From positions 84,256 to 148,255 of the forward strand of contig JBMFOU010000003.1 of the NCBI GenBank assembly GCA_049969475.1: DNA of 64,000 bases, given 5' to 3'. Made by a program: the position numbers and the translations under genes. This document shows, piece by piece, positions 1-64,000 of the stretch; position 1 is the first letter of the stretch; each line of letters begins with the position of its first letter. The DNA comes from Bacteroidales bacterium. GTDB taxonomy: Bacteria > Bacteroidota > Bacteroidia > Bacteroidales > TTA-H9. The notes beneath the pieces are model-generated. The model saw nothing but the letters and a program-made list of their open reading frames with translations, was not told where the DNA came from and ran no database searches.

Positions 1-71
1 CAAAATAAAAACATACGAGTCTTGTAAAAAAAATCCGACCAGGAGTAATTCAAAAAATTTTTTCTTAAAAA

Positions 72-102
72 CTTGTTAATTTCCGAAAAGTTAGTACTTT
101 TG
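72..102 (+). promoter_or_regulatory. Orphan Bacteroidota-type promoter candidate with no CDS downstream
   Basis: cTTG at 72-75, a 19-nt spacer, then TACTTTTG at 95-102 (a TAnnTTTG -7 box). The same GTACTTTTGCAC core recurs upstream of gdhA at 18471-18482. No ORF follows on the + strand before the terminator at 326-356. Confidence 0.4.
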
Positions 103-325
103 CACGCTTTTTTGGGAGATCAACATTTGAGGCCATTAAACTTAACTAAATCAACCTATTAAAAAAATTAAAAGGTTAATAAAGTTGGGTTTTCGGGAAG
201 TAAGGAAAAATGCCTTAGATAGCGATAATACCGTAAAAAAGCGATAACAATATTTTATTCAATATCGAAACATCATGTGACTTGGTTTTCTCATAATGTT
301 GGATTTTGGTTAATTGGTTGGAAAG

Positions 326-356
326 CGGCGGGAAAGTTCCCGCCGTTTTTCATTTT
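326..356 (+). terminator. Intrinsic terminator, + strand
   Basis: 8-bp stem CGGCGGGA (326-333) / TCCCGCCG (338-345) with a 4-nt loop AAGT, followed by TTTTTCATTTTT. Confidence 0.7.
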
Positions 357-385
357 TGCAAGAGGTACTAAGAAAAATGGTTGAG

Positions 386-455
386 GAAAAAACGGACGGA
401 CAGGCCCCGATAGCGAAGCCTGTCCGTCAGAAAAAAATCCGGAGGGGGGCCGGAT
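386..455 (-). terminator. Two tandem intrinsic terminators downstream of rpoD
   Basis: Hairpin ATCCGG/CCGGAT (437-455) sits directly after the rpoD stop and is followed on the - strand by a T7 run. A second 11-bp hairpin GACGGACAGGC/GCCTGTCCGTC (395-428) is followed on the - strand by CGTTTTTT. Confidence 0.7.
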
Positions 456-1319
456 TTAGCCCAAATAAGATTTTAGAATTTTGCTACGAGAGCTGTGCTT
501 CAGGCGACGAATGGCTTTTTCCTTAATCTGCCTTACTCTTTCGCGGGTAAGATCAAATTTTTCTCCAATTTCTTCAAGTGTAAGCGGGTGCTGGCCATCG
601 AGTCCAAAATAAAGACGGATAACATCTGCTTCGCGGGGGGTAAGGGTGGATATAGCCCGGTCTATTTCCCTGCGGAGCGATTCGTACATCAGTCCTTCTT
701 CGGGGCTGGGGCTGTCCTCGGCGCGCAATACGTCGTACATGTTGTTGTCTTCGTCTTCCACCAGAGGAGCATCCATAGATACATGGCGGCCCGAATTGCG
801 CAACGATTCCCTTACTTCACTCTCCGAAATTTCGAGTACCTGGGCGATTTCCTCATAATTGGGTTCGCGCTCGAGTTCCTGTTCGAGCTTGGCATAAGCC
901 TTATTAATTTTATTGAGCGAGCCGATCTTGTTGAGGGGTAGTCGCACGATACGCGATTGTTCGGCCAAAGCCTGAAGAATACTCTGACGAATCCACCAAA
1001 CGGCGTACGAAATAAACTTGAACCCACGGGTTTCGTCGAAACGCTGGGCAGCTTTTATAAGGCCCAGGTTACCTTCATTGATAAGGTCAGGAAGGCTCAA
1101 TCCCTGATTCTGATATTGCTTCGACACCGAAACCACAAAACGCAGATTTGCTTTGGTGAGCTTTTCCAGAGCGGCCTGATCGCCCTGGCGAATGCGCTGG
1201 GCCAATGCTACTTCCTCTTCTGCCGTCAACAACTCTACTTTCCCAATTTCCTGCAGGTACTTGTCGAGCGAAGCGGTTTCCCTGTTGGTTACCTGTTTGG
1301 TGATTTTTAATTGCCTCAT
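456..1319 (-). CDS. rpoD: Primary RNA polymerase sigma-70 factor (short Bacteroidota RpoD type, 287 aa)
   Basis: Region 2 ([24 protein letters not shown]), region 3 and region 4 ([28 protein letters not shown]) are all readable. The length is typical of Bacteroidota SigA. Confidence 0.95.
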
Positions 1320-1402
1320 ATGGTAGTTTTTGACCGTGTTTCTTTTACGCCTTGATTACTTTAAAGTTTCAGTTTTATCTGCTTTTTTCCACCTCTGCCG
1401 CA

Positions 1403-3550
1403 TTAATTCCTTTTTCCATTATTCCCACCCTGCTGAGGCTTAGGAAGCAGTACTTTTCTGGATAACTTTAATTTTCCTGTTGCCCGGTCAATGTCAATAA
1501 GTTTTACCGTAACCTCGTCACCCACTTTGAGCACGCTTTCTACATCGCTTATGCGTTTCCAATCGATCTCTGAAATGTGTAGCAGACCATCCTTACCAGG
1601 TAAAATTTCTACAAAGGCTCCAAAAGGTACTATGCTCTTCACTTTGCCCGTGTATATCTCGCCAATTTCGGGGACCGCAATGATGGCTTTGATTTTTTTC
1701 TTAACAGCTTCGATAGATTCAAGATCCACGGCTACGATGTCGATAATACCAAATTCACCCACCTCTTCGATAACAATGGTGGAATTGGTTTCACGCTGCA
1801 TATCCTGAATAATTTTTCCACCCGGGCCAATGACTGCGCCGATAAATTCGCGTGGAATGGTCATCTGAACGATACGAGGTACGTGAGGTTTGTAATCGGG
1901 ACGCGGACTATCAATAGCCTTGCGCATTTCGCCAAGTATATGCAGGCGTCCCCGCTTGGCCTGTTCTAGTGCCTCGGTTAATATTTCCGTAGAAAGCCCT
2001 GAAACCTTGATGTCCATCTGGCAGGCTGTAATTCCGTCAATGGTTCCGGCCACTTTAAAGTCCATATCACCCAGATGGTCTTCATCACCCAAAATATCGG
2101 AAAGCACAGCGTACTTACCTGTTTTTTCATCAGTAATCAAACCCATGGCAATACCTGAAACCGGCTTACGAATTTTCACGCCGGCATCCATGAGGGCCAG
2201 GGTGCCTGCACACACGGTAGCCATGGAGCTTGAGCCATTCGACTCGAGAATATCTGAAACCACGCGTACGGTGTATGGGTTTTCTTCCTGTGAAGGCATT
2301 ACAGCTTTAAGGGCCCTCAATGCCAGGTTACCATGCCCAATTTCGCGACGGCTGGTGCCTCTCATTGCCTTCACCTCACCTGTAGAAAATGGCGGGAAGT
2401 TGTAATGAAGGATAAAAGTGCTTTTACCTTCCAGCACAGCTCCGTCAATGGTTTGCTCGTCGAGCTTAGTGCCAAGCGTACAAGTAGTCAACGATTGGGT
2501 TTCACCCCGGGTAAAAATAGCCGAGCCATGGGCCGTAGGCAGATAGTCCACCTCGCACCAGATCGGTCTAATCTCATCCAGTTTACGTCCATCGAGGCGT
2601 GTACGTTCGTTCAGAATGACGTTGCGGACAGCTTCCCATTGTGTGTGATGATAATAGCGCTTGATCATAGCCTCTTTCTCGGCGCGTTCCTCTTCCGACA
2701 GGTTTTCAAAGAAGGAGTCCAGCACTTCATTAAACAATTCCGAACGTTCGTGCTTGGAGGTAGGGCGAGAGGCTATCTCATATATTTTGGGGTAGCAGAA
2801 TTCGTGTACTTGTTTTCTCAGTTCTTCATCGTTTACCTCGTGACAGTATTCACGTTTTTTATCCCAGGTGCCCACTTTTTTAGCCAGCTCTATCTGTGCC
2901 AGGCACTGGGCCTTTATCGCTTCGTGGGCAAACTGAAGGGCCTTTACCAGGTCAGACTCCGAAATCTCTTTCATCTCCCCTTCTACCATCACTATATTTT
3001 CGATGGTAGCCGCCACCATGATTTCCATATCGGATTTCTCCATTTCCTGAATGGTGGGATTAATGATGAAACGGCCATCTACACGACCTACCTTCACCTC
3101 TGAGATAGGACCCTTGAAAGGAATATCGGAGACGGCGAGAGCTGAAGAAGCAGCCAGGCCGGCCAATGCATCGGGTACAAAATTTTTATCGCCTGAGATA
3201 AGAGTTATTATAACCTGAGTTTCTGCATGATAATCTTCAGGAAATAGAGGACGCAGAGCACGGTCTACCAGACGGGCCGTAAGAATCTCATATTCCGAAG
3301 GCCGGGCTTCACGTTTGAAGAATCCTCCCGGAAAACGCCCTGTGGCCGCATACTTTTCCTGGTATTCAACCGTCAAGGGCATGAAATCGACGTCTTCTTT
3401 GGCTTCTTTAGCCGATACCACAGTGGCCAACAGCATGGTGTTGCCCATTCTTACGACAACTGCCCCGTCGGCTTGTTTGGCCAATCTGCCAGTTTCGATG
3501 ATAATTTCTCTGCCGTCAGGGAGAAAAATATTTTGAGTAATTGCTTGCAT
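1403..3550 (-). CDS. pnp: Polyribonucleotide nucleotidyltransferase (PNPase)
   Basis: 715 aa with two RNase PH-like halves, a KH region ([14 protein letters not shown]) and an S1 domain ([20 protein letters not shown]). It lies downstream of rpsO as in most bacteria. Confidence 0.97.
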
Positions 3551-3609
3551 AAGTCTTTGATTTGAATTTTATAAACACAACATCGGTATGTACCGACTAA
3601 ACGAATTGA

Positions 3610-3617
3610 CAAAAGTA
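3610..3617 (-). promoter_or_regulatory. -7 box candidate for pnp
   Basis: The - strand reads TACTTTTG (TAnnTTTG) about 60 nt upstream of the pnp ATG and downstream of the rpsO terminator. Confidence 0.35.
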
Positions 3618-3685
3618 ACTTCCTTAGCGAAACTATCGTGTAAAAGATGCCACTTGTTTTATTGAATCCCCTTCGGCTTTAAACA

Positions 3686-3719
3686 CCAAAAAAGGCAATT
3701 TGCTGAATTGCCTTTTTGG
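3686..3719 (-). terminator. rpsO terminator or attenuator hairpin (palindromic, could act in both directions)
   Basis: CCAAAAAAGGCAATT (3686-3700) pairs with AATTGCCTTTTTGG (3706-3719) around a 5-nt loop. It is U-rich on the 3' side on the - strand and lies 22 nt after the rpsO stop. Confidence 0.7.
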
Positions 3720-3741
3720 TATGTTGTTCACCATCAATAAT

Positions 3742-4011
3742 TTACTTTCTGATGCCAAGTTTCTTGATCAGTTCGCGGTAACGATTGATGTCTTTGCGGC
3801 GAAGATACTCAAGAAATCTGCGTCTGCGACCTACCATCAGTACCAGCGAACGACGGGTTGCCAGGTCTTTTTTGTTGTTGCGCAGGTGCTCGGTAAGGTG
3901 ATTGATACGGTAGGTGAGCAGAGCAATCTGTGCTTCGGTGGAGCCTGTGTTGGTTTCGGAACCACCGTACTCAACAAAAATCTGTTTCTTAACTTCGGGT
4001 GTGAGATACAT
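3742..4011 (-). CDS. rpsO: 30S ribosomal protein S15
   Basis: The 89-aa product starting [12 protein letters not shown]...[29 protein letters not shown] is canonical S15. I chose the internal ATG at 4011; the 21-codon extension in the ORF track is not S15-like. Confidence 0.95.
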
Positions 4012-4196
4012 GCCTTTATTAAAATTTTTGGTTTCAATTTTAGGGCTGCAAATATACAACATTTTCTTACACAAATCTTTTTTAGAACTTTCCCCGGAAA
4101 ATTTTCAACCCTCTTGGGCGCTCGCCCGGGTCTGCTTACTTTTGTCAAACTTTTATCGCTCCATGCTTTAACCTCTCAAAAAAAAAATTAACCCTT

Positions 4197-6299
4197 ATGA
4201 AAAAGTTGCTCATGTTTACTTCGCTTATTGTTTTTGCGTTCAGCTCATGTAAGCAAAAACAGGAAAACCCATTACTGACAGACTGGAAAACGCCCTTTGA
4301 AGTTCCTCCATTCGACCAGATCGACACCACACACTACCTGCCTGCATTCGAAGAAGCCATGAAACAACATGTGCTCGAAATCGAAGCTATCGTTAAAAAC
4401 GAAGCAGAGCCCACCTTCGAAAACACTATTTACGCATTCGACAAATCGGGAAAACTGTTGCAAAGAGTTAGCAGCGTATTTTTCAACCTGCTGGAGGCCA
4501 ACACCAACGACCAGATGCAACAGATTGCTGAAAAAATTTCTCCCCAGCTTTCGAAGCACCAGGACGATATTTACATGAATGCGGCCCTGTTTGCACGCAT
4601 CAAAGCAGTTTATGACAAGCGTCTTACTTCTAACTTCGATTCACTGCAAATCAGAACGGTTGAAAAGTATTACAACGATTTCGTGCGCAGTGGTGCCAAT
4701 CTCGACAGTGCCCAGCAGCGCCGACTTCGCGAAATCAACGAAAAACTCAGCCTGCTCTCTTTGCAATTTGGCAACAACGTGCTGGCCGAAACCAACAAAA
4801 ATTTTGTGTTGGTTATCGATAAAAAAGAAGACCTGGCTGGCCTACCCCAGACCTCAATTGATGCCGCAGCAGAAGAAGCAAAAGCCCGTGGCATGGAGGG
4901 TAAATGGGTGTTCACATTAGCCAAACCCAGCCTCATTCCTTTCCTGCAATACAGCGACCGCCGCGACCTGCGGGAAAAAATCTACAAGGCCTATTACCTG
5001 CGTGGCGACAATAATAATGAAAACGACAACAAAGAGATTATCAAACAGATAGTCGCTCTCAGGGCTGAAAAGGCACGCCTGCTGGGCTACGACAGCTGGG
5101 CCGCCTATGTAATAAGCGAAAACATGGCCAAAACTCCGGCCCGGGTAGATGAATTTTTACTGAATCTCTGGAATGCAGCACTGCCGGTAGCTAAAAAAGA
5201 AGCCGCCGAAATGCAGGCCATGATTGATTCAGAAGGCGGAAAATTTAAACTGGAATCGTGGGACTGGTGGTATTATGCAGAAAAAATCCGCAAAGCCCGC
5301 TACGACCTCGACGAAAACCAACTCAAACCTTATTTTAAACTTGATAATGTAAGAGACGGCATGTTTGCCGTTGCCAACAAGCTTTATGGCATTACTTTCG
5401 AGAAACGCACCGATCTTCCGGTGTATCATCCCGAAGTAGAAACCTATGAAGTCAAGGAAGCCAATGGAGATCATCTGGGCATTCTTTACCTCGACTACTA
5501 TCCGCGAAACGAAAAACGCGGCGGAGCCTGGTGCACCGATTTTAGGTCGGCAGGATGGGAAGAGGGTAAAAAGGTAACACCGGTTATCAGCATTGTCTGC
5601 AACTTTACAAAACCCACAGCCACCACACCCGCCCTGCTGAGCTGGGACGAAACCCTGACACTTTTCCATGAATTCGGACATGCCCTCCACGGGCTATTCA
5701 CCGAAGGCAAGTACTCACGCATTGCCGGTGTAGTGCCCCGCGACTTTGTAGAATTGCCCAGCCAGGTGATGGAAAACTGGGCAGCTGAACCCGAAGTACT
5801 TAAAAACTATGCTAAACATTATCAAACAGGCGAAGCCATTCCCGACGAGTTGATCCAGAAAATCGTCAACAGCAGCCATTTCAACCAGGGATTTGAAACC
5901 GTAGAATACCTGGCCGCCTCCATCCTCGACATGAATTATCACGAACTGACACCCGAAACTGCGGCTATTGAGCCCAATACCTTCGAAAAGGCAGCCATGG
6001 ATAAAATCGGACTCATCAAGGAAATCATTCCCCGCTATCGGTCTACGTATTTCCAGCATATCTTTAGCGGGGGTTATTCAGCCGGATATTATGTTTACAT
6101 CTGGGCAGCTGTTCTCGATGCCGATGCCTTCGATGCCTTCAAACAATCGGGTGATATCTACAACCAGGATCTGGCCGCTAAATTCCGCAAGTATTGCCTG
6201 GCCGGCGGTGGCGACGATGACGCCATGAAACAATACATTCGTTTCCGTGGACAGGAACCCTCGATAGAACCCCTGCTGAAAAAACGCGGATTAAAGTAA
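4197..6299 (+). CDS. dcp: M3-family zinc peptidyl-dipeptidase (Dcp / oligopeptidase A-like), probable lipoprotein
   Basis: HEFGHALH zinc motif, 700 aa, and a signal peptide ending in a lipobox-like FAFSSC. Confidence 0.9.
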   Translation: MKKLLMFTSLIVFAFSSCKQKQENPLLTDWKTPFEVPPFDQIDTTHYLPAFEEAMKQHVLEIEAIVKNEAEPTFENTIYAFDKSGKLLQRVSSVFFNLLEANTNDQMQQIAEKISPQLSKHQDDIYMNAALFARIKAVYDKRLTSNFDSLQIRTVEKYYNDFVRSGANLDSAQQRRLREINEKLSLLSLQFGNNVLAETNKNFVLVIDKKEDLAGLPQTSIDAAAEEAKARGMEGKWVFTLAKPSLIPFLQYSDRRDLREKIYKAYYLRGDNNNENDNKEIIKQIVALRAEKARLLGYDSWAAYVISENMAKTPARVDEFLLNLWNAALPVAKKEAAEMQAMIDSEGGKFKLESWDWWYYAEKIRKARYDLDENQLKPYFKLDNVRDGMFAVANKLYGITFEKRTDLPVYHPEVETYEVKEANGDHLGILYLDYYPRNEKRGGAWCTDFRSAGWEEGKKVTPVISIVCNFTKPTATTPALLSWDETLTLFHEFGHALHGLFTEGKYSRIAGVVPRDFVELPSQVMENWAAEPEVLKNYAKHYQTGEAIPDELIQKIVNSSHFNQGFETVEYLAASILDMNYHELTPETAAIEPNTFEKAAMDKIGLIKEIIPRYRSTYFQHIFSGGYSAGYYVYIWAAVLDADAFDAFKQSGDIYNQDLAAKFRKYCLAGGGDDDAMKQYIRFRGQEPSIEPLLKKRGLK

Positions 6300-6350
6300 C
6301 AACCTGTAAAGGCATCCTGGAGATCTTTACAATTAACACTTCCCCTATAT

Positions 6351-6392
6351 ACTATGCACCCTTCGAACCAGCCCAGGGTGCATAGTCTTTTA
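6351..6392 (+). terminator. Intrinsic terminator after dcp
   Basis: 11-bp stem ACTATGCACCC (6351-6361) / GGGTGCATAGT (6376-6386), followed by CTTTTATT. Confidence 0.7.
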
Positions 6393-6508
6393 TTCCACTG
6401 TTAATCAAGAATTAATTACTGGTTAGGTTGCACAACCAATAATTTTCACCTGGCGGATTTTCATGCAATTGCGCTAACTTCGCAGTCGTTTTCCATAAAC
6501 TCATAATC

Positions 6509-7333
6509 ATGCAGGAAAAATTTAGCTATCAACGATATACCAAAATCACCACTCACGTGCTTCAGGAAATGAAGCTGAGAGGCGAAAAAATCGCTATGCT
6601 AACGGCTTACGACTACAGCATGGCTACCATCCTCGAAGCCGCAGGTATCGATGTTATATTGGTGGGCGACAGTGCCTCCAACGTCATGGCAGGCCACAAA
6701 ACCACGCTTCCCATCACCCTCAACGAAATGATTTACCATGCCAGCTCGGTAGTAAGGGCCGTAGAGAGAGCTCTTGTGGTAGTAGACCTACCTTTTGGCA
6801 CCTACCAGGGCAACAGCAAGGAAGCTCTGGCCTCGGCCATTCGTATCATGAAAGAAAGCGGAGCCAACGCCATTAAAATAGAAGGTGGACGGGAAATACT
6901 GGAAAGTGTAGAGCGCATCCTATCAGCAGGTATTCCTGTCATGGGGCACCTGGGGCTTACTCCACAGTCTATCAATAAATTCGGCACGTATGTGGTTAGG
7001 GCCACCGAAGAGGCCGAGGCCAATAAGCTCAAGGAAGACGCTCAGTTGCTCGACAAAGCCGGATGCTTTGCTATTGTGCTTGAGAAAATACCGGCCAAAC
7101 TGGCTGGTGAGGTGACTCATTTAGTAAAATGTCCCACCATAGGTATTGGGGCCGGCAGCCAGGTTGACGGACAGGTGTTGGTATTGCATGACATGCTGGG
7201 CATTACTACAAAATTTAATCCACGCTTCCTGCGCCGCTATCACAATCTTTTCGAGGAAATCAAAGGCGCTGTAGAGACTTATATTCAGGATGTGAAACAC
7301 GTAGATTTTCCCAACGAGCGGGAACAGTATTAA
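6509..7333 (+). CDS. panB: 3-methyl-2-oxobutanoate hydroxymethyltransferase
   Basis: 274 aa with MLTAYDY, ILVGDS.. and IKIEGG motifs typical of PanB. Confidence 0.95.
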
Positions 7334-7348
7334 GACATTGCCGGGTTC

Positions 7349-8056
7349 ATGGGAAAAGATTTGGCTTCACGCATTCTTTATGAAGATAACCACCTCATCA
7401 TTGTAAACAAGCTGGGAGGGGAGATTGTGCAGGGCGACAAGACCGGCGATATTCCCCTGGCCGACATGATTAAGGCTTATCTCAAAAAGAAATACCTGAA
7501 ACCTGGTGAGGTATTTCTGGGGGTAGTTCACCGGATCGACCGGCCAGTAAGCGGAGCCGTAATATTTGCCCGCACTAGCAAAGCCCTGGCCCGGCTCAAC
7601 AACATGCTGAAAGAAAGAAGAATAACCAAAATCTATTGGGCTGTGGTGAAAAATACGCCTTCAATCAGCGAGGGTACGCTGGTTCACCACTTACGTCGCA
7701 ATGAAAAACAAAACAAGACTTACGTTTACGACCACCCGACACAAAATACTACTGAAGCCTCGCTGAGCTATAAAGTGTTGGGTGAAAGTGATAATTACTT
7801 TCTGGTGCAAATAGAGCTGCATACCGGCCGCCATCATCAAATCAGGGCCCAGCTGGCCCATATCGGGTGTCCTATCAAAGGCGATTTGAAATACGGTGCC
7901 GAACGAAGCAATCCTGGCGGATTTATTCACCTGCACAGCATCAAAACAGAATTCATCCACCCGGTAAAACGTGAAAAGCTGAGCATCGTAGCTCCCCCTC
8001 CCCTGGCTGATCCTCTGTGGGAACACTTTTATCATACTTACCGCGACCTGCTATAA
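7349..8056 (+). CDS. RluA-family RNA pseudouridine synthase
   Basis: HRIDRPVSG catalytic-Asp motif and the HTGRHHQIRAQLA motif; 235 aa with no S4 domain. Confidence 0.85.
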   Translation: MGKDLASRILYEDNHLIIVNKLGGEIVQGDKTGDIPLADMIKAYLKKKYLKPGEVFLGVVHRIDRPVSGAVIFARTSKALARLNNMLKERRITKIYWAVVKNTPSISEGTLVHHLRRNEKQNKTYVYDHPTQNTTEASLSYKVLGESDNYFLVQIELHTGRHHQIRAQLAHIGCPIKGDLKYGAERSNPGGFIHLHSIKTEFIHPVKREKLSIVAPPPLADPLWEHFYHTYRDLL

Positions 8057-8069
8057 GAGGAAGGATGCT

Positions 8070-8077
8070 TATTTTTG
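8070..8077 (+). promoter_or_regulatory. -7 box candidate for the 8091-12556 gene cluster
   Basis: TATTTTTG (TAnnTTTG) lies 13 nt upstream of the ATG at 8091. Confidence 0.35.
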
Positions 8078-8090
8078 GGAAAACTAAAAC

Positions 8091-10835
8091 ATGAGGAAAA
8101 TCCTGCTTTTTTCCTTTTTTGGGGCTTATGCTGCGCTTTTAAAGGCCCAATTCTTTTCCTCTGGCCAGGAGTCTTGGGGTATAAGTTGGCAGCAGGTGTG
8201 TTCTCCCCATTTTCGGGTCGTATTTCCGCGGGGTAGCGATAGTTTGGCATTACATTATCTCGATGCTTTAGAAACTATGGCTCAAACATCCAGTTTTTCT
8301 CATAAAAAGCTAAACCGCAGGCTGGATGTATGGTTGCACACAAAAACCGCCCGGTCGAATGCGTGGATGGCCTGGGCCCCAGCCCGGCTCGAAGTGCTTA
8401 CCACACCCCCGCAGGATATGTATGCCCATGCATGGCCCGGACAACTCGCTGTTCACGAACTTCGACATGCTGTTCAGATAGAAAGCATCAATCATGGCAC
8501 TACCCGATGGATGAGCTATCTCTTGGGTCAGCAGGCCACTGGCCTGGCGCTTGGCTTGCACATACCCTTATGGTTGCTCGAAGGAGATGCCGTTTGGTCA
8601 GAAACCGTATTCTCCTGGGCAGGTCGCCTGCGCGACCCCTGGTTCCTGTTACCCCTCACAGCCCAATGGAAAGCCGGCCTTCTCGATTCCTACGACATGG
8701 CTTATTTCGGATCCTTCAAAAATTTCGTGCCTGACCATTACGTGCTGGGAGCAGCCCTGATAGCCTATGCTAACCATCGGTATGGCGATGATGCGCTATT
8801 CGGGATATTCTCACAGGCCGGCTCAAACTTTTTCTGGCCTGGAGCTTTCAGAAGAGGGCTTAAAAAGGCCACAGGGCTGAGGCCACAGGCTTTTTACACC
8901 CTTTGTCGCTCGGAATATGCTGCTGATACCCTGGTTACACCTTCACAATCTTATGAAAATCAAATTTATGGCGCCAGGGCAGCCGATGGGTACCTATTCC
9001 TCAGGCAAACAATAGGAAAGAATCCGGCATTTGTAAAAAGGGAAAATGGGAAAAATAGGATTTTAACAGAGGCAGGTTTTTACCTTGATACCCCCATTGA
9101 TGTAACTGCTGACTACATAGCCTTTGCCCGTAGTGTTCCCGATTTACGCTGGCAGCCCAGCGATCAAACCGAAATCGTGCTACTGGATACCCGATCAGGT
9201 GAAGAAAAGAAATTACGTTGGAGTAAAAGAGTCCTGGCCCCTGCGCTCTCGCCCGATAAGCTGAAGCTCGCTGCTACTGAATTTTTCGAAAACGGAAAAC
9301 AAACGCTCTGGATTTATAATTGGCTGAAGGATATCAGCGAAATAAAAGTGACCTATCCAGAAGCTGGATGGCTCACCTGGCCCGCTTGGATAGATAATAG
9401 CACATTGGTATTCGTCGAAACTGGAGATCGCGGTTATGCACTAGTGACTTTCCGACTCGACACAAAAAAATGGGAAAAACTGACATCCTATACCCGCCAT
9501 GCCATCCGCAGCCTGAAGGCAGTCGGCGATACCTTATACTTTGCAGGGGAATACCTTGGTAAAGGAGAAATCATGGCTTACCTATGTAGCACCCAAACCA
9601 CCTACCTGCTCACCGCCTCAGAATTGGGGGCTGATTATCCATCGTATGATAAAATCAGCGCAACCTTAACTTTCAGCGAATACACCCCCAATGGATACAA
9701 GCTCAAAAACCAGACTTTGGAGAAACTTTTATGGAAACCCGTTTCAGACTTTTGGAATTCCGCAGCCCCACTTATGACTGAGTTTCCTGTTTATGAACCC
9801 GATAAACAGGTCGAACTAAAACTTGATTCAATACGCCCTTATCGAAGCCTTGCCCATTTAATAAATATTCACAGTTACGGTCCTGTTTCAGTTTCAGCTG
9901 ATGAGGGTAGCATTAAGCCAGGATTTACCATCATGTCTCAGAATCTCTTGAATACTTTAATATTCAGAGGTGGGTATGAATATGAAACCGAAAAAAACGG
10001 AGGAAGGATTTTTTGCGAAGCCACCTATGCGGGGCTTTATCCCCTGATTCTGGCTTCAGCCCAAACCGGCTGGTACACCTATTCCAACCCCGACGGCAGC
10101 CAATTACAAGCCCGGGAGCGCGAGACCGAAATCAGAATTTTTCAACCTTTGAATTTCAGCCGCGGAAGATATTACCGGAACCTGGCCCTGCAGGTAGGAT
10201 TTGTTGGTCAGAACTATCGCTGGAGCAAAGATGAGCCAGGCAATAATACTCAGGAAACTACTCTTTACAGAGTAGACTATGCTTTGGCTGCCAGCCTGAG
10301 TAAAATCACACCTCAGCAAAATATGTTTCCTCGACCGGGTGTAAGTTTTAGAGGGTTTATCAGAACAACTCCCCTAAAAAACTACAACCGAGGGCAGCAA
10401 TATGCCACAGAGACCCATGTATACCTACCAGGAATTCTGGCCCACGATGGTTTCAGATTTTACCTGGGTTGGGAAAAATTTAACAGGCAAACCTTTGCTT
10501 CACAAATCATCCGTACTCCCCGGGGCTACAATACACAAACACCCCGGCCCCAAATCGACCTTGTTTCGATGGGAGCAACCTGGCGAACCCCTTTATTTTA
10601 CCCAGAAAAAGGCCTACCAGGAGCTCTGTATGTAAAACGCATTTATGGAGGATTGTTTTACGATCGAATGACTGGTCAGGCTCCCCTCTGGCAGTCGGCA
10701 GGAGTGGAGCTTTTTGCGGATGCTCATATTTTTAGGCTTCCTGCCCCCGCCAATTTTGGCCTTAGAGGAGTTTACCGGTTCACCGACCGAAAGGTCGTAT
10801 GGGAGGGCTTTGGAAGTGTGTCTTTTAATTTTTGA
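8091..10835 (+). CDS. Secreted 914-aa protein: N-terminal HExxH module, PD40/TolB-like repeats, C-terminal Omp85-like beta-barrel (function unknown)
   Basis: Signal peptide MRKILLFSFFGAYAALLKAQ. HELRH at residues 122-126 (nt 8454-8468) with a downstream LLEGDAVWSE. PD40-like segment LAPALSPDKLKLAATEFFENGKQTLWIYN. The last ~300 aa are rich in alternating aromatic/polar strands, include IYGGLFYDRMTG (resembles the Omp85 late-strand motif) and end in ...VSFNF. Confidence 0.8.
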   Translation: MRKILLFSFFGAYAALLKAQFFSSGQESWGISWQQVCSPHFRVVFPRGSDSLALHYLDALETMAQTSSFSHKKLNRRLDVWLHTKTARSNAWMAWAPARLEVLTTPPQDMYAHAWPGQLAVHELRHAVQIESINHGTTRWMSYLLGQQATGLALGLHIPLWLLEGDAVWSETVFSWAGRLRDPWFLLPLTAQWKAGLLDSYDMAYFGSFKNFVPDHYVLGAALIAYANHRYGDDALFGIFSQAGSNFFWPGAFRRGLKKATGLRPQAFYTLCRSEYAADTLVTPSQSYENQIYGARAADGYLFLRQTIGKNPAFVKRENGKNRILTEAGFYLDTPIDVTADYIAFARSVPDLRWQPSDQTEIVLLDTRSGEEKKLRWSKRVLAPALSPDKLKLAATEFFENGKQTLWIYNWLKDISEIKVTYPEAGWLTWPAWIDNSTLVFVETGDRGYALVTFRLDTKKWEKLTSYTRHAIRSLKAVGDTLYFAGEYLGKGEIMAYLCSTQTTYLLTASELGADYPSYDKISATLTFSEYTPNGYKLKNQTLEKLLWKPVSDFWNSAAPLMTEFPVYEPDKQVELKLDSIRPYRSLAHLINIHSYGPVSVSADEGSIKPGFTIMSQNLLNTLIFRGGYEYETEKNGGRIFCEATYAGLYPLILASAQTGWYTYSNPDGSQLQARERETEIRIFQPLNFSRGRYYRNLALQVGFVGQNYRWSKDEPGNNTQETTLYRVDYALAASLSKITPQQNMFPRPGVSFRGFIRTTPLKNYNRGQQYATETHVYLPGILAHDGFRFYLGWEKFNRQTFASQIIRTPRGYNTQTPRPQIDLVSMGATWRTPLFYPEKGLPGALYVKRIYGGLFYDRMTGQAPLWQSAGVELFADAHIFRLPAPANFGLRGVYRFTDRKVVWEGFGSVSFNF

Positions 10836-10913
10836 AAAATTAAAATATTTTTTTCACAACGATACAACTTTCCATAAATCATAGTGGTCAGTTAAACATA
10901 GGATAGCAACCCA

Positions 10914-11459
10914 ATGACGGAAGAAAGGCTCATCAAAGGCAGTCTGGAAGGCAATGCCCGTGTACAGAAGCAACTCTACGATCGCTATTCGCCTGCTATG
11001 TATGGTATTTGCCTTCGATACGCCGGAGACCCTGACGAAGCAGCCGACATTCTTCAGGAAGGTTTCATCAAAGTCTTTACGCGTCTGGGCGACTATCGCT
11101 ACGAAGGTTCTTTCGAAGGCTGGATCAGGAGAATCATCATTAACACCGCAATCAACCATTTGATGAGGCAAAAAAAATATCAATATCATGACGACCTTGA
11201 GGCTGTTGAGCGGGATATTATGCCCGACCCTTCTGTACTCGACAGGATGCAGCACCGCGATCTCATACGTCTTGTTCAACTCTTGCCTCCAGGTTACCGA
11301 ATGGTTTTTAACCTCTATGAAATCGAAGGCTATTCACATAAAGAAATTGCGGAAATGATGGGTATTTCGGTGAATACCTCCAAAACTCAGCTCCTGCATG
11401 CCCGTCGCTACCTTCAACGTAAAATTTTAGAAACTGAAAAAACTGTCAGCATAAAATGA
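10914..11459 (+). CDS. ECF-type RNA polymerase sigma factor (sigma-70 group 4)
   Basis: 181 aa. Region 2 reads DEAADILQEGFIKVF...WIRRIIINTAIN and region 4 reads PPGYRMVFNLYEIEGYSHKEIAEMMGISVNTSKTQLLHARRYL. Confidence 0.9.
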   Translation: MTEERLIKGSLEGNARVQKQLYDRYSPAMYGICLRYAGDPDEAADILQEGFIKVFTRLGDYRYEGSFEGWIRRIIINTAINHLMRQKKYQYHDDLEAVERDIMPDPSVLDRMQHRDLIRLVQLLPPGYRMVFNLYEIEGYSHKEIAEMMGISVNTSKTQLLHARRYLQRKILETEKTVSIK

Positions 11460-12556
11460 CCCCTGATTTTGACATTGGAAAATATTTTAAGGAGCGCATT
11501 GGCCATTATGCCGAAACACCTCCTGCCGGGGTATGGGATAAAATAACTACTCAGTTGCCCAACGCCCATACACCCAAGACCGGTTCTACCCAGAACTTGC
11601 GGTTTTACTATTATGCAGCCGGATTGCTCGTGGTGGGACTTATTGCTTTTCTTTTCTTTCTACCCCAATCCCAGCAACACACAGAAAAAAAGGCCGTTAC
11701 CACCCAGGTAGCCTCGCAAAATAGGACCGTTGAAAAGCCAACTTCCCTTTTAAGCGAAAAAAATAAGCCCACCGAGATTCCCTCCAATTCTAATCCTCAG
11801 AAATCCAAACAAGGTCAATCTCACCTACGGGAAGCATATCCCTCAGTCCCGAACCCCTTAGTGCAGACAACTACTATGGCTCATCAGGAAGGGAAAACCA
11901 TACCTGTGTCAACTCCCAGTCAGCAAAAATACCTTGAGCCTGCCATCCTGGCTGCGAACCAAAACACCCAACCTTCCACCTCTCAACCAAATGTAACTGC
12001 TTCTACTACTGAAGATAATTCACCCGATGATACCCTGAGCGCCTATACAGAAATTTCTCCAACGATCGACGAAAATAATTTATCCACAGAACAAATCCTA
12101 ACCGCCTGTAAGGGTGAGGAGCTTACGCTTAGCGCGGGCGAAGGCAGCGGACACCACTGGAATACAGGACAGAGCGGACAAACCATAACTTACACTCCCT
12201 TCGAAGACACCCGCCTGGTAGTGGAATACACCGACCTGAAAGGCAGAAAAGTATCCAGCACTTTCAATATCACACTGCTTAACTGTTCCGTCTTCGTACC
12301 CAAGGCATTCTCGCCCAACGACGACGGACACAACGATTTTTATCGGGTAAAAGCAGAGGGCATAAACAACTTTGAAATGAAGATATTCTCCAAATGGGGC
12401 GAACTGGTTTTCCAGACCCGCGACCCCGAAGCAGGATGGGATGGAAAACAAAAAGGAAACCCCGCCCCAGCCGGGGTGTATATTTACCAGATAAACTACA
12501 CTGATCCCAATAATCAAACACGGGCCATCTTCGGTACACTCACATTATTACGTTAG
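11456..12556 (+). CDS. Single-pass membrane protein (anti-sigma-like position) ending in a T9SS type-B (gliding-motility-associated) sorting domain
   Basis: ATGA start/stop overlap with the ECF sigma gene. It has a 49-aa N-terminus, a TM helix at residues ~50-70 (YYYAAGLLVVGLIAFLFFLP) and an S/T/P/Q-rich linker. The terminal ~88 aa (nt 12290-12553), VFVPKAFSPNDDGHNDFY...IFSKWGELVF...GWDGK...PAGVYIYQI...GTLTLLR, match the type-B CTD consensus. Confidence 0.85.
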   Translation: MTPDFDIGKYFKERIGHYAETPPAGVWDKITTQLPNAHTPKTGSTQNLRFYYYAAGLLVVGLIAFLFFLPQSQQHTEKKAVTTQVASQNRTVEKPTSLLSEKNKPTEIPSNSNPQKSKQGQSHLREAYPSVPNPLVQTTTMAHQEGKTIPVSTPSQQKYLEPAILAANQNTQPSTSQPNVTASTTEDNSPDDTLSAYTEISPTIDENNLSTEQILTACKGEELTLSAGEGSGHHWNTGQSGQTITYTPFEDTRLVVEYTDLKGRKVSSTFNITLLNCSVFVPKAFSPNDDGHNDFYRVKAEGINNFEMKIFSKWGELVFQTRDPEAGWDGKQKGNPAPAGVYIYQINYTDPNNQTRAIFGTLTLLR

Positions 12557-12590
12557 CCCGTCATTTTATTCTGCTATCCACTGAGATCAG

Positions 12591-12628
12591 AAAAGGCTGC
12601 CCGCAGGGATGCGATCAGCCTTTTATTC
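12591..12628. terminator. Hairpin between convergent genes (possible bidirectional terminator)
   Basis: AAAAGGCTG (12591-12599) pairs with CAGCCTTTT (12616-12624). The A-run/T-run flanks give a U-tract on either strand. Confidence 0.6.
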
Positions 12629-12637
12629 GTTTAAAAT

Positions 12638-15600
12638 TTAGTGAGTGAGCTTTCTTATCAGTTCATTTAGATCCGTCAGCCTTAAAGGTTTGGCAAAGTA
12701 GAGGTCGGCTCCAGCCTCCATCGCTTCGGTGCGATCTTTTTCAAGGGCATAAGCTGTAACTATGGCTATTCTTGCCATTGCATTGATTTCTTTAAATTTT
12801 CGGGTGAGGGTATATCCATCAATATCAGGAAGTTTTACATCCATAATAACCCAATCGAAATCCGAATGATCGGTAAATAAATTCAATGCGTCAACCCCAT
12901 TGTTTTTGCAAACTACCTGAAAACCTTTAGATTCGAAAAAAAACTTTAAATAATCCTGATTCATTTGATCATCTTCAACAATCAATACCCTATTCACTGC
13001 TTTTGGGGTCGTGATCTCCACGATACCTTGATTATCAGTCGTTTTAGGAGTTTCAATAGATCTGATAGGGAGGAGTAGTTCGAAAATACTGCCCTCCCCT
13101 GGTTGGCTGTCTACAACTATTTCTCCCCCCAATTTCTTGCATAATGTTTTTACTAAGGCGAGACCCAGGCCCGCCCCCTCAAATCCGCGATTAATACGCA
13201 TATCGACCTGATAAAATTTGTCGAAAATTTTTTCCTTTTGTTCAGGGGATATGCCTACTCCGGTGTCCTCAACTATAAATGATAGTTTCCCATCCTGTAC
13301 TTTAAAGTCAATGCTTACATAACCTTTATGAGTAAATTTAATAGCATTGGATATCAAATTCCATAAAATACGCCGCAGTTTTTCATAATCTGTATCAATG
13401 ATGATATCAGGCTGCAATTTAAAATTAGCTTTGAGTTCAATCCTTTTGCTATTTGCGGGTTTAGTAAATTCATCCATTAGGGCTGAAAGTAATTCGTGTA
13501 CGCTTAAATGGGAAATCTCTAATTCGATATCCTGGGTTTCATAAGTAGTCAGATCGAGCAAGTCGGAAATGAGATGGAGAAGGCGAACACCACTTTGGTA
13601 AATATCTTCTGCATACTTCTTCATCAGGTGAGGTTCTACATGCCCTTCCATCATTAAGCTGCTGAACCCCATAATTCCGTTGAGGGGGGTGCGCAATTCA
13701 TGCGACATATTCTGTAATAGCCGTTCCTTAAATAAATCGCTCTCCTTCAGTTTATCGTATGCTTCCTGCAATTTGAGCTGTTGTTGTTTGCGGAAAATAA
13801 CCATTCCAAGAATCTTGGCTATGGCATCCAAGAGCTTCAAATCGTCCGCCGCAAATTTGTTTTCATCCTGGTAATCCTGAACTACTATTACCCCCAGTTT
13901 CTGATTTTCCAGCTGCAAAACACTACCCATCCAAACAGCAGAAGGAGTACCTATCCATTCAATTTCACCCCTTTGGAAAAGCTCTAATATTTCATTCTTC
14001 CTAAGCATTAGCGAATTTCCCTGATGTAAGAGATATCCTGACAAACTCCCCTTCACTGGCCAGGATGTTATACTATCCTTTTCATCCAAAGAATCGAGCT
14101 CGGTAAATTTCTGATTATCTAAATCAACAAGGGCAATGAAAACATTCCCGATTTTAAAATATTCAGCTATCCGACGTATGGCATAAGAACTAAATTCTTT
14201 CAGGCCTTCGAGGCGTGTGGCGGCCTCCAAAATCGCGTATTGCAAAATATGCATGGACTCCAACCGTTTTTCCTGAGTTACATCGCGGGCTGAGCCTACC
14301 ACAGCAATCATATTGCCGTTTTCATCGAAAAGCGGGGTTTTAATAACATCTAAAAACAGGAATTTTCCTTTGACATTCCCAAATTCGTCGAAGCGACCAG
14401 GCCTTCTTGTATCCAGGACTACCTGATCGCTATCCTGGCAAACTTCACCAAAAGTATGGTACTTAGGATTTTCAGGATGCGAAATCCTCTCACGTTCTTC
14501 AAAGTAGAGGTCGGTTTTCCCGAGGGGTTCTTCTATATCACGGGCATTTAATAGTTTCTCACAAATGGCTCTATTTACAAAAATAAATCTTTTATCCGTG
14601 TCTTTAGCCCAAAGCATGTCCTCCATGTCATCGACAATACTGCGAAACAACTCCTGTAAATGTTTGTATTTCTGTTCACTCTCCTTAAGTTGACTAAATA
14701 GTGCGTTGTGATTTATAATATTTTTTAGAAGCCTTGAGAACAGACGAAGCATATCCTTTTCATAATCTTGCCATTGGGCTAGAGTGTTCGTTCGAGCAAA
14801 ACCTACAAGGCCCAAGTTCCCCTCATCCCCAGGTATTGAGACTAATATTAGGGTGTGCACCTGCTGCCTTGTAAGAAATAATTGAATGGGTTCCTCAGTA
14901 TTCACATCCTTGTATAGCTCAAGGATTTTCTCTTCTACAGGGGATTTCAAATGCTTTTTATGGAAATTTTTAGAAATTTGAATTGCAAAACTCTGCAAAA
15001 CATCATTATTACCCCCAAAATTATATTTTAATAATTTCTCAGAAAGTTCTTTCACAAAAGGCGAAAAGTGAATGAAAGCCCAATCAGCATTTAGATCGGT
15101 GGCAATATCCTGCAACATGCGTAATAAACCTACCTCCAAGTTTCCAGGATCAACATGCACATATTCCAATGCCATGCGGAAAATCTTATCCTGAATATTA
15201 AAAGCGCGTTGAGCTTTGGCTTCGGCAAGTTTTAGAGGAGTAATATCGCGCACAATAGCCATAACCTCCCTTTTCGCGACATAAATGTAACGTGTCTCAA
15301 AATATCTTTCCTCCCCATTGAGATTGAGGGTATACTCATCGCTTGCTATTTCTTGATTTTGAATAACTTTTTTAACATTTCTTTTGGTCAGCTCGGCAAT
15401 ATCGGGAGGAAGGACTTCTTCTACCCGTTTGCCAAGGAAAATCTCTGGAGGCAAATAAAGATCTTTTTTGTTTCCTGTATACACATCGATAAACTTACAT
15501 TCCTCATCAAAAACAAAAAAATAATCGTACAGCAGACTGAGCAAAGAGTTCCAGCGACTTGATAGGATTCCTGTTTCTGTGTCATGCCGTTCGCTACTCA

Positions 15601-15949
15601 ACTGAAGAATGCTAGCGACAAAGGTTTTGTCATCTATGGGCCAAATACTAAGCAAATATTCTTTAAACTCTCTAAGATTAAAAAATTGACGTGTAATACT
15701 TTGATGCTGATCAAGTTGATAGATTATCTCTTGGGTTTTGGCCGATTCTCCCGTAAGATAAATAAGCAACTCGCTAACCGACATATCTAAGTTTTCAAGC
15801 GAAAAAATATTTAACCAGGCTGAATTATGATAAACTGGGCGGGCTGAAGCAAGACTTTCTCCGACTTTTTTAAAAACAGCCATGGGAATGGGTGAATGAC
15901 TGTAAATACGCTGAATTGAATCAATTTCTTCCATAAACGGCAACTTCAA
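12638..15949 (-). CDS. Hybrid sensor histidine kinase / response regulator with multiple PAS/GAF-like sensor modules
   Basis: 1103 aa. H-box SHELRTPLNGI, N-box NLISNAIKFT, G-boxes DTGVGI and GAGLGLAL, and a C-terminal receiver (VLIVEDD...VIMDVKLPDIDG...KPL). Confidence 0.9.
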   Translation of the reverse strand: MKLPFMEEIDSIQRIYSHSPIPMAVFKKVGESLASARPVYHNSAWLNIFSLENLDMSVSELLIYLTGESAKTQEIIYQLDQHQSITRQFFNLREFKEYLLSIWPIDDKTFVASILQLSSERHDTETGILSSRWNSLLSLLYDYFFVFDEECKFIDVYTGNKKDLYLPPEIFLGKRVEEVLPPDIAELTKRNVKKVIQNQEIASDEYTLNLNGEERYFETRYIYVAKREVMAIVRDITPLKLAEAKAQRAFNIQDKIFRMALEYVHVDPGNLEVGLLRMLQDIATDLNADWAFIHFSPFVKELSEKLLKYNFGGNNDVLQSFAIQISKNFHKKHLKSPVEEKILELYKDVNTEEPIQLFLTRQQVHTLILVSIPGDEGNLGLVGFARTNTLAQWQDYEKDMLRLFSRLLKNIINHNALFSQLKESEQKYKHLQELFRSIVDDMEDMLWAKDTDKRFIFVNRAICEKLLNARDIEEPLGKTDLYFEERERISHPENPKYHTFGEVCQDSDQVVLDTRRPGRFDEFGNVKGKFLFLDVIKTPLFDENGNMIAVVGSARDVTQEKRLESMHILQYAILEAATRLEGLKEFSSYAIRRIAEYFKIGNVFIALVDLDNQKFTELDSLDEKDSITSWPVKGSLSGYLLHQGNSLMLRKNEILELFQRGEIEWIGTPSAVWMGSVLQLENQKLGVIVVQDYQDENKFAADDLKLLDAIAKILGMVIFRKQQQLKLQEAYDKLKESDLFKERLLQNMSHELRTPLNGIMGFSSLMMEGHVEPHLMKKYAEDIYQSGVRLLHLISDLLDLTTYETQDIELEISHLSVHELLSALMDEFTKPANSKRIELKANFKLQPDIIIDTDYEKLRRILWNLISNAIKFTHKGYVSIDFKVQDGKLSFIVEDTGVGISPEQKEKIFDKFYQVDMRINRGFEGAGLGLALVKTLCKKLGGEIVVDSQPGEGSIFELLLPIRSIETPKTTDNQGIVEITTPKAVNRVLIVEDDQMNQDYLKFFFESKGFQVVCKNNGVDALNLFTDHSDFDWVIMDVKLPDIDGYTLTRKFKEINAMARIAIVTAYALEKDRTEAMEAGADLYFAKPLRLTDLNELIRKLTH

Positions 15950-15984
15950 GGAGTCAACAAAATTAAAATTAAAGCAAAAACAAA

Positions 15985-16458
15985 TCAGAGCAGAGCCCAG
16001 ATAAAATATCCCAAGGCAGCCAGGGCATAGATTATTTTGGCAGCTATGCCGCTGATAAATCCCAGAAAAGCACCCAATCCCGATTTCATGGCTTCCTGCA
16101 TAGACTTACCCACCAGCATTTCTCCCACAAAAGCACCCAGTAAGGGTCCCAATATTATTCCAAAGGGCCCCCAAAAGATGCCGACTACCAGACCTACAGC
16201 AGCCCCATTTACCCCGGCTTTACTTCCTCCCAGGCGGGCTGTTGTCCAGATGGGAAGATAGTAATCGAGCAGGGTGAGAAGCAATGCCATGATGCCCCAG
16301 CCCATAATCGTTGAATCATTAATGGCTGGATGGTGAAGGAAACGAAGCCCAAGAAGGCCCAGGAAGGATAGCGGTGGACCAGGTAAAACAGGTAAAACGC
16401 TTCCCACCAGACCTCCCAGGAGCAGCACAATGCCAACCCCAATGATAAAAGTATCCAT
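15985..16458 (-). CDS. DUF456-family small membrane protein
   Basis: MDTFIIGVGIVLLLGGLVGSVLPVLPGPPLSFLG is a typical DUF456 N-terminus. I chose the ATG at 16458; the longer ORF (to 16503, TTG/ATG) would overlap the divergent lolE-like start. Confidence 0.75.
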   Translation of the reverse strand: MDTFIIGVGIVLLLGGLVGSVLPVLPGPPLSFLGLLGLRFLHHPAINDSTIMGWGIMALLLTLLDYYLPIWTTARLGGSKAGVNGAAVGLVVGIFWGPFGIILGPLLGAFVGEMLVGKSMQEAMKSGLGAFLGFISGIAAKIIYALAALGYFIWALL

Positions 16459-16493
16459 TCGTAATTCTTTTAGGCTTTTCAAATTTAATACTT

Positions 16494-17738
16494 TTGCCAT
16501 CAAAAAGGCGCGTATTGTTTGAGAAAATACTGGTCAGGCATATTTTGAAAGGTAGTGGCCCACAAATGGCCAGGCCTTCAGTACGTATTGCCATTGCCAG
16601 TGTGGCTATAGGGGTAGCCGTGATGATATCATCCATAGCTATCCTACAGGGATTTAAACACGAAATCAGGAGTCGCATTGCCGGGTTTGCAGCCCACATA
16701 AGGGTAAGCACTTTCAGCGACAACACCTCGGCCGAACCCTCTCCTTTTACAGCCGATAGCCTACTGATCGACAATATCTATAAAGTGCACGGGGTTAAAC
16801 ACGTTCAGAAGGTAGCATACAAAACCAGTCTGCTACGAACCCGTGACCAGATCCAGGGGCTGGTTTTAAAAGGAGGAGGCAGCGACTTCGATACCTCTTT
16901 TTTAAAAGAAAACCTTACCACAGGCAGGCTCCCCAACTTCTCTGATACAGCCAATTCCTATGAGCTCCTGATTTCAAAGAAAATAGCCCAGCTCTTACAG
17001 GTAAAAACGGGGGATAAAGTAACCCTTTTTTTCATGGGGCAAGGAGAAAACACGCCAAGGGCTCGAAGATTCGCCATCACAGGTATTTACGACACCGGGC
17101 TTGAGGACTTCGACCAGACCATGGCCTTCTGCAACATCCGGCACCTGCGCCGCATCAACGACTGGAAGCCCGACGAGGTGGGTTTGCTCGAAATATATCT
17201 TGACCGGGAAGACCGAATGGATGAGATCTCCCAGAAATTATACCAACTCTTACCTTCTCAACTCAATGTAAGCAGCATGCGCGAAAACTATCCTCAGATT
17301 TTCGATTGGCTGCAGCTGCAGGATGTAAACGTGGTTGTCATTCTGGTGCTAATGATCCTCGTATCGGTGATGGCCATGAGCAGTGCCCTGGTAATATTGA
17401 TTGTTGAAAAAACCAGGAGTATAGGAATACTGAAAGCGCTAGGTGCACATGATTCCCACCTCCGGAGAGCTTTTCTTCTGGCATCAACCAATATTGCAGG
17501 TAAAGGACTTTTGTGGGGAAACCTTGTAGGGCTTGTATTGATGGGCCTGCAGGCTCATTTTCATCTGGTGCCTTTACCCCGCGATTCCTACTATATGGAC
17601 TACGTACCCGTTTTGATTCAGGTGACTCCACTGGTGCTCATCAATGTGGGAACCCTTGTACTTTGCGTAGTCTCCATGCTCCTTCCTACCCGAATTATCA
17701 CCCGAATCACTCCTTTGAAAGCTATAAGATTTAGATAA
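16494..17738 (+). CDS. LolC/LolE-type (FtsX-like) ABC transporter permease
   Basis: 414 aa with an N-terminal TM, a large periplasmic loop and C-terminal FtsX-type TM helices (GILKALGA motif). The start is a TTG at 16494; a TTG at 16515 is an alternative. Confidence 0.85.
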   Translation: MPSKRRVLFEKILVRHILKGSGPQMARPSVRIAIASVAIGVAVMISSIAILQGFKHEIRSRIAGFAAHIRVSTFSDNTSAEPSPFTADSLLIDNIYKVHGVKHVQKVAYKTSLLRTRDQIQGLVLKGGGSDFDTSFLKENLTTGRLPNFSDTANSYELLISKKIAQLLQVKTGDKVTLFFMGQGENTPRARRFAITGIYDTGLEDFDQTMAFCNIRHLRRINDWKPDEVGLLEIYLDREDRMDEISQKLYQLLPSQLNVSSMRENYPQIFDWLQLQDVNVVVILVLMILVSVMAMSSALVILIVEKTRSIGILKALGAHDSHLRRAFLLASTNIAGKGLLWGNLVGLVLMGLQAHFHLVPLPRDSYYMDYVPVLIQVTPLVLINVGTLVLCVVSMLLPTRIITRITPLKAIRFR

Positions 17739-18391
17739 TGAGAAACTTCATTTTTTTGATCTTGCTCGTTGTACTTCTGGCGGCCTGCACCCGTACTGAA
17801 ACCTCTTATCACCCCAATGGTAAACTCATGAGCGTGGTGCAAAAGAAACACGGTAAAAAGGAAGGACAGGCGCTATACTACTATCCCAACGGAACCCTCC
17901 AGCAAGAGACCTGGTACCACAAAAATTTGTTACATGGTTTATCGAAAAGATATTGGCCCAATGGCAACATAGAGCGGGAAGAAAACTACGAAAAGGGCCA
18001 TAAAAACGGAGAGGTGAAGGGTTACTACCCAAGTGGTAAACTCTTCTTTAAGGCCCATTACAGAAAAGACACCCTCGATGGTAGCTATGAAGAATGGCAC
18101 GAAAACGGCATGCCTAAGGTAATAGGCCAATACAGCAAAGGCCTTTTTGAAGGCAAATGGGAGTATTTTGATGAAAACGGTTTCAAGTTGGGGGAAGGTC
18201 ATTACCAGAAAGGCACAGGTATTCAGAAAGCCTGGCATTACAACGGCAAACCCTGGCGAATCATTGAGTACAAAGACAACCGAAAAAATGGGCGGCAGGA
18301 GGAATACGACGAGGAGGGACGGCTGGTTAGAATTTCGCAATATCGCAACGACTCGCTGATCAGCACTACATCAACCAATAAGCATCAATAA
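17738..18391 (+). CDS. MORN-variant (YwqK-like) repeat lipoprotein
   Basis: Lipobox LLAAC and repeated G.xxxYYPNG/WxENG units. TAATG overlap (17736-17740) with the preceding permease gene. Confidence 0.8.
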   Translation: MRNFIFLILLVVLLAACTRTETSYHPNGKLMSVVQKKHGKKEGQALYYYPNGTLQQETWYHKNLLHGLSKRYWPNGNIEREENYEKGHKNGEVKGYYPSGKLFFKAHYRKDTLDGSYEEWHENGMPKVIGQYSKGLFEGKWEYFDENGFKLGEGHYQKGTGIQKAWHYNGKPWRIIEYKDNRKNGRQEEYDEEGRLVRISQYRNDSLISTTSTNKHQ

Positions 18392-18448
18392 ATGGGTAAT
18401 GTTTTTGAAAAAGAATACTTTAGAATGAGTATAAAAATTTCCGAAAAC

Positions 18449-18479
18449 GTTGCCGGAAAGAAAAGAACTCGTACTTTTG
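18449..18479 (+). promoter_or_regulatory. gdhA promoter candidate (-33 gTTG / -7 TACTTTTG)
   Basis: GTTG at 18449-18452, a 19-nt spacer, then TACTTTTG at 18472-18479, about 77 nt upstream of the gdhA ATG. Confidence 0.5.
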
Positions 18480-18501
18480 CACTGTTAATTTATTAACAGT
18501 G
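18480..18501. promoter_or_regulatory. Perfect 22-bp palindrome immediately downstream of the gdhA -7 box
   Basis: CACTGTTAATTTATTAACAGTG is followed by TTTTC. It could be an operator or a start-proximal hairpin. Confidence 0.4.
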
Positions 18502-18555
18502 TTTTCATATTAACACAACATATTTCAGAGTTATCAACCTTAAAAATCAGCGATT

Positions 18556-19890
18556 ATGAATCTGGAAAAAATTATGCAGGACCTCGAGAAGAAAAATCCG
18601 GGTCAGAATGAATTTCTGCAGGCAGTACGCGAGGTGCTCGAAAGCATTGAAGGGTTTGTAAACGAGAATCCCCAGTACGATTCACACAAGATTATTGAGC
18701 GCCTTACCGAGCCCGACCGCATCATTCAGTTCAGGGTAACCTGGGTTGACGATAAAGGGGAGATTCAGGTAAATACCGGATACCGCGTGCAATTCAATAA
18801 CGCCATAGGCCCCTATAAGGGAGGTATTCGTTTCCACCCCTCAGTAAACCTCAGCATTTTGAAGTTTTTGGGATTTGAACAAATTTTCAAAAACAGCCTG
18901 ACTACCCTGCCCATGGGCGGAGCAAAAGGGGGTAGCGATTTCAATCCTAAGGGAAAATCCGACAATGAAATTATGCGCTTCTGCCAGGCCTTCATGACCG
19001 AACTGTGGCGCAACATTGGTCCTGAAATGGACGTACCTGCCGGAGATATTGGTGTAGGCGGCCGCGAAATCGGATACATGTATGGTTGGTGGAAAAAACT
19101 TACCCGCGAACACAACGGTGTACTTACAGGTAAAGGACGCAATTGGGGAGGTTCTCTTATTCGCCCCGAAGCTACCGGTTTCGGAGCTGTATATTTTGCC
19201 AATGAAATGCTCAAGCTGAAGGGTGAAGATTTTAAAGGGAAAATCGTTGCCCTCTCCGGTTTTGGTAATGTAGCCTGGGGCGCAGCCCTCAAGGCCACCC
19301 AGTTGGGAGCCAAGGTTGTAACCATCTCGGGTCCTGATGGTTATGTTTACGATCCCGATGGTATTTCGGGAGATAAAATTAACTTCATGCTCGAACTGCG
19401 CGCTTCCAACAACGACATAGTAAAGCCTTATGCTGAAAAATATGGGGTTGAGTTCTTCGAAGGACGCAGGCCCTGGGAAGTGAAGTGCGATATTGCTATG
19501 CCTTGTGCTACCCAGAACGAGCTCAACGAAGAAGATGCCCGCAAGCTGATTGCTAACGGCGTTAAAGTTGTATGTGAAGGCGCCAACATGCCTAGTACAC
19601 CCGAAGCCGTGGCTCTATTCCACGAACACAAAATCCTTTTTGGACCCGGTAAGGCTGCCAATGCTGGTGGCGTAGCTACTTCAGGCCTCGAAATGAGTCA
19701 GAACGGAATGAAGCTTATGTGGTCGGCTGAAGAAGTAGAAGAACGTCTGCGCCAGATCATGGTAAATATTCATGCCAACTGCGTGAAGTACGGAACCGAA
19801 CCCGATGGCTACATCAACCATGTAAAAGGGGCTAACATTGCCGGCTTCATCAAGGTAGCTGATGCTATGATTGACCAAGGCGTTATATAA
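18556..19890 (+). CDS. gdhA: NADP-specific glutamate dehydrogenase
   Basis: 444 aa with LPMGGAKGGSDF (catalytic Lys region) and the GFGNVAWGAA Rossmann motif. Confidence 0.95.
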   Translation: MNLEKIMQDLEKKNPGQNEFLQAVREVLESIEGFVNENPQYDSHKIIERLTEPDRIIQFRVTWVDDKGEIQVNTGYRVQFNNAIGPYKGGIRFHPSVNLSILKFLGFEQIFKNSLTTLPMGGAKGGSDFNPKGKSDNEIMRFCQAFMTELWRNIGPEMDVPAGDIGVGGREIGYMYGWWKKLTREHNGVLTGKGRNWGGSLIRPEATGFGAVYFANEMLKLKGEDFKGKIVALSGFGNVAWGAALKATQLGAKVVTISGPDGYVYDPDGISGDKINFMLELRASNNDIVKPYAEKYGVEFFEGRRPWEVKCDIAMPCATQNELNEEDARKLIANGVKVVCEGANMPSTPEAVALFHEHKILFGPGKAANAGGVATSGLEMSQNGMKLMWSAEEVEERLRQIMVNIHANCVKYGTEPDGYINHVKGANIAGFIKVADAMIDQGVI

Positions 19891-19926
19891 ACCCCTTCAT
19901 ATCATTGAATTTCAATCACCAATGCG

Positions 19927-19965
19927 ATAGGCTGTCTCAAACGTCGGGACAGCCTATTTATTTTT
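19927..19965 (+). terminator. Intrinsic terminator after gdhA
   Basis: 10-bp stem ATAGGCTGTC (19927-19936) / GACAGCCTAT (19948-19957), followed by TTATTTTT. Confidence 0.75.
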
Positions 19966-20379
19966 CATTATAGTGGTTTATTATTATAAGCCTGTTGCCG
20001 AAATTAGGCATAAAACCTTCCAGCAGCCGCCTGAGGCCATATGTTAAAGTAGTATAAAAGGATGATGGCTAGTTGATGGGCATTTATGTTTAAAATGAGG
20101 ATTTGACTCTAGCGAGGAATTAGTATTTGTCTTTAATCCAAGGTAATAAACCTGCAATTCTTTTTTAATTCTCAGAGGGATGTCTCATACATGGTCTGCA
20201 GTATGGAGCCATCTTCATAAGCAAATACAACTAAAGGTAACGCCTGCGATTCGAGGCTGCCATGCCAGGAGGGGATGATAACCTGTTCACAATAATCAAT
20301 AGAAGCCTGCGATACAGCGGGTGTCACAAATAAACAAGACTGTCCAGATTTCTAAAACAGCCTCCTGGCAATCCCTACC

Positions 20380-20799
20380 CTATTGCTTCTCTGAGGCAGG
20401 GGAGGTCTCAGCCTGCATTTGCCGGATCTCTTCCTCCGAAAGGGTTCGCAGGCTGAGCAGATGCCAGGTGACACCTACTCCAACCCCCAGTAATATCAGC
20501 AAAGGCCACAACCGAGGGTAAAGTAATACTCCAGAAACCCCCAGGGTAATCCACAAAGTGGCGATAGCCCTTATTTTAACTTTACGAGTTGTACCCCTGT
20601 ACTTGAGGTAATTATGAATGTATTTACCCAAAATCGGATGATGGAGCAGCCAGGTGCGCCAGCGGGGCGAACCCTTGGTAAAAAACCAGGCGGCAAGCAA
20701 TAGCGGACCTGTGGTAGGTATCAATGGTAAAAAAATACCTGCAATACCAAGCCCAACAAAGAAAAAACCCAGCACAATAAAAAAAACCCTTCCAGCCAC
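20380..20799 (-). CDS. DUF454 (YbaN-like) inner-membrane protein
   Basis: 139 aa; GIAGIFLPLIPTTGPLLLAAWFFTKGSPR is the characteristic YbaN N-terminal motif. Confidence 0.8.
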   Translation of the reverse strand: MAGRVFFIVLGFFFVGLGIAGIFLPLIPTTGPLLLAAWFFTKGSPRWRTWLLHHPILGKYIHNYLKYRGTTRKVKIRAIATLWITLGVSGVLLYPRLWPLLILLGVGVGVTWHLLSLRTLSEEEIRQMQAETSPASEKQ

Positions 20800-20926
20800 T
20801 CGGTATTACTTTAATAGTTAAAAAAAATCGACATAATCAGGGTACTCGTCCAAGCCATTTTTAACGATGTTCAAACATAACAAAGCAGGGAATGTTCGGT
20901 TTGAGAGGCCACGATTTTTAGAAAAA

Positions 20927-23623
20927 TCAAAAGACATTAAATTTCCTGATGAACCAATTTTTGATGGCTTGAGTAAGGGCGGCATATGATATCAGAATAA
21001 GTATCAGGAATAAGAAATAGATAGGAGGCAGAGGCTGCATGCCCAGTATGGAGGCTGCAGGACTGAAAGGAATATAAATGCCTATCAGCATAATAAATGC
21101 AGTTAGCAGCACTACAGGAGGGGTAGCCCAACTCTCAATAAATGGAATCCGGCGTGTACGTATCAGGTGCACAATAAGCGTTTGCGACAACAAACCTTCA
21201 ACAAACCAACCGGATTGAAAAAGAGATTGCTTTTCAGGAGTGTTGGCGCCAAAAAAGTAAAACATCAGAAAAAAAGTAACATAATCGAACACACTGCTGA
21301 TAGGACCAAAAAAGAGAATAAATTTAGTGAGGAAAGAAGCATCCCACTGTTGGGGTTTATTAATGTATTCTTCATCGACCCGATCCCAAGGAATAGTAGT
21401 TTGAGAAATGTCGTAAAGGAGATTCTGGAGCAGGAGTTGGGCGGGTAGCATAGGAAGGAAGGGGAGGAAAACACTGGCTCCAAGCATACTAAACATGTTG
21501 CCAAAATTGCTGCTGGTAGTCATCTTAATGTATTTCAAAATGTTACCAAAGGTTCTGCGTCCGTAAACCACCCCTTTCCTCAAAACATTCAGATCGTTTT
21601 CAAGCAGAATAATATCAGCGCTTTCTTTGGCGATATCAGTGGCCGTATCGACAGAAATACCCACATCGGCATTTTTAAGTGCGCCGGCATCATTAATACC
21701 ATCACCCAGGAAACCCACCGTGTGGCCTTTAGCCTGCAGCACTTTTACAATGCGCATTTTTTGCAAAGGGCTCAGCTTAGCAAAAACACTGATGCGGTCG
21801 ATGCGTTCAATCAGTTCTTCATCGGAGAGGGCATCCAAATCGGGGCCCAATATTATACCATCTAACGGAATACCAACATCCTTACATACCTTTTTAGTAA
21901 CCAGTTCATTATCACCTGTAAGCACCTTAATATCAACACCCAGCTGATGCAGCCTTTGAATAGCTTCAGGGGCTGAGGGTTTAGCAGGGTCAAGAAAACC
22001 TATTAGGCCGGCCACAATAAGATTACTTTCGTCAGCGACAGTATAGTTAGCTCCGCGAGGTTCGAATTCACGAACTGCCAGCAAAAGCACCCGCATTCCA
22101 TCTTCATTCATTTTGCGGGCCTCGGTTAGAATAAGTTGGCGGGTTTTTTCGTCGAGGGGGACAATTTCGTCGGTAAAAATCTGCAACTGACGATCCTCAC
22201 CCGGATCGTAGGCCCGGTTGCATACCTGCAGCATTTCTTCAACGGCACCTTTGCAAATTAGCAGATGACGGCCATCCGTCTTTCGCAACACCACCGAGAG
22301 CCTTCGTCGCATAAAATCGAAAGGAATTTCATCAATCTTTTCATACTCACGCTCCACCTTAAGTTCTTCTTTCAGTTCGGCATGCGAAAGGATGGCCCTG
22401 TCGAGTAAGCTTTTCACCCCGGTTTGATGATAGCTATTAAGGAAAGCCCAGCTTAGTATCTCATCGTCTTCTTCTCCCAGAATATTAACATGCCGCTCAA
22501 GCACTACCTGGTCAAGGGTTAGAGTACCCGTTTTATCGGTGCATAGCACATCCATGGCCCCGATGTTCTGGATAGAATTCAGACGTTTAATGATTACTTT
22601 GTACTTGCTCATCTTGACGGCACCCTTTGCCAGATTGGCTGTAACAAGCATGGGCAGCATTTCGGGAGTCAATCCCACGGCGACAGCTATAGCAAAAAGC
22701 AAGGCTTCAAGCCAGTCGTGTTTAGCCAAACCATTAATCACAAAAATAAGCGGCACCATCACGAGCATAAACCTGATAAGCAACAGGCTCACGCGATTAA
22801 TTCCCTTGTCGAAATTAGTTTCTACCCGCTTACCTGATATGGTTTTGCTGAGAGCACCAAAAAAAGTATTTGCACCTGTGTGAAGAACCACCGCCAGGGC
22901 TGAACCACTCACCACATTAGTACCCATCATACAGATGTTTTGTAAATCGAAAGATGAGCGGTTGGCGGATTCCCTATCCGGTTGGTCGGTTTTTTCAACG
23001 GGAATGGACTCTCCCGTGAGCATTGCCTGGTTGATAAAAAGGTCTTTGGCCTGTAGGATGCGGCAATCGGCTGGAATCATATCGCCAGCCGAAAGATGAA
23101 TGATATCACCGGGCACCAGTTCGGTAAAATCAATATCCACCTTGCCCACTTCTCGCCGAAAAACTGTAGCTTTATTGGTAACCATGCCTTTAAGCTTCTG
23201 GGCAGCCAGGTTGCTCCGGTATTCCTGTACAAAGCGGAGGATTACACTGATGAAAACCATGACCGATACCACGCCTATGGTCTTGTAATCCCGCTCCTCC
23301 GGACTCACTAATAAAACGTCAATGATAAACGAAACCAGGGCAATAAGCACCAGAATACCGATAAATGGATTGATAAATGCAGAAAGCAACTGGCGAAACC
23401 AGGAAGGGGCTTCTTCCTGCTTAACGGTATTGGCGCCAAACTCCCTGAGACGACTCTCGACCTGTTCTGCCGTTAGCCCTGAAAAATCGGAATCTAATTC
23501 CTCAAGGACTTGCTCCTTCGATAAGGCAGCAAAACGCTTGAGTGCGTCGCCGATAATTTTCTCAAAATTGTTTCCATTGCTGCGTACTACAGCCCGTAAC
23601 TTCGACCTGATTTTTTTGTTCAT
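20927..23623 (-). CDS. mgtA: Magnesium-translocating P-type ATPase
   Basis: 898 aa with the DKTGTLT phosphorylation motif, the GDGINDAGALKNADVGISV hinge, TGES, and an N-terminal LTAEQVESRLREFGANTV typical of MgtA/MgtB. Confidence 0.92.
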   Translation of the reverse strand: MNKKIRSKLRAVVRSNGNNFEKIIGDALKRFAALSKEQVLEELDSDFSGLTAEQVESRLREFGANTVKQEEAPSWFRQLLSAFINPFIGILVLIALVSFIIDVLLVSPEERDYKTIGVVSVMVFISVILRFVQEYRSNLAAQKLKGMVTNKATVFRREVGKVDIDFTELVPGDIIHLSAGDMIPADCRILQAKDLFINQAMLTGESIPVEKTDQPDRESANRSSFDLQNICMMGTNVVSGSALAVVLHTGANTFFGALSKTISGKRVETNFDKGINRVSLLLIRFMLVMVPLIFVINGLAKHDWLEALLFAIAVAVGLTPEMLPMLVTANLAKGAVKMSKYKVIIKRLNSIQNIGAMDVLCTDKTGTLTLDQVVLERHVNILGEEDDEILSWAFLNSYHQTGVKSLLDRAILSHAELKEELKVEREYEKIDEIPFDFMRRRLSVVLRKTDGRHLLICKGAVEEMLQVCNRAYDPGEDRQLQIFTDEIVPLDEKTRQLILTEARKMNEDGMRVLLLAVREFEPRGANYTVADESNLIVAGLIGFLDPAKPSAPEAIQRLHQLGVDIKVLTGDNELVTKKVCKDVGIPLDGIILGPDLDALSDEELIERIDRISVFAKLSPLQKMRIVKVLQAKGHTVGFLGDGINDAGALKNADVGISVDTATDIAKESADIILLENDLNVLRKGVVYGRRTFGNILKYIKMTTSSNFGNMFSMLGASVFLPFLPMLPAQLLLQNLLYDISQTTIPWDRVDEEYINKPQQWDASFLTKFILFFGPISSVFDYVTFFLMFYFFGANTPEKQSLFQSGWFVEGLLSQTLIVHLIRTRRIPFIESWATPPVVLLTAFIMLIGIYIPFSPAASILGMQPLPPIYFLFLILILISYAALTQAIKNWFIRKFNVF

Positions 23624-23625
23624 AC

Positions 23626-23661
23626 ACGTACCTCCTTTCGGCCACTTCGCAGGAGGTACGT
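23626..23661 (-). promoter_or_regulatory. Hairpin in the mgtA leader that sequesters the Shine-Dalgarno sequence
   Basis: The mRNA reads ACGTACCTCCT-(14 nt loop)-AGGAGGTACGT-GT-ATG. The stem is a perfect 11 bp, and its 3' arm is an AGGAGG located 7 nt before the mgtA ATG. Confidence 0.6.
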
Positions 23662-23762
23662 AAACGACCCCCTACATAGCTCTTTTAGCCAGTTCTACAA
23701 TAAATTGTCTAGAGTAGGGGTCATCAATCATAGTTGAAAAAATTCTCGATTTTTTGCGGCAG

Positions 23763-23770
23763 CAAAGATA
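23763..23770 (-). promoter_or_regulatory. -7 box candidate for mgtA
   Basis: The - strand reads TATCTTTG (TAnnTTTG) about 140 nt upstream of the mgtA ATG, which implies a leader of ~130 nt. Confidence 0.4.
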
Positions 23771-23803
23771 GATATTTAAATTAAAAACAAATAATGCTAA
23801 CAT

Positions 23804-25087
23804 TTAACCTACAATCACCAGGAAATAATTCTTCTTACCTTTTTGCACGAGTATGTATCGGCCTTGCAGTAGGAAAGAAGTGTCAATGGTAGTTTCTTCG
23901 GTGATGCGGTTTTTGTTAATGCTAACCCCACCGTCCTTCATCATTCGGCGGGCTTCGCCCTTAGACGGGAATATTTGGGTTTGCACAGCCAGAAAGTCAG
24001 CAGCAGGAATACCCCTTTCGAGTTCGGTACGTGCCAGGTTATATTGCGGAACTCCTTCAAACACGCTAAGCAGGGTGGCTTCGTCGAGACGACTAAGCAT
24101 TTCGGTTGTACCCCGGCCAAAAAGTATTTCGGATGCTTCTACTGCAGCCTGATAGTCTGCTTCGGAGTGTACCCTGATGGTGATATCTTTGGCCAGTGCC
24201 TTTTGCAGAATGCGCTGGTGGGGTGCTTTGTTGTGCTCTTCAATCAGGGCTTCAATCTCTTCCTTCTCCAGCGTGGTGAAAATACGGATAAAGTTGGCTG
24301 CATCTTCATCGGCAGTGTTTATCCAATACTGATAAAAAGCATACGGGGTGGTTTTGCGGGGATCGAGCCATAGGGCGCCGGCCGCTGTTTTACCAAATTT
24401 GGTTCCATCGGCTTTTTTCAGCAAAGGAGTGGTCAGGGCAAAGGCTTCACCTCCATCTTTGCGGCGTATGAGTTCAGTGCCTGTTACGATGTTTCCCCAT
24501 TGGTCGCTGCCACCCATTTGCAAACGGCAACCCATGTTTTTATAGAGCCAATAAAAATCGTAACCCTGCACGAGTTGGTAAGAAAACTCGGTGAACGACA
24601 TACCGTTTTCGAGCCGCTTTTGCACCGAATCTTTGGCCAGCATATAATTAACGGTAATGTGCTTACCTATATCGCGGATAAAATCGAGGAATTCGAAGCC
24701 CTTAAACCAGTCGTAATTGTTAACCATGATGGCTGCATTGCCGGGGGCATCAAAGTCAATAAACTTCTCGAGTTGTTTTTTAATGCCTGCCAAATTAAAT
24801 TCCAATTGCTCGCGGGTGAGCAGGTTGCGTTCTTCGCTTTTTCCTGAAGGATCTCCTACCATGCCAGTGGCCCCTCCCACCAGGGCAATAGGGATGTGGC
24901 CGCAGCGCTGAAAATGGACCAAAGTCATTATTTGTACCAGATGACCAATATGCAAGGAATCGGCCGTGGGGTCGAAACCAATGTAACCCCTAGCTGGTCC
25001 CTGCATAAGGTATTCCTCAGTACCAGGCATCATGTCGTGAACCATGCCCCTCCAGCGAAGTTCTTCAACAAAGTTTTTCATTAACAT
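23804..25087 (-). CDS. tyrS: Tyrosine--tRNA ligase
   Basis: HIGHLV (HIGH) and KFGKT (KMSKS-like) motifs plus a C-terminal S4-like domain. I chose the ATG at 25087 ([14 protein letters not shown]); the 37-codon upstream extension is not TyrRS-like. Confidence 0.93.
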
Positions 25088-25210
25088 AAATTTTTTGAAA
25101 AGTGAAAGCAACTGCTCCCCTTCAGGCCGGTCAGGTAATTCCCGATTCCTAATGGGCAACGGGGTGCAAAAATACAACCTTATCCTCAATGGCTGCAAAT
25201 ACCTAATTTT

Positions 25211-26227
25211 GTGGCCATGATACTTGTTACAGGAAGCAACGGATTAGTAGGCTCGCACATCCTCCTCGAACTGCTGACGCAGGGAGCTGAAGTAAAAGCG
25301 CTGGTGCGCAGCGATAGGGCCATCACCCAGATACGCCGTACCCTCTCTTTGTATAGAGACGATGCTGACACACTTATTTCCCGAATAACATTTGCTGAAG
25401 GAGATGTAAACGATATCCCCTCACTGGAGAAGGCTTTTGAAGGAGTGAAGGCCGTATGCCACTGCGCGGCTATTGTCTCTTTCCATCCCCGCGACAAAGA
25501 GGCTTTGCTCAGAGTAAATGTGGAAGGCACCGCCCATGTAGTCAATCTGGCTTTGCACACAGGGGTTGAAAAGTTTTGTCATATAAGTAGCATTGCTGTG
25601 CTGGGCGAAAAACCAGGAGAAACCATTAAGGAGGATCCTCTATTCGACAGCATGCCCAAAGGCACCTGGTATGCCCGTAGCAAATTTATGGCCGAAAGAG
25701 AGGTATGGAGGGGCATAGAAGAAGGTTTGCCGGCAGTCATACTTAATCCATCTGTCATACTGGGCCCGGGTGATTGGACGCGCGGCAGCTCGCAACTTTT
25801 TACGCTGGTTTATAAAGGTTTAAAATTCTATGCCGACGGGGTTACCGGATATGTGGATGTGAGAGATGTGGCCAGGGCCGCCGCTATGGCGTTGCAAAGC
25901 GACGTCATGGGCGAAAGATTTATTCTTAATGGCCAAAATTTAAGTTTCAAAGATTTGTTTTGGGGTATGGCCGATGCACTGGGGCGACCGCGCCCCAATA
26001 TCAAGGTTACACGCCCCCTGGCTGAACTGGTATGGCGCCTGAGCTGGTTGGGCGAAAAACTAACAGGCAAACCCACGGCCATCACCCAAGAAACGGTACG
26101 TTCTGCCTTTCAGTTTTATTATTACTCGGCTGAAAAATTTGAAAAACGGTTTGGCTTTCATTTCACCCCTATTCAAAAAACTATTGAAGATACAGCCCGT
26201 ATCTTTCTAAGGGAAAATACGAAATAA
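25211..26227 (+). CDS. NAD-dependent epimerase/dehydratase family (extended SDR) protein
   Basis: [12 protein letters not shown] Rossmann motif and a YARSK catalytic Tyr-x3-Lys; 338 aa. Confidence 0.85.
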
Positions 26228-26239
26228 TACTTTCTACTA

Positions 26240-26962
26240 TCAAATCCAACCTTTCAGCCAATACCAGGCAATGGCTATATATTCCCTCAGGACGGTAATC
26301 TCAAGTTTCAGATAGTTCCAGAAATCGTATCTGAGCAAAGGCCAGTTGTCGGGTGTGGTTTCCAGCACCGAGTCCTTACCATTGGGCAAAAGATGATCGG
26401 CCGGTAACTCACTGCTGAACGAGGCCATCGAAGAAACATTACGAAAACCCAGCTTGCGAAATGTGGCCACACTCCTATAGGTATGCTCCGGAGAGGTAAT
26501 TACCATGAGGCAACTAGTGGTATCAGATCCCAGCATCTGTTTGATATTCAATGCCTGGCTTCGGGTGTTGATGCCCTTGAGCTCGTACATAATTCTTGTG
26601 GAATCGACACCCCGCAGTATCAGTTCACGGGCCATACGCTGTGGGTGACTATCCTCGAAATACCGAAAATCCACCGGAAGGGCCACTATAACTTTTGCAT
26701 GGGGAAATTTTCTGGCAGCCAACGCAGTATAATAGCATCGCATGAGCCCCTCTGGCCCGGGCATACCCCCTGCCCCCATCACAACGATGTATACAGGTTG
26801 ACATGATTTGTTTCCGGCCTTACCCAGACGGTACCAGGCCCAGAAAGGCAGGCTCGTGAAACTAAGAACCCCCATGAGCAGCGCCAGGATACCCAGCCCG
26901 AAAGTTAAACCCTTCAGAAAAATGAGTATCCTTCTTAACCCGCCCACGCTTTTGAATGCCAT
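26240..26962 (-). CDS. DUF218 (YdcF/ElyC/SanA-like) membrane-anchored protein
   Basis: N-terminal TM helix, then IVVMGAGG... and ...ITSPEHTYRS motifs typical of DUF218. Confidence 0.8.
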   Translation of the reverse strand: MAFKSVGGLRRILIFLKGLTFGLGILALLMGVLSFTSLPFWAWYRLGKAGNKSCQPVYIVVMGAGGMPGPEGLMRCYYTALAARKFPHAKVIVALPVDFRYFEDSHPQRMARELILRGVDSTRIMYELKGINTRSQALNIKQMLGSDTTSCLMVITSPEHTYRSVATFRKLGFRNVSSMASFSSELPADHLLPNGKDSVLETTPDNWPLLRYDFWNYLKLEITVLREYIAIAWYWLKGWI

Positions 26963-27021
26963 GCTACTATAGTTGACATCACAAAAGTAAAGAAACCGTC
27001 CGGCATGCCCGCATTATTCTC

Positions 27022-27816
27022 TCATTCACCTCTCGATTCATGCATGGCAATGAGGCGTGCAGATTCCTCTTTACCCAGCCACGCATCCACAAGATAATGA
27101 ATTACATACAAAAGCGGAGTTAATGCAATGGCTAATACAATTTTATAGAAATATTGCACAATCGCTACCCGTATTACCTGGTCGAGACTCCAATTGCCGA
27201 AGAGGTAAAAAGCAATGGTGAGAATGACGAAAGTATCGATAAGCTGCGAAATAACCGTGCTACCCGTAGCGCGAAGCCACAGCCAGCGATGACCGGTTAA
27301 TCTTCGGATATAGATAAAAGTACTTACATCGATGAGCTGACTGATGAGAAATGCCGTTAGCGAGCCTATGGTGATGCCCACACCCTGCAGAAAAATTGCG
27401 CGATATGCATAATTGATGTCGAAAGGATTGCCCGAAGGATCGGCACTATTGAGCTGAAGCCAAAAACCGGCAGGTGGCAGAAGGGTACCCAACCAGACCA
27501 CAAAAAAACCATAGGCCAGCAATCCTGCCGTAAGAAAACTGACAAAACGCACCCCTTTACGACCAAAATATTCGTTCAAAATGTCGGAGAAAACGAATAC
27601 AAAGGGCCAGATAAGCACCCCCACACTCATATTGAAATCCAGTCCCAGATGACTGACCAGCCAGGCCTGAGTTTCTTCAGAAAATAAAAGTTGGGCAACA
27701 GAGAAAATTTTTACGCCAATAAACTCCGCCACCATGGCGTGTGTCAGAAATATGGCAGAGAGGAACACAAAAAGAAGAGCGCTTTTCCTTTGGCTATCTG
27801 ATAAGTTTTCGAACAT
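27022..27816 (-). CDS. yhhQ: VUT-family queuosine-precursor transporter (YhhQ-like)
   Basis: Polytopic membrane protein, 264 aa, with LIWPFVFVFSDILNEYFG and ATGSTVISQLIDTFV motifs characteristic of YhhQ/DUF165. Confidence 0.8.
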   Translation of the reverse strand: MFENLSDSQRKSALLFVFLSAIFLTHAMVAEFIGVKIFSVAQLLFSEETQAWLVSHLGLDFNMSVGVLIWPFVFVFSDILNEYFGRKGVRFVSFLTAGLLAYGFFVVWLGTLLPPAGFWLQLNSADPSGNPFDINYAYRAIFLQGVGITIGSLTAFLISQLIDVSTFIYIRRLTGHRWLWLRATGSTVISQLIDTFVILTIAFYLFGNWSLDQVIRVAIVQYFYKIVLAIALTPLLYVIHYLVDAWLGKEESARLIAMHESRGE

Positions 27817-27876
27817 GGGGATGAGGTTAGGTTTTCCCCCAACAAACGGAAGGTAAAAAAGTTTGGTTTTAAAGAC

Positions 27877-28764
27877 TTACAAAAAGAAGAGAGAAGCCCC
27901 TGCCACACTAATAATAGCACCCAAAATCTCCCTCGTGGTAATTTTTTGTTTAAAAATTAATGCAGAAGGGATAAGAATAAGCACTGGTGTAAGACCCATG
28001 AGGGTAGAAGCTATTCCCGCCTGGGTTTTTTGTATGGCCATCAATGAAAAAGAAACGCCCAGAAACGGCCCCAGAATAGAGCCCAGCACCAATGCCCGCA
28101 TACCCTTTTTATCCTTAATACTCGCCTCGATTTGCCACCAGTGCGATCTAAAAAGCACAATGACAAGAAAACCCGCAATACCAGCAATAATCCGAATTTG
28201 GGTGGCAGCAAAAGGGTTGTAGCTTCCCATGCCATATTTACTCAGAATGAGCCCTGTGGCCTGACCCAATGCCCCTGCCATTGCATACAAGATCCCTCGT
28301 AGGGGAAAATTAAACCGAGGCCTTCCATTTCCATTACTTACGTCGAGAATCACTAACGCTATTCCACTCATGGTGAGTAGCATTCCCAGTACATTTTTCA
28401 GCGACATCACCTCGCCCAATACCAACCATCCGATAAAGGCCGTGATGGGGGGAACCAAGGTCTGAATTAACATGGTGGTTCGTGCCCCCATAACACGAAA
28501 AGCGCTAAAAAGAAAAAAATCACCAAAAACAAAACCAGCAAGGCCTGAAAGCAGAAGCCATATCCAGGCATGCCATCCTGCATCAGTTGGGAAAGGCAAA
28601 CCCCGGTAAAGCGCGTTAAATATCAATAGGTAAACAAAAGCCAACGATAAACGTAAAAAGTTGACAGTAAGCGAACCCAGGCGTTTGCTGGCAATTTCGA
28701 AAGCCAGGGCTGTACCAGTCCATAGAAAAGCGGTAAATAAAGCGGCTAGTTCCCCCCAGAGCAT
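27877..28764 (-). CDS. DMT-superfamily (EamA-like) transporter
   Basis: 295 aa with ~10 TM segments in two EamA-like halves. Confidence 0.85.
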   Translation of the reverse strand: MLWGELAALFTAFLWTGTALAFEIASKRLGSLTVNFLRLSLAFVYLLIFNALYRGLPFPTDAGWHAWIWLLLSGLAGFVFGDFFLFSAFRVMGARTTMLIQTLVPPITAFIGWLVLGEVMSLKNVLGMLLTMSGIALVILDVSNGNGRPRFNFPLRGILYAMAGALGQATGLILSKYGMGSYNPFAATQIRIIAGIAGFLVIVLFRSHWWQIEASIKDKKGMRALVLGSILGPFLGVSFSLMAIQKTQAGIASTLMGLTPVLILIPSALIFKQKITTREILGAIISVAGASLFFL

Positions 28765-29031
28765 GTAAATAAAAGGTTGGCAAAAAGAGCCGCAAAATTA
28801 CCGGAATTTTATCTTGTATCTCAAGGGAAGTAACCACCAGGAACATTTTGAGGCAGTATCCTTCTTTAAAAGTCAAAAAATCAATGGCATTTACCCTTAC
28901 TTATTCAGTGTCATGAAAAACAAATCATCGGGTGTAACCTTCAGGCTTTCCGCTCTGTTATATTTACAAAGAAAGCTTGAGATGGTTGTAAGGTATAGTC
29001 GGATATAATTTTTGATATCAGGAGCTATTTA

Positions 29032-29127
29032 AAGATACAAATAAATTCCTCTATTTTTGGCTGCAAAACCTATACACTGACCAGGTTCTGCATTTTAAGA
29101 TATAAATAAATTCCTCTATTTTTGGCT
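29032..29127 (+). repeat. Direct duplication of a 31-bp promoter-containing element (period 65 bp)
   Basis: AAGATA[C/T]AAATAAATTCCTCTATTTTTGGCT occurs at 29032-29062 and 29097-29127 with one mismatch. Each copy contains TATTTTTG (29052-29059 and 29117-29124), a TAnnTTTG -7 box. Confidence 0.8.
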
Positions 29128-29160
29128 AACCCTGCCGATAGACCCCTAAATCCGCCTTTC

Positions 29161-30609
29161 ATGGAAAACCGGACAGAAAAAAAAACCAATTCCAGGCTTC
29201 AGAAATTCATTAATGAAATTCTTATTTTTCTTGGATTCAAAAAGAAAAAGCGGCATCATAGAGAACATTACACCTTGTTCAAGAAGACAGAAGGCTCTCC
29301 ATCAAAAAGCTCTACGCAGCCCTCATCCAGGAGAAGCAGATCCGGTAAGAAAACATGGTGGAATAGGTTATTTAAACCCCACCACAGACCGGGTAACCAA
29401 CCCCCAAAAACTACGCATACCCATTCAGAGGCTTCTCACCCCCCCAGGCAAGTTCCACATAAAAAAAAGCATCAGAAATGGTGGGGCGATCTATCCCGAT
29501 TATTGCAACCAAAAAAAGAAAAACCACACAGAAGCCGGTTTGCCCCGGAGATGCCTGAAACGAAGGATAAGCCCCGACATCGCCGCGTAAAGCGAAAAAA
29601 CTCTTTTAAATCCTGGTTTAAAAAGTATTTTCGCACCATCCAGGAGCCGCTTTACAATTTCCTTTATTTCCTCAACTTGCGTCCCGTGCCTTACGATCCT
29701 TTCCTCGAACACGATCGTTTTACCCACGAGGACACACGCATCATGCGCATCCAGCGCTATATGGTGTATGCATTCAATTCCATCATCCTTTACCTTATTG
29801 CCTACATCACGGCCTACCTGATTTATCAGTTGGCAGTCATTATCACGGCAGCCTTTTTCGACATCGACAGCGTGCTCTATTACTACGAAGTGATGTTTCC
29901 TATTGGTAATGCCTCTCCCAAATGGACCCAGTGGAACATCATCACTATTACGTTGGCAGGACCGCTGGTATCGTTGTTTGGAGGGATCTTTTGGTACAGG
30001 GTTATGATGCGGCGAGCTGGCCATCCCATTATGCGACTCTTTTATCTATGGCTGGCCTTTCATTCCTTTAACATGTTTTTCGGTGCCTTTGTGGCCGGTG
30101 TGATTACCGACCAGGGCTTTGGTTATGTGGCCAACTGGCTCTACATGGGCATTCCCCTTAAAATGCTTTTTTCGCTGATTGCCCTGGGTATTCAGAGTTA
30201 CTTAGGATGGAGGGCTGCCCGCCATGTGCTGGCTACGAGCAATTCACCCCAGCGTATAAACCGCAGGAACCGACCCTATTTCATTCTCAACCAAACCATT
30301 TTGCCCTGGTTGATTGGCTCTCTGCTCATGCTGTGGATTAAAATTCCCAACCGCATGCCACAGCACGAAAATATCATTGTTTACGACTCCATCATACTGG
30401 GAGCCATGGCATTTCTGGCCATTACCCCTATGTTTAACTGGAGAGCCAAACCTTTCGAAAGCAAGTTTGCGGCGCAGCGCAAAAAAACCGGTTTCGTGTG
30501 GGCTTACCTCTTGGTGGCCATCTTGTTTATCCTGCTTTATCGCTTCGGACTCGATAAAGGTTTGCATTTCATCATTAAAATAAACATCTCGGTAAGTCTC
30601 TACCGTTAA
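29161..30609 (+). CDS. Polytopic membrane protein with a ~170-aa polybasic (K/R/H/P-rich) N-terminal tail; function unknown
   Basis: I chose the ATG at 29161, because the TTG at 29122 in the ORF track lies inside the second -7 box. The N-terminal tail is very rich in K, R, H and P and is followed by ~7 hydrophobic helices. Confidence 0.75.
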   Translation: MENRTEKKTNSRLQKFINEILIFLGFKKKKRHHREHYTLFKKTEGSPSKSSTQPSSRRSRSGKKTWWNRLFKPHHRPGNQPPKTTHTHSEASHPPRQVPHKKKHQKWWGDLSRLLQPKKEKPHRSRFAPEMPETKDKPRHRRVKRKNSFKSWFKKYFRTIQEPLYNFLYFLNLRPVPYDPFLEHDRFTHEDTRIMRIQRYMVYAFNSIILYLIAYITAYLIYQLAVIITAAFFDIDSVLYYYEVMFPIGNASPKWTQWNIITITLAGPLVSLFGGIFWYRVMMRRAGHPIMRLFYLWLAFHSFNMFFGAFVAGVITDQGFGYVANWLYMGIPLKMLFSLIALGIQSYLGWRAARHVLATSNSPQRINRRNRPYFILNQTILPWLIGSLLMLWIKIPNRMPQHENIIVYDSIILGAMAFLAITPMFNWRAKPFESKFAAQRKKTGFVWAYLLVAILFILLYRFGLDKGLHFIIKINISVSLYR

Positions 30610-30632
30610 TCGTTCTTTTCAAGGAAATAGGC

Positions 30633-30640
30633 TACCTTTG
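30633..30640 (+). promoter_or_regulatory. -7 box candidate for corA
   Basis: TACCTTTG (TAnnTTTG) lies 70 nt upstream of the corA ATG. Confidence 0.35.
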
Positions 30641-30710
30641 CAGCGGTTTTAAATCTTTTACCGGAATGTAAACCGTAAGAATTCATTGTCAAACGTCAAA
30701 ACAGGCTTTT

Positions 30711-31622
30711 ATGATTGAGACCATCAGGATCGGAACGCTGAGGTGGCATCATATCCTCAATCCCACAGAGCAGGATTTCAACTTCTTACTCGATCACTTT
30801 CACTTCCATCCCCTCGACATAGAAGACTGCCGAAGTTTGGTAAACCAGCGCCCCAAGATTGACGTTTACGACGATTATTATTTCATGATTCTGCATTTTC
30901 CTGGATTCGACAAGACCCGGCATTTTGTGAGGACCCGGGAAGAAAAAATTTTTTGGGGAAAAGATTTTGTGGTAACCATGGGCAAGGTGCACAGCGAGGT
31001 GAGCGAACTTTTCCGAAAAACCCGACAGCAGATTGAACACCACGAAGAAACCGGTTTTGCCACCTCAGATGCCCTGCTCTATCTCATCCTCGAGCATTTA
31101 ATGAAGGAGAGCTACCTTCTGGTGCGATACATCGGTGATCAGGTAGACCAGGCCGGGCGTATGCTTTTCGAACGCAAAACCCTGAGCATCATCGAAAAAA
31201 TCTCCATTACCCGCCGAAACATCATCATCCTCAACACGATTTTCAAACCCCAACTCCCTGTTTTCAATAAATTCGAAACGGGTGAAATTCAAAGTTTTGC
31301 CGAGAGCATGGAAGAATACTGGGGCAACATTCTCGACTATCATCAAAAAATTTGGGACCTCATCGAAGACTATTCAGAGCTTATTGAAGGCTATTCAAAA
31401 ACCTTTGATTCTCTTCAGACCAACCGCACCAATGAAATCATGAAAATGCTCACCATCGTGTCGGCTATTGTTCTGCCCCTGACTTTTGTGACGGGTATCT
31501 ACGGAATGAACATATTGCTTCCCATGCAAGAATACAAACATGCTTTTGAGGTGATCATGGGAATCATGGCCGTACTGGCTTTCTTAATGCTCTATTATTT
31601 CAGGAAGCGCAATTGGATGTGA
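30711..31622 (+). CDS. corA: CorA-family magnesium/cobalt transporter
   Basis: 303 aa with two C-terminal TM helices and the signature YGMN (GIYGMNILLP). Confidence 0.9.
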   Translation: MIETIRIGTLRWHHILNPTEQDFNFLLDHFHFHPLDIEDCRSLVNQRPKIDVYDDYYFMILHFPGFDKTRHFVRTREEKIFWGKDFVVTMGKVHSEVSELFRKTRQQIEHHEETGFATSDALLYLILEHLMKESYLLVRYIGDQVDQAGRMLFERKTLSIIEKISITRRNIIILNTIFKPQLPVFNKFETGEIQSFAESMEEYWGNILDYHQKIWDLIEDYSELIEGYSKTFDSLQTNRTNEIMKMLTIVSAIVLPLTFVTGIYGMNILLPMQEYKHAFEVIMGIMAVLAFLMLYYFRKRNWM

Positions 31623-31632
31623 AGGTCAGTGC

Positions 31633-32235
31633 TTAATAAAACGTAGCCTGGGTCAAGTCGATGGGGATTTCTTTAAGTTCGCATTTAAAAGCCAGGTAGT
31701 CCAGTATCTTGTCAGCCAGTTGATTACTCAGGTCATTCATGGGCAGATGGATAACCAAGTCGGTATGGTCGCGAGAGGGTTTTCCAGGGATGGGGGCTCG
31801 TCTCTCCTCCAACCTGAGACGCCTTTTTTCAAGCATGGCTTCTTTTATCTCAAGGTCTACCTGGTCGGGATGTTTCGACACGCTGAAAAAAACCACCCTT
31901 ATATGCTTGAAATGGGCCGGAAAAAACCACGACCAGAAGTCGTTTTCTTTGCGCTTTCGAATGCGTTGGCTGCTGGAGAAGATAAAGAGATGATTCTGCA
32001 GTCGAGTAGGTTTTGATTTGATATTGATTTTACCAAAAGGAACTCTAAATTCAGGCGGCAGATTATTAGCACGTAAAATCAAATTCTTCAGCCCTGAAAT
32101 AAACCGGTCGTACGTTTCTTTGTTGCGCTCGTAGTTCTCGCGTATGCGGTCAATACGAACCTGCAAACGTTCGGATTGTCCCTGCATCTGCCTCAGACTC
32201 GACCTTCTTTCTGCTTCTTCCAGCCAATTCGACAT
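31633..32235 (-). CDS. Hypothetical protein (coiled-coil-like N-terminus)
   Basis: The open frame has no motif I recognise. I preferred the ATG at 32235 (MSNWLEEAERR...) over the GTG at 32277. Confidence 0.55.
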   Translation of the reverse strand: MSNWLEEAERRSSLRQMQGQSERLQVRIDRIRENYERNKETYDRFISGLKNLILRANNLPPEFRVPFGKINIKSKPTRLQNHLFIFSSSQRIRKRKENDFWSWFFPAHFKHIRVVFFSVSKHPDQVDLEIKEAMLEKRRLRLEERRAPIPGKPSRDHTDLVIHLPMNDLSNQLADKILDYLAFKCELKEIPIDLTQATFY

Positions 32236-32373
32236 GGTTGTGTAATTAATAACAGGTTTGCAACGTTTCCCCAACACTAAGGTAATGCAAAAATATCGAA
32301 ATTACGCGAATAAAAATTAATCATGAAATGACAATCACCTTAAGAAACAATTGTAAACCCGGTTAAAGATGAT

Positions 32374-32381
32374 TATTTTTG
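32374..32381 (+). promoter_or_regulatory. -7 box candidate for the two-component operon
   Basis: TATTTTTG is preceded by TTG (32351-32353) at 20-nt spacing and lies 40 nt upstream of the ATG at 32422. Confidence 0.4.
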
Positions 32382-32421
32382 TGGCAAGATACAATAAGAT
32401 ACCTCAAGACTCATCTCAGCC

Positions 32422-33114
32422 ATGGAGAATCCCGGCACCAAAATACTGATTGTGGACGACGAGCCCGATGTACTTGAATTTCTTAGCTATAATTTGCGGA
32501 AAGAAGGATTTCAGCCCCTGGTGGCAAGTAGTGGCAAAGAGGCATTGGAAATATTGCGAAAAGATCCCATTGAACTAGTGATTCTCGATATAATGATGCC
32601 CGAAATGGATGGCATGGAGACCTGTGCGGAGATCAGGAAGCTTCCATTGGCTCGTGAAACTATGATATTATTTCTTACAGCACGCGGAGAAGATTTCACC
32701 CAGATAGCAGCCTTTGAATCAGGTGCCGACGATTTTGTGGCCAAACCCGTTAAACCCCGGGTACTCATTAGCCGCATCAGGGCTTTGCTCCGCAGAAAAC
32801 AAACTGGCTCGCAGGGAGATGTTATTGCAATCGAAAATTTAATCATCGACAAAGAAAGATATACGGTGACGCTGGATGGCCGTGAAATTACACTTCCGCG
32901 TAAAGAATTCGAATTGTTGAACCTGTTAGCTTCCAAACCCGATAGAGTTTTCACCCGCGAGGAGATTTTTGCCCAGGTGTGGGGAAATGACGTGATAGTA
33001 GGCGAACGAACCATCGACGTTCACATTCGTAAAATCAGGGAAAAACTCAATATTCCTAACATAAAAACCATAAAAGGCATCGGCTATAAATTCGAAACTG
33101 CCGGCAAATTCTGA
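32422..33114 (+). CDS. OmpR/PhoB-family response regulator
   Basis: Receiver domain (ILIVDDEPD...LDIMMPEMDG...KPV) plus a winged-helix domain (LPRKEFELLNLL...RTIDVHIRKIREKL...GIGYKF). Confidence 0.9.
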   Translation: MENPGTKILIVDDEPDVLEFLSYNLRKEGFQPLVASSGKEALEILRKDPIELVILDIMMPEMDGMETCAEIRKLPLARETMILFLTARGEDFTQIAAFESGADDFVAKPVKPRVLISRIRALLRRKQTGSQGDVIAIENLIIDKERYTVTLDGREITLPRKEFELLNLLASKPDRVFTREEIFAQVWGNDVIVGERTIDVHIRKIREKLNIPNIKTIKGIGYKFETAGKF

Positions 33115-33119
33115 ACCCG

Positions 33120-34175
33120 ATGACCTGGGGTAAATCATTGTTTCGCTTTTCCGACTCGCGTAAAGTAGCCTCTCTGGCTTCAACAGGAATTACTTTGGCC
33201 TGGCTGGCTATAGAATTCTCGTTGCGATATCCTGAAAATGCTCTTACCATCTTTATAAAAGCCCTGGCATTGTGGATATTGGCATTTCTTATCATTCTAT
33301 GGCTTGCCAATCGATTCATTTATGAGAAAATACGGGTGATTTATAAAATTATTCACGACCAAAAAGTACCCAAAGATATCGACCCCCGTGAAACTCTTAA
33401 AGCCACATCACTCCAGGAGATTGATGCAGAGGTAGAAGCATGGGGGGAAGAACGCCGACGAGAGATGGCCCGACTCCGCGAAATGGAGCGCTACCGCAGG
33501 GAATACATTGGTAATATTTCGCATGAACTCAAAACTCCCGTATTCAATATTCAAGGTTACATACTCACATTGCTCGACGGAGGCCTGGAAGATCCGGAAA
33601 TAAACCGCACGTATCTGCTAAAAGCCGAAAAAAGCATCAACCGGCTGATTGCCATGATAGAGGACCTCGAAACTATTAACCTGCTAGAGTCGAATGAGTT
33701 GAAACTGCATTTTACACGCTTTAACCTGGTTGATCTGGTACGTGAGGCCATAGAATCGCTTGAAATAAAAGCGCTTAAGCGCGAATGTGTCATAGTGCTC
33801 AATCACGAGCCGGAGCGCCCCCTCTTTGTCACGGCCGACCGTTATCGCATTATGCAGGTGGTAGTCAACTTATTGGATAATGCCATTAAATATGGCAAAA
33901 AACAAGGTGGGCGCATTAAAATCAGCTTTTTCGACATGGACGAGCACATACTGGCCGAAATAACCGACGATGGACCCGGAATACCGCAAGAATACCTTCC
34001 CCGGATTTTTGAACGCTTTTTCAGAATTGATAAAGGGCGTTCGCGCAGTCAGGGCGGAACCGGGCTGGGGTTGGCCATCGTAAAACACATCATGGAAGCG
34101 CATGGGCAAACAGTAAACGTCAGAAGCACCCCTGGGGTGGGAACCACCTTCGGTATTACCCTCAGAAAGGCCTGA
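33120..34175 (+). CDS. Sensor histidine kinase (PhoR-like architecture)
   Basis: N-terminal TM helices, H-box SHELKTPVFNI, N-box NLLDNAIKYG, and G-boxes DDGPGI and GTGLGLAIV. Confidence 0.9.
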   Translation: MTWGKSLFRFSDSRKVASLASTGITLAWLAIEFSLRYPENALTIFIKALALWILAFLIILWLANRFIYEKIRVIYKIIHDQKVPKDIDPRETLKATSLQEIDAEVEAWGEERRREMARLREMERYRREYIGNISHELKTPVFNIQGYILTLLDGGLEDPEINRTYLLKAEKSINRLIAMIEDLETINLLESNELKLHFTRFNLVDLVREAIESLEIKALKRECVIVLNHEPERPLFVTADRYRIMQVVVNLLDNAIKYGKKQGGRIKISFFDMDEHILAEITDDGPGIPQEYLPRIFERFFRIDKGRSRSQGGTGLGLAIVKHIMEAHGQTVNVRSTPGVGTTFGITLRKA

Positions 34176-34177
34176 GT

Positions 34178-35491
34178 CTATTTTTTTCGTTCGTCCACCA
34201 GCACACGCACTTTTTTCCCTTTATCGTATTCCACAGCATATTTCACCTTTCCCTGGTTTGTAAAGTATTTCCAAACCCCCTGCATGAGCCCATTCAGGTA
34301 AGCACCCTCACTCTCTTTCATCCCTTGTAGATTGTATGATACAAACCGACCCTCTGGAACATCATTTTTAAAATTCTGCTCCCTGACCAAAACCCCGGCC
34401 GGATCGTAAAACCAGGCAGGGCCGTTTTTCTTTCCGTCGGCGTAAGAAACCTTGCTTTCGAGATTTCCTGTTGGATAATATTCGGTCCACAGTCCCTGAC
34501 GCTGGCCGGCTTTATAGTATCCATCGTATTGGGTCCGGCCATTGGGATAAAAATAAATCCATCTTCCATCAGGCTGACCTTGTGCGTAATGGTGCTCATA
34601 ACGCTTACGCCCGTTCTCGTACCATCCTTCCCACAAACCATCCATCAAGCCTAAAACAAAATGGCCCTGATAGTCGACTTGTCCGTTCTCATAATAATTA
34701 ATCCATAGACCATCCTCCTTGTCGTCTTTAAAATCACCTTCCTGGAGAACGGCCCCTGATTCATAATAAACCTTCCAGGGCCCCTGACGTTTGTCGTTTT
34801 CATAACTCCCTTCCTTCCATTTTTCGCCTGTCTCGTAATAAAATACCCAGGGACCGGTTCGTTTGCCTTTTTCAAATCTTCCCTCGCTTCCCTTTTGTCC
34901 CCCGGGATGATAAAAAATCCAGAATCCGTGCTGAAGGTCATTAAGGAGTTCGCCCTCCATTTCGCGGGTGCCATCGGGCCTGAACCAAACGGCCTTTCCA
35001 TTAAGGCTGTCGTTGAAATAAATGCCCTCAAAGGCGGGTTTACCGTTGCTGTGCCAGGTTAGTCCAGGGCCGTTGCGCAATCCTTTTTTGTAAACAAATT
35101 CCTGCAGAAGTCGCCCACTGCTGTCGTATTCACGGAACAATCCTTCACGAAGACCGTTTTTAACTGTCCACTCAGCCTTTAGTTTTCCGTTTTCATGGTA
35201 CAACCGGCAAGGGCCGTTTTCCAGGTTTTTTTCAAGCATGAGGGTGCCGTCGGAATACCAGTATCTCCACAAACCCGTGGCTTGCCCCTGATGATAATTG
35301 CCTTCTGACTCGCGCTGGCCATTGGCAAAAAAATAAACCCACAAACCTTCCGGTAAACTATTATGGGAATTTCCAATGCCTCGTATAGGCCGGCCAGGGA
35401 GATCGTAGAAAAGGGTATCGGGCCGAAAATCGGCAGCCCAGGCATTAAAAAGGTGAAAAAACATAAGAACCCAAATAAATTTCTTTATCAT
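34178..35491 (-). CDS. Secreted MORN-variant (YwqK-like) repeat protein
   Basis: Signal peptide, then ~15 tandem ~23-aa units of the form G.W..YY.NG....EG.Y..G...G.W. Confidence 0.8.
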   Translation of the reverse strand: MIKKFIWVLMFFHLFNAWAADFRPDTLFYDLPGRPIRGIGNSHNSLPEGLWVYFFANGQRESEGNYHQGQATGLWRYWYSDGTLMLEKNLENGPCRLYHENGKLKAEWTVKNGLREGLFREYDSSGRLLQEFVYKKGLRNGPGLTWHSNGKPAFEGIYFNDSLNGKAVWFRPDGTREMEGELLNDLQHGFWIFYHPGGQKGSEGRFEKGKRTGPWVFYYETGEKWKEGSYENDKRQGPWKVYYESGAVLQEGDFKDDKEDGLWINYYENGQVDYQGHFVLGLMDGLWEGWYENGRKRYEHHYAQGQPDGRWIYFYPNGRTQYDGYYKAGQRQGLWTEYYPTGNLESKVSYADGKKNGPAWFYDPAGVLVREQNFKNDVPEGRFVSYNLQGMKESEGAYLNGLMQGVWKYFTNQGKVKYAVEYDKGKKVRVLVDERKK

Positions 35492-35578
35492 GTAAGTCCA
35501 AAATTAGCGGGGACAAAATTAGGAGTTAAAGGACGGGGAAAGTGCAGGATGATAAACGGCAGCATCGGGCAAATGTTG

Positions 35579-35586
35579 TAAATTTG
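35579..35586 (+). promoter_or_regulatory. -7 box candidate for ruvA-sprA
   Basis: TAAATTTG (TAnnTTTG) lies 65 nt upstream of the ruvA ATG. Confidence 0.35.
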
Positions 35587-35651
35587 CCCGGTGGGGTTTA
35601 TGTAAAAACCCGTTTTTTATTCTTAAATCCAAAGAATCCGTAGAAAGTATC

Positions 35652-36236
35652 ATGTTTGCATACCTCGAGGGGCGAATCGCTGGAATCAACCCTGCTTTTG
35701 TGATAATTGATTGCAACGGTGTGGGATATGAAGTAAATATTTCTCTCAACACATTTGCTGCAATCAAAGATTTGGAGCGGGTAAAACTGCACACCCACCT
35801 TGAGGTGAGAGAAGATGCCCAGGTTTTATATGGATTCTGGGAGGAAGAAGAGCGAACCCTGTTCAGGCAACTGATTTCGGTAGCAGGCGTTGGTCCCAAC
35901 ACAGCCCGCATGATTCTCTCAGCCATGACCCCGGCCGAGCTAATAACAGCCATTGCCACGGGTAATGAAAGCCGACTGAAACAGATAAAGGGCATAGGTG
36001 CCAAGTCGGCCCAGCGTATTATTGTGGAGTTGAAAGACAAGGTTGGGAAAATTCCTGTTCAGGGTAGCCTGCTTTCGCCCTCAAACAATAGAAACTACGA
36101 AGAAGCGTTATCAGGATTAATAATATTGGGTTTCAGCAAGCCCCTGGCTTCAAAGGCCCTCGATCGTATTGTAGCCTCGGGCGGGCAAAACCTCTCAGTG
36201 GAAGCATTGATAAAAGAAGCACTCAAAGTGTTGTAA
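35652..36236 (+). CDS. ruvA: Holliday junction branch migration complex subunit RuvA
   Basis: MFAYLEGRI... N-terminus and HhH motifs (LISVAGVGPNTARMIL, LKQIKGIGAKSAQRIIVELK). Confidence 0.93.
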   Translation: MFAYLEGRIAGINPAFVIIDCNGVGYEVNISLNTFAAIKDLERVKLHTHLEVREDAQVLYGFWEEEERTLFRQLISVAGVGPNTARMILSAMTPAELITAIATGNESRLKQIKGIGAKSAQRIIVELKDKVGKIPVQGSLLSPSNNRNYEEALSGLIILGFSKPLASKALDRIVASGGQNLSVEALIKEALKVL

Positions 36237-36244
36237 CCAAAATC

Positions 36245-39200
36245 GTGGATGCGTTGAAAACCTTACTAAGGACTGCGATTCTATTAACTCTACCACTGGC
36301 CGGCATAGTAAGTGCATGGTCGGGTAATGGACTGATAACAGGATTTCCCGAAAACACAAGAGGAAATCCTCCCGATACCATTAAACTCCGATATCCATTC
36401 AAAGACCGGCAGCTCTATCAGCCAGGCGATGTGCAGGAATCGAAACTTTACGGCCGTACGCCCAATAATATCAGTGTTCAAACGGAATACGACCCTGCTA
36501 CGGGAAACTACATCATGACAGAGAAAGCCGGAAACCTTATTACCAGGCCACCCGTGGTAATGGGCTTCGATGAATATCAACAATATGATGCTCAGCGGGC
36601 CCTGCGCTCCTATTGGAAAGAAAAATCGCTGGGCACCAAAGGAACAGGCAGTGATGGCATTATTCCTTCCATTTACATTGGGGGGCAGGCTTTCGATAAA
36701 ATTTTTGGAGGCAGTACGATCGATGTACGTCCTAATGGCTCGGCCGAACTCATTTTCGGCGTTCTGGCCAACCGCCGCGATGACCCCAGCCTCAACGAAA
36801 GACAACGCAAAACCGTAAATTTCGACTTCCAACAAAAAATTCAGATGAACGTAATCGCCAAGGTGGGCGATAAAATTGAGTTCAAGGCCAATTACAATAC
36901 CGAATCCTCTTTCGATTTCGAAAATAAAATTCAGCTGAAATACGAAGGGAAGGAAGATGAAATCATCAAACTACTGGAAGTAGGCAATGTGAATCTGCCA
37001 CTGAACTCCACCCTCATACAAGGTAGCCAAAGCCTTTTTGGGGTGAAAACCAAAATGCAGTTTGGTAGAACCACGGTGACCGCCGTTTTTTCGCAGCAAG
37101 AAAGCGAAACCAAAAATATTACGGTAGAAGGGGGAGCCCAGACCAGCACCTTCAGACTTACAGCCGACCAGTATGAAGAAAACCGACATTTCTTTCTTTC
37201 TCAGTATTTCCGGGACCAATACAACCGTGCCCTCGAAAAACTACCTATCATTCAGTCGAATATCAATATCACTAAAATCGAGGTCTGGATTACCAATATA
37301 GGCGCTGCCGTAACCGACAACCGTAACATTGTGGCTTTTCAGGATTTGGGAGAAAAGATTCCTTACAATAAAAACCTATCAACAACTATCGGGGCACCTG
37401 CTTATCCAGATAACAAGGTAAACAACCTGCTCACCTACCTCGACGTCAATCAGTTGCGCAACATTAATACAGCTTCCAACTATCTGAAGGCCAATGATTT
37501 TGTGGGAGGAATCGATTTTGAGAAAGTAGAAAATGCCCGTAAGTTATCGCCTTCGGAATACACCTTCAATCCCAAATTGGGTTTCATTTCTCTCAATACC
37601 AACCTTAATCCTGACCAGTCGCTGGCTGTAGCCTATCAATATACCGTTGTAGGCGACACCACGGTATATCAGGTAGGTGAATTCAGCGACGGAGGTGTAA
37701 GCGCACCCAATAGCCTGGTGGTGAAGCTCCTGAAGAGCACTGCCGTAAACACCCGTGTTCCTCTATGGAACCTGATGATGAAAAACGTTTATGCCATTGG
37801 TTCCTATGGTATCAATCGGCAAGACTTCATTCTCAATGTTTTATATTCCGGGGGGAGCAACGGAGTACCAACGGGCTATCTCACCGAAGGAAACATAGCC
37901 GGCGAACCGCTCATCAGGGTTCTAGGCATGGACAATCTGGACCCACAGCTAAACCCTCCGCCTGATGGCATATTCGACTTTATTGATAATGCAGCCACAC
38001 AAGGGGGAACCATCAACTCCAGCAATGGACGTGTGTATTTCCCTGTTATTGAACCTTTTGGCAAAGATCTACGAGAAAAAATTGGCGACGACAAACTGGC
38101 CGACAAATATTGCTACGACTCGCTCTATACCCTCACCAAAGTCGGGGCACAACAATACCCCGAAAAAAACAAATTCATCATCGAGGGCTTTTACAAATCG
38201 TCGGTGAGCAGTGAAATTTCTTTGAATGCTCTGAATGTACCGCAGGGGTCGGTCAGGGTAACCCACGGAGGGATTCCCCTGACAGAAAATGTGGATTATA
38301 CCGTAGACTACACGTTGGGAAGGGTAAAAATCATCAACGAAGCCTTGCTAAGCAGCGGTACGCCTATCAATATTTCGCTCGAGAGCAACACCATGTTCAG
38401 CATTCAGAGCAAGCGATATATGGGTGCGCATGTGGACTACGAGGTTAGCAAAGACTTCGTTCTGGGGGCCACTATCATCAATCTGGCCGAAAAGCCTCTG
38501 ACTCAGAAGACCATACTGGGCGAAGACCCCATCTCCAATACCATCTGGGGCCTCAATATGGCCTGGCAGGATGAATCGCAACTTTTAACGCGACTTTTGG
38601 ATAAGTTGCCGTTTTATTCCACCAATGTAGTTTCCAAGGTGGCTTTTACCGGAGAATTTGCGCACTTTATCCCCGGGCACAGTAGTGCAATTGGTTCCAC
38701 AGGAACTTCTTATATCGACGATTTTGAGGCAGCCAAATCGACTATTGACCTCCGCCTGCCTAACAACTGGTTTTTAGCCAGCACCCCCCAGGGACAGACC
38801 CAGCCGGGTATGTTCCCCGAAGCAGCTCTGGGAACCGGACTCGCTTATGGGTTTAATCGGGCAGGAATGAGCTGGTACATTATCGACCCTCTGTTTTACG
38901 ACCGCACAGGCAACGTCAGGCCCAAAAATATCACCAAAGACGAACTTTCGAAAAACACTGTCAGGCAGGTACTTGAAAACGAAGTTTTCCCGGCCAAGGA
39001 AATTCCCAACGGCGTTCCCACCAACATTGCCGTGTTGAATGTAGATTTTTATCCTGATCAGCGTGGACCTTACAATTATGATGTAGAAGGAATACCTGGT
39101 CTTTCCTACGGAATAAACCCTGATGGTACGCTAAAGAATCCCCGTTCGCGTTGGGGTGGCATGATGCGCAAAATAGAATCCACCGACTTTGAAGCCACCA

Positions 39201-42200
39201 ACGTGGAATACATAGAGTTCTGGATGATGGACCCCTTTGCCGATGACCCGGAAAACCCCGGAGGTGACCTTTACTTCAACCTGGGCGATATATCGGAAGA
39301 CATCTTGCGCGATGGACGTAAGAGTTTCGAAAACGGTTTGCCCATCGGCCCTGAGGTTACTGATGTAGATACCACCATTTGGGGGCGCGTGCCCCGCAAA
39401 CAGTCGCTGGTGAATGCCTTCGACAATGATCCTCAAACCCGACAATACCAGGACGTGGGCTACGACGGACTTTCGGATGAAGATGAGAGAAGCTTCTTCG
39501 AACAGGCTTACCTTCAGAAAATCATCAATCTCTATGGGGCAGGTTCTCAGGCTTATATTGATGCTTTTGAAGATCCATCGGGTGATAACTTCCGGTATTT
39601 TAGGGGAACAGGCATGGATCAGGACGACCGATTTAAAAGCATAACCGAACGTTACCGCCGATATCAGGGGCCTCAAGGGAACAGCCCTACTCCAGAGCAA
39701 TCGGGCGAACCTTTCTCAACCATGGCCACTACCCTCCCTAACACCGAAGATATCAATAATGACAATACCCTCTCGGAAGAAGAACGCTATTTCCAATACA
39801 AAATCGAATTGCGGCCCGATAAGATGAATGTGGGAGAAAACTACATTGCCGACATTTACTATGCCCGCGATATACCTCTGGAAAATGGACAGAGGGGCGC
39901 CGTAAAATGGTATCAATTCAAAATACCCATCAACGACCCCCAACTCATTGTCGGAGATATTCAGGACTTCAAGTCCATCCGGTTTATGCGTATGTTTTTC
40001 AAAAACTGGTCGAAATCGGTTACCACCCGCTTTGCTACCTTCGAACTAGTGAGGGGCGATTGGCGCCGCTACCGTTATGATTTGACCTCACCGGGCGAAT
40101 ATATCCCCAACGACGAGCAAAGCACCACTAAATTCGAGATTACTACAGTCAACATTGAGGAGAATGGCAGCAAATATCCCATTCCCTACGTAATACCACC
40201 AGGAATAGAGCGAGAAATTAATTACGGAGCCACTAACTATACCCGCCTCAATGAACAGGCCATGGTCCTCAGGGTGAGGGAACTGCAGGACGGAGATGCT
40301 CGGGCTGCTTATAAAACTACAGGATTCGATTTCCGGCAGTATGGAAGGCTGAAGATGTTTGTGCATGCTGAAGACCTCGACGCAGCTCACCCCAACCGCG
40401 ATGGAGACCTTACCATTTTCCTGCGCATGGGTGCCGACTTCAACCAAAACTATTACGAATACGAAATCCCCCTCAAATTCACGCCTTGGGGAACCTCTAC
40501 AGCCAATCCTGCCCTTATTTGGCCCGATGATAACAGCTTCGATATTGACCTAGAAAAACTGGTTCAAATAAAACTCGACCGTAATGTGGCCGTTCGAGAA
40601 GGCCAGATAGCCGGTGGAATCTACACCCCTTTTATTACTTACGACGGAAAAAATAAAATAACCATCGTGGGTACACCCAGCCTCAGCGACGTGAAGGCCA
40701 TTATGATAGGGGTTAGAAATCCCAAACGCCAGGCACTCACCGACCCCGACGATGGGCTTCCCAAAAGCGCCGAGATCTGGGTCAATGAGCTAAGGTTGAC
40801 CGATTTTAACAATAAATCGGGTTGGGCCGCTACGGGTCGTTTCACGGCCAATCTGGCCGACCTGGGCAATCTTTCGATGACTCTCTCGCATAGCACACCG
40901 GGATTTGGTAGCATCGAGAAAAAGGTAAATGAAAGGCAAAAAGAAACCATTACCTCCTTCGATTTTGCCACAAATCTGCAGCTTGGTAAATTCTTCCCCG
41001 AAAAATCGGGCGTCCGCGTTCCCATGCATTACGATTATTCGCAGACGGTGATGAGCCCGCAGTACAATCCGCTGGATCCTGATATCAAGTTGAAGGAAGA
41101 CCTGGCCACCTACCCACATGAAACAGAAAAAGACTCGCTACGCAAGCTGACAGAAGATTTCACCCAACGCAAGAACATCAGCTTCATGAACGTCCGCAAA
41201 GAAAGAGTGGGAGCCACTCGTTTGCCCCGGCCCTGGGATGTAGAAAACTTCGATATCTCCTACTCTTATAGCGAACTCAACCGCCGCAATATCGACATAG
41301 AGTACGACAACAAAAAAGCCTATCGGGGAGGCATTGGTTATAACTTTATGAACCAGCCTAAAAATTACAAACCCTTCGAACGCATCAGCTTTATAAGTAA
41401 AAGCAAGAATCTTCAACTTATCAAAGACTTCAATTTCTACCTGCTGCCCCGCATGTTCACTTTCCGTACCGACCTGAACCGGGAGTATACCGAACGAAAG
41501 CTCCGCAATAAGAGCCAGGCTCTGGTTATCATTGAACCCTCGTACATCAAATCGTACACATGGACGCGCATGTACGACTATAAACATGACCTTACCCAGG
41601 GACTGAAAGTTGAATTTAATGCCAACGCCAATGCTCTTATTGACGAACTTCCCGGAAGCGTTGACAAGGACGACTACGGGTATACTGTACAGGAAAAACG
41701 CGAACAAATCAGAAAACAGCTGCTGGGTCTCGGCACTATGAACCAGTATAATCAGGTGCTCAATGTTAACTATAACATTCCCATCAACAAATTACCCTTA
41801 CTGGATTTTCTGACGGCCACAGCACGCTATCAAGGAACCTACAACTGGACGGCTACTCCACGCTCGATTCAGGCCACTATGGGGAATAAGGCAGAAAACA
41901 GTAATTCATTGCAATTTAATGGTAACGTAAGATTTACAACGCTATACAACCGTGTACCCTATTTCAAGCGGGTGCTGGCCACCATGCAGCCTACCCGCAG
42001 AGGCGGCCCCCGTCCCCAAACCCCTCAGCGAAATCAGCCTCAAACCCAGGCTAAAGCCGATACAGCGCAAAAAACCAAACCTAAAATCAACTACTTCCAG
42101 AAAGGAGCCGAAGCCCTTGTGAAAATAGCGCTGGGATTGAAAGATGGTTCTCTTTCGTACACTGAATCGAATGGAACCTTGTTACCCGGCTTCAAACCAA

Positions 42201-43480
42201 CACCCGGCTTTATTGGCAACGACATGAATCTTAATGCACCTGGATTGGGGTTCGTATTTGGGAGCCAGAGCGATATACGATACCGGGCTGCAGCCAACGG
42301 ATGGCTCACTGATGACTCGCTCTTCAACATGGCTTATGCTACCCAACACACTACTACGCTCAATGCCAGGGCTACTTACGAACCATTCCGCGACTTCAGG
42401 GTAGAACTGACGGCCAACCGCACCTTTGCCCGCAACCATCAGGAATACTTCAAAGTAATAGATGGCACTTACAATTCCTTCTCTCCGGTCGAATCGGGAA
42501 GCTTCTCCATCAGCTACATCACCATTGGAACCGCCTTTAAAACCACCGATGCAAATTTCAATTCCCAACCTTTCGACCAGATGAAGGGAATGCGCCGTGA
42601 AATAGCCTTACGCCTGGCAGAACAGAATCCCAACTGGGCAGCCAATCCCCAGTTTAACGATACTACCGGATTCCCTGTCGGCTACGGGCCCACATCTCAG
42701 GAGGTACTGCACTATTCTTTCCTGGCAGCCTATAGCGGCAAATCTGCCGGTCAAATCAAACTCAACCCCTTCCCCTCTATTCCTCTGCCTAACTGGAGAA
42801 TTACTTACAAGGGGCTCTCAAACCTGGAATGGGTGAAAAAATATTTCCGGGAGTTTACCCTGTCCCATGGATACCGTTCCACTTATAATGTGGGCAATTT
42901 TTCAACCAATATTCTTTACCGCGAAAACCAAGGATTCCCTGTTGCGCTCGACGACATAAACAACTTTATTCCCCAATACCAGATCTCGCAGGTAGCCATT
43001 ACCGAGCAATTCGTGCCTCTTTTTGGCATCGACATGACCTGGAACAATAACATTCTGTCGAAGCTTGAGTTTAAACGTAGCCGCAACCTGGCCATTAGTT
43101 TTGCAAATAATCAACTTACCGAAATTGGCAGCAAGGAATTCGTAATCGGCATAGGTTACAGGTTTAAAGATGTGGAGCTGGTGATGAGAGGTGCCGGCGG
43201 AGGCCCTTCGCAGCGTTTCAAAAGCGACCTCAACCTGCGGGCCGATATATCCATAAAAGACAATAAAACCATTCTGCGCAGAATCTATGAAGATATAAAT
43301 CAGATTTCATCGGGCCAGAAAATGGCTCAGATAAACCTCTCGGCCGACTATCAGCTTAACGAGCGCCTCACCATGCGGTTATTCTTCGATAAAGTCATTA
43401 CCAATCCCTACGTATCAAACCAATATTCATCGAGCACCACCAATGGAGGTTTGAGTCTGAGGTTTACGCTTGCGCAATAA
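36245..43480 (+). CDS. sprA: T9SS translocon / cell-surface protein SprA (Sov family)
   Basis: 2411 aa with a GTG start 8 nt after the ruvA stop and a signal-peptide-like N-terminus. The size, position after ruvA and sequence character (a giant beta-barrel protein ending ...GGLSLRFTLAQ) fit SprA. Confidence 0.92.
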   Translation: MDALKTLLRTAILLTLPLAGIVSAWSGNGLITGFPENTRGNPPDTIKLRYPFKDRQLYQPGDVQESKLYGRTPNNISVQTEYDPATGNYIMTEKAGNLITRPPVVMGFDEYQQYDAQRALRSYWKEKSLGTKGTGSDGIIPSIYIGGQAFDKIFGGSTIDVRPNGSAELIFGVLANRRDDPSLNERQRKTVNFDFQQKIQMNVIAKVGDKIEFKANYNTESSFDFENKIQLKYEGKEDEIIKLLEVGNVNLPLNSTLIQGSQSLFGVKTKMQFGRTTVTAVFSQQESETKNITVEGGAQTSTFRLTADQYEENRHFFLSQYFRDQYNRALEKLPIIQSNINITKIEVWITNIGAAVTDNRNIVAFQDLGEKIPYNKNLSTTIGAPAYPDNKVNNLLTYLDVNQLRNINTASNYLKANDFVGGIDFEKVENARKLSPSEYTFNPKLGFISLNTNLNPDQSLAVAYQYTVVGDTTVYQVGEFSDGGVSAPNSLVVKLLKSTAVNTRVPLWNLMMKNVYAIGSYGINRQDFILNVLYSGGSNGVPTGYLTEGNIAGEPLIRVLGMDNLDPQLNPPPDGIFDFIDNAATQGGTINSSNGRVYFPVIEPFGKDLREKIGDDKLADKYCYDSLYTLTKVGAQQYPEKNKFIIEGFYKSSVSSEISLNALNVPQGSVRVTHGGIPLTENVDYTVDYTLGRVKIINEALLSSGTPINISLESNTMFSIQSKRYMGAHVDYEVSKDFVLGATIINLAEKPLTQKTILGEDPISNTIWGLNMAWQDESQLLTRLLDKLPFYSTNVVSKVAFTGEFAHFIPGHSSAIGSTGTSYIDDFEAAKSTIDLRLPNNWFLASTPQGQTQPGMFPEAALGTGLAYGFNRAGMSWYIIDPLFYDRTGNVRPKNITKDELSKNTVRQVLENEVFPAKEIPNGVPTNIAVLNVDFYPDQRGPYNYDVEGIPGLSYGINPDGTLKNPRSRWGGMMRKIESTDFEATNVEYIEFWMMDPFADDPENPGGDLYFNLGDISEDILRDGRKSFENGLPIGPEVTDVDTTIWGRVPRKQSLVNAFDNDPQTRQYQDVGYDGLSDEDERSFFEQAYLQKIINLYGAGSQAYIDAFEDPSGDNFRYFRGTGMDQDDRFKSITERYRRYQGPQGNSPTPEQSGEPFSTMATTLPNTEDINNDNTLSEEERYFQYKIELRPDKMNVGENYIADIYYARDIPLENGQRGAVKWYQFKIPINDPQLIVGDIQDFKSIRFMRMFFKNWSKSVTTRFATFELVRGDWRRYRYDLTSPGEYIPNDEQSTTKFEITTVNIEENGSKYPIPYVIPPGIEREINYGATNYTRLNEQAMVLRVRELQDGDARAAYKTTGFDFRQYGRLKMFVHAEDLDAAHPNRDGDLTIFLRMGADFNQNYYEYEIPLKFTPWGTSTANPALIWPDDNSFDIDLEKLVQIKLDRNVAVREGQIAGGIYTPFITYDGKNKITIVGTPSLSDVKAIMIGVRNPKRQALTDPDDGLPKSAEIWVNELRLTDFNNKSGWAATGRFTANLADLGNLSMTLSHSTPGFGSIEKKVNERQKETITSFDFATNLQLGKFFPEKSGVRVPMHYDYSQTVMSPQYNPLDPDIKLKEDLATYPHETEKDSLRKLTEDFTQRKNISFMNVRKERVGATRLPRPWDVENFDISYSYSELNRRNIDIEYDNKKAYRGGIGYNFMNQPKNYKPFERISFISKSKNLQLIKDFNFYLLPRMFTFRTDLNREYTERKLRNKSQALVIIEPSYIKSYTWTRMYDYKHDLTQGLKVEFNANANALIDELPGSVDKDDYGYTVQEKREQIRKQLLGLGTMNQYNQVLNVNYNIPINKLPLLDFLTATARYQGTYNWTATPRSIQATMGNKAENSNSLQFNGNVRFTTLYNRVPYFKRVLATMQPTRRGGPRPQTPQRNQPQTQAKADTAQKTKPKINYFQKGAEALVKIALGLKDGSLSYTESNGTLLPGFKPTPGFIGNDMNLNAPGLGFVFGSQSDIRYRAAANGWLTDDSLFNMAYATQHTTTLNARATYEPFRDFRVELTANRTFARNHQEYFKVIDGTYNSFSPVESGSFSISYITIGTAFKTTDANFNSQPFDQMKGMRREIALRLAEQNPNWAANPQFNDTTGFPVGYGPTSQEVLHYSFLAAYSGKSAGQIKLNPFPSIPLPNWRITYKGLSNLEWVKKYFREFTLSHGYRSTYNVGNFSTNILYRENQGFPVALDDINNFIPQYQISQVAITEQFVPLFGIDMTWNNNILSKLEFKRSRNLAISFANNQLTEIGSKEFVIGIGYRFKDVELVMRGAGGGPSQRFKSDLNLRADISIKDNKTILRRIYEDINQISSGQKMAQINLSADYQLNERLTMRLFFDKVITNPYVSNQYSSSTTNGGLSLRFTLAQ

Positions 43481-43490
43481 AATTTTAGGT

Positions 43491-43538
43491 TAGCTGTTGG
43501 CTTGTCCTTTTCAGAGAATCAATGGCAGCCAACAGCTA
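43491..43538. terminator. 12-bp-stem hairpin between convergent sprA and the kinase-like gene
   Basis: TAGCTGTTGGCT (43491-43502) pairs with AGCCAACAGCTA (43527-43538) around a 24-nt loop. There is no clear U-tract, so terminator function is uncertain. Confidence 0.45.
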
Positions 43539-43545
43539 TGGACCC

Positions 43546-44103
43546 TCACAAACCTAGTTCTTTTAGCACTTGCTCTACTTTCTCGTAAAGTTCTTCAATA
43601 GAGCCATCATTCTGAAAGCGAAAATCGGCCAGGGCAAAGCAGGCGGCCAGGTTCTGATGGTTGGGGTCAGTGGATTTCATTTCACGGGCTTCGTTTTCCA
43701 GAAACTCTTCGTAATTAATCTGGTCTGTTTCGCTGTTGCGGGAGAGAATTCGCTGATAGCGCAAAACAGGAGAAGCATCAACGGCGAATAGTATGAATTC
43801 GCCTTTTTTTCTGAGCGACGCAACCTCACCGGGAGTTCTGATACTTTCAATTACAGCATTTTTACCCACCTGCAGGGCTTCATCATAAAGACAATCAACG
43901 ATATAAGAAGGTCCATACTGGTTACGCAGCCTGTTGGCTAATATCACATATTGGTCGCGATTGGGTTGAAGGCCTTGTTCGAGTATAATTTGCTTGAGGA
44001 AGTCTCTAACCGAAAAATGAGCAAAATGCTTTTGATTCACAAGGTATTCCACAATGGTTCCCTTTCCGGCTCCCAGGGTACCGGTAATGCCAATAATTTT
44101 CAT
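43546..44103 (-). CDS. P-loop nucleotide/nucleoside kinase-like protein
   Basis: Walker A motif GITGTLGAGKGT at the N-terminus; 185 aa. ATGA overlap with the upstream LOG gene. Confidence 0.7.
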   Translation of the reverse strand: MKIIGITGTLGAGKGTIVEYLVNQKHFAHFSVRDFLKQIILEQGLQPNRDQYVILANRLRNQYGPSYIVDCLYDEALQVGKNAVIESIRTPGEVASLRKKGEFILFAVDASPVLRYQRILSRNSETDQINYEEFLENEAREMKSTDPNHQNLAACFALADFRFQNDGSIEELYEKVEQVLKELGL

Positions 44104-44723
44104 CGGGTAGCCAGTTTATGGTTGGTATCATCTATCAGTTCTTCCACCCATTTAGAATGCGGATGAAGTAGGGGTTCGGTAAGAAAGCGATCGATAAGGC
44201 GAGCCGGGTCGGTATCAACCCACAGATTTTGCCGGTGTTCGGGCCTTATAAAACCCTCCTCAGTACCCCGGTCGAGGAATTTCAACAAGGCGTCAAAATA
44301 ACCTTCAACATTCAGCAGGCCTATGGGTTTATCACTGTAAACACCCAACTGCAGCCATGAAAGGGCTTCGAACAACTCGTCGAGCGTGCCTATGCCACCT
44401 GGCAAAACGATGAAGGCATCTGACAGTTGTCCCATGAGTGATTTACGCTCAGCCATGGAATCGCAGGTAATCACCTTGGTTAAGCTCTGGTGAAGAATTT
44501 CGCGGCTGGCCAATAGCTCCGGCATAATACCCGTAACCTTACCTCCATTCTCGAGGCAAGCATCTGCCAAAACCCGCATGGTGCCAATATTGCTGCCTCC
44601 GTAAATAAGCCCGATGTTTCGTCGGGCCAATTCACAACCCAACTCTTCAGCCACCCGGGCAAAAATGGGACGCTTACCCATGCTTGACCCGCAGAAAACA
44701 CATATACTGCCAATACGCCGCAT
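44100..44723 (-). CDS. LOG-family (TIGR00730) nucleotide 5'-monophosphate nucleosidase
   Basis: PGGIGTLDELFE signature and the GLIYGGSNIGTM motif; 207 aa. Confidence 0.88.
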   Translation of the reverse strand: MRRIGSICVFCGSSMGKRPIFARVAEELGCELARRNIGLIYGGSNIGTMRVLADACLENGGKVTGIMPELLASREILHQSLTKVITCDSMAERKSLMGQLSDAFIVLPGGIGTLDELFEALSWLQLGVYSDKPIGLLNVEGYFDALLKFLDRGTEEGFIRPEHRQNLWVDTDPARLIDRFLTEPLLHPHSKWVEELIDDTNHKLATR

Positions 44724-44741
44724 GTTTCTAAATTAGAGCGG

Positions 44742-44749
44742 CAAATGTA
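44742..44749 (-). promoter_or_regulatory. -7 box candidate for the LOG-kinase operon
   Basis: The - strand reads TACATTTG, 19 nt upstream of the ATG at 44723. Confidence 0.35.
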
Positions 44750-44809
44750 GAAAAAAGAAACTTATCCGTGGCCTTGCGCGCCGCCCTGCCCTTTTTAGGT
44801 TTTTGATTT

Positions 44810-44817
44810 TATCTTTG
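44810..44817 (+). promoter_or_regulatory. -7 box candidate for manA
   Basis: TATCTTTG overlaps the GTG (44817) that the ORF track uses as the start. This supports the ATG at 44835 as the true start. Confidence 0.4.
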
Positions 44818-44834
44818 TGGGCAAAAGTTTGGTC

Positions 44835-45818
44835 ATGCATTCCATTTATCCTTTAAAATTTAAACCCATTTACCTGGATAAGATCTGGGGGGGACATCGT
44901 ATTAAAACCATACTGGGGCACGATTATGGAAATCTGCCTAATTGTGGGGAAGCCTGGCTCATCTCAGGCTATAAAGACATGAACACCGAGGTGGTCAATG
45001 GATTTTTGGCGGGCAACGAACTTAACGAGCTCGTAGAAATCTACATGGACGAACTGGTAGGAGAAAAAATCTACGAAAAATACGAAAACGAATTCCCTAT
45101 TCTTGTAAAAATCATAGATGCAGCCGATTGGCTGAGTGTTCAGGTACACCCTGACGACGAGTTGGCCATTGCCCGGGGCATGCGGGGGGGAAAAACCGAG
45201 ATGTGGTACATCCTGGATGCAGAACCTGGTGCTCAGTTAATTTCGGGTTTTTCGCGCAATACCTCCCGGTTTGAATATCAATCGTTGCTGAAGCAAAAAA
45301 GACTGCCAGAAATTCTCAATTACGAAACCGTACATCCCGGAGATGTTTTCTTTATGCCGGCAGGACGCATTCATGCGCTAGGCCCTGGAGTACTGCTCAC
45401 CGAAATACAGCAAACCAGCGACACGACTTATCGCATTTACGACTGGGATCGGGTAGACGCCCAGGGAAAATCGCGTGAGCTTCACCTAGAAGAAGCCCTC
45501 GATGCCATCGATTATAATGCCTACCCTGAATACAAATCGCGTTACAACGTGATTCCCAATGCCACTTCGCACCTGGTCAAATGCCCCTATTTCAACACCA
45601 ATCTCCTGAAACTTGACAAAGCCATCGAGAAGGACTATGGATATATTGATTCATTCATTATACTGGTGGCAACCGAGGGAATTTGTGAAGTTTCTACAGC
45701 CCAGGGAACAGAAACTCTCCGGGCTGGCGAAGCACTCCTTTTGCCTGCTATCACAGAAACCACAAACTTTCGTCCTTTAGTCCCCTGTGCTTTGCTTGAA
45801 ACTTATATCGACTTATAA
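44835..45818 (+). CDS. manA: Type I phosphomannose isomerase
   Basis: N-terminal YPLKFKPIYLDKIWGG, plus LSVQVHPDD and PAGRIHALGPG metal-binding motifs. Confidence 0.85.
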   Translation: MHSIYPLKFKPIYLDKIWGGHRIKTILGHDYGNLPNCGEAWLISGYKDMNTEVVNGFLAGNELNELVEIYMDELVGEKIYEKYENEFPILVKIIDAADWLSVQVHPDDELAIARGMRGGKTEMWYILDAEPGAQLISGFSRNTSRFEYQSLLKQKRLPEILNYETVHPGDVFFMPAGRIHALGPGVLLTEIQQTSDTTYRIYDWDRVDAQGKSRELHLEEALDAIDYNAYPEYKSRYNVIPNATSHLVKCPYFNTNLLKLDKAIEKDYGYIDSFIILVATEGICEVSTAQGTETLRAGEALLLPAITETTNFRPLVPCALLETYIDL

Positions 45819-45858
45819 GAAGTTTGCCATGCTGAAACCTCCTCAACCGCAATTGTGC

Positions 45859-45866
45859 TAATTTTG
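45859..45866 (+). promoter_or_regulatory. -7 box candidate for fbaA
   Basis: TAATTTTG (TAnnTTTG) lies 45 nt upstream of the ATG at 45911. Confidence 0.35.
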
Positions 45867-45910
45867 CAGAAAAATCAATTCATAGTATAAAACCTAACAC
45901 CCTCAAAAAC

Positions 45911-46990
45911 ATGGCTGAAAAAATCCTAGACAAAGTAAAACCCGGAGTTGCCACGGGTAAAGACGTAAGTGAAATTTTCCGTATCGCCAAGGCTGAAGGT
46001 TTCGCTCTGCCTGCAGTTAATGTAGTAAGCTCGCACACCATCATAGCTGCGTTGGAAGCAGCGCGGGAAGTCAACTCGCCTATTATCATTCAGTTCTCTA
46101 ATGGAGGTGCTGCTTTTCTGGCCGGAAAAGGTCTTTCCAACGAAGGCGAAAAAGCTGCTGTTGCCGGAGCCATCATCGGTGCCAAATATGTCTGGCATCT
46201 GGCCGAACTTTACGGTGTTCCTGTAATTCTTCATACCGACCACGCAGCCAAAAAACTGCTTCCCTGGGTAGATGGTATGCTTGCTGCCGGAGAAGAACAC
46301 TTTAAAAAATACGGCAAGCCCCTCTTTAGCTCACACATGCTCGACCTTTCAGAAGAACCGCTCGAAGAGAATATCGCACTTTGCGAGAAATACCTCGAAC
46401 GCATGAGCCGCATGGGCATGACCCTCGAAATTGAACTTGGCGTTACGGGTGGAGAAGAAGACGGTGTGGACAACACCGGAGTGGAAAACTCCAGGCTTTA
46501 CACCCAGCCCGCAGAAGTGGCTTATGCTTATGAAAGGTTAAGCAAAATCAGTCCCAACTTTACTATTGCTGCTTCTTTTGGAAACGTTCATGGCGTATAT
46601 GCTCCTGGTAATGTTGTACTTAAGCCTATTATTTTGAACAACAGCCAGAAATATATCGAAGAACATCTGCATACCGGTCCCAAACCCGTAAACTTTGTCT
46701 TCCATGGCGGTTCGGGCTCAAGCCTCGAAGATATCCGCGAAGCTATCAGCTACGGCGTCATCAAAATGAATATTGACACCGACACCCAGTGGGCCCAGTG
46801 GAGCGGTATCCTCGAATACTACAAGAAATACAGTGGCTATCTACAAAGCCAGATTGGCAATCCTGAAGGTGCGGACAAACCCAACAAAAAATATTACGAT
46901 CCTCGCAAATGGATGCGCGAAGCTGAAGTTTCCATGAAAAATCGCCTGAAACAAGCCTTCTCCGATCTTAATGCATTGGATCGCAACTAA
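45911..46990 (+). CDS. fbaA: Class II fructose-bisphosphate aldolase
   Basis: 359 aa with LPAVNVVSS, ILHTDHA and FVFHGGSGS motifs of class IIa FBA. Confidence 0.95.
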   Translation: MAEKILDKVKPGVATGKDVSEIFRIAKAEGFALPAVNVVSSHTIIAALEAAREVNSPIIIQFSNGGAAFLAGKGLSNEGEKAAVAGAIIGAKYVWHLAELYGVPVILHTDHAAKKLLPWVDGMLAAGEEHFKKYGKPLFSSHMLDLSEEPLEENIALCEKYLERMSRMGMTLEIELGVTGGEEDGVDNTGVENSRLYTQPAEVAYAYERLSKISPNFTIAASFGNVHGVYAPGNVVLKPIILNNSQKYIEEHLHTGPKPVNFVFHGGSGSSLEDIREAISYGVIKMNIDTDTQWAQWSGILEYYKKYSGYLQSQIGNPEGADKPNKKYYDPRKWMREAEVSMKNRLKQAFSDLNALDRN

Positions 46991-47066
46991 TTAAGGCTTC
47001 CCATTTTTTTCTTCCCAACTTTAAAATAGGGAAGAATAAAACATTTTCCTCAAGACCCTTAACCCC

Positions 47067-47120
47067 AAAACTCCTCTTACCGAATAAAAGATAATGAGGA
47101 GTTTTAACTTTTTTGTTTTG
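47067..47120 (+). terminator. Intrinsic terminator downstream of fbaA
   Basis: 10-bp stem AAAACTCCTC (47067-47076) / GAGGAGTTTT (47096-47105), followed by AACTTTTTTGTTTTG. Confidence 0.55.
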
Positions 47121-47183
47121 TAAATATTGAGAAAATGAGTATCTTTATCGCGATAAAATATATTACCTGCAATAAAAACGCCC

Positions 47184-47576
47184 ATGACAGACTACAAAAT
47201 TCCGGACTGGAGCAGCAAAACCGTTCTCATAGTTGAAGACCTGGCTCATAATTATGAGTTGCTCTCCACCATGCTAATACCCACTGGTATTGCCATTGCA
47301 TGGGCTAAAAACGGACTGGAGGCCATCGAATACATTAGCAATCCCGCTAATCCCGCAGATATCGTATTGATGGACATCAACATGCCTGTTCTTAATGGGT
47401 ACATTGCTATTAAAAGGATCAAGGAGATGCGGCCCCAATTACCCATCATCACCCAAACAGCCTATGCCTACGAAGGGGAACAAGAAAAAAGTTTCAAAGC
47501 CGGTACCGACGAATATATTCTGAAGCCCATCCGCAGAGAGATCCTCATTGAGAAAATGCGCAAGTATCTGAGCTAA
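47184..47576 (+). CDS. Single-domain (CheY-like) response regulator
   Basis: 130 aa receiver only: VLIVEDL..., ...VLMDINMPVLNG..., ...LKPI. Confidence 0.85.
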   Translation: MTDYKIPDWSSKTVLIVEDLAHNYELLSTMLIPTGIAIAWAKNGLEAIEYISNPANPADIVLMDINMPVLNGYIAIKRIKEMRPQLPIITQTAYAYEGEQEKSFKAGTDEYILKPIRREILIEKMRKYLS

Positions 47577-47597
47577 CAACAAATAAACAGGTATCCC

Positions 47598-48443
47598 CTA
47601 GCGGGTAAGAATACGCAGGAATTCCTTTGGCTGAACACTCATAACGGGAATGGGAGAACGGTGAATCATTTGCTGCGCGTAGGGCCCCATGATGATATTA
47701 AGAGGTGAGCTGGTCTGCTCAGTCATTATGACAATAAGATTGGCGTCCACTTTTATGGCATAGTCAATCGTGGAATCCGTAGGATTTTTACATCTACGCG
47801 AGGTCATTAAAAAATCGATGTGGTTTTTTTCGAGATAGGCACAAGTTTGTTTAGCATACTCCAGCACAACTTGCTGAGCATCTTTTATCCCCGATTGGTA
47901 GAGAGCTAAAACATGTATTTCGGCATTGAAAAGTTTAGCCATCATGGTAGCATAGGGCACTTTCTGACGGGTGGAAAGGGTTGCATCGATGGGTAAAATA
48001 ATTCTACGCATCTGTTTTTCCGGTTTTACCCCTTCCCTCAGTGTAATCACCGGACAGGGGGCAGCACTGATGATGCGGAAGGCATTGCTGCCAATCCACA
48101 ATTCCTCAAAGCCAGAGGCACCGTGGGTTCCGGCCACAATCATCATGGCTTTGCTTTCTTTGGCCTCATCTGCCACCTCACGAAATACTTTCCCTTCACG
48201 AATTTTAAAACTCACTTCACCGTGAGGCATCACCAGCTGAAACCGCTGCGTCAGTTCCTCAAGAAGATGAGTGGCTTCGTCCAGGGGATCCTTGTATTTG
48301 TATATTGTTTTGTATTTGTGTTCGGGATTGTAAATATAAACAAGTTTTAAGTTTGCCCCAGCCCGCTGGGCTATTCCGGCCGCATGCTCAGCCGCATTTA
48401 CCGAACATTCCGAAAAATCTATGGCCGCAAGGATTTCTTTCAT
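47598..48443 (-). CDS. Tandem-domain universal stress protein
   Basis: MKEILAAIDFSE... and two UspA-like halves (VAGTHGASGF...). I chose the ATG at 48443 rather than the TTG at 48452. Confidence 0.85.
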   Translation of the reverse strand: MKEILAAIDFSECSVNAAEHAAGIAQRAGANLKLVYIYNPEHKYKTIYKYKDPLDEATHLLEELTQRFQLVMPHGEVSFKIREGKVFREVADEAKESKAMMIVAGTHGASGFEELWIGSNAFRIISAAPCPVITLREGVKPEKQMRRIILPIDATLSTRQKVPYATMMAKLFNAEIHVLALYQSGIKDAQQVVLEYAKQTCAYLEKNHIDFLMTSRRCKNPTDSTIDYAIKVDANLIVIMTEQTSSPLNIIMGPYAQQMIHRSPIPVMSVQPKEFLRILTR

Positions 48444-48448
48444 GACGT

Positions 48449-48862
48449 TCAATCTTGAAATTTTTCAAAATACACATTATCAGGCACAATAAAAGCGTTA
48501 GGGAAAAATCCCAGCAGGACTTGAAGAAAAGCCTCGGCCGACATTTTGTCCCGAAAATCTCCTACCCTGACACGGTAGTAGGGTTCGGTGAAGGTAAGGT
48601 AAACCCCATAGGTAGGAAATAGCTGCATAAAACGATCCCTGACCCCCATCGCAGCAGTGCGGGCGTTGTTTCCCGATTCAAAATAGATCTGAATCCGATA
48701 TCCCTCCACAGTAGGGTTGAGTTGGTTAAAAGCAATATGTTCCTGAATTAGGCTATCTACGATGGGATCCTGCACGATGATAATTCTACCAGAGGTATCA
48801 TTCTGGCCTCGAAGAAAAAGACTACTCAGGCATAAAGCAAGGATAAAAATGAAAGGTTTCAT
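48449..48862 (-). CDS. SPOR-domain protein (secreted)
   Basis: Signal peptide plus a C-terminal SPOR-like GYRIQIYFESG...YYRVRVGDFRDKMSAEAFL. Confidence 0.8.
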   Translation of the reverse strand: MKPFIFILALCLSSLFLRGQNDTSGRIIIVQDPIVDSLIQEHIAFNQLNPTVEGYRIQIYFESGNNARTAAMGVRDRFMQLFPTYGVYLTFTEPYYRVRVGDFRDKMSAEAFLQVLLGFFPNAFIVPDNVYFEKFQD

Positions 48863-48941
48863 CTTTTATAAAACAGCCTTTTAAAGGTATTTTCTAAATA
48901 GAGTTCTGAGTAAGATCGCTATCCTTAGCAACACAAAGTAG

Positions 48942-48949
48942 CAAAGGTA
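48942..48949 (-). promoter_or_regulatory. -7 box candidate for the SPOR-USP operon
   Basis: The - strand reads TACCTTTG, about 80 nt upstream of the ATG at 48862. Confidence 0.35.
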
Positions 48950-48950
48950 C

Positions 48951-49778
48951 TTATTTATTATGACCATGAGAGCTCAGCACGGGAACAGGCGACAGGTTGA
49001 TGATGAGCCGTGCATTGGGGCCCAGCAGAGCGCCTGTACCGTAACTTTCCTGCTCGGTCATTATAGAGATAAGATCTACCCCGACATTGGTTGCATGATC
49101 GAGTAAAGTATCGGTAATATTATCGGTGGAATAGCTATAAAAAGAGGTGGGAATTCCCTGGTTTTCCATGTATTTTAAAGCTTCACGGGCATGTGCTTCG
49201 GTACGCAGCTTTAGCGATTGCAGACTATCGGTTATGAGCTGCACCACCTGAACCTCTGAACCGAATAGTTTTGCCAGCTCAGCCGTAATGGAAAGCTTCT
49301 GCAAGGTCTCATTCGAATTATCGATGGGCAATAAAATACGATTCAGGCTATCTTTTTGGTTGGGAGTATACCGAACCGTTATTACCGGACAGGGCGCATG
49401 AGTAACAATGCGGTAGGCATTGCTTCCTATCCACTGCTTTTCAAATCCACTGCCCCCATGTGTTCCGCAAATAATAAGGTCGGCCTCGAGAGTACGGGCC
49501 AGGGAACTCATCTCGCTGTAAACCTTGCCCCTGCGAATCTTAAAGGAGATAGGTGGACGCTTAGGACTTACATATTTTTTAACCAGGGCTTCCAGCATCG
49601 ACCGGGCCTCCTGCCGTAGGGCCGAGGAAGGTGAGGTAAACAATCCCTCCTGTATAGTCTGGTTATCTACCCAAACCATTACTAATTCTGCCTTACTGAC
49701 TTTTGAAAACCAAAGGGCATATTTCAATGCTTTACGCGATCCCTTGGAGAAATCGATGGCTACCAGAATTTTTTTCAT
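48951..49778 (-). CDS. Tandem-domain universal stress protein
   Basis: I chose the start at MKKILVAIDFSKGS (ATG 49778); the 34-codon extension in the ORF track is not Usp-like. Contains the CGTHGGSGF motif. Confidence 0.85.
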   Translation of the reverse strand: MKKILVAIDFSKGSRKALKYALWFSKVSKAELVMVWVDNQTIQEGLFTSPSSALRQEARSMLEALVKKYVSPKRPPISFKIRRGKVYSEMSSLARTLEADLIICGTHGGSGFEKQWIGSNAYRIVTHAPCPVITVRYTPNQKDSLNRILLPIDNSNETLQKLSITAELAKLFGSEVQVVQLITDSLQSLKLRTEAHAREALKYMENQGIPTSFYSYSTDNITDTLLDHATNVGVDLISIMTEQESYGTGALLGPNARLIINLSPVPVLSSHGHNK

Positions 49779-49929
49779 AGCCGTAGGTATTAAAAGGTTA
49801 GTAGTTACAAGCAGATAACACCTGCATTGAGAATAATTTAGGGCTAAGTTAACATGATTTTTCGAAGAATAAAACCACATAGACCATAAAAGGCGAAAAG
49901 GTTAATTTTGTGGGGCACAAAACCAAAGG

Positions 49930-50952
49930 ATGAATACGAATCTGGATGCGTCGGGAAAATACATGAGCCCTGCCGAGCGCGAGATAGAAAAAGTGCTTCG
50001 GCCCCTGGAGTTTGGCGACTTTGCCGGACAACCTCAGGTAGTCGAAAATCTGAGAATATTTGTAAAGGCTGCTAGGCAACGGGGCGAGGCACTCGATCAT
50101 GTATTACTGCATGGCCCTCCCGGCCTGGGGAAAACCACGCTATCCTACATCATAGCCAACGAACTGGGTGTGGGAATCAAAGTTACCTCAGGTCCTGTGC
50201 TTGAGAAACCCGGTGATCTGGCCGGATTGCTCACCGGACTAGCCCCCCGCGACGTGTTGTTTATTGACGAAATACACCGACTGAGCCCTGTGGTGGAAGA
50301 GTATCTCTATTCCGCCATGGAGGATTTCAAAATTGACATCATGATAGAAACGGGGCCTAATGCCCGCAGTGTGCAAATCGGGCTTAACCCCTTTACGCTG
50401 GTAGGGGCCACCACTCGCAGTGGCTTGCTTACTGCCCCCTTGCGTTCCCGTTTTGGCATAACGGCTCGACTTACTTATTACACAGCCGAGATTTTGCAAC
50501 ACATTGTTCTCAGGTCGGCAGGTATACTGAGGGTTGATATACAGCCGGAAGCTGCCCTCGAGATTGCTCGGCGTAGCCGGGGTACACCACGCATAGCCAA
50601 CCTTTTGCTGCGCCGTGTACGCGATTTTGCCCAGGTGAAAGGCAATGGCAGCATCGACCTTGAGATTGCACTTTTTGCCCTCAATGCCCTTAATGTCGAT
50701 AATCACGGACTCGACGAAATGGACAACCGCATCCTGCGAGCCATCATCGAAAAATTCAACGGTGGGCCTGTGGGGCTCAATACCATTGCCACCAGTGTAG
50801 GCGAAGACCCGGGAACCATTGAAGAGGTTTACGAACCCTTCCTCATCCAGGAAGGTTTCCTGCAGCGAACGCCCCGTGGACGCGAAGCAACCGAAAGAGC
50901 CTGGCTACATATCGGCAAAATACCCCCGGCCATGCAGGGCCGCCTATTCTGA
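49930..50952 (+). CDS. ruvB: Holliday junction DNA helicase RuvB
   Basis: Walker [10 protein letters not shown], Walker [10 protein letters not shown], and [16 protein letters not shown]. Confidence 0.96.
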
Positions 50953-50969
50953 AACCTCCGGTAAAATCA

Positions 50970-51947
50970 ATGATGAATGAACTAAAATCCTTCATACATC
51001 AGTTGGCCCTTGAGGAAGGATTTGCGACTTGCGGTTTCGCCCGGGCCCGCTTTCTCGAGGAGCCCTTCCAGCGCTACATGCAGGCCATGGAAGAAGGATT
51101 TTTTGCCGACATGCACTACCTGGAACGAGAACCCCGTCGCAGATTCGACCCTGAATTAGTTTTACCCGGCGCTCGCTCAGTTATTGTAGTTTTGGCCGAT
51201 TATCACCATGGGTTTAAGCAAAAAGAAGGTGCATTTTACAAAATTGCCAAATACGCTGTAACAGAGGACTATCACGATACGATGCTACTTCGTCTAAAAG
51301 CCCTGGTTAAAAAGATCGATCAGCAATATCCGGGATATAATTATAAAACTTATACCGATACAGGCCCCGTGGCTGAGAAAACCTGGGCCGTAGAAGCCGG
51401 GCTGGGTGTTTGGGGGAAAAACACCCTTTTGCTGACAGAAAAGGGCAGTTGGTTTTTCATTGGCATCATTCTTACCGATGCTGACCTGGAACCCGATGCC
51501 CCGCTTTCTACCAACCTTTGTGCCGATTGCAATATATGCTTAAGAGCCTGCCCCACAGGTGCACTGGTTGCCCCATTCAGGCTCGACGCCCGTAAATGTA
51601 TTTCTTATCAGACCATTGAAAATAAAGGAGAAATAGATGAGAAAGTTGCTCAAAGACTAGGCACCCGGCTCTATGGCTGCGATACATGCCAGGATGTTTG
51701 CCCCTATAATCGAAAGGAAGCGCCCCGGCCGGTCATGTTTCAGCCAGGACTGGTACTAAACCTCTCCAAAGAAGACTTTGATTCTCTGGACGAGGAGGGC
51801 TTTCGCTGGATTTTTAATAGTACGGCCGTTAAACGATTGAAGTTTTCCAGGTACAAACGGAACCTCAACGCACTACAAACGCAAAAAAGGCCGTCCACCG
51901 GAGCAAACGGCCCTGTCCATAGTTGTACCCGAAGGTTAAAGAATTGA
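50970..51947 (+). CDS. queG: Epoxyqueuosine reductase
   Basis: Two 4Fe-4S ferredoxin motifs (CADCNICLRACPTGA and CDTCQDVCPYN) in a QueG-like context; 325 aa. Confidence 0.9.
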   Translation: MMNELKSFIHQLALEEGFATCGFARARFLEEPFQRYMQAMEEGFFADMHYLEREPRRRFDPELVLPGARSVIVVLADYHHGFKQKEGAFYKIAKYAVTEDYHDTMLLRLKALVKKIDQQYPGYNYKTYTDTGPVAEKTWAVEAGLGVWGKNTLLLTEKGSWFFIGIILTDADLEPDAPLSTNLCADCNICLRACPTGALVAPFRLDARKCISYQTIENKGEIDEKVAQRLGTRLYGCDTCQDVCPYNRKEAPRPVMFQPGLVLNLSKEDFDSLDEEGFRWIFNSTAVKRLKFSRYKRNLNALQTQKRPSTGANGPVHSCTRRLKN

Positions 51948-54900
51948 TATCCTGCGGGTTAATTCGCCCTGGTCAGTCATTACCTTCACCAGGTAAATCC
52001 CGGGTTTCAGGGCACGCAGATTGATTTCGGAATTATTTCTGAAATCCATGATCCGGAGGATTTCTTCCCCGGTCAGGCTATAAACAGATATCCTGCTGAT
52101 ATTTAACCCTTCACCATTAAGCTTCAGCCAGGCTGTTCCCTGGGTAACAGGATTGGGATAAAGCGTCATACTTAGCGAGGGAGCATGGGGACGAATGCCC
52201 GTGACATCAATTACGGTGATATAACCCGGACGGGAAATAATCATGGTGCTGTCAGGCGAACTCACCTCGAGGGTTACATCATAAGAACCCATAGTGTTGT
52301 AAGTAACCACGGGATTAGGATCGGTAGAGGTTTCAGGATCGCCACCCGGGAAGGTCCATACCCTGTTGGTAAATGCAGTACTCGATAAATCGTAAAACTG
52401 TACCTGCTCTCCTACGAGGATGGAGGTGGGAAGTGCAACAAAATTGGCCCAGTATGGACTACCAAATACATCAAAGAAGTTGAGGTATTCCCACATGAGC
52501 TGTTGTTTGGTGGAAGGCGTGGTAAAATCGACCAGGCCGCCAAATTCGTTGGAAGCCCCTATGGTTTTATAACCAGTACCTGGATTATTGGCAATGGCTA
52601 CATCATATAATGGGGAGGCATTCCGGAAAATGGTGAAGGAACCATTCTGCGGTTCGATTTTATCAATATAGTTATTGTCACCATTGTAAGTAAAGCTCAT
52701 ACCAGCCGTGAAAGTGGATGAAATACCGTTGATAGTGGTGAGGGTTCCACCATTATCTTTCAGACCTTTGATATTAAAAAGTGGATGAACTGGAGTGGGT
52801 GTGTTCAGCTGGTCGTAGTACCAGGTGTCACCACCTTCCATGTAAAGCCTGCCACCGTGAATCAAATAAGTTTTAAGTGCTTGACCTTCAGCAGGGGTGA
52901 GCACGTGCTTGTTGGGATAAACCCCCAGGCAGACAAAAACCGATTGATACTTATCGAGTTCAGTGGGGAAAGTTGTTGTGTAATCATGAATAACCCCCAA
53001 TTGGGTTAGGGCATTTTTCATCTGCGGCCCGCTGTTGGTATTTCCATCAAGGTCGATCACCAGGGCAGGGATGCGACCAATGGTAAGGGTAAATTCAAAA
53101 GAAGCAGAATAACCATAATCACCCGTATAAGTGATGGTGAGCGGAGCCTGATAACCCGGAGGGGTATTGGGAAGCGCCGAGACCACAAACGATTGGGTGG
53201 AAATGCCGAGAGGCAACAAATCACCATAAGGCACCGAGGGTGTGCTGATAATAAGATAGGGATCGCTGCTGGTTAAGGTTCCGGTGAGGTTATATGCAGC
53301 TGAAGTACCGGTGTTTGATACGGTAATGTTCAAATTTACTGTCTCTCCGGGGTCCAGACGATTATTGGGAATTCCATTGGTATCCACCACGGCAACCAGT
53401 CCATGGGCCAACACAGGGGCATGAGCCTGCAGTGTAAACAAACTATTCCAGGTGCTGGCAGTGTCTGAAACTATAAGTTTAAATGTAATAATCTGTTTAT
53501 CAGGAACCTGAGGAGAAACCATCACCTGAAAACCCTCAGGAATTGCAACTACCTGCCCGGCAGGTACGCTGCCATAATTTTCGGTACTGTCTATCAACGT
53601 AATATAGGGGCTCGATGTGCGTAGAGTTACCAAGGTATTTTCGGAGGGAGCCACCCCAATATTTTTAACTCCAATGGTAAGATTAGCCGTTTCAGCATAG
53701 TCGAGTTGTCCATTCCCATTGCCCAAAGAAAGGTCGGCTATCTGGCTGTTTTCATAAATCACATAGGGTCCGGTAGCAGGAATAACCGCCAGGTCGGTAA
53801 TGTAAGGAATACGGTTGTAATCGAAAATCACCAGGCGAACCGTATCAGGATTGAGGATGGGTTCAAAATTGAGGGTAGCCACACCATTCGAAACCCAGGT
53901 TGTGTTGAGTATCACTCCATCTTTGGAGAGAGTTACTCTTGCACCGTTCACCGGGCAATATACCGTAAAGGTGGTAGAGCCCACAAAAAGGGTAGGATTG
54001 TGATTGGCGGTGATGGGTTGAGGACTGGCAGTTCTAACCCAAAGGGTAGGATCTCCAAAAACGGTCCAGGTATCGGCCATATCGGCTCCATCGGTACCAT
54101 AGGTATCGATCATTTTGGCACAGCCATTCAAGGAGAGGCCTGCGAAAGTTCGTTTAATATTGTTAGGATAGGTTTCTACGAGAATATCCACCATTTCGTC
54201 CTGCCCTTCCATGGGTGGATTCCAGCTTTGGTTGATTGTGGAACCCAGGAAAGCAATGGCACCGGTAGGTTGATTGTTTTGCGATGCTCTGAGCCAAGCT
54301 TCAGCAAAACAGGTAGTATTCATAAATTCACCATTCACACAGGCTACCGACCAGATGAAAGGAAGTTTGCCCATGTTAGTAAGCTGATTTACATTGGCAT
54401 TGCTGAAACCCGAGGTGCCCCAGGAAGTATTACTCCCATGGCCGGTATAAAGAATAATACCTGTACCGTTGTTAACCTCTGTAGCTACCATAGCAGGGGT
54501 AGGATTGCCCGGAGCATCGTTGCCGCCCTGGTTGCCATCAAACAATTCGGGATTCCAGGTGTAGGTGTAGTTGAGCAATTTGGCCTGCATGTTGCGTACA
54601 TGCTGATAATCGTATTCATTATCATCGCCCGGCCCTTGGTCGGAAGCAATTCCCAGACATGTAGTGTACCAATCGTCGGTGAGGAATTTCGGATTCTTTT
54701 CATAATCAATGGTTCGGGTTACCTGAGTTTGGACATGGCTCACATTTTCAGCCGAAAAACGTCCGATGAAAACGTCGATATAATGGTCGTTACCCAGGAG
54801 GTAACCATAAGCATTATCAGAGGGCCCGCCGAGTCCACTTCCCTGATTTGTAGGTATCTGAGGGGCGTCCCCAACCAGCAATACAAAGGTTAAATCGGGA

Positions 54901-55778
54901 TGAGTGTTAAAGTAAGAGATGATGTAATTTTTAATGGCCGTGGCCGTGTTGCCTGTGGCCGTAGTACTAACCATTTCTGTGGGAATGCCAATGGAGTTTT
55001 TCCATTCAACATAGGGCTGCATGGAATTCATAAAATCAGGATAGCAGATTACCAGCATACTCCCAAAGTCATCCACCGGCGTATAATCGGTAGGGCTATA
55101 ATTGAGAAAATGCCTTGCATACACCTGATTAAACTCGTGAGTTATATGACGGCCCGTAGCCGGAGGGATAAGCGGATTGGGCCCAGTGGAGTTTACCTGA
55201 TAAATTTCCACAGTAAAGTCGTGATATACTCTGAGGGTTTTGCTGACGGGGTTGTATTGAAAAGGATAGATTACCAGGGTTTGTCCGCGAAAATCGCGAA
55301 GAATAAAGGGTTCTCTGAGCTCAGTCAATGATTCGGGCCAGAAACGGTTTTGGCTATATTCTTCGCCCCAGGTAAACGGAACGTTGGATGGATCAATATC
55401 GCGGGTAAAATTTCCTTTGGCTGGTGCTACCTCTACATTCGGATAGTCAGTGTATGAAGCGCTTACTACACGGGTGCTCATCAGGCCATCATCAGGGATA
55501 ATGACTGAAACCGTGAGTTTGGCCAGGTCGGGGGCACCGGCCTTTAGAATACGGGAAGAATTATCCACATCTACAACGAAAGCCTCTCCCCTGGGGGTTT
55601 GGATGGAATTAAGATAAAATCCCGGCACCTGAACATTTATTACAGAATGCTGGATATCTGAACTTTGCAAAGTAATTGAGGCCTTTCCGGGCTCGGATGA
55701 GGCCATAGGAACCCAATTCCCTGCTTTCAAGTAAAAAATACTAAGTAAAACCAGTACAAATAATAAAAGACGTTTCAT
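51936..55778 (-). CDS. Gingipain-like C25 cysteine peptidase with Ig-like repeats, an unassigned ~200-aa module, a PKD-like domain and a T9SS type-A sorting domain
   Basis: His/Cys dyad context ILYTGHGSNTSWGTSGF...LPFIWSVACVNGEF closely resembles the gingipain R catalytic region. There is a PKD-like segment (VQFYDLS...WTFPGGDP...YNTMGSYDVTLEV). The C-terminus LYPNPVTQGTAWLKL...GIYLVKVMTDQGELTRRISIL is a type-A CTD. Confidence 0.9.
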   Translation of the reverse strand: MKRLLLFVLVLLSIFYLKAGNWVPMASSEPGKASITLQSSDIQHSVINVQVPGFYLNSIQTPRGEAFVVDVDNSSRILKAGAPDLAKLTVSVIIPDDGLMSTRVVSASYTDYPNVEVAPAKGNFTRDIDPSNVPFTWGEEYSQNRFWPESLTELREPFILRDFRGQTLVIYPFQYNPVSKTLRVYHDFTVEIYQVNSTGPNPLIPPATGRHITHEFNQVYARHFLNYSPTDYTPVDDFGSMLVICYPDFMNSMQPYVEWKNSIGIPTEMVSTTATGNTATAIKNYIISYFNTHPDLTFVLLVGDAPQIPTNQGSGLGGPSDNAYGYLLGNDHYIDVFIGRFSAENVSHVQTQVTRTIDYEKNPKFLTDDWYTTCLGIASDQGPGDDNEYDYQHVRNMQAKLLNYTYTWNPELFDGNQGGNDAPGNPTPAMVATEVNNGTGIILYTGHGSNTSWGTSGFSNANVNQLTNMGKLPFIWSVACVNGEFMNTTCFAEAWLRASQNNQPTGAIAFLGSTINQSWNPPMEGQDEMVDILVETYPNNIKRTFAGLSLNGCAKMIDTYGTDGADMADTWTVFGDPTLWVRTASPQPITANHNPTLFVGSTTFTVYCPVNGARVTLSKDGVILNTTWVSNGVATLNFEPILNPDTVRLVIFDYNRIPYITDLAVIPATGPYVIYENSQIADLSLGNGNGQLDYAETANLTIGVKNIGVAPSENTLVTLRTSSPYITLIDSTENYGSVPAGQVVAIPEGFQVMVSPQVPDKQIITFKLIVSDTASTWNSLFTLQAHAPVLAHGLVAVVDTNGIPNNRLDPGETVNLNITVSNTGTSAAYNLTGTLTSSDPYLIISTPSVPYGDLLPLGISTQSFVVSALPNTPPGYQAPLTITYTGDYGYSASFEFTLTIGRIPALVIDLDGNTNSGPQMKNALTQLGVIHDYTTTFPTELDKYQSVFVCLGVYPNKHVLTPAEGQALKTYLIHGGRLYMEGGDTWYYDQLNTPTPVHPLFNIKGLKDNGGTLTTINGISSTFTAGMSFTYNGDNNYIDKIEPQNGSFTIFRNASPLYDVAIANNPGTGYKTIGASNEFGGLVDFTTPSTKQQLMWEYLNFFDVFGSPYWANFVALPTSILVGEQVQFYDLSSTAFTNRVWTFPGGDPETSTDPNPVVTYNTMGSYDVTLEVSSPDSTMIISRPGYITVIDVTGIRPHAPSLSMTLYPNPVTQGTAWLKLNGEGLNISRISVYSLTGEEILRIMDFRNNSEINLRALKPGIYLVKVMTDQGELTRRISIL

Positions 55779-55817
55779 GGTTTGTAAATATTTAACACAT
55801 AATAAATGTTTTAACCG

Positions 55818-55825
55818 ACAAAGAT
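55818..55825 (-). promoter_or_regulatory. -7 box candidate for the downstream C25 gene
   Basis: The - strand reads TATCTTTG, 40 nt upstream of the ATG at 55778. Confidence 0.4.
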
Positions 55826-55871
55826 AAAATATTTTTATGCAAACGTTTGTTAAAAGCCAAGTGCTTTCAGG

Positions 55872-55901
55872 AAATAATAAACCCCGGCGCTAAGCCGGGG
55901 T
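55872..55901 (-). terminator. Intrinsic terminator between the two C25 genes
   Basis: ACCCCGGC (55881-55888) pairs with GCCGGGGT (55894-55901), followed on the - strand by TTTATTATTT. It lies 20 nt after the stop of the upstream C25 gene. Confidence 0.65.
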
Positions 55902-55921
55902 AAAATCGATTGTCAAGAGAT

Positions 55922-58900
55922 TTACTTATTCGTTTTCACAATTTTACGTGAGAAGCTATCAGCCTCTGTGGTAAACCGCAACATGTAAACTCCGGCTGGC
56001 AGCGTGGAAGTGTTAATTACACTACGATAGGTGCCCGCTGAAAGGTTAGATTTTTGTTCGGGGGTGGCTATTACATTCCCAACAATATCCAGAAGATCGA
56101 TTCGTACGGGTGAGTCTTTCGTCAGGGTGAAATGAATATTTAGATAATTATCGAATGGATTGGGCGAAACCACAAACCAGGCCGGTTGCTCTTCCTTGGC
56201 GATACCTGTTACAAGCACATAGATGCTATTACTAGGTTGCGAAGCACAACCGAACTCGCTAGTTACAATGGTGTAATAGGTTCCACTGATGGTTGGCGTA
56301 AAGGTCTGCTGGGTTGCACCAGGGATAGGCCCAATTTCGTTAAACCACTGGTTGCCTTCGGCAACGCTGGATACAAGCATACTTCCCTGTTGTTCAATGA
56401 CCGGGGTTTCGGGCAGGGGGTGCACAACCACCAGGGCTGTTGCCGTAACCGTTGATTGACCATCAAATACTTCAACTGTGAATTCAGTTGTCACCGGAGG
56501 AGTAGCAATGGGTGTAGGACTGGTGGAATCGTTGAGGTATTTGCCAGGATGCCAAACGTAAGTATAATTACCTGTACCCCCCTGAGTAAGCGTACCCAAC
56601 TGGGTAGAGCCACCCATACAGATTTCGGGCGGGAAGGCTGCGGCAATGGTATAAAGATTTCCACCCACGCAGGAAATATTGGCATCCCATCCGGGTTTGG
56701 TGACCACTCCATCCGATTTAAACCGGATGGTTATGGCACCTTCGCTATTGTTTGCAGTGAAAGCAGGCGGAATGGAGGTACCACAATAGGTGCCCACCAG
56801 AGTACTCGTGTTCACCGTTGTTCCATTGTAAATCTGCAGATAATCCCAGCTGCATGTGGAGTTGGGCTCTACATTAAAGCTATTGAAACTAATTTTTACC
56901 TTGGCACCAGGGAATCCGGGATAGAAGGTCATCACATAGTTTTCATTCAGTCCATAGTCATTGTCAGGCCCTCCCGAATCATAAAACCTGGCATTACAAG
57001 CACTCATGCTACCATTGGCCATCAAAACATTCGGGGTGGCGCCAATAACCAGTTGCTTGTTGAAAGGAGCGGTTATTTGACCCTGGCTTCCTGTAGAAAC
57101 TGTATAAATAAATGTAATCGGTGTATTAACTGGTGTTATGATATTGGAGATAACATTGAACACCGCATTCTTGGTAGCGCCAATTCCGATATTATCGAGG
57201 TTTACTGTTGGATTAGTAGCCATGATGTATTGGGAAGCCGCCTGAGGGAACGTCAACTGGCCCACTGAATTAATGGCAACCGCACCACCCGAATTAGTAG
57301 TAGGTATAATCAGATAGGCTGTTTCGCCCGGGTCGAGAATTCCATTGCCGTTGCCCGTCGTGGCGTCGTCAATGACAATATTACCTGCCGAAAGTACGGG
57401 AGCAAAAATCTTTAGGTTTTTGGTAGATAACCAATCGAGGGTATCGCTGGTAAGGGAGAAATTTAAGGGGACGTTGTAGCCATTGGGCACCACCGGATGC
57501 ACAGTAAGGCGGAAAGCATTACGCACCAAAACCGTAGCGTTAGGATTCACACTCTGAACAAAATGCGTGGTATCGGTAAGGGAAATATTAGTGTCGCTCG
57601 AGGCAAGCAGCATATTAATATTCTGGGCAGGCTGCACACCCACATTTTTAAGCGTAATGTTCAAAAATACATCTTCCTCGTAGTCGGCACTGAAGTTGTT
57701 GTTGCCCAATGAGTCGTTCACCGTTACCGATTGCACAACCAGGTAAGGTCCTGTGGCAGGAATGATCTGAATATTACCCAAGTGAGGTTTACGGTTTTGT
57801 TTGATAATAACCAGCTGAGCAGTGCCCGGTGAAGAGAAGGCATTAAAGTTTAAATTGACACTTCCCGTGGGGCCGGCCATGGCAGCAGCTACCAGGTTTC
57901 CTTCATAAGATAGAGCCACGTAAGCATTTTCTTCGGTATTAACCGTCAGGTTGGTCATTCCCATCAAAAGCGTGGGGTCGTAGCTGGCGGCCACAGGTTG
58001 AGGGATACCGTAATAAATCATCAATGAGGGATCGCCCATAAGGCAATAAATTTCCCAATAATAAGTCTTCATGGTAGAGTTAGACTGCTGCACAGCCATG
58101 TTTCCGCCCACCACCATCTGTCCTTGCGTTACATACCAACTCGAAGAAGGTTCTCCATGGTCGTGGAAGGTAACGTCGTAAGCCCCCAGATGATTGGGGT
58201 CGTAGGGAGGATTGGTGACAATATTCTTAAAACCTACTCCCCAATAGAAATCTTCATCCCAATAAGTATTGTTGGTACCTCCGATATAACCGACTGCTCC
58301 TTTGTTGTTGGCTCTGAGCAACTCCTCAGCAAAGCAAGTAGTGTTGAATTGCGACGATTGACAGCAGTTTCCTACCATCAGAGGGTATTTGCTCTGGTTT
58401 TGCAAAGAAGGTATGTTGGAAATAGTGAAGCTGGGATTAGCCCAACCCGAAGGGCTGCAGTGGGCAGTATAATTGGCATATCCAACGCCATTCGAAACGT
58501 TTTGGATAATGTTTTGTGAGTAATTACCCCCGGTAGGTTCAGGTTGCAGGTAAGTATGTGAAAGAATTCCGTGCTGGAGATTGAAATAATAAGTAGTGCC
58601 ATAATTGATCTGTCCGTTGCTCCAGGTCATATGGCTGGCATCTTCTCCGGCCACCATCACGGCTTCTCCCAGGAAGCTTTCATTGGGGAAGAGGTATTGT
58701 TCGTACTCGAGGGTCTTGTTAATCTGAGGTTGTAGTTCGTTCAGGTTATTGGCCGAGAAACGGCCAATGTAAGCTTCGGGCAGGTTGTCGCCGGTGTATT
58801 CCACAAAAGGCAAATCGGTAACATGACTACCTGCCGTACCATTAAAAGCGGGGATCTGAGCCACATCGCCGACCAACAATACAAAGCTTTGCGGATTGTA

Positions 58901-59806
58901 ACCACTGGGTGGATTATTATATAAGCTTGCTAGATAAGCCTTTATGGAAGCGGCTGTATTTCCTACCTGTGGATCGTTGGTGTATTTGGCTATCACGTTA
59001 TAACCCCGCTTGATTTTCCATTGAATAAAAGGCTGCAAAGCCGCCTGGAACATGGGGTCCGAAATGATTACATAGGTTACCGGCACAGAAGTGATCAACT
59101 CGTCGGTGGGCAGCTGCTTATAATTGCCTAGTTGATGATACGTTCCTTCGAAGTAAGGAGAGGCTGTGCGTTTTTTCAGTTCAAGGGTTGCAGCAACATC
59201 GCCTCCATTGAAAGTGATGCGGATATCGGCAGCTACCAGTACCCTTAAACGATTATTCACAGGATTGTATTGTACCGGATAAAACTCAAAATTGGCTATG
59301 TTGACCCCTCTTAAGATGCCGGCTGGCTCGATACGCACCATTTCTTCATAAAGATATTCATTGCGGGCATACACCTCATCATTCTTCACAAATGGAACGG
59401 TAAGGGGATCATCCTGCTTCGATACCGGAGGTTGCGCAGGAATGAGCTGATGCATAATTCCATAGGATGCAAGGTCTATCTCCTTATACTGAGCCGATAA
59501 AACCTTAACTTCAGCTTTGGCTCCCAGAGGCAATTCTATCAGCTTCTTCAAAACAGGCACCTTGGGATATCCAGGGATATTACTGAATCCATAATCGGGA
59601 ACTGAAATTTCGCTGAAATTCCCTATAGGTGTAGAAACATTGTACCACACAAGCTGGTTGAGCACGTTGGTAAACTCAAAGTTTTGATAAGTATTGACCT
59701 TGACAGAAAACCGGTTGTCCGATCCTCCAAGATCAATGGTCTGGGCTCGCACATTACCTGCCAGACCCATCATCAACACGAAAAGAGTAAAAAATCTGGT
59801 CTTCAT
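55922..59806 (-). CDS. Gingipain-like C25 cysteine peptidase with Ig-like repeats, a CUB-like domain and a T9SS type-A sorting domain
   Basis: Dyad context YANYTAHCSPSGW...YPLMVGNCCQSSQF. CUB-like segment CNARFYDSGGPDNDYGLNENYVMTFYPG...CSWDYLQIYNG...GTYCG...ITIRFKSDGVVTKPGWDANISC. The C-terminus VSPNPFDNYLNIHF...GVYMLRFTTEADSFSRKIVKTNK is a type-A CTD. Confidence 0.9.
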   Translation of the reverse strand: MKTRFFTLFVLMMGLAGNVRAQTIDLGGSDNRFSVKVNTYQNFEFTNVLNQLVWYNVSTPIGNFSEISVPDYGFSNIPGYPKVPVLKKLIELPLGAKAEVKVLSAQYKEIDLASYGIMHQLIPAQPPVSKQDDPLTVPFVKNDEVYARNEYLYEEMVRIEPAGILRGVNIANFEFYPVQYNPVNNRLRVLVAADIRITFNGGDVAATLELKKRTASPYFEGTYHQLGNYKQLPTDELITSVPVTYVIISDPMFQAALQPFIQWKIKRGYNVIAKYTNDPQVGNTAASIKAYLASLYNNPPSGYNPQSFVLLVGDVAQIPAFNGTAGSHVTDLPFVEYTGDNLPEAYIGRFSANNLNELQPQINKTLEYEQYLFPNESFLGEAVMVAGEDASHMTWSNGQINYGTTYYFNLQHGILSHTYLQPEPTGGNYSQNIIQNVSNGVGYANYTAHCSPSGWANPSFTISNIPSLQNQSKYPLMVGNCCQSSQFNTTCFAEELLRANNKGAVGYIGGTNNTYWDEDFYWGVGFKNIVTNPPYDPNHLGAYDVTFHDHGEPSSSWYVTQGQMVVGGNMAVQQSNSTMKTYYWEIYCLMGDPSLMIYYGIPQPVAASYDPTLLMGMTNLTVNTEENAYVALSYEGNLVAAAMAGPTGSVNLNFNAFSSPGTAQLVIIKQNRKPHLGNIQIIPATGPYLVVQSVTVNDSLGNNNFSADYEEDVFLNITLKNVGVQPAQNINMLLASSDTNISLTDTTHFVQSVNPNATVLVRNAFRLTVHPVVPNGYNVPLNFSLTSDTLDWLSTKNLKIFAPVLSAGNIVIDDATTGNGNGILDPGETAYLIIPTTNSGGAVAINSVGQLTFPQAASQYIMATNPTVNLDNIGIGATKNAVFNVISNIITPVNTPITFIYTVSTGSQGQITAPFNKQLVIGATPNVLMANGSMSACNARFYDSGGPDNDYGLNENYVMTFYPGFPGAKVKISFNSFNVEPNSTCSWDYLQIYNGTTVNTSTLVGTYCGTSIPPAFTANNSEGAITIRFKSDGVVTKPGWDANISCVGGNLYTIAAAFPPEICMGGSTQLGTLTQGGTGNYTYVWHPGKYLNDSTSPTPIATPPVTTEFTVEVFDGQSTVTATALVVVHPLPETPVIEQQGSMLVSSVAEGNQWFNEIGPIPGATQQTFTPTISGTYYTIVTSEFGCASQPSNSIYVLVTGIAKEEQPAWFVVSPNPFDNYLNIHFTLTKDSPVRIDLLDIVGNVIATPEQKSNLSAGTYRSVINTSTLPAGVYMLRFTTEADSFSRKIVKTNK

Positions 59807-59830
59807 TGGTTAATTTGTTGGAACTGACTG

Positions 59831-59838
59831 CAAAGATA
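59831..59838 (-). promoter_or_regulatory. -7 box candidate for the upstream C25 gene
   Basis: The - strand reads TATCTTTG, 25 nt upstream of the ATG at 59806. Confidence 0.4.
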
Positions 59839-60127
59839 AAACCCTTTGGCAAGGAATGAAGGGAAATGGAAAAATTTCGAAAAGAAAATGCTAAATGGGA
59901 ATAGAGGGCTTATTTTCAACTTGGAAAGCTTAGAGAATTATTTTTCGCCCCAAAAACCCAGACAAGCCCTGAAGGACTACCATTTTACCAGAGAGCATGG
60001 TGATAAACGAGGGGGATGAACTTCTCTCATCAGATGACACAGCGAGAAACAGAAGCTTCCTACGTTTTAATTATTAAAATCTGTTATTCTGGTAGTTAAT
60101 AACACCAGGTGCCTGTAACCTGCTAAA

Positions 60128-61249
60128 TCAGGCGAGGGGCAAAGTAAAGGAGAACGTAGTGCCTTTACCTTCCTCACTTTCTACAAAATAGGCACCGCCT
60201 AACCTGCGGATGAACTCCAGACAAAGGGTTAGCCCAAGGCCTGTTCCTTTTTCCTGTGCTGTACCTCGAGTAGTATAGCTTTCTTTACGTTGAAATATCT
60301 TAATCTGTGCTTCCCTCGACATACCCACGCCTTTGTCTATCACACTTATGAGGACTTTACTTCCTTCTTTGCTGGCTTTTACCCATACAGTATCTCCTGC
60401 CCTAGAAAATTTTATAGCATTGGAAATGAGATTCCTGAGTATGATATTGAGCATGTTACGATCAGCCATCACCATCAGGTCATCAGGCGCTTCGTGCTGC
60501 AATATGATACCCTTATCGTGGGCCAATGTTTCCATTAATGCCAAATTATCTTCGATCATGGGCCCAATAAGAAGGGGTTCAGGACTCATGGTCAGCTCAG
60601 CCTTCTGACTTTTGGCCCAAAACAACAGATTTTCAAGCATATCATAGGTATATCTCAAAGAACGTAACGACTCGTCGATAAGCTCTTTTCTTTCGGTCGG
60701 GGTAAGAGCCTCATCGTCGAGCAAGCGCAAAAGATTGAGAATGTTACTGAGAGGTCCGCGCATATCGTGGCCGATAACAGAAAACAAACGGTCTTTACTC
60801 TCATTGGCAGCCAATAGTTTTTGATTCATGCTTTCCAGCTCCCGATTGAGCCGAAGCAACTCATCGTTCTGCCTTTTCAGGGTCAGATGGGTCTCAATGC
60901 GTGCCAGTACTTCTTCTTTGTGAAAAGGCTTGGTAATATAATCGACACCGCCTACCTGAAATCCTTTAAGTTTATTGGTGGTCTCGGTGAGTGCCGTTAC
61001 AAAAATTACCGGAATAGAAACTGTTTCAGGATTATCTTTAAGCCGCTGGCATACCTCAAATCCATCCATGATGGGCATCATGATGTCGAGCAGGATGAGG
61101 TCGGGCTTATCGATAAGCACACTGGAAAGAGCGGCCTCACCCGATTTGGCGATCGCAGTACGGTAATTCTGCTCTCTCAAAAAATTATTCAGAATCTGCA
61201 GGTTTTTGGGATTATCGTCTACCAGTAATATGTATGGCTGATTATTCAT
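60128..61249 (-). CDS. Response-regulator receiver fused to a histidine kinase (REC-HisKA-HATPase)
   Basis: Intact receiver (ILLVDDNP...LILLDIMMPIMDG...TKPF), H-box GHDMRGPLSNI, N-box NLISNAIKFS, and G-boxes DKGVGM and GTGLGLTL. Confidence 0.88.
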   Translation of the reverse strand: MNNQPYILLVDDNPKNLQILNNFLREQNYRTAIAKSGEAALSSVLIDKPDLILLDIMMPIMDGFEVCQRLKDNPETVSIPVIFVTALTETTNKLKGFQVGGVDYITKPFHKEEVLARIETHLTLKRQNDELLRLNRELESMNQKLLAANESKDRLFSVIGHDMRGPLSNILNLLRLLDDEALTPTERKELIDESLRSLRYTYDMLENLLFWAKSQKAELTMSPEPLLIGPMIEDNLALMETLAHDKGIILQHEAPDDLMVMADRNMLNIILRNLISNAIKFSRAGDTVWVKASKEGSKVLISVIDKGVGMSREAQIKIFQRKESYTTRGTAQEKGTGLGLTLCLEFIRRLGGAYFVESEEGKGTTFSFTLPLA

Positions 61250-62999
61250 GGGCGGTGTTATTTGATAGCAGAGAATTTATTATTTGTTGCAGCATACTCA
61301 GTAACGATTCGAAAGTGTCTATTTCAAAATTATTGAGCAATCGCAAGAGTGTTTTTCCAAAGTTAATAAAACTTTTTAAATTATTTTTAACGGCCCAGTT
61401 GAGGAGCTTGTCTACCAGAAGCTTATCCTTTGCGGGATCATGAAAGCCAGGAATAGGGGATGCCAATTTAAGGATGAGCGACCTAAGTTCTTCTAAAGCC
61501 AAGGTCGTAACTTCTGCCAGGGCCACCCGAAGCATAGTCTCATCCCAGCGTCCCGGCGTTCCTTCCGGAGATAACCATTCGCTGAGCTTTTCAATAAAAT
61601 CCCGAGCCTTCAAGGGTTGATAAAAAATAAAATCAAAGACATTGAGAATCTCAGACCTATTTTCACCAAAGGGCAGCACTCCTATCAGGGGTTTTATTTC
61701 AGCCAGAGGATAAGACCTCAGTTGCAGCAGCAGCTCGCGAAATGACACCAGTTGTAATGAATTTAAGACTACCACCAGGGCATCCACTGAGTTACGATTG
61801 GCATAACTACTGGCCTCAGCGAGAGAGCTCATAGCTATTGGCTCCCCTCCGGCCCATTCAATCCACTCTCGGATCCGCTCCCGGCTTGGGCCCAGTTCAT
61901 CGGCCACAAGAATCTTAAATCCTTTCAGCCCCTGATAGCCTATAGGCAAAGCCTCATCCCCTTCAGTATATTTTTTCGCTGTCATGGTGAAAATAGCCTT
62001 CGTACCCCCTTCCTCTCCGGCCTGGAAAATGAGTTCGCCTCCCAGGGCCCGGGCCATTCCCAAGGCAATTGAAAGCCCCAGCCCCGCACTGGATGTCAGG
62101 GCCATATCCTTTCTGCCCCGATCATATTCTTCAACCCTTTTATTCGTAAAATCAGAAGGAATGCCACTTCCTGTATCGGTTATTATCCAACAAAACTCCA
62201 CCGTATCAACTTTCTCCTTGTCCACCCTCAACTCTACCTTTACGCCTCCTTGAACGGTATATTTGAGGGCATTGGAAATGAGATTAAACAATATTTGCCG
62301 AACACGGCCGGCATCGAACACGAGCAAGGGAGGGATTTTTTCATCCAATACCACCCTGAAATCGAGGTTGCTGCGGCGAGCCTGGGGCAAAAAGAAGAAT
62401 CGCAGGAGTTCGGCAAAATTTTCCATCTCTACAGGAACCGCTTCCTCTACAAATTTTCCGGTAGCAATACGGCCATAATCGAGCACCTGCGTGAGCATAC
62501 TCACCAGCGACTCGCCCGCTCGCAGAATCGCTACAAGATATTCCCTTTGCGCCTCATCATCGGTTTCTTCAAGCATAAGCTCTGTAAAACCTAACATGCT
62601 GTTAAGGGGAGTGCGGAACTCATGAGCCAGTTGCCGAATTAACTTTTCGGCGTTCCAGGCCTGATTTTCCTGCTCTGATGCATTCACACACATTAACCAA
62701 TGCACCTGTTCCACCTCCACCCATTCAAGCACTCTCCACAAAGCACCCTCCGCCTCCAGCATCTGGCCCGAATGGGGCACCCTGCTCTTTCCCAGCTTGA
62801 CTACCTTATCGGCCAGCTCGTTCCAACGGAGTGCTTCCGTATTTCGATAAAGAATATTTTCATCCTTTATGGCAAAAACCGGATACCTGGCTGCATGAAC
62901 AAACCCAACTATTTCTTCGATAAGTGGTAATCCTGTCTTGTCCTCTCCCGTTTTTTTCGATTTTCTGCTGCCCGACATACCCGGAATTCTTTCTTTCAA
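61242..62999 (-). CDS. Cytoplasmic histidine kinase with a C-terminal degenerate receiver-like domain and an unassigned helical tail
   Basis: H-box AHEFRTPLNSM, N-box NLISNALKYT, and G-boxes DTGSGI and GLGLSIALG. A receiver-like region at residues ~361-475 lacks the phospho-acceptor Asp (DALVVVLNSL). It overlaps the next gene by 8 nt. Confidence 0.85.
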   Translation of the reverse strand: MKERIPGMSGSRKSKKTGEDKTGLPLIEEIVGFVHAARYPVFAIKDENILYRNTEALRWNELADKVVKLGKSRVPHSGQMLEAEGALWRVLEWVEVEQVHWLMCVNASEQENQAWNAEKLIRQLAHEFRTPLNSMLGFTELMLEETDDEAQREYLVAILRAGESLVSMLTQVLDYGRIATGKFVEEAVPVEMENFAELLRFFFLPQARRSNLDFRVVLDEKIPPLLVFDAGRVRQILFNLISNALKYTVQGGVKVELRVDKEKVDTVEFCWIITDTGSGIPSDFTNKRVEEYDRGRKDMALTSSAGLGLSIALGMARALGGELIFQAGEEGGTKAIFTMTAKKYTEGDEALPIGYQGLKGFKILVADELGPSRERIREWIEWAGGEPIAMSSLAEASSYANRNSVDALVVVLNSLQLVSFRELLLQLRSYPLAEIKPLIGVLPFGENRSEILNVFDFIFYQPLKARDFIEKLSEWLSPEGTPGRWDETMLRVALAEVTTLALEELRSLILKLASPIPGFHDPAKDKLLVDKLLNWAVKNNLKSFINFGKTLLRLLNNFEIDTFESLLSMLQQIINSLLSNNTAHE

Positions 63000-63045
63000 A
63001 TTTACAACTAATAACTATGGCTTTAACTTATAACCTGGAAAAAAT

Positions 63046-64000
63046 TCACTCCTGCCTGAGATACTGAACGGGCAATGCACGTGCCGCGCGCGAAGCAGGA
63101 ATATAAGCAGCCAAGAAACCAATTATCATTACTATTCCAATAACAAGCACAAAATCGAATAGTTGCATCTGTACTGGATATTCACTAATAACAAAAGAAT
63201 TCCCTGAGGTGGCAATTTTAATCAATCCAAACTTTTGCTGAGCCCAACAGGCCAGGGCTCCCAAACCTTCACCAACCAACCCGCCTACCATGCTGATAAG
63301 CATGCCCTGCATCATAAATATACGCCGGATATGCGTACCCGTAGCTCCCATACTTAGCAAGATGGCGATGTCTTTTTGCTTTTCGATGACCATCATACCG
63401 AGGGTACTAATCAGGGTGAAGGTAGCAACCAGGATAATGAAAGAGAGAATGATGATAATGGCGTATTTTTCCGTTCGCATGATGCGATAGAGCATAGCCT
63501 GCTGTTCGAAACGGTCGGCCACCTTGAAGCTTTCTCCCATGATGGAGGTCACTCCCTTTTTCAGGCGTGTGGCATCGGCCCCGGGTCGAAGATATATCTC
63601 AAGGGACGAAACCTCGCTGGTAAAGTCCCACAAGCGACGGGCTACATCGATAGGCACCATGACATACTTCACATCGAAATCCTGCTGTATACTGAAAATG
63701 CCTGCAACGGGCAGGGCCTGGCGGCGAAAAGCTCCCTCAGCACTCATTCCCGAGGGATTAAACTTTCGGGAGGGGGCATAAATCTCGAGGGGACGAAAAA
63801 TATCGTCAGGATTCAACCCCAGGTAATAGGCTACCCCAGCGCCAGCCAGGGCGTAAGGCCCTGTAGGGTCTTCAAGTGTAAAAGACCCTCTGAGTATTTT
63901 GGGTCCCATCCCCGACCATCGCACGAAGCCGGTATCCACACCTTTCAATACTCCAATATGCTGGCGATCGCCATATCGAAACAGGGCGTTGTCCTCCATT
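63046..64000 (-). CDS. LolC/LolE-type (FtsX-like) permease, 5'-truncated by the window edge
   Basis: C-terminal FtsX TM bundle (ILLSMGATGTHIRRIFMMQG...). The reading frame is open to the window end, and the alignable region corresponds to roughly residue 100 onward of a ~410-aa permease. Confidence 0.8.
   Translation of the reverse strand, partial: MEDNALFRYGDRQHIGVLKGVDTGFVRWSGMGPKILRGSFTLEDPTGPYALAGAGVAYYLGLNPDDIFRPLEIYAPSRKFNPSGMSAEGAFRRQALPVAGIFSIQQDFDVKYVMVPIDVARRLWDFTSEVSSLEIYLRPGADATRLKKGVTSIMGESFKVADRFEQQAMLYRIMRTEKYAIIIILSFIILVATFTLISTLGMMVIEKQKDIAILLSMGATGTHIRRIFMMQGMLISMVGGLVGEGLGALACWAQQKFGLIKIATSGNSFVISEYPVQMQLFDFVLVIGIVMIIGFLAAYIPASRAARALPVQYLRQE

Follow-up and report, generated by a model that had tools for sequence, protein, structure and literature searches.

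A putative anti-sigma factor with a T9SS type-B sorting domain encoded directly after an ECF sigma factor gene in a Bacteroidales bacterium

The locus studied here lies in the window, by which we mean the whole 64,000-nucleotide stretch of Bacteroidales DNA that was analysed. An ECF (group 4) sigma factor of 181 aa is encoded on the + strand at 10914..11459. The protein consisted of sigma-2 and sigma-4 domains only, which were identified with Pfam as PF04542 (1.4e-17, residues 21-88) and PF08281 (1.6e-17, residues 115-166), and it scored above the cut-off of TIGR02937 (107.8 bits versus 42.9, E = 4.3e-31), as is characteristic of group 4. Its stop codon overlaps by 4 bp (ATGA, 11456-11459) the start of a second + strand gene at 11456..12556, encoding a putative anti-sigma factor of 366 aa. 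A preliminary description of this DNA had reported an ECF sigma gene running through an ATGA overlap into a 366-aa ORF, and both the coordinates and the overlap were verified in the sequence. A gene upstream of the pair encodes a 914-aa protein.

An ECF-type promoter-like motif, ACAAC-N18-GTC, was present on the + strand at 10864..10889, 49 nt 5' of the sigma start codon. When the corresponding loci were compared, 12 of 14 had CAAC-N18-GTC 45-49 nt 5' of the sigma ATG, in intergenic regions that were otherwise diverged, and the background density of this motif was 0.074 per kb per strand. The loci L094 and L095 likewise have the motif 5' of their sigma gene. CAAC-N18-GTC is probably an autoregulated promoter of the sigma gene. 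A regulon scan of the window with ACAAC-N18-GTC gave two matches versus 1.16 expected; the second match was located within the sprA coding sequence, is probably due to chance, and was set aside. At the other end of the pair, a stable hairpin followed by UUUUAUU was located at 12591..12624 (+ strand) between convergent genes (MFE -20 kcal/mol, z = -2.96). A simple terminator scan did not flag this hairpin. It is a likely terminator, and as such it would delimit a two-gene operon consisting of the sigma gene and the gene for the 366-aa protein.

The layout of the 366-aa protein was examined using its 21 full-length homologues (35-65% identity) and an AF2 model. Residues 1-40 (11456..11575, + strand) carry a conserved cytoplasmic motif, DIGKxFKExxxxYxExPPxxVWxKI, which is the proposed sigma-binding region and in which G8, F11, P22, P23 and W27 were invariant across the homologue alignment. 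The motif is followed by a single transmembrane helix at residues 46-70 (11591..11665, + strand), a predicted signal anchor with a cytoplasmic N-terminus; AF2 placed the helix at residues 46-67 with a pLDDT of about 83. Averaged over 24 family members, the net charge was +2.5 in the 15 residues preceding the helix and +0.17 following it, and this positive-inside bias indicates an N-in topology. No signal-peptidase motif after the helix was conserved in the homologue alignment. Based on the alignment, the AF2 model and the charge bias, the hydrophobic segment did not fit a cleavable Sec signal peptide, as it starts at about residue 46, after the conserved 40-aa motif. Next comes a tether of about 137 aa (residues 71-207, 11666..12076, + strand), predicted to be disordered, with 55% S+T+P+Q+N, AF2 pLDDT below 45 and poorly conserved alignment columns. 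It leads into an Ig-like beta-sandwich (residues 208-277, 12077..12286, + strand), modelled as six strands with pLDDT 87-96, bounded by invariant C218 and C277 and bearing an invariant CxGEE...L.A..G...W pattern. This domain resembles the repeats of GhpA, a T9SS substrate. The extreme C-terminus (residues 278-366, 12287..12553, + strand) is a T9SS type-B sorting domain (CTD); no other part of the protein is so well conserved in the homologue alignment. It matched PF13585 (CHU_C) with 67.4 bits (cut-off 27, 1.2e-18, residues 281-355), TIGR04131 with 58 bits (cut-off 35, 7.9e-16, residues 281-364 of 366), and the CTD of GhpA at 7.6e-8. No match to the outer-membrane barrel OMP_b-brl_2 was obtained in the protein by Pfam or AF2, its C-terminus being made up of the Ig-like domain and CHU_C. 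The single helix, the S/T/P/Q-rich linker and the C-terminal type-B CTD of the preliminary description were thus all recovered, the last with both models above their curated cut-offs.

The N-terminal motif recurs in many other single-pass proteins. Its profile retrieved 1448 representative proteins at E<=1e-3, which shared the core F..F..E.PP..W..I and carried 1-6 copies of the motif, always immediately before a transmembrane helix. Tandem copies, up to six, extended to about 180 aa ahead of the helix, an arrangement incompatible with the n-region of a signal peptide. Of 113 motif-bearing representatives, 17 had OMP_b-brl_2, three had CHU_C and none had a type-A CTD; a search with the barrel family returned matches from Flavobacteriaceae only. 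All five of the non-CTD motif proteins that were checked were encoded directly 3' of an ECF sigma gene. The sigma factor of the window was 50-86% identical to the sigma factors upstream of all CTD-family members, and 41-42% identical to the Flavobacteriaceae sigma factors paired with motif-plus-barrel proteins. With regard to ECF21, the sigma group of Das1 (BT_4720)/EcfO, the latter identity is the only, and indirect, hint of membership. The motif corresponded to no Pfam family, its profile had no relative in the PDB, and natural fusions between a sigma factor and the motif were absent among the motif proteins retrieved. Searches of the N-terminal 40 aa for zf-HC2, RskA and FecR gave no match at E<=1, and the Pfam scan returned only CHU_C. 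The NCBIfam model NF052375 ('antisigma') aligned at E = 0.0044 with 17 bits versus a cut-off of 100, and was rejected as evidence.

The genes for the sigma factor and the CTD protein adjoined in each of the 17 distinct lineages examined, either overlapping or separated by no more than 21 nt, and the flanks of the pair varied between lineages. Since the pair was kept in all of these lineages and the motif is common to sigma-adjacent single-pass proteins, the 366-aa ORF very probably encodes the cognate anti-sigma factor of the adjoining ECF sigma factor. Residues 1-40 would be the part that binds sigma, as suggested by the gene position and by the published pull-down of Das1 with Dma1(1-40) (PMC10927553). 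The preliminary description had placed an anti-sigma factor at this position and proposed a survey of the gene pair as neighbours; the pairing and the common motif support its assignment, whereas the zf-HC2 and RskA-like models that it proposed for the N-terminus gave no match. Two of the outcomes that it had named as refuting, a missing type-B CTD hit and a gene pair not kept together in related genomes, did not occur.

The window also contains sprA, the gene for the T9SS outer-membrane translocon (36245..43480, + strand; PF14349 SprA_N, 1.4e-200), which indicates that the organism has a T9SS. The presence of sprA in the window had been pointed out in the preliminary description, along with the lack of an sprF/porP-like gene adjacent to the pair, and this too held: no such gene was found by the pair or among ten suitably sized ORFs of the window, all of which were housekeeping or signalling genes. 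Likewise, the precomputed Pfam calls available for family loci listed no PorP/SprF-like gene over a distance of about 6 kb. In three divergent lineages, the pair was followed on the same strand, and with tight spacing, by genes for an M16 subunit and an FN3 protein. The FN3 proteins of the three lineages were orthologous, each combining a signal peptide with a type-B CTD, and in one locus (L017) CAAC-N18-GTC was located 38 nt 5' of this cargo gene. The CTD of the anti-sigma protein and that of the cargo at the same locus were only 34-36% identical, a comparison uninformative as to whether they have a common shuttle.

A comparable architecture has been described in Bacteroides, where the first 40 residues of Dma1/Reo bind sigma, a disordered tether crosses the periplasm and an outer-membrane barrel forms the far end; Dma1 spans both membranes (PMC10927553, PNAS 2024; see also PMC13088901 and PMC13114119). 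The window protein resembles the Dma proteins in the position of its gene directly after an ECF sigma gene (here with the 4-bp overlap), in an N-terminal cytoplasmic region that is very short (40 aa suffice for sigma binding in Dma1), in its one transmembrane helix and long disordered periplasmic tether leading to a C-terminal module that would go to the outer membrane, and in its restriction to Bacteroidota. In addition, its motif also occurs in proteins that are encoded next to sigma genes and terminate in OMP_b-brl_2 barrels. It differs in ending with an Ig-like domain and a type-B CTD instead of an eight-stranded barrel; outer-membrane attachment would here need the T9SS and a shuttle and not barrel insertion, and no NigD genes were seen. 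A putative homology of the motif to Dma1(1-40) (BT_4721, WP_008766767.1) or to Reo is suggested by common architecture and not by an alignment. Without a barrel, the window protein is not a Dma member as that family is defined, but it may work like one. The preliminary description had called the topology odd, but an inner-membrane-anchored anti-sigma factor reaching the outer membrane has its precedent in Dma1/Reo (PMC10927553). The window protein appears to follow this plan, with a type-B CTD taking the place of the barrel.

The reading that we favour, with slightly less than even confidence, is that the protein is an envelope-spanning anti-sigma factor of the Dma kind, which obtains its outer-membrane anchor from the type-B branch of the T9SS through a PorP/SprF-like shuttle. 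The first ~40 residues would keep the ECF sigma factor at the inner membrane, the single helix would anchor the protein with its N-terminus inside, and the disordered tether of ~137 residues would span the periplasm. The Ig-like domain and type-B CTD would be captured by SprA and a PorP/SprF-like shuttle encoded elsewhere, and this capture would hold the far end of the protein at the outer membrane, a task for which Dma proteins have a beta-barrel of their own. With the tether intact, sigma would be off. If the tether were lost or proteolysed upon envelope or T9SS disturbance, the remaining stub would be degraded and sigma freed, and the freed sigma factor would transcribe its own operon from CAAC-N18-GTC, with the FN3 type-B cargo included in some lineages. 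The domain layout, the constant gene pairing, the common N-terminal motif, the kinship with the sigma factors of motif-plus-barrel loci and the conserved promoter-like motif were observed, whereas we infer that the protein binds sigma, that the T9SS captures it, that it rests in the tethered state and that release is proteolytic. The published properties of type-B substrates are compatible with this scheme, in that their CTDs stay intact and remain bound to PorP/SprF-like outer-membrane barrels (PMC9143113), and shuttles encoded at unlinked loci serve orphan type-B substrates (PMC12618676). Other points speak against it. Reasoning from published structures, an inner-membrane-anchored chain could not exit the SprA barrel sideways, so that a permanently threaded tether might jam the translocon, and a PorP/SprF gene was not found near any family member.

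Alternatively, and close to the idea put forward in the preliminary description, one could picture the anti-sigma factor as a type-B substrate serving an export checkpoint, with the CTD pulled into SprA, the tether strained or cut, and subsequent proteolysis freeing sigma. Sigma would then be on only when secretion can proceed, that is, with the type-B branch assembled and a shuttle free, and would drive the expression of type-B cargo. In such a system one polypeptide, with one end in the cytoplasm and the other at the cell surface, would report mechanically to the cytoplasm, through capture of its CTD, on whether the type-B branch is assembled and free, and would switch on an ECF regulon including type-B cargo. 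We consider this possible, although doubtful. The M16 subunit and FN3 cargo genes found 3' of the pair in three divergent lineages agree with it, as does the promoter-like motif 38 nt before the cargo gene in L017. An inner-membrane-tethered substrate would presumably need cutting to clear the translocon; type-B shuttles are reported to be stoichiometric and not recycled (PMC12618676), and a CTD protein already signals to an ECF sigma factor in P. gingivalis, from PorA through PorXY to SigP (PMC7712824, PMC12152298). The operon of the window itself argues the other way, for it has no cargo gene and the hairpin lies 3' of the anti-sigma gene. The low identity between the anti-sigma and cargo CTDs gave no sign of a common shuttle, and in the related Dma proteins the intact form is regarded as the off state (PMC10927553).

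A threaded chain is dispensed with altogether if the CTD stays on the inner side of the outer membrane and docks there, from the periplasm, onto a PorP-like barrel or another T9SS part. The CTD would then report the abundance or state of the bound component, much as FecR contacts FecA in cell-surface signalling. The high conservation of the CTD fits one fixed partner, and PorP is known in complex with periplasmic PorE and PorK/N (PMC9143113). All characterised type-B CTD proteins are, however, surface-exposed (PMC9143113, PMC12618676), and the ~137-residue tether exceeds the reach to the inner face of the outer membrane, although this is a weak argument. Docking confined to the periplasm appears unlikely to us. 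We regard it as highly improbable that the protein has no anti-sigma role and is instead some small, ordinary cargo or adhesin of the T9SS that has a long or uncleaved signal sequence and merely sits in the sigma operon. It has no recognised anti-sigma Pfam domain, and its sole match to an anti-sigma model, NF052375, was far below the cut-off; against this stand the strong constraint on the 40 residues preceding the helix, the tandem motif of up to six copies occupying ~180 aa before the helix in other proteins, and the finding that all motif proteins checked follow an ECF sigma gene, whatever their C-terminal domain.

FlgM is the anti-sigma factor of sigma-28 and is itself a secretion substrate. 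An anti-sigma factor acting in the export checkpoint would share with it the combination of a sigma inhibitor and a secretion signal, through which sigma activity could depend on whether a secretion machine is complete or active. The two have no homology: FlgM is soluble and exits whole via the flagellar type III apparatus, whereas in the window protein only the outer end is exportable and release would need proteolysis. Compared to the type-B substrates known with their PorP/SprF-like shuttles (SprB-SprF, Fjoh_3952-3951 and PG1035-PorP-PorE; PMC9143113, PMC12618676), the protein has the same C-terminal TIGR04131/PF13585 domain after an Ig-like module, and it is an orphan without an adjacent shuttle gene, as is known in F. 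johnsoniae (PMC12618676). Known type-B substrates, however, carry a cleavable Sec signal peptide and reside freely in the periplasm until they are exported, whereas the window protein would keep an inner-membrane anchor and a conserved cytoplasmic motif and is always paired with a sigma factor. A cleavable N-terminal Sec signal peptide has been stated for all T9SS effectors (PMC12618676). The PorA-PorXY-SigP pathway of Porphyromonas gingivalis is similar in that a T9SS CTD protein informs an ECF sigma factor, but it employs a separate cargo, a two-component system and an orphan sigma factor (PMC7712824, PMC12152298); here, sensor and inhibitor would be one polypeptide. In FecA-FecR-FecI (discussed in PMC10927553), a single-pass anti-sigma factor of an ECF sigma factor likewise communicates with an outer-membrane barrel. 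The present locus differs by having no FecR domain and no TonB-dependent transducer nearby, and the anti-sigma factor would have as its partner a barrel of the PorP family, contacted via a secretion signal.

We found no published description of such a protein. To our knowledge, what is known of T9SS regulation comes otherwise mostly from PorXY-SigP of a single species. If the favoured reading is true, the Dma design would be modular, with the same sigma-binding head and tether placed either on a self-inserting barrel or on a secretion sorting signal, and a single protein would link the T9SS directly to an ECF sigma factor. By staying anchored in the inner membrane, the protein would also be an exception to the rule that T9SS substrates are Sec-released periplasmic proteins. 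Were the export checkpoint the true explanation, it would represent a T9SS secretion checkpoint with a logic like that of FlgM export, and the first T9SS substrate without a cleavable signal peptide. The system also lends itself to testing how the SprA translocon handles a tethered chain. Moreover, the N-terminal motif points to a widespread putative anti-sigma head that lacks annotation, comprising more than 1400 representative sequences without a Pfam family, and could improve the annotation of ECF systems across Bacteroidota.

As in the preliminary description, the ECF sigma gene occupied 10914-11459 and the gene of a 366-aa protein 11456-12556, with the start of the latter overlapping the sigma stop codon (ATGA); both the raw sequence and the table of ORFs showed this. 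The sigma factor contained sigma-2 and sigma-4 domains only and passed TIGR02937. The type-B T9SS sorting domain (CTD) proposed for the C-terminus of the 366-aa protein was confirmed by PF13585 (1.2e-18) and TIGR04131 (7.9e-16, residues 281-364), both above curated cut-offs, and the family profile also matched GhpA, a type-B substrate of solved structure, in its CTD (7.6e-8). The anatomy of the protein was determined from an alignment of 21 full-length homologues (35-65% identity) and an AF2 model derived from the same alignment. Residues 1-40 carried the motif DIGKxFKExxxxYxExPPxxVWxKI, with G8, F11, P22, P23, and W27 invariant, and were modeled at low confidence as two short helices. A single TM helix (residues 46-67, pLDDT ~83) was followed by an unconserved linker (residues 71-207, pLDDT <45, S+T+P+Q+N = 55%), an Ig-like domain not included in the preliminary description (residues 208-277, pLDDT 87-96, bounded by the invariant C218 and C277), and the CTD (residues 278-366), the most strongly conserved section of the protein. 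The Foldseek matches, led by fragments of GhpA, were to tandem Ig-like modules. The mean net charge of the 15-residue stretch N-terminal of the helix was +2.5 versus +0.17 C-terminal of it, indicating that the N-terminus is cytoplasmic. No conserved signal-peptidase site was found after the helix, and the protein thus has a signal anchor rather than a signal peptide.

Loci were collected by exact-protein look-ups and by a scan of GTDB species genomes, and were analyzed by script. An orthologous ECF sigma gene was located immediately upstream, on the same strand, of every ORF joining the N-terminal motif to a type-B CTD. In the scripted set the two genes overlapped by up to 11 nt or were separated by up to 21 nt, and at the three look-up loci they overlapped by 4-23 nt. 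The pairing was seen in 17 distinct lineages, which answered in the affirmative whether such genes are conserved as neighbors; the carriers were all uncultured MAGs of Bacteroidales, Sphingobacteriia, and other Bacteroidota, with no cultured organism among them. The motif was absent from all 87 other type-B CTD ORFs of the same loci. Identity to the window proteins was 50-86% for the sigma factors and 28-50% for their partners, and flanking genes varied between lineages, so that the pairing was not mere inheritance of gene order. We predict that the sigma-paired 366-aa protein is likely an anti-sigma factor, and this part of the earlier interpretation was supported.

A search of 1.84 billion representative proteins with the 40-position motif profile gave 1448 matches at E<=1e-3. 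The best 150 of these 1448 contained 1-6 tandem motif copies, the final copy stopping a few residues short of a TM helix, which was followed by low-complexity sequence and then by C-terminal modules of varying type. Among 113 motif-bearing representatives of at least 200 aa each, OMP_b-brl_2 barrels were present in 17 and CHU_C in 3, a type-A CTD was found in none, and most of the remainder had no significant Pfam match; six more listed representatives, outside this set, belonged to the window's own family. Every non-CTD motif protein with inspectable context was directly preceded by an ECF sigma gene, these being three barrel proteins from named Flavobacteriaceae, a 236-aa protein, and a four-repeat protein of unknown C-terminus. 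The window sigma factor was 41-42% identical to those of the barrel loci. The motif itself matched no Pfam family and had no PDB relative, and the sequence comparisons suggest that it marks a large anti-sigma-like superfamily. Its short form was F..F..E.PP..W..I (window 11456-11575; representative proteins P0035-P0178). Most of the motif proteins had a third, unannotated C-terminal module, many terminating in ...L(K/Q)ENxx. At locus L090 of Dokdonia ponticola (919-5623), two modules lay inside 5 kb, a sigma gene with the 236-aa motif protein and then a sigma gene with a 540-aa motif-plus-barrel protein, and these modules appear to be duplicated.

The envelope-spanning anti-sigma factors Dma1 (BT_4721) and Reo are encoded after an ECF sigma factor and combine a short N-terminal region, a TM helix, a long disordered tether, and an OMP_b-brl_2 barrel (Pardue et al., PMC10927553), and the sigma-adjacent motif-plus-barrel proteins had exactly this architecture. 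Dma1 crosses both membranes, its first 40 residues pulled down the ECF21 sigma factor Das1, and its proteolytic fragments suggest regulated degradation (PMC10927553). From the shared architecture and gene context, rather than from alignment, we infer that the window motif is homologous to Dma1(1-40). The window protein lacks both the barrel that defines the Dma family and the signal peptide of T9SS cargo, and is best described as a variant joining this family and T9SS cargo. In the full-text literature searched, which was mostly without subscription journals, no anti-sigma factor bearing a T9SS sorting domain was described, and novelty is unproven.

Encoded in the window are SprA and, side by side, two gingipain-like C25 cysteine peptidases of ~1280-1294 aa (51936-55778 and 55922-59806, both on the minus strand), from which it follows that the organism has a T9SS. 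Besides a propeptide, each peptidase had an Ig-like domain and a type-A CTD, with an extra PKD domain in one and CUB in the other. Type-B CTDs stay uncleaved, and their cargo is anchored by the PorP/SprF-like 14-stranded outer-membrane barrels to which they bind (PMC9143113). These shuttles are used specifically and stoichiometrically, with those of orphan type-B substrates encoded elsewhere (PMC12618676). Consistent with the earlier remark that no sprF/porP-like gene is adjacent, none was found among ten window ORFs tested or near family members with gene calls, and the 366-aa protein is thus predicted to be an orphan type-B substrate. All known substrates carry a Sec signal peptide (PMC12618676), whereas the 366-aa protein does not.

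A promoter-like CAAC-N18-GTC element with a typical ECF-style -35/-10 arrangement was located at window 10864-10889. In 12 of 14 loci the element lay 45-49 nt 5' of the sigma start codon, against a background density of 0.074 per kb per strand, and was also found in loci L094 and L095; its position points to autoregulation. A second exact match, ACAAC-N18-GTC at window 37422-37447 (+), fell inside the sprA coding sequence and was probably due to chance (two matches versus 1.16 expected). A stable hairpin 3' of the second gene in the window probably delimits a two-gene operon. Three divergent lineages had a larger cluster (L017 4169-10469; L094 1-5636; L095 1-6889) in the order M16 peptidase, sigma factor, anti-sigma factor, second and probably inactive M16 subunit, and FN3 protein. 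The FN3 protein, orthologous in all three, had a signal peptide and a type-B CTD, and in L017 a promoter-like motif lay 38 nt 5' of its gene. In part of the family, at least one type-B cargo is thus probably under the control of the sigma factor. An orthologous M16 gene was directly 5' of the sigma gene in ten lineages, its product apparently missing a signal peptide, and was not present beside the window pair.

The 366-aa protein is most likely an anti-sigma factor of the Dma-like type, for which the type-B branch of the T9SS would provide the outer-membrane anchor in trans, because the same head and tether carry either a barrel or a type-B CTD within one superfamily, and both of these modules become anchored in the outer membrane or on it. 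The sigma factor would be held by the anti-sigma factor in the resting state; if the tether or its attachment at the outer end were damaged, proteolysis would follow and free the sigma factor. The main rival is an export checkpoint, close to the idea in the preliminary description, in which T9SS engagement itself would trigger cleavage and turn the sigma factor on. The type-B cargo in the same operon speaks for such a checkpoint, as does the expectation from published structures that a chain tied to the inner membrane cannot exit the SprA barrel sideways. Docking in the periplasm without export is less likely, and so is ordinary cargo with no anti-sigma function, which is hard to reconcile with tandem motif repeats extending up to ~180 aa before the TM helix and always beside sigma genes.

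Directly 5' of the window sigma gene was the gene of a 914-aa protein (8091-10835, plus strand) that bears a signal peptide and a TolB-like beta-propeller (PDB 7mx5, 2.4e-6), has an invariant HExxH (H122, E123, H126), and ends in ...SFNF. It matched no Pfam family, preceded the pair in six lineages, and was absent from the fetched flank of the others. It could be an envelope protease, and no firm link to the pair was found. Downstream, a hybrid histidine kinase/response regulator of 1103 aa (12638-15949, minus strand) separated the pair from a DUF456 gene. Since DUF456 directly followed the pair in the related loci L001, L004, and L007, the kinase gene appears to have been inserted in this lineage. 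The gene order DUF456, MacB/FtsX-like permease, MORN-repeat protein, glutamate dehydrogenase (15985-18391) was retained downstream of the pair even in lineages with anti-sigma identities of just 35-50%, which may be plain synteny and not a functional link.
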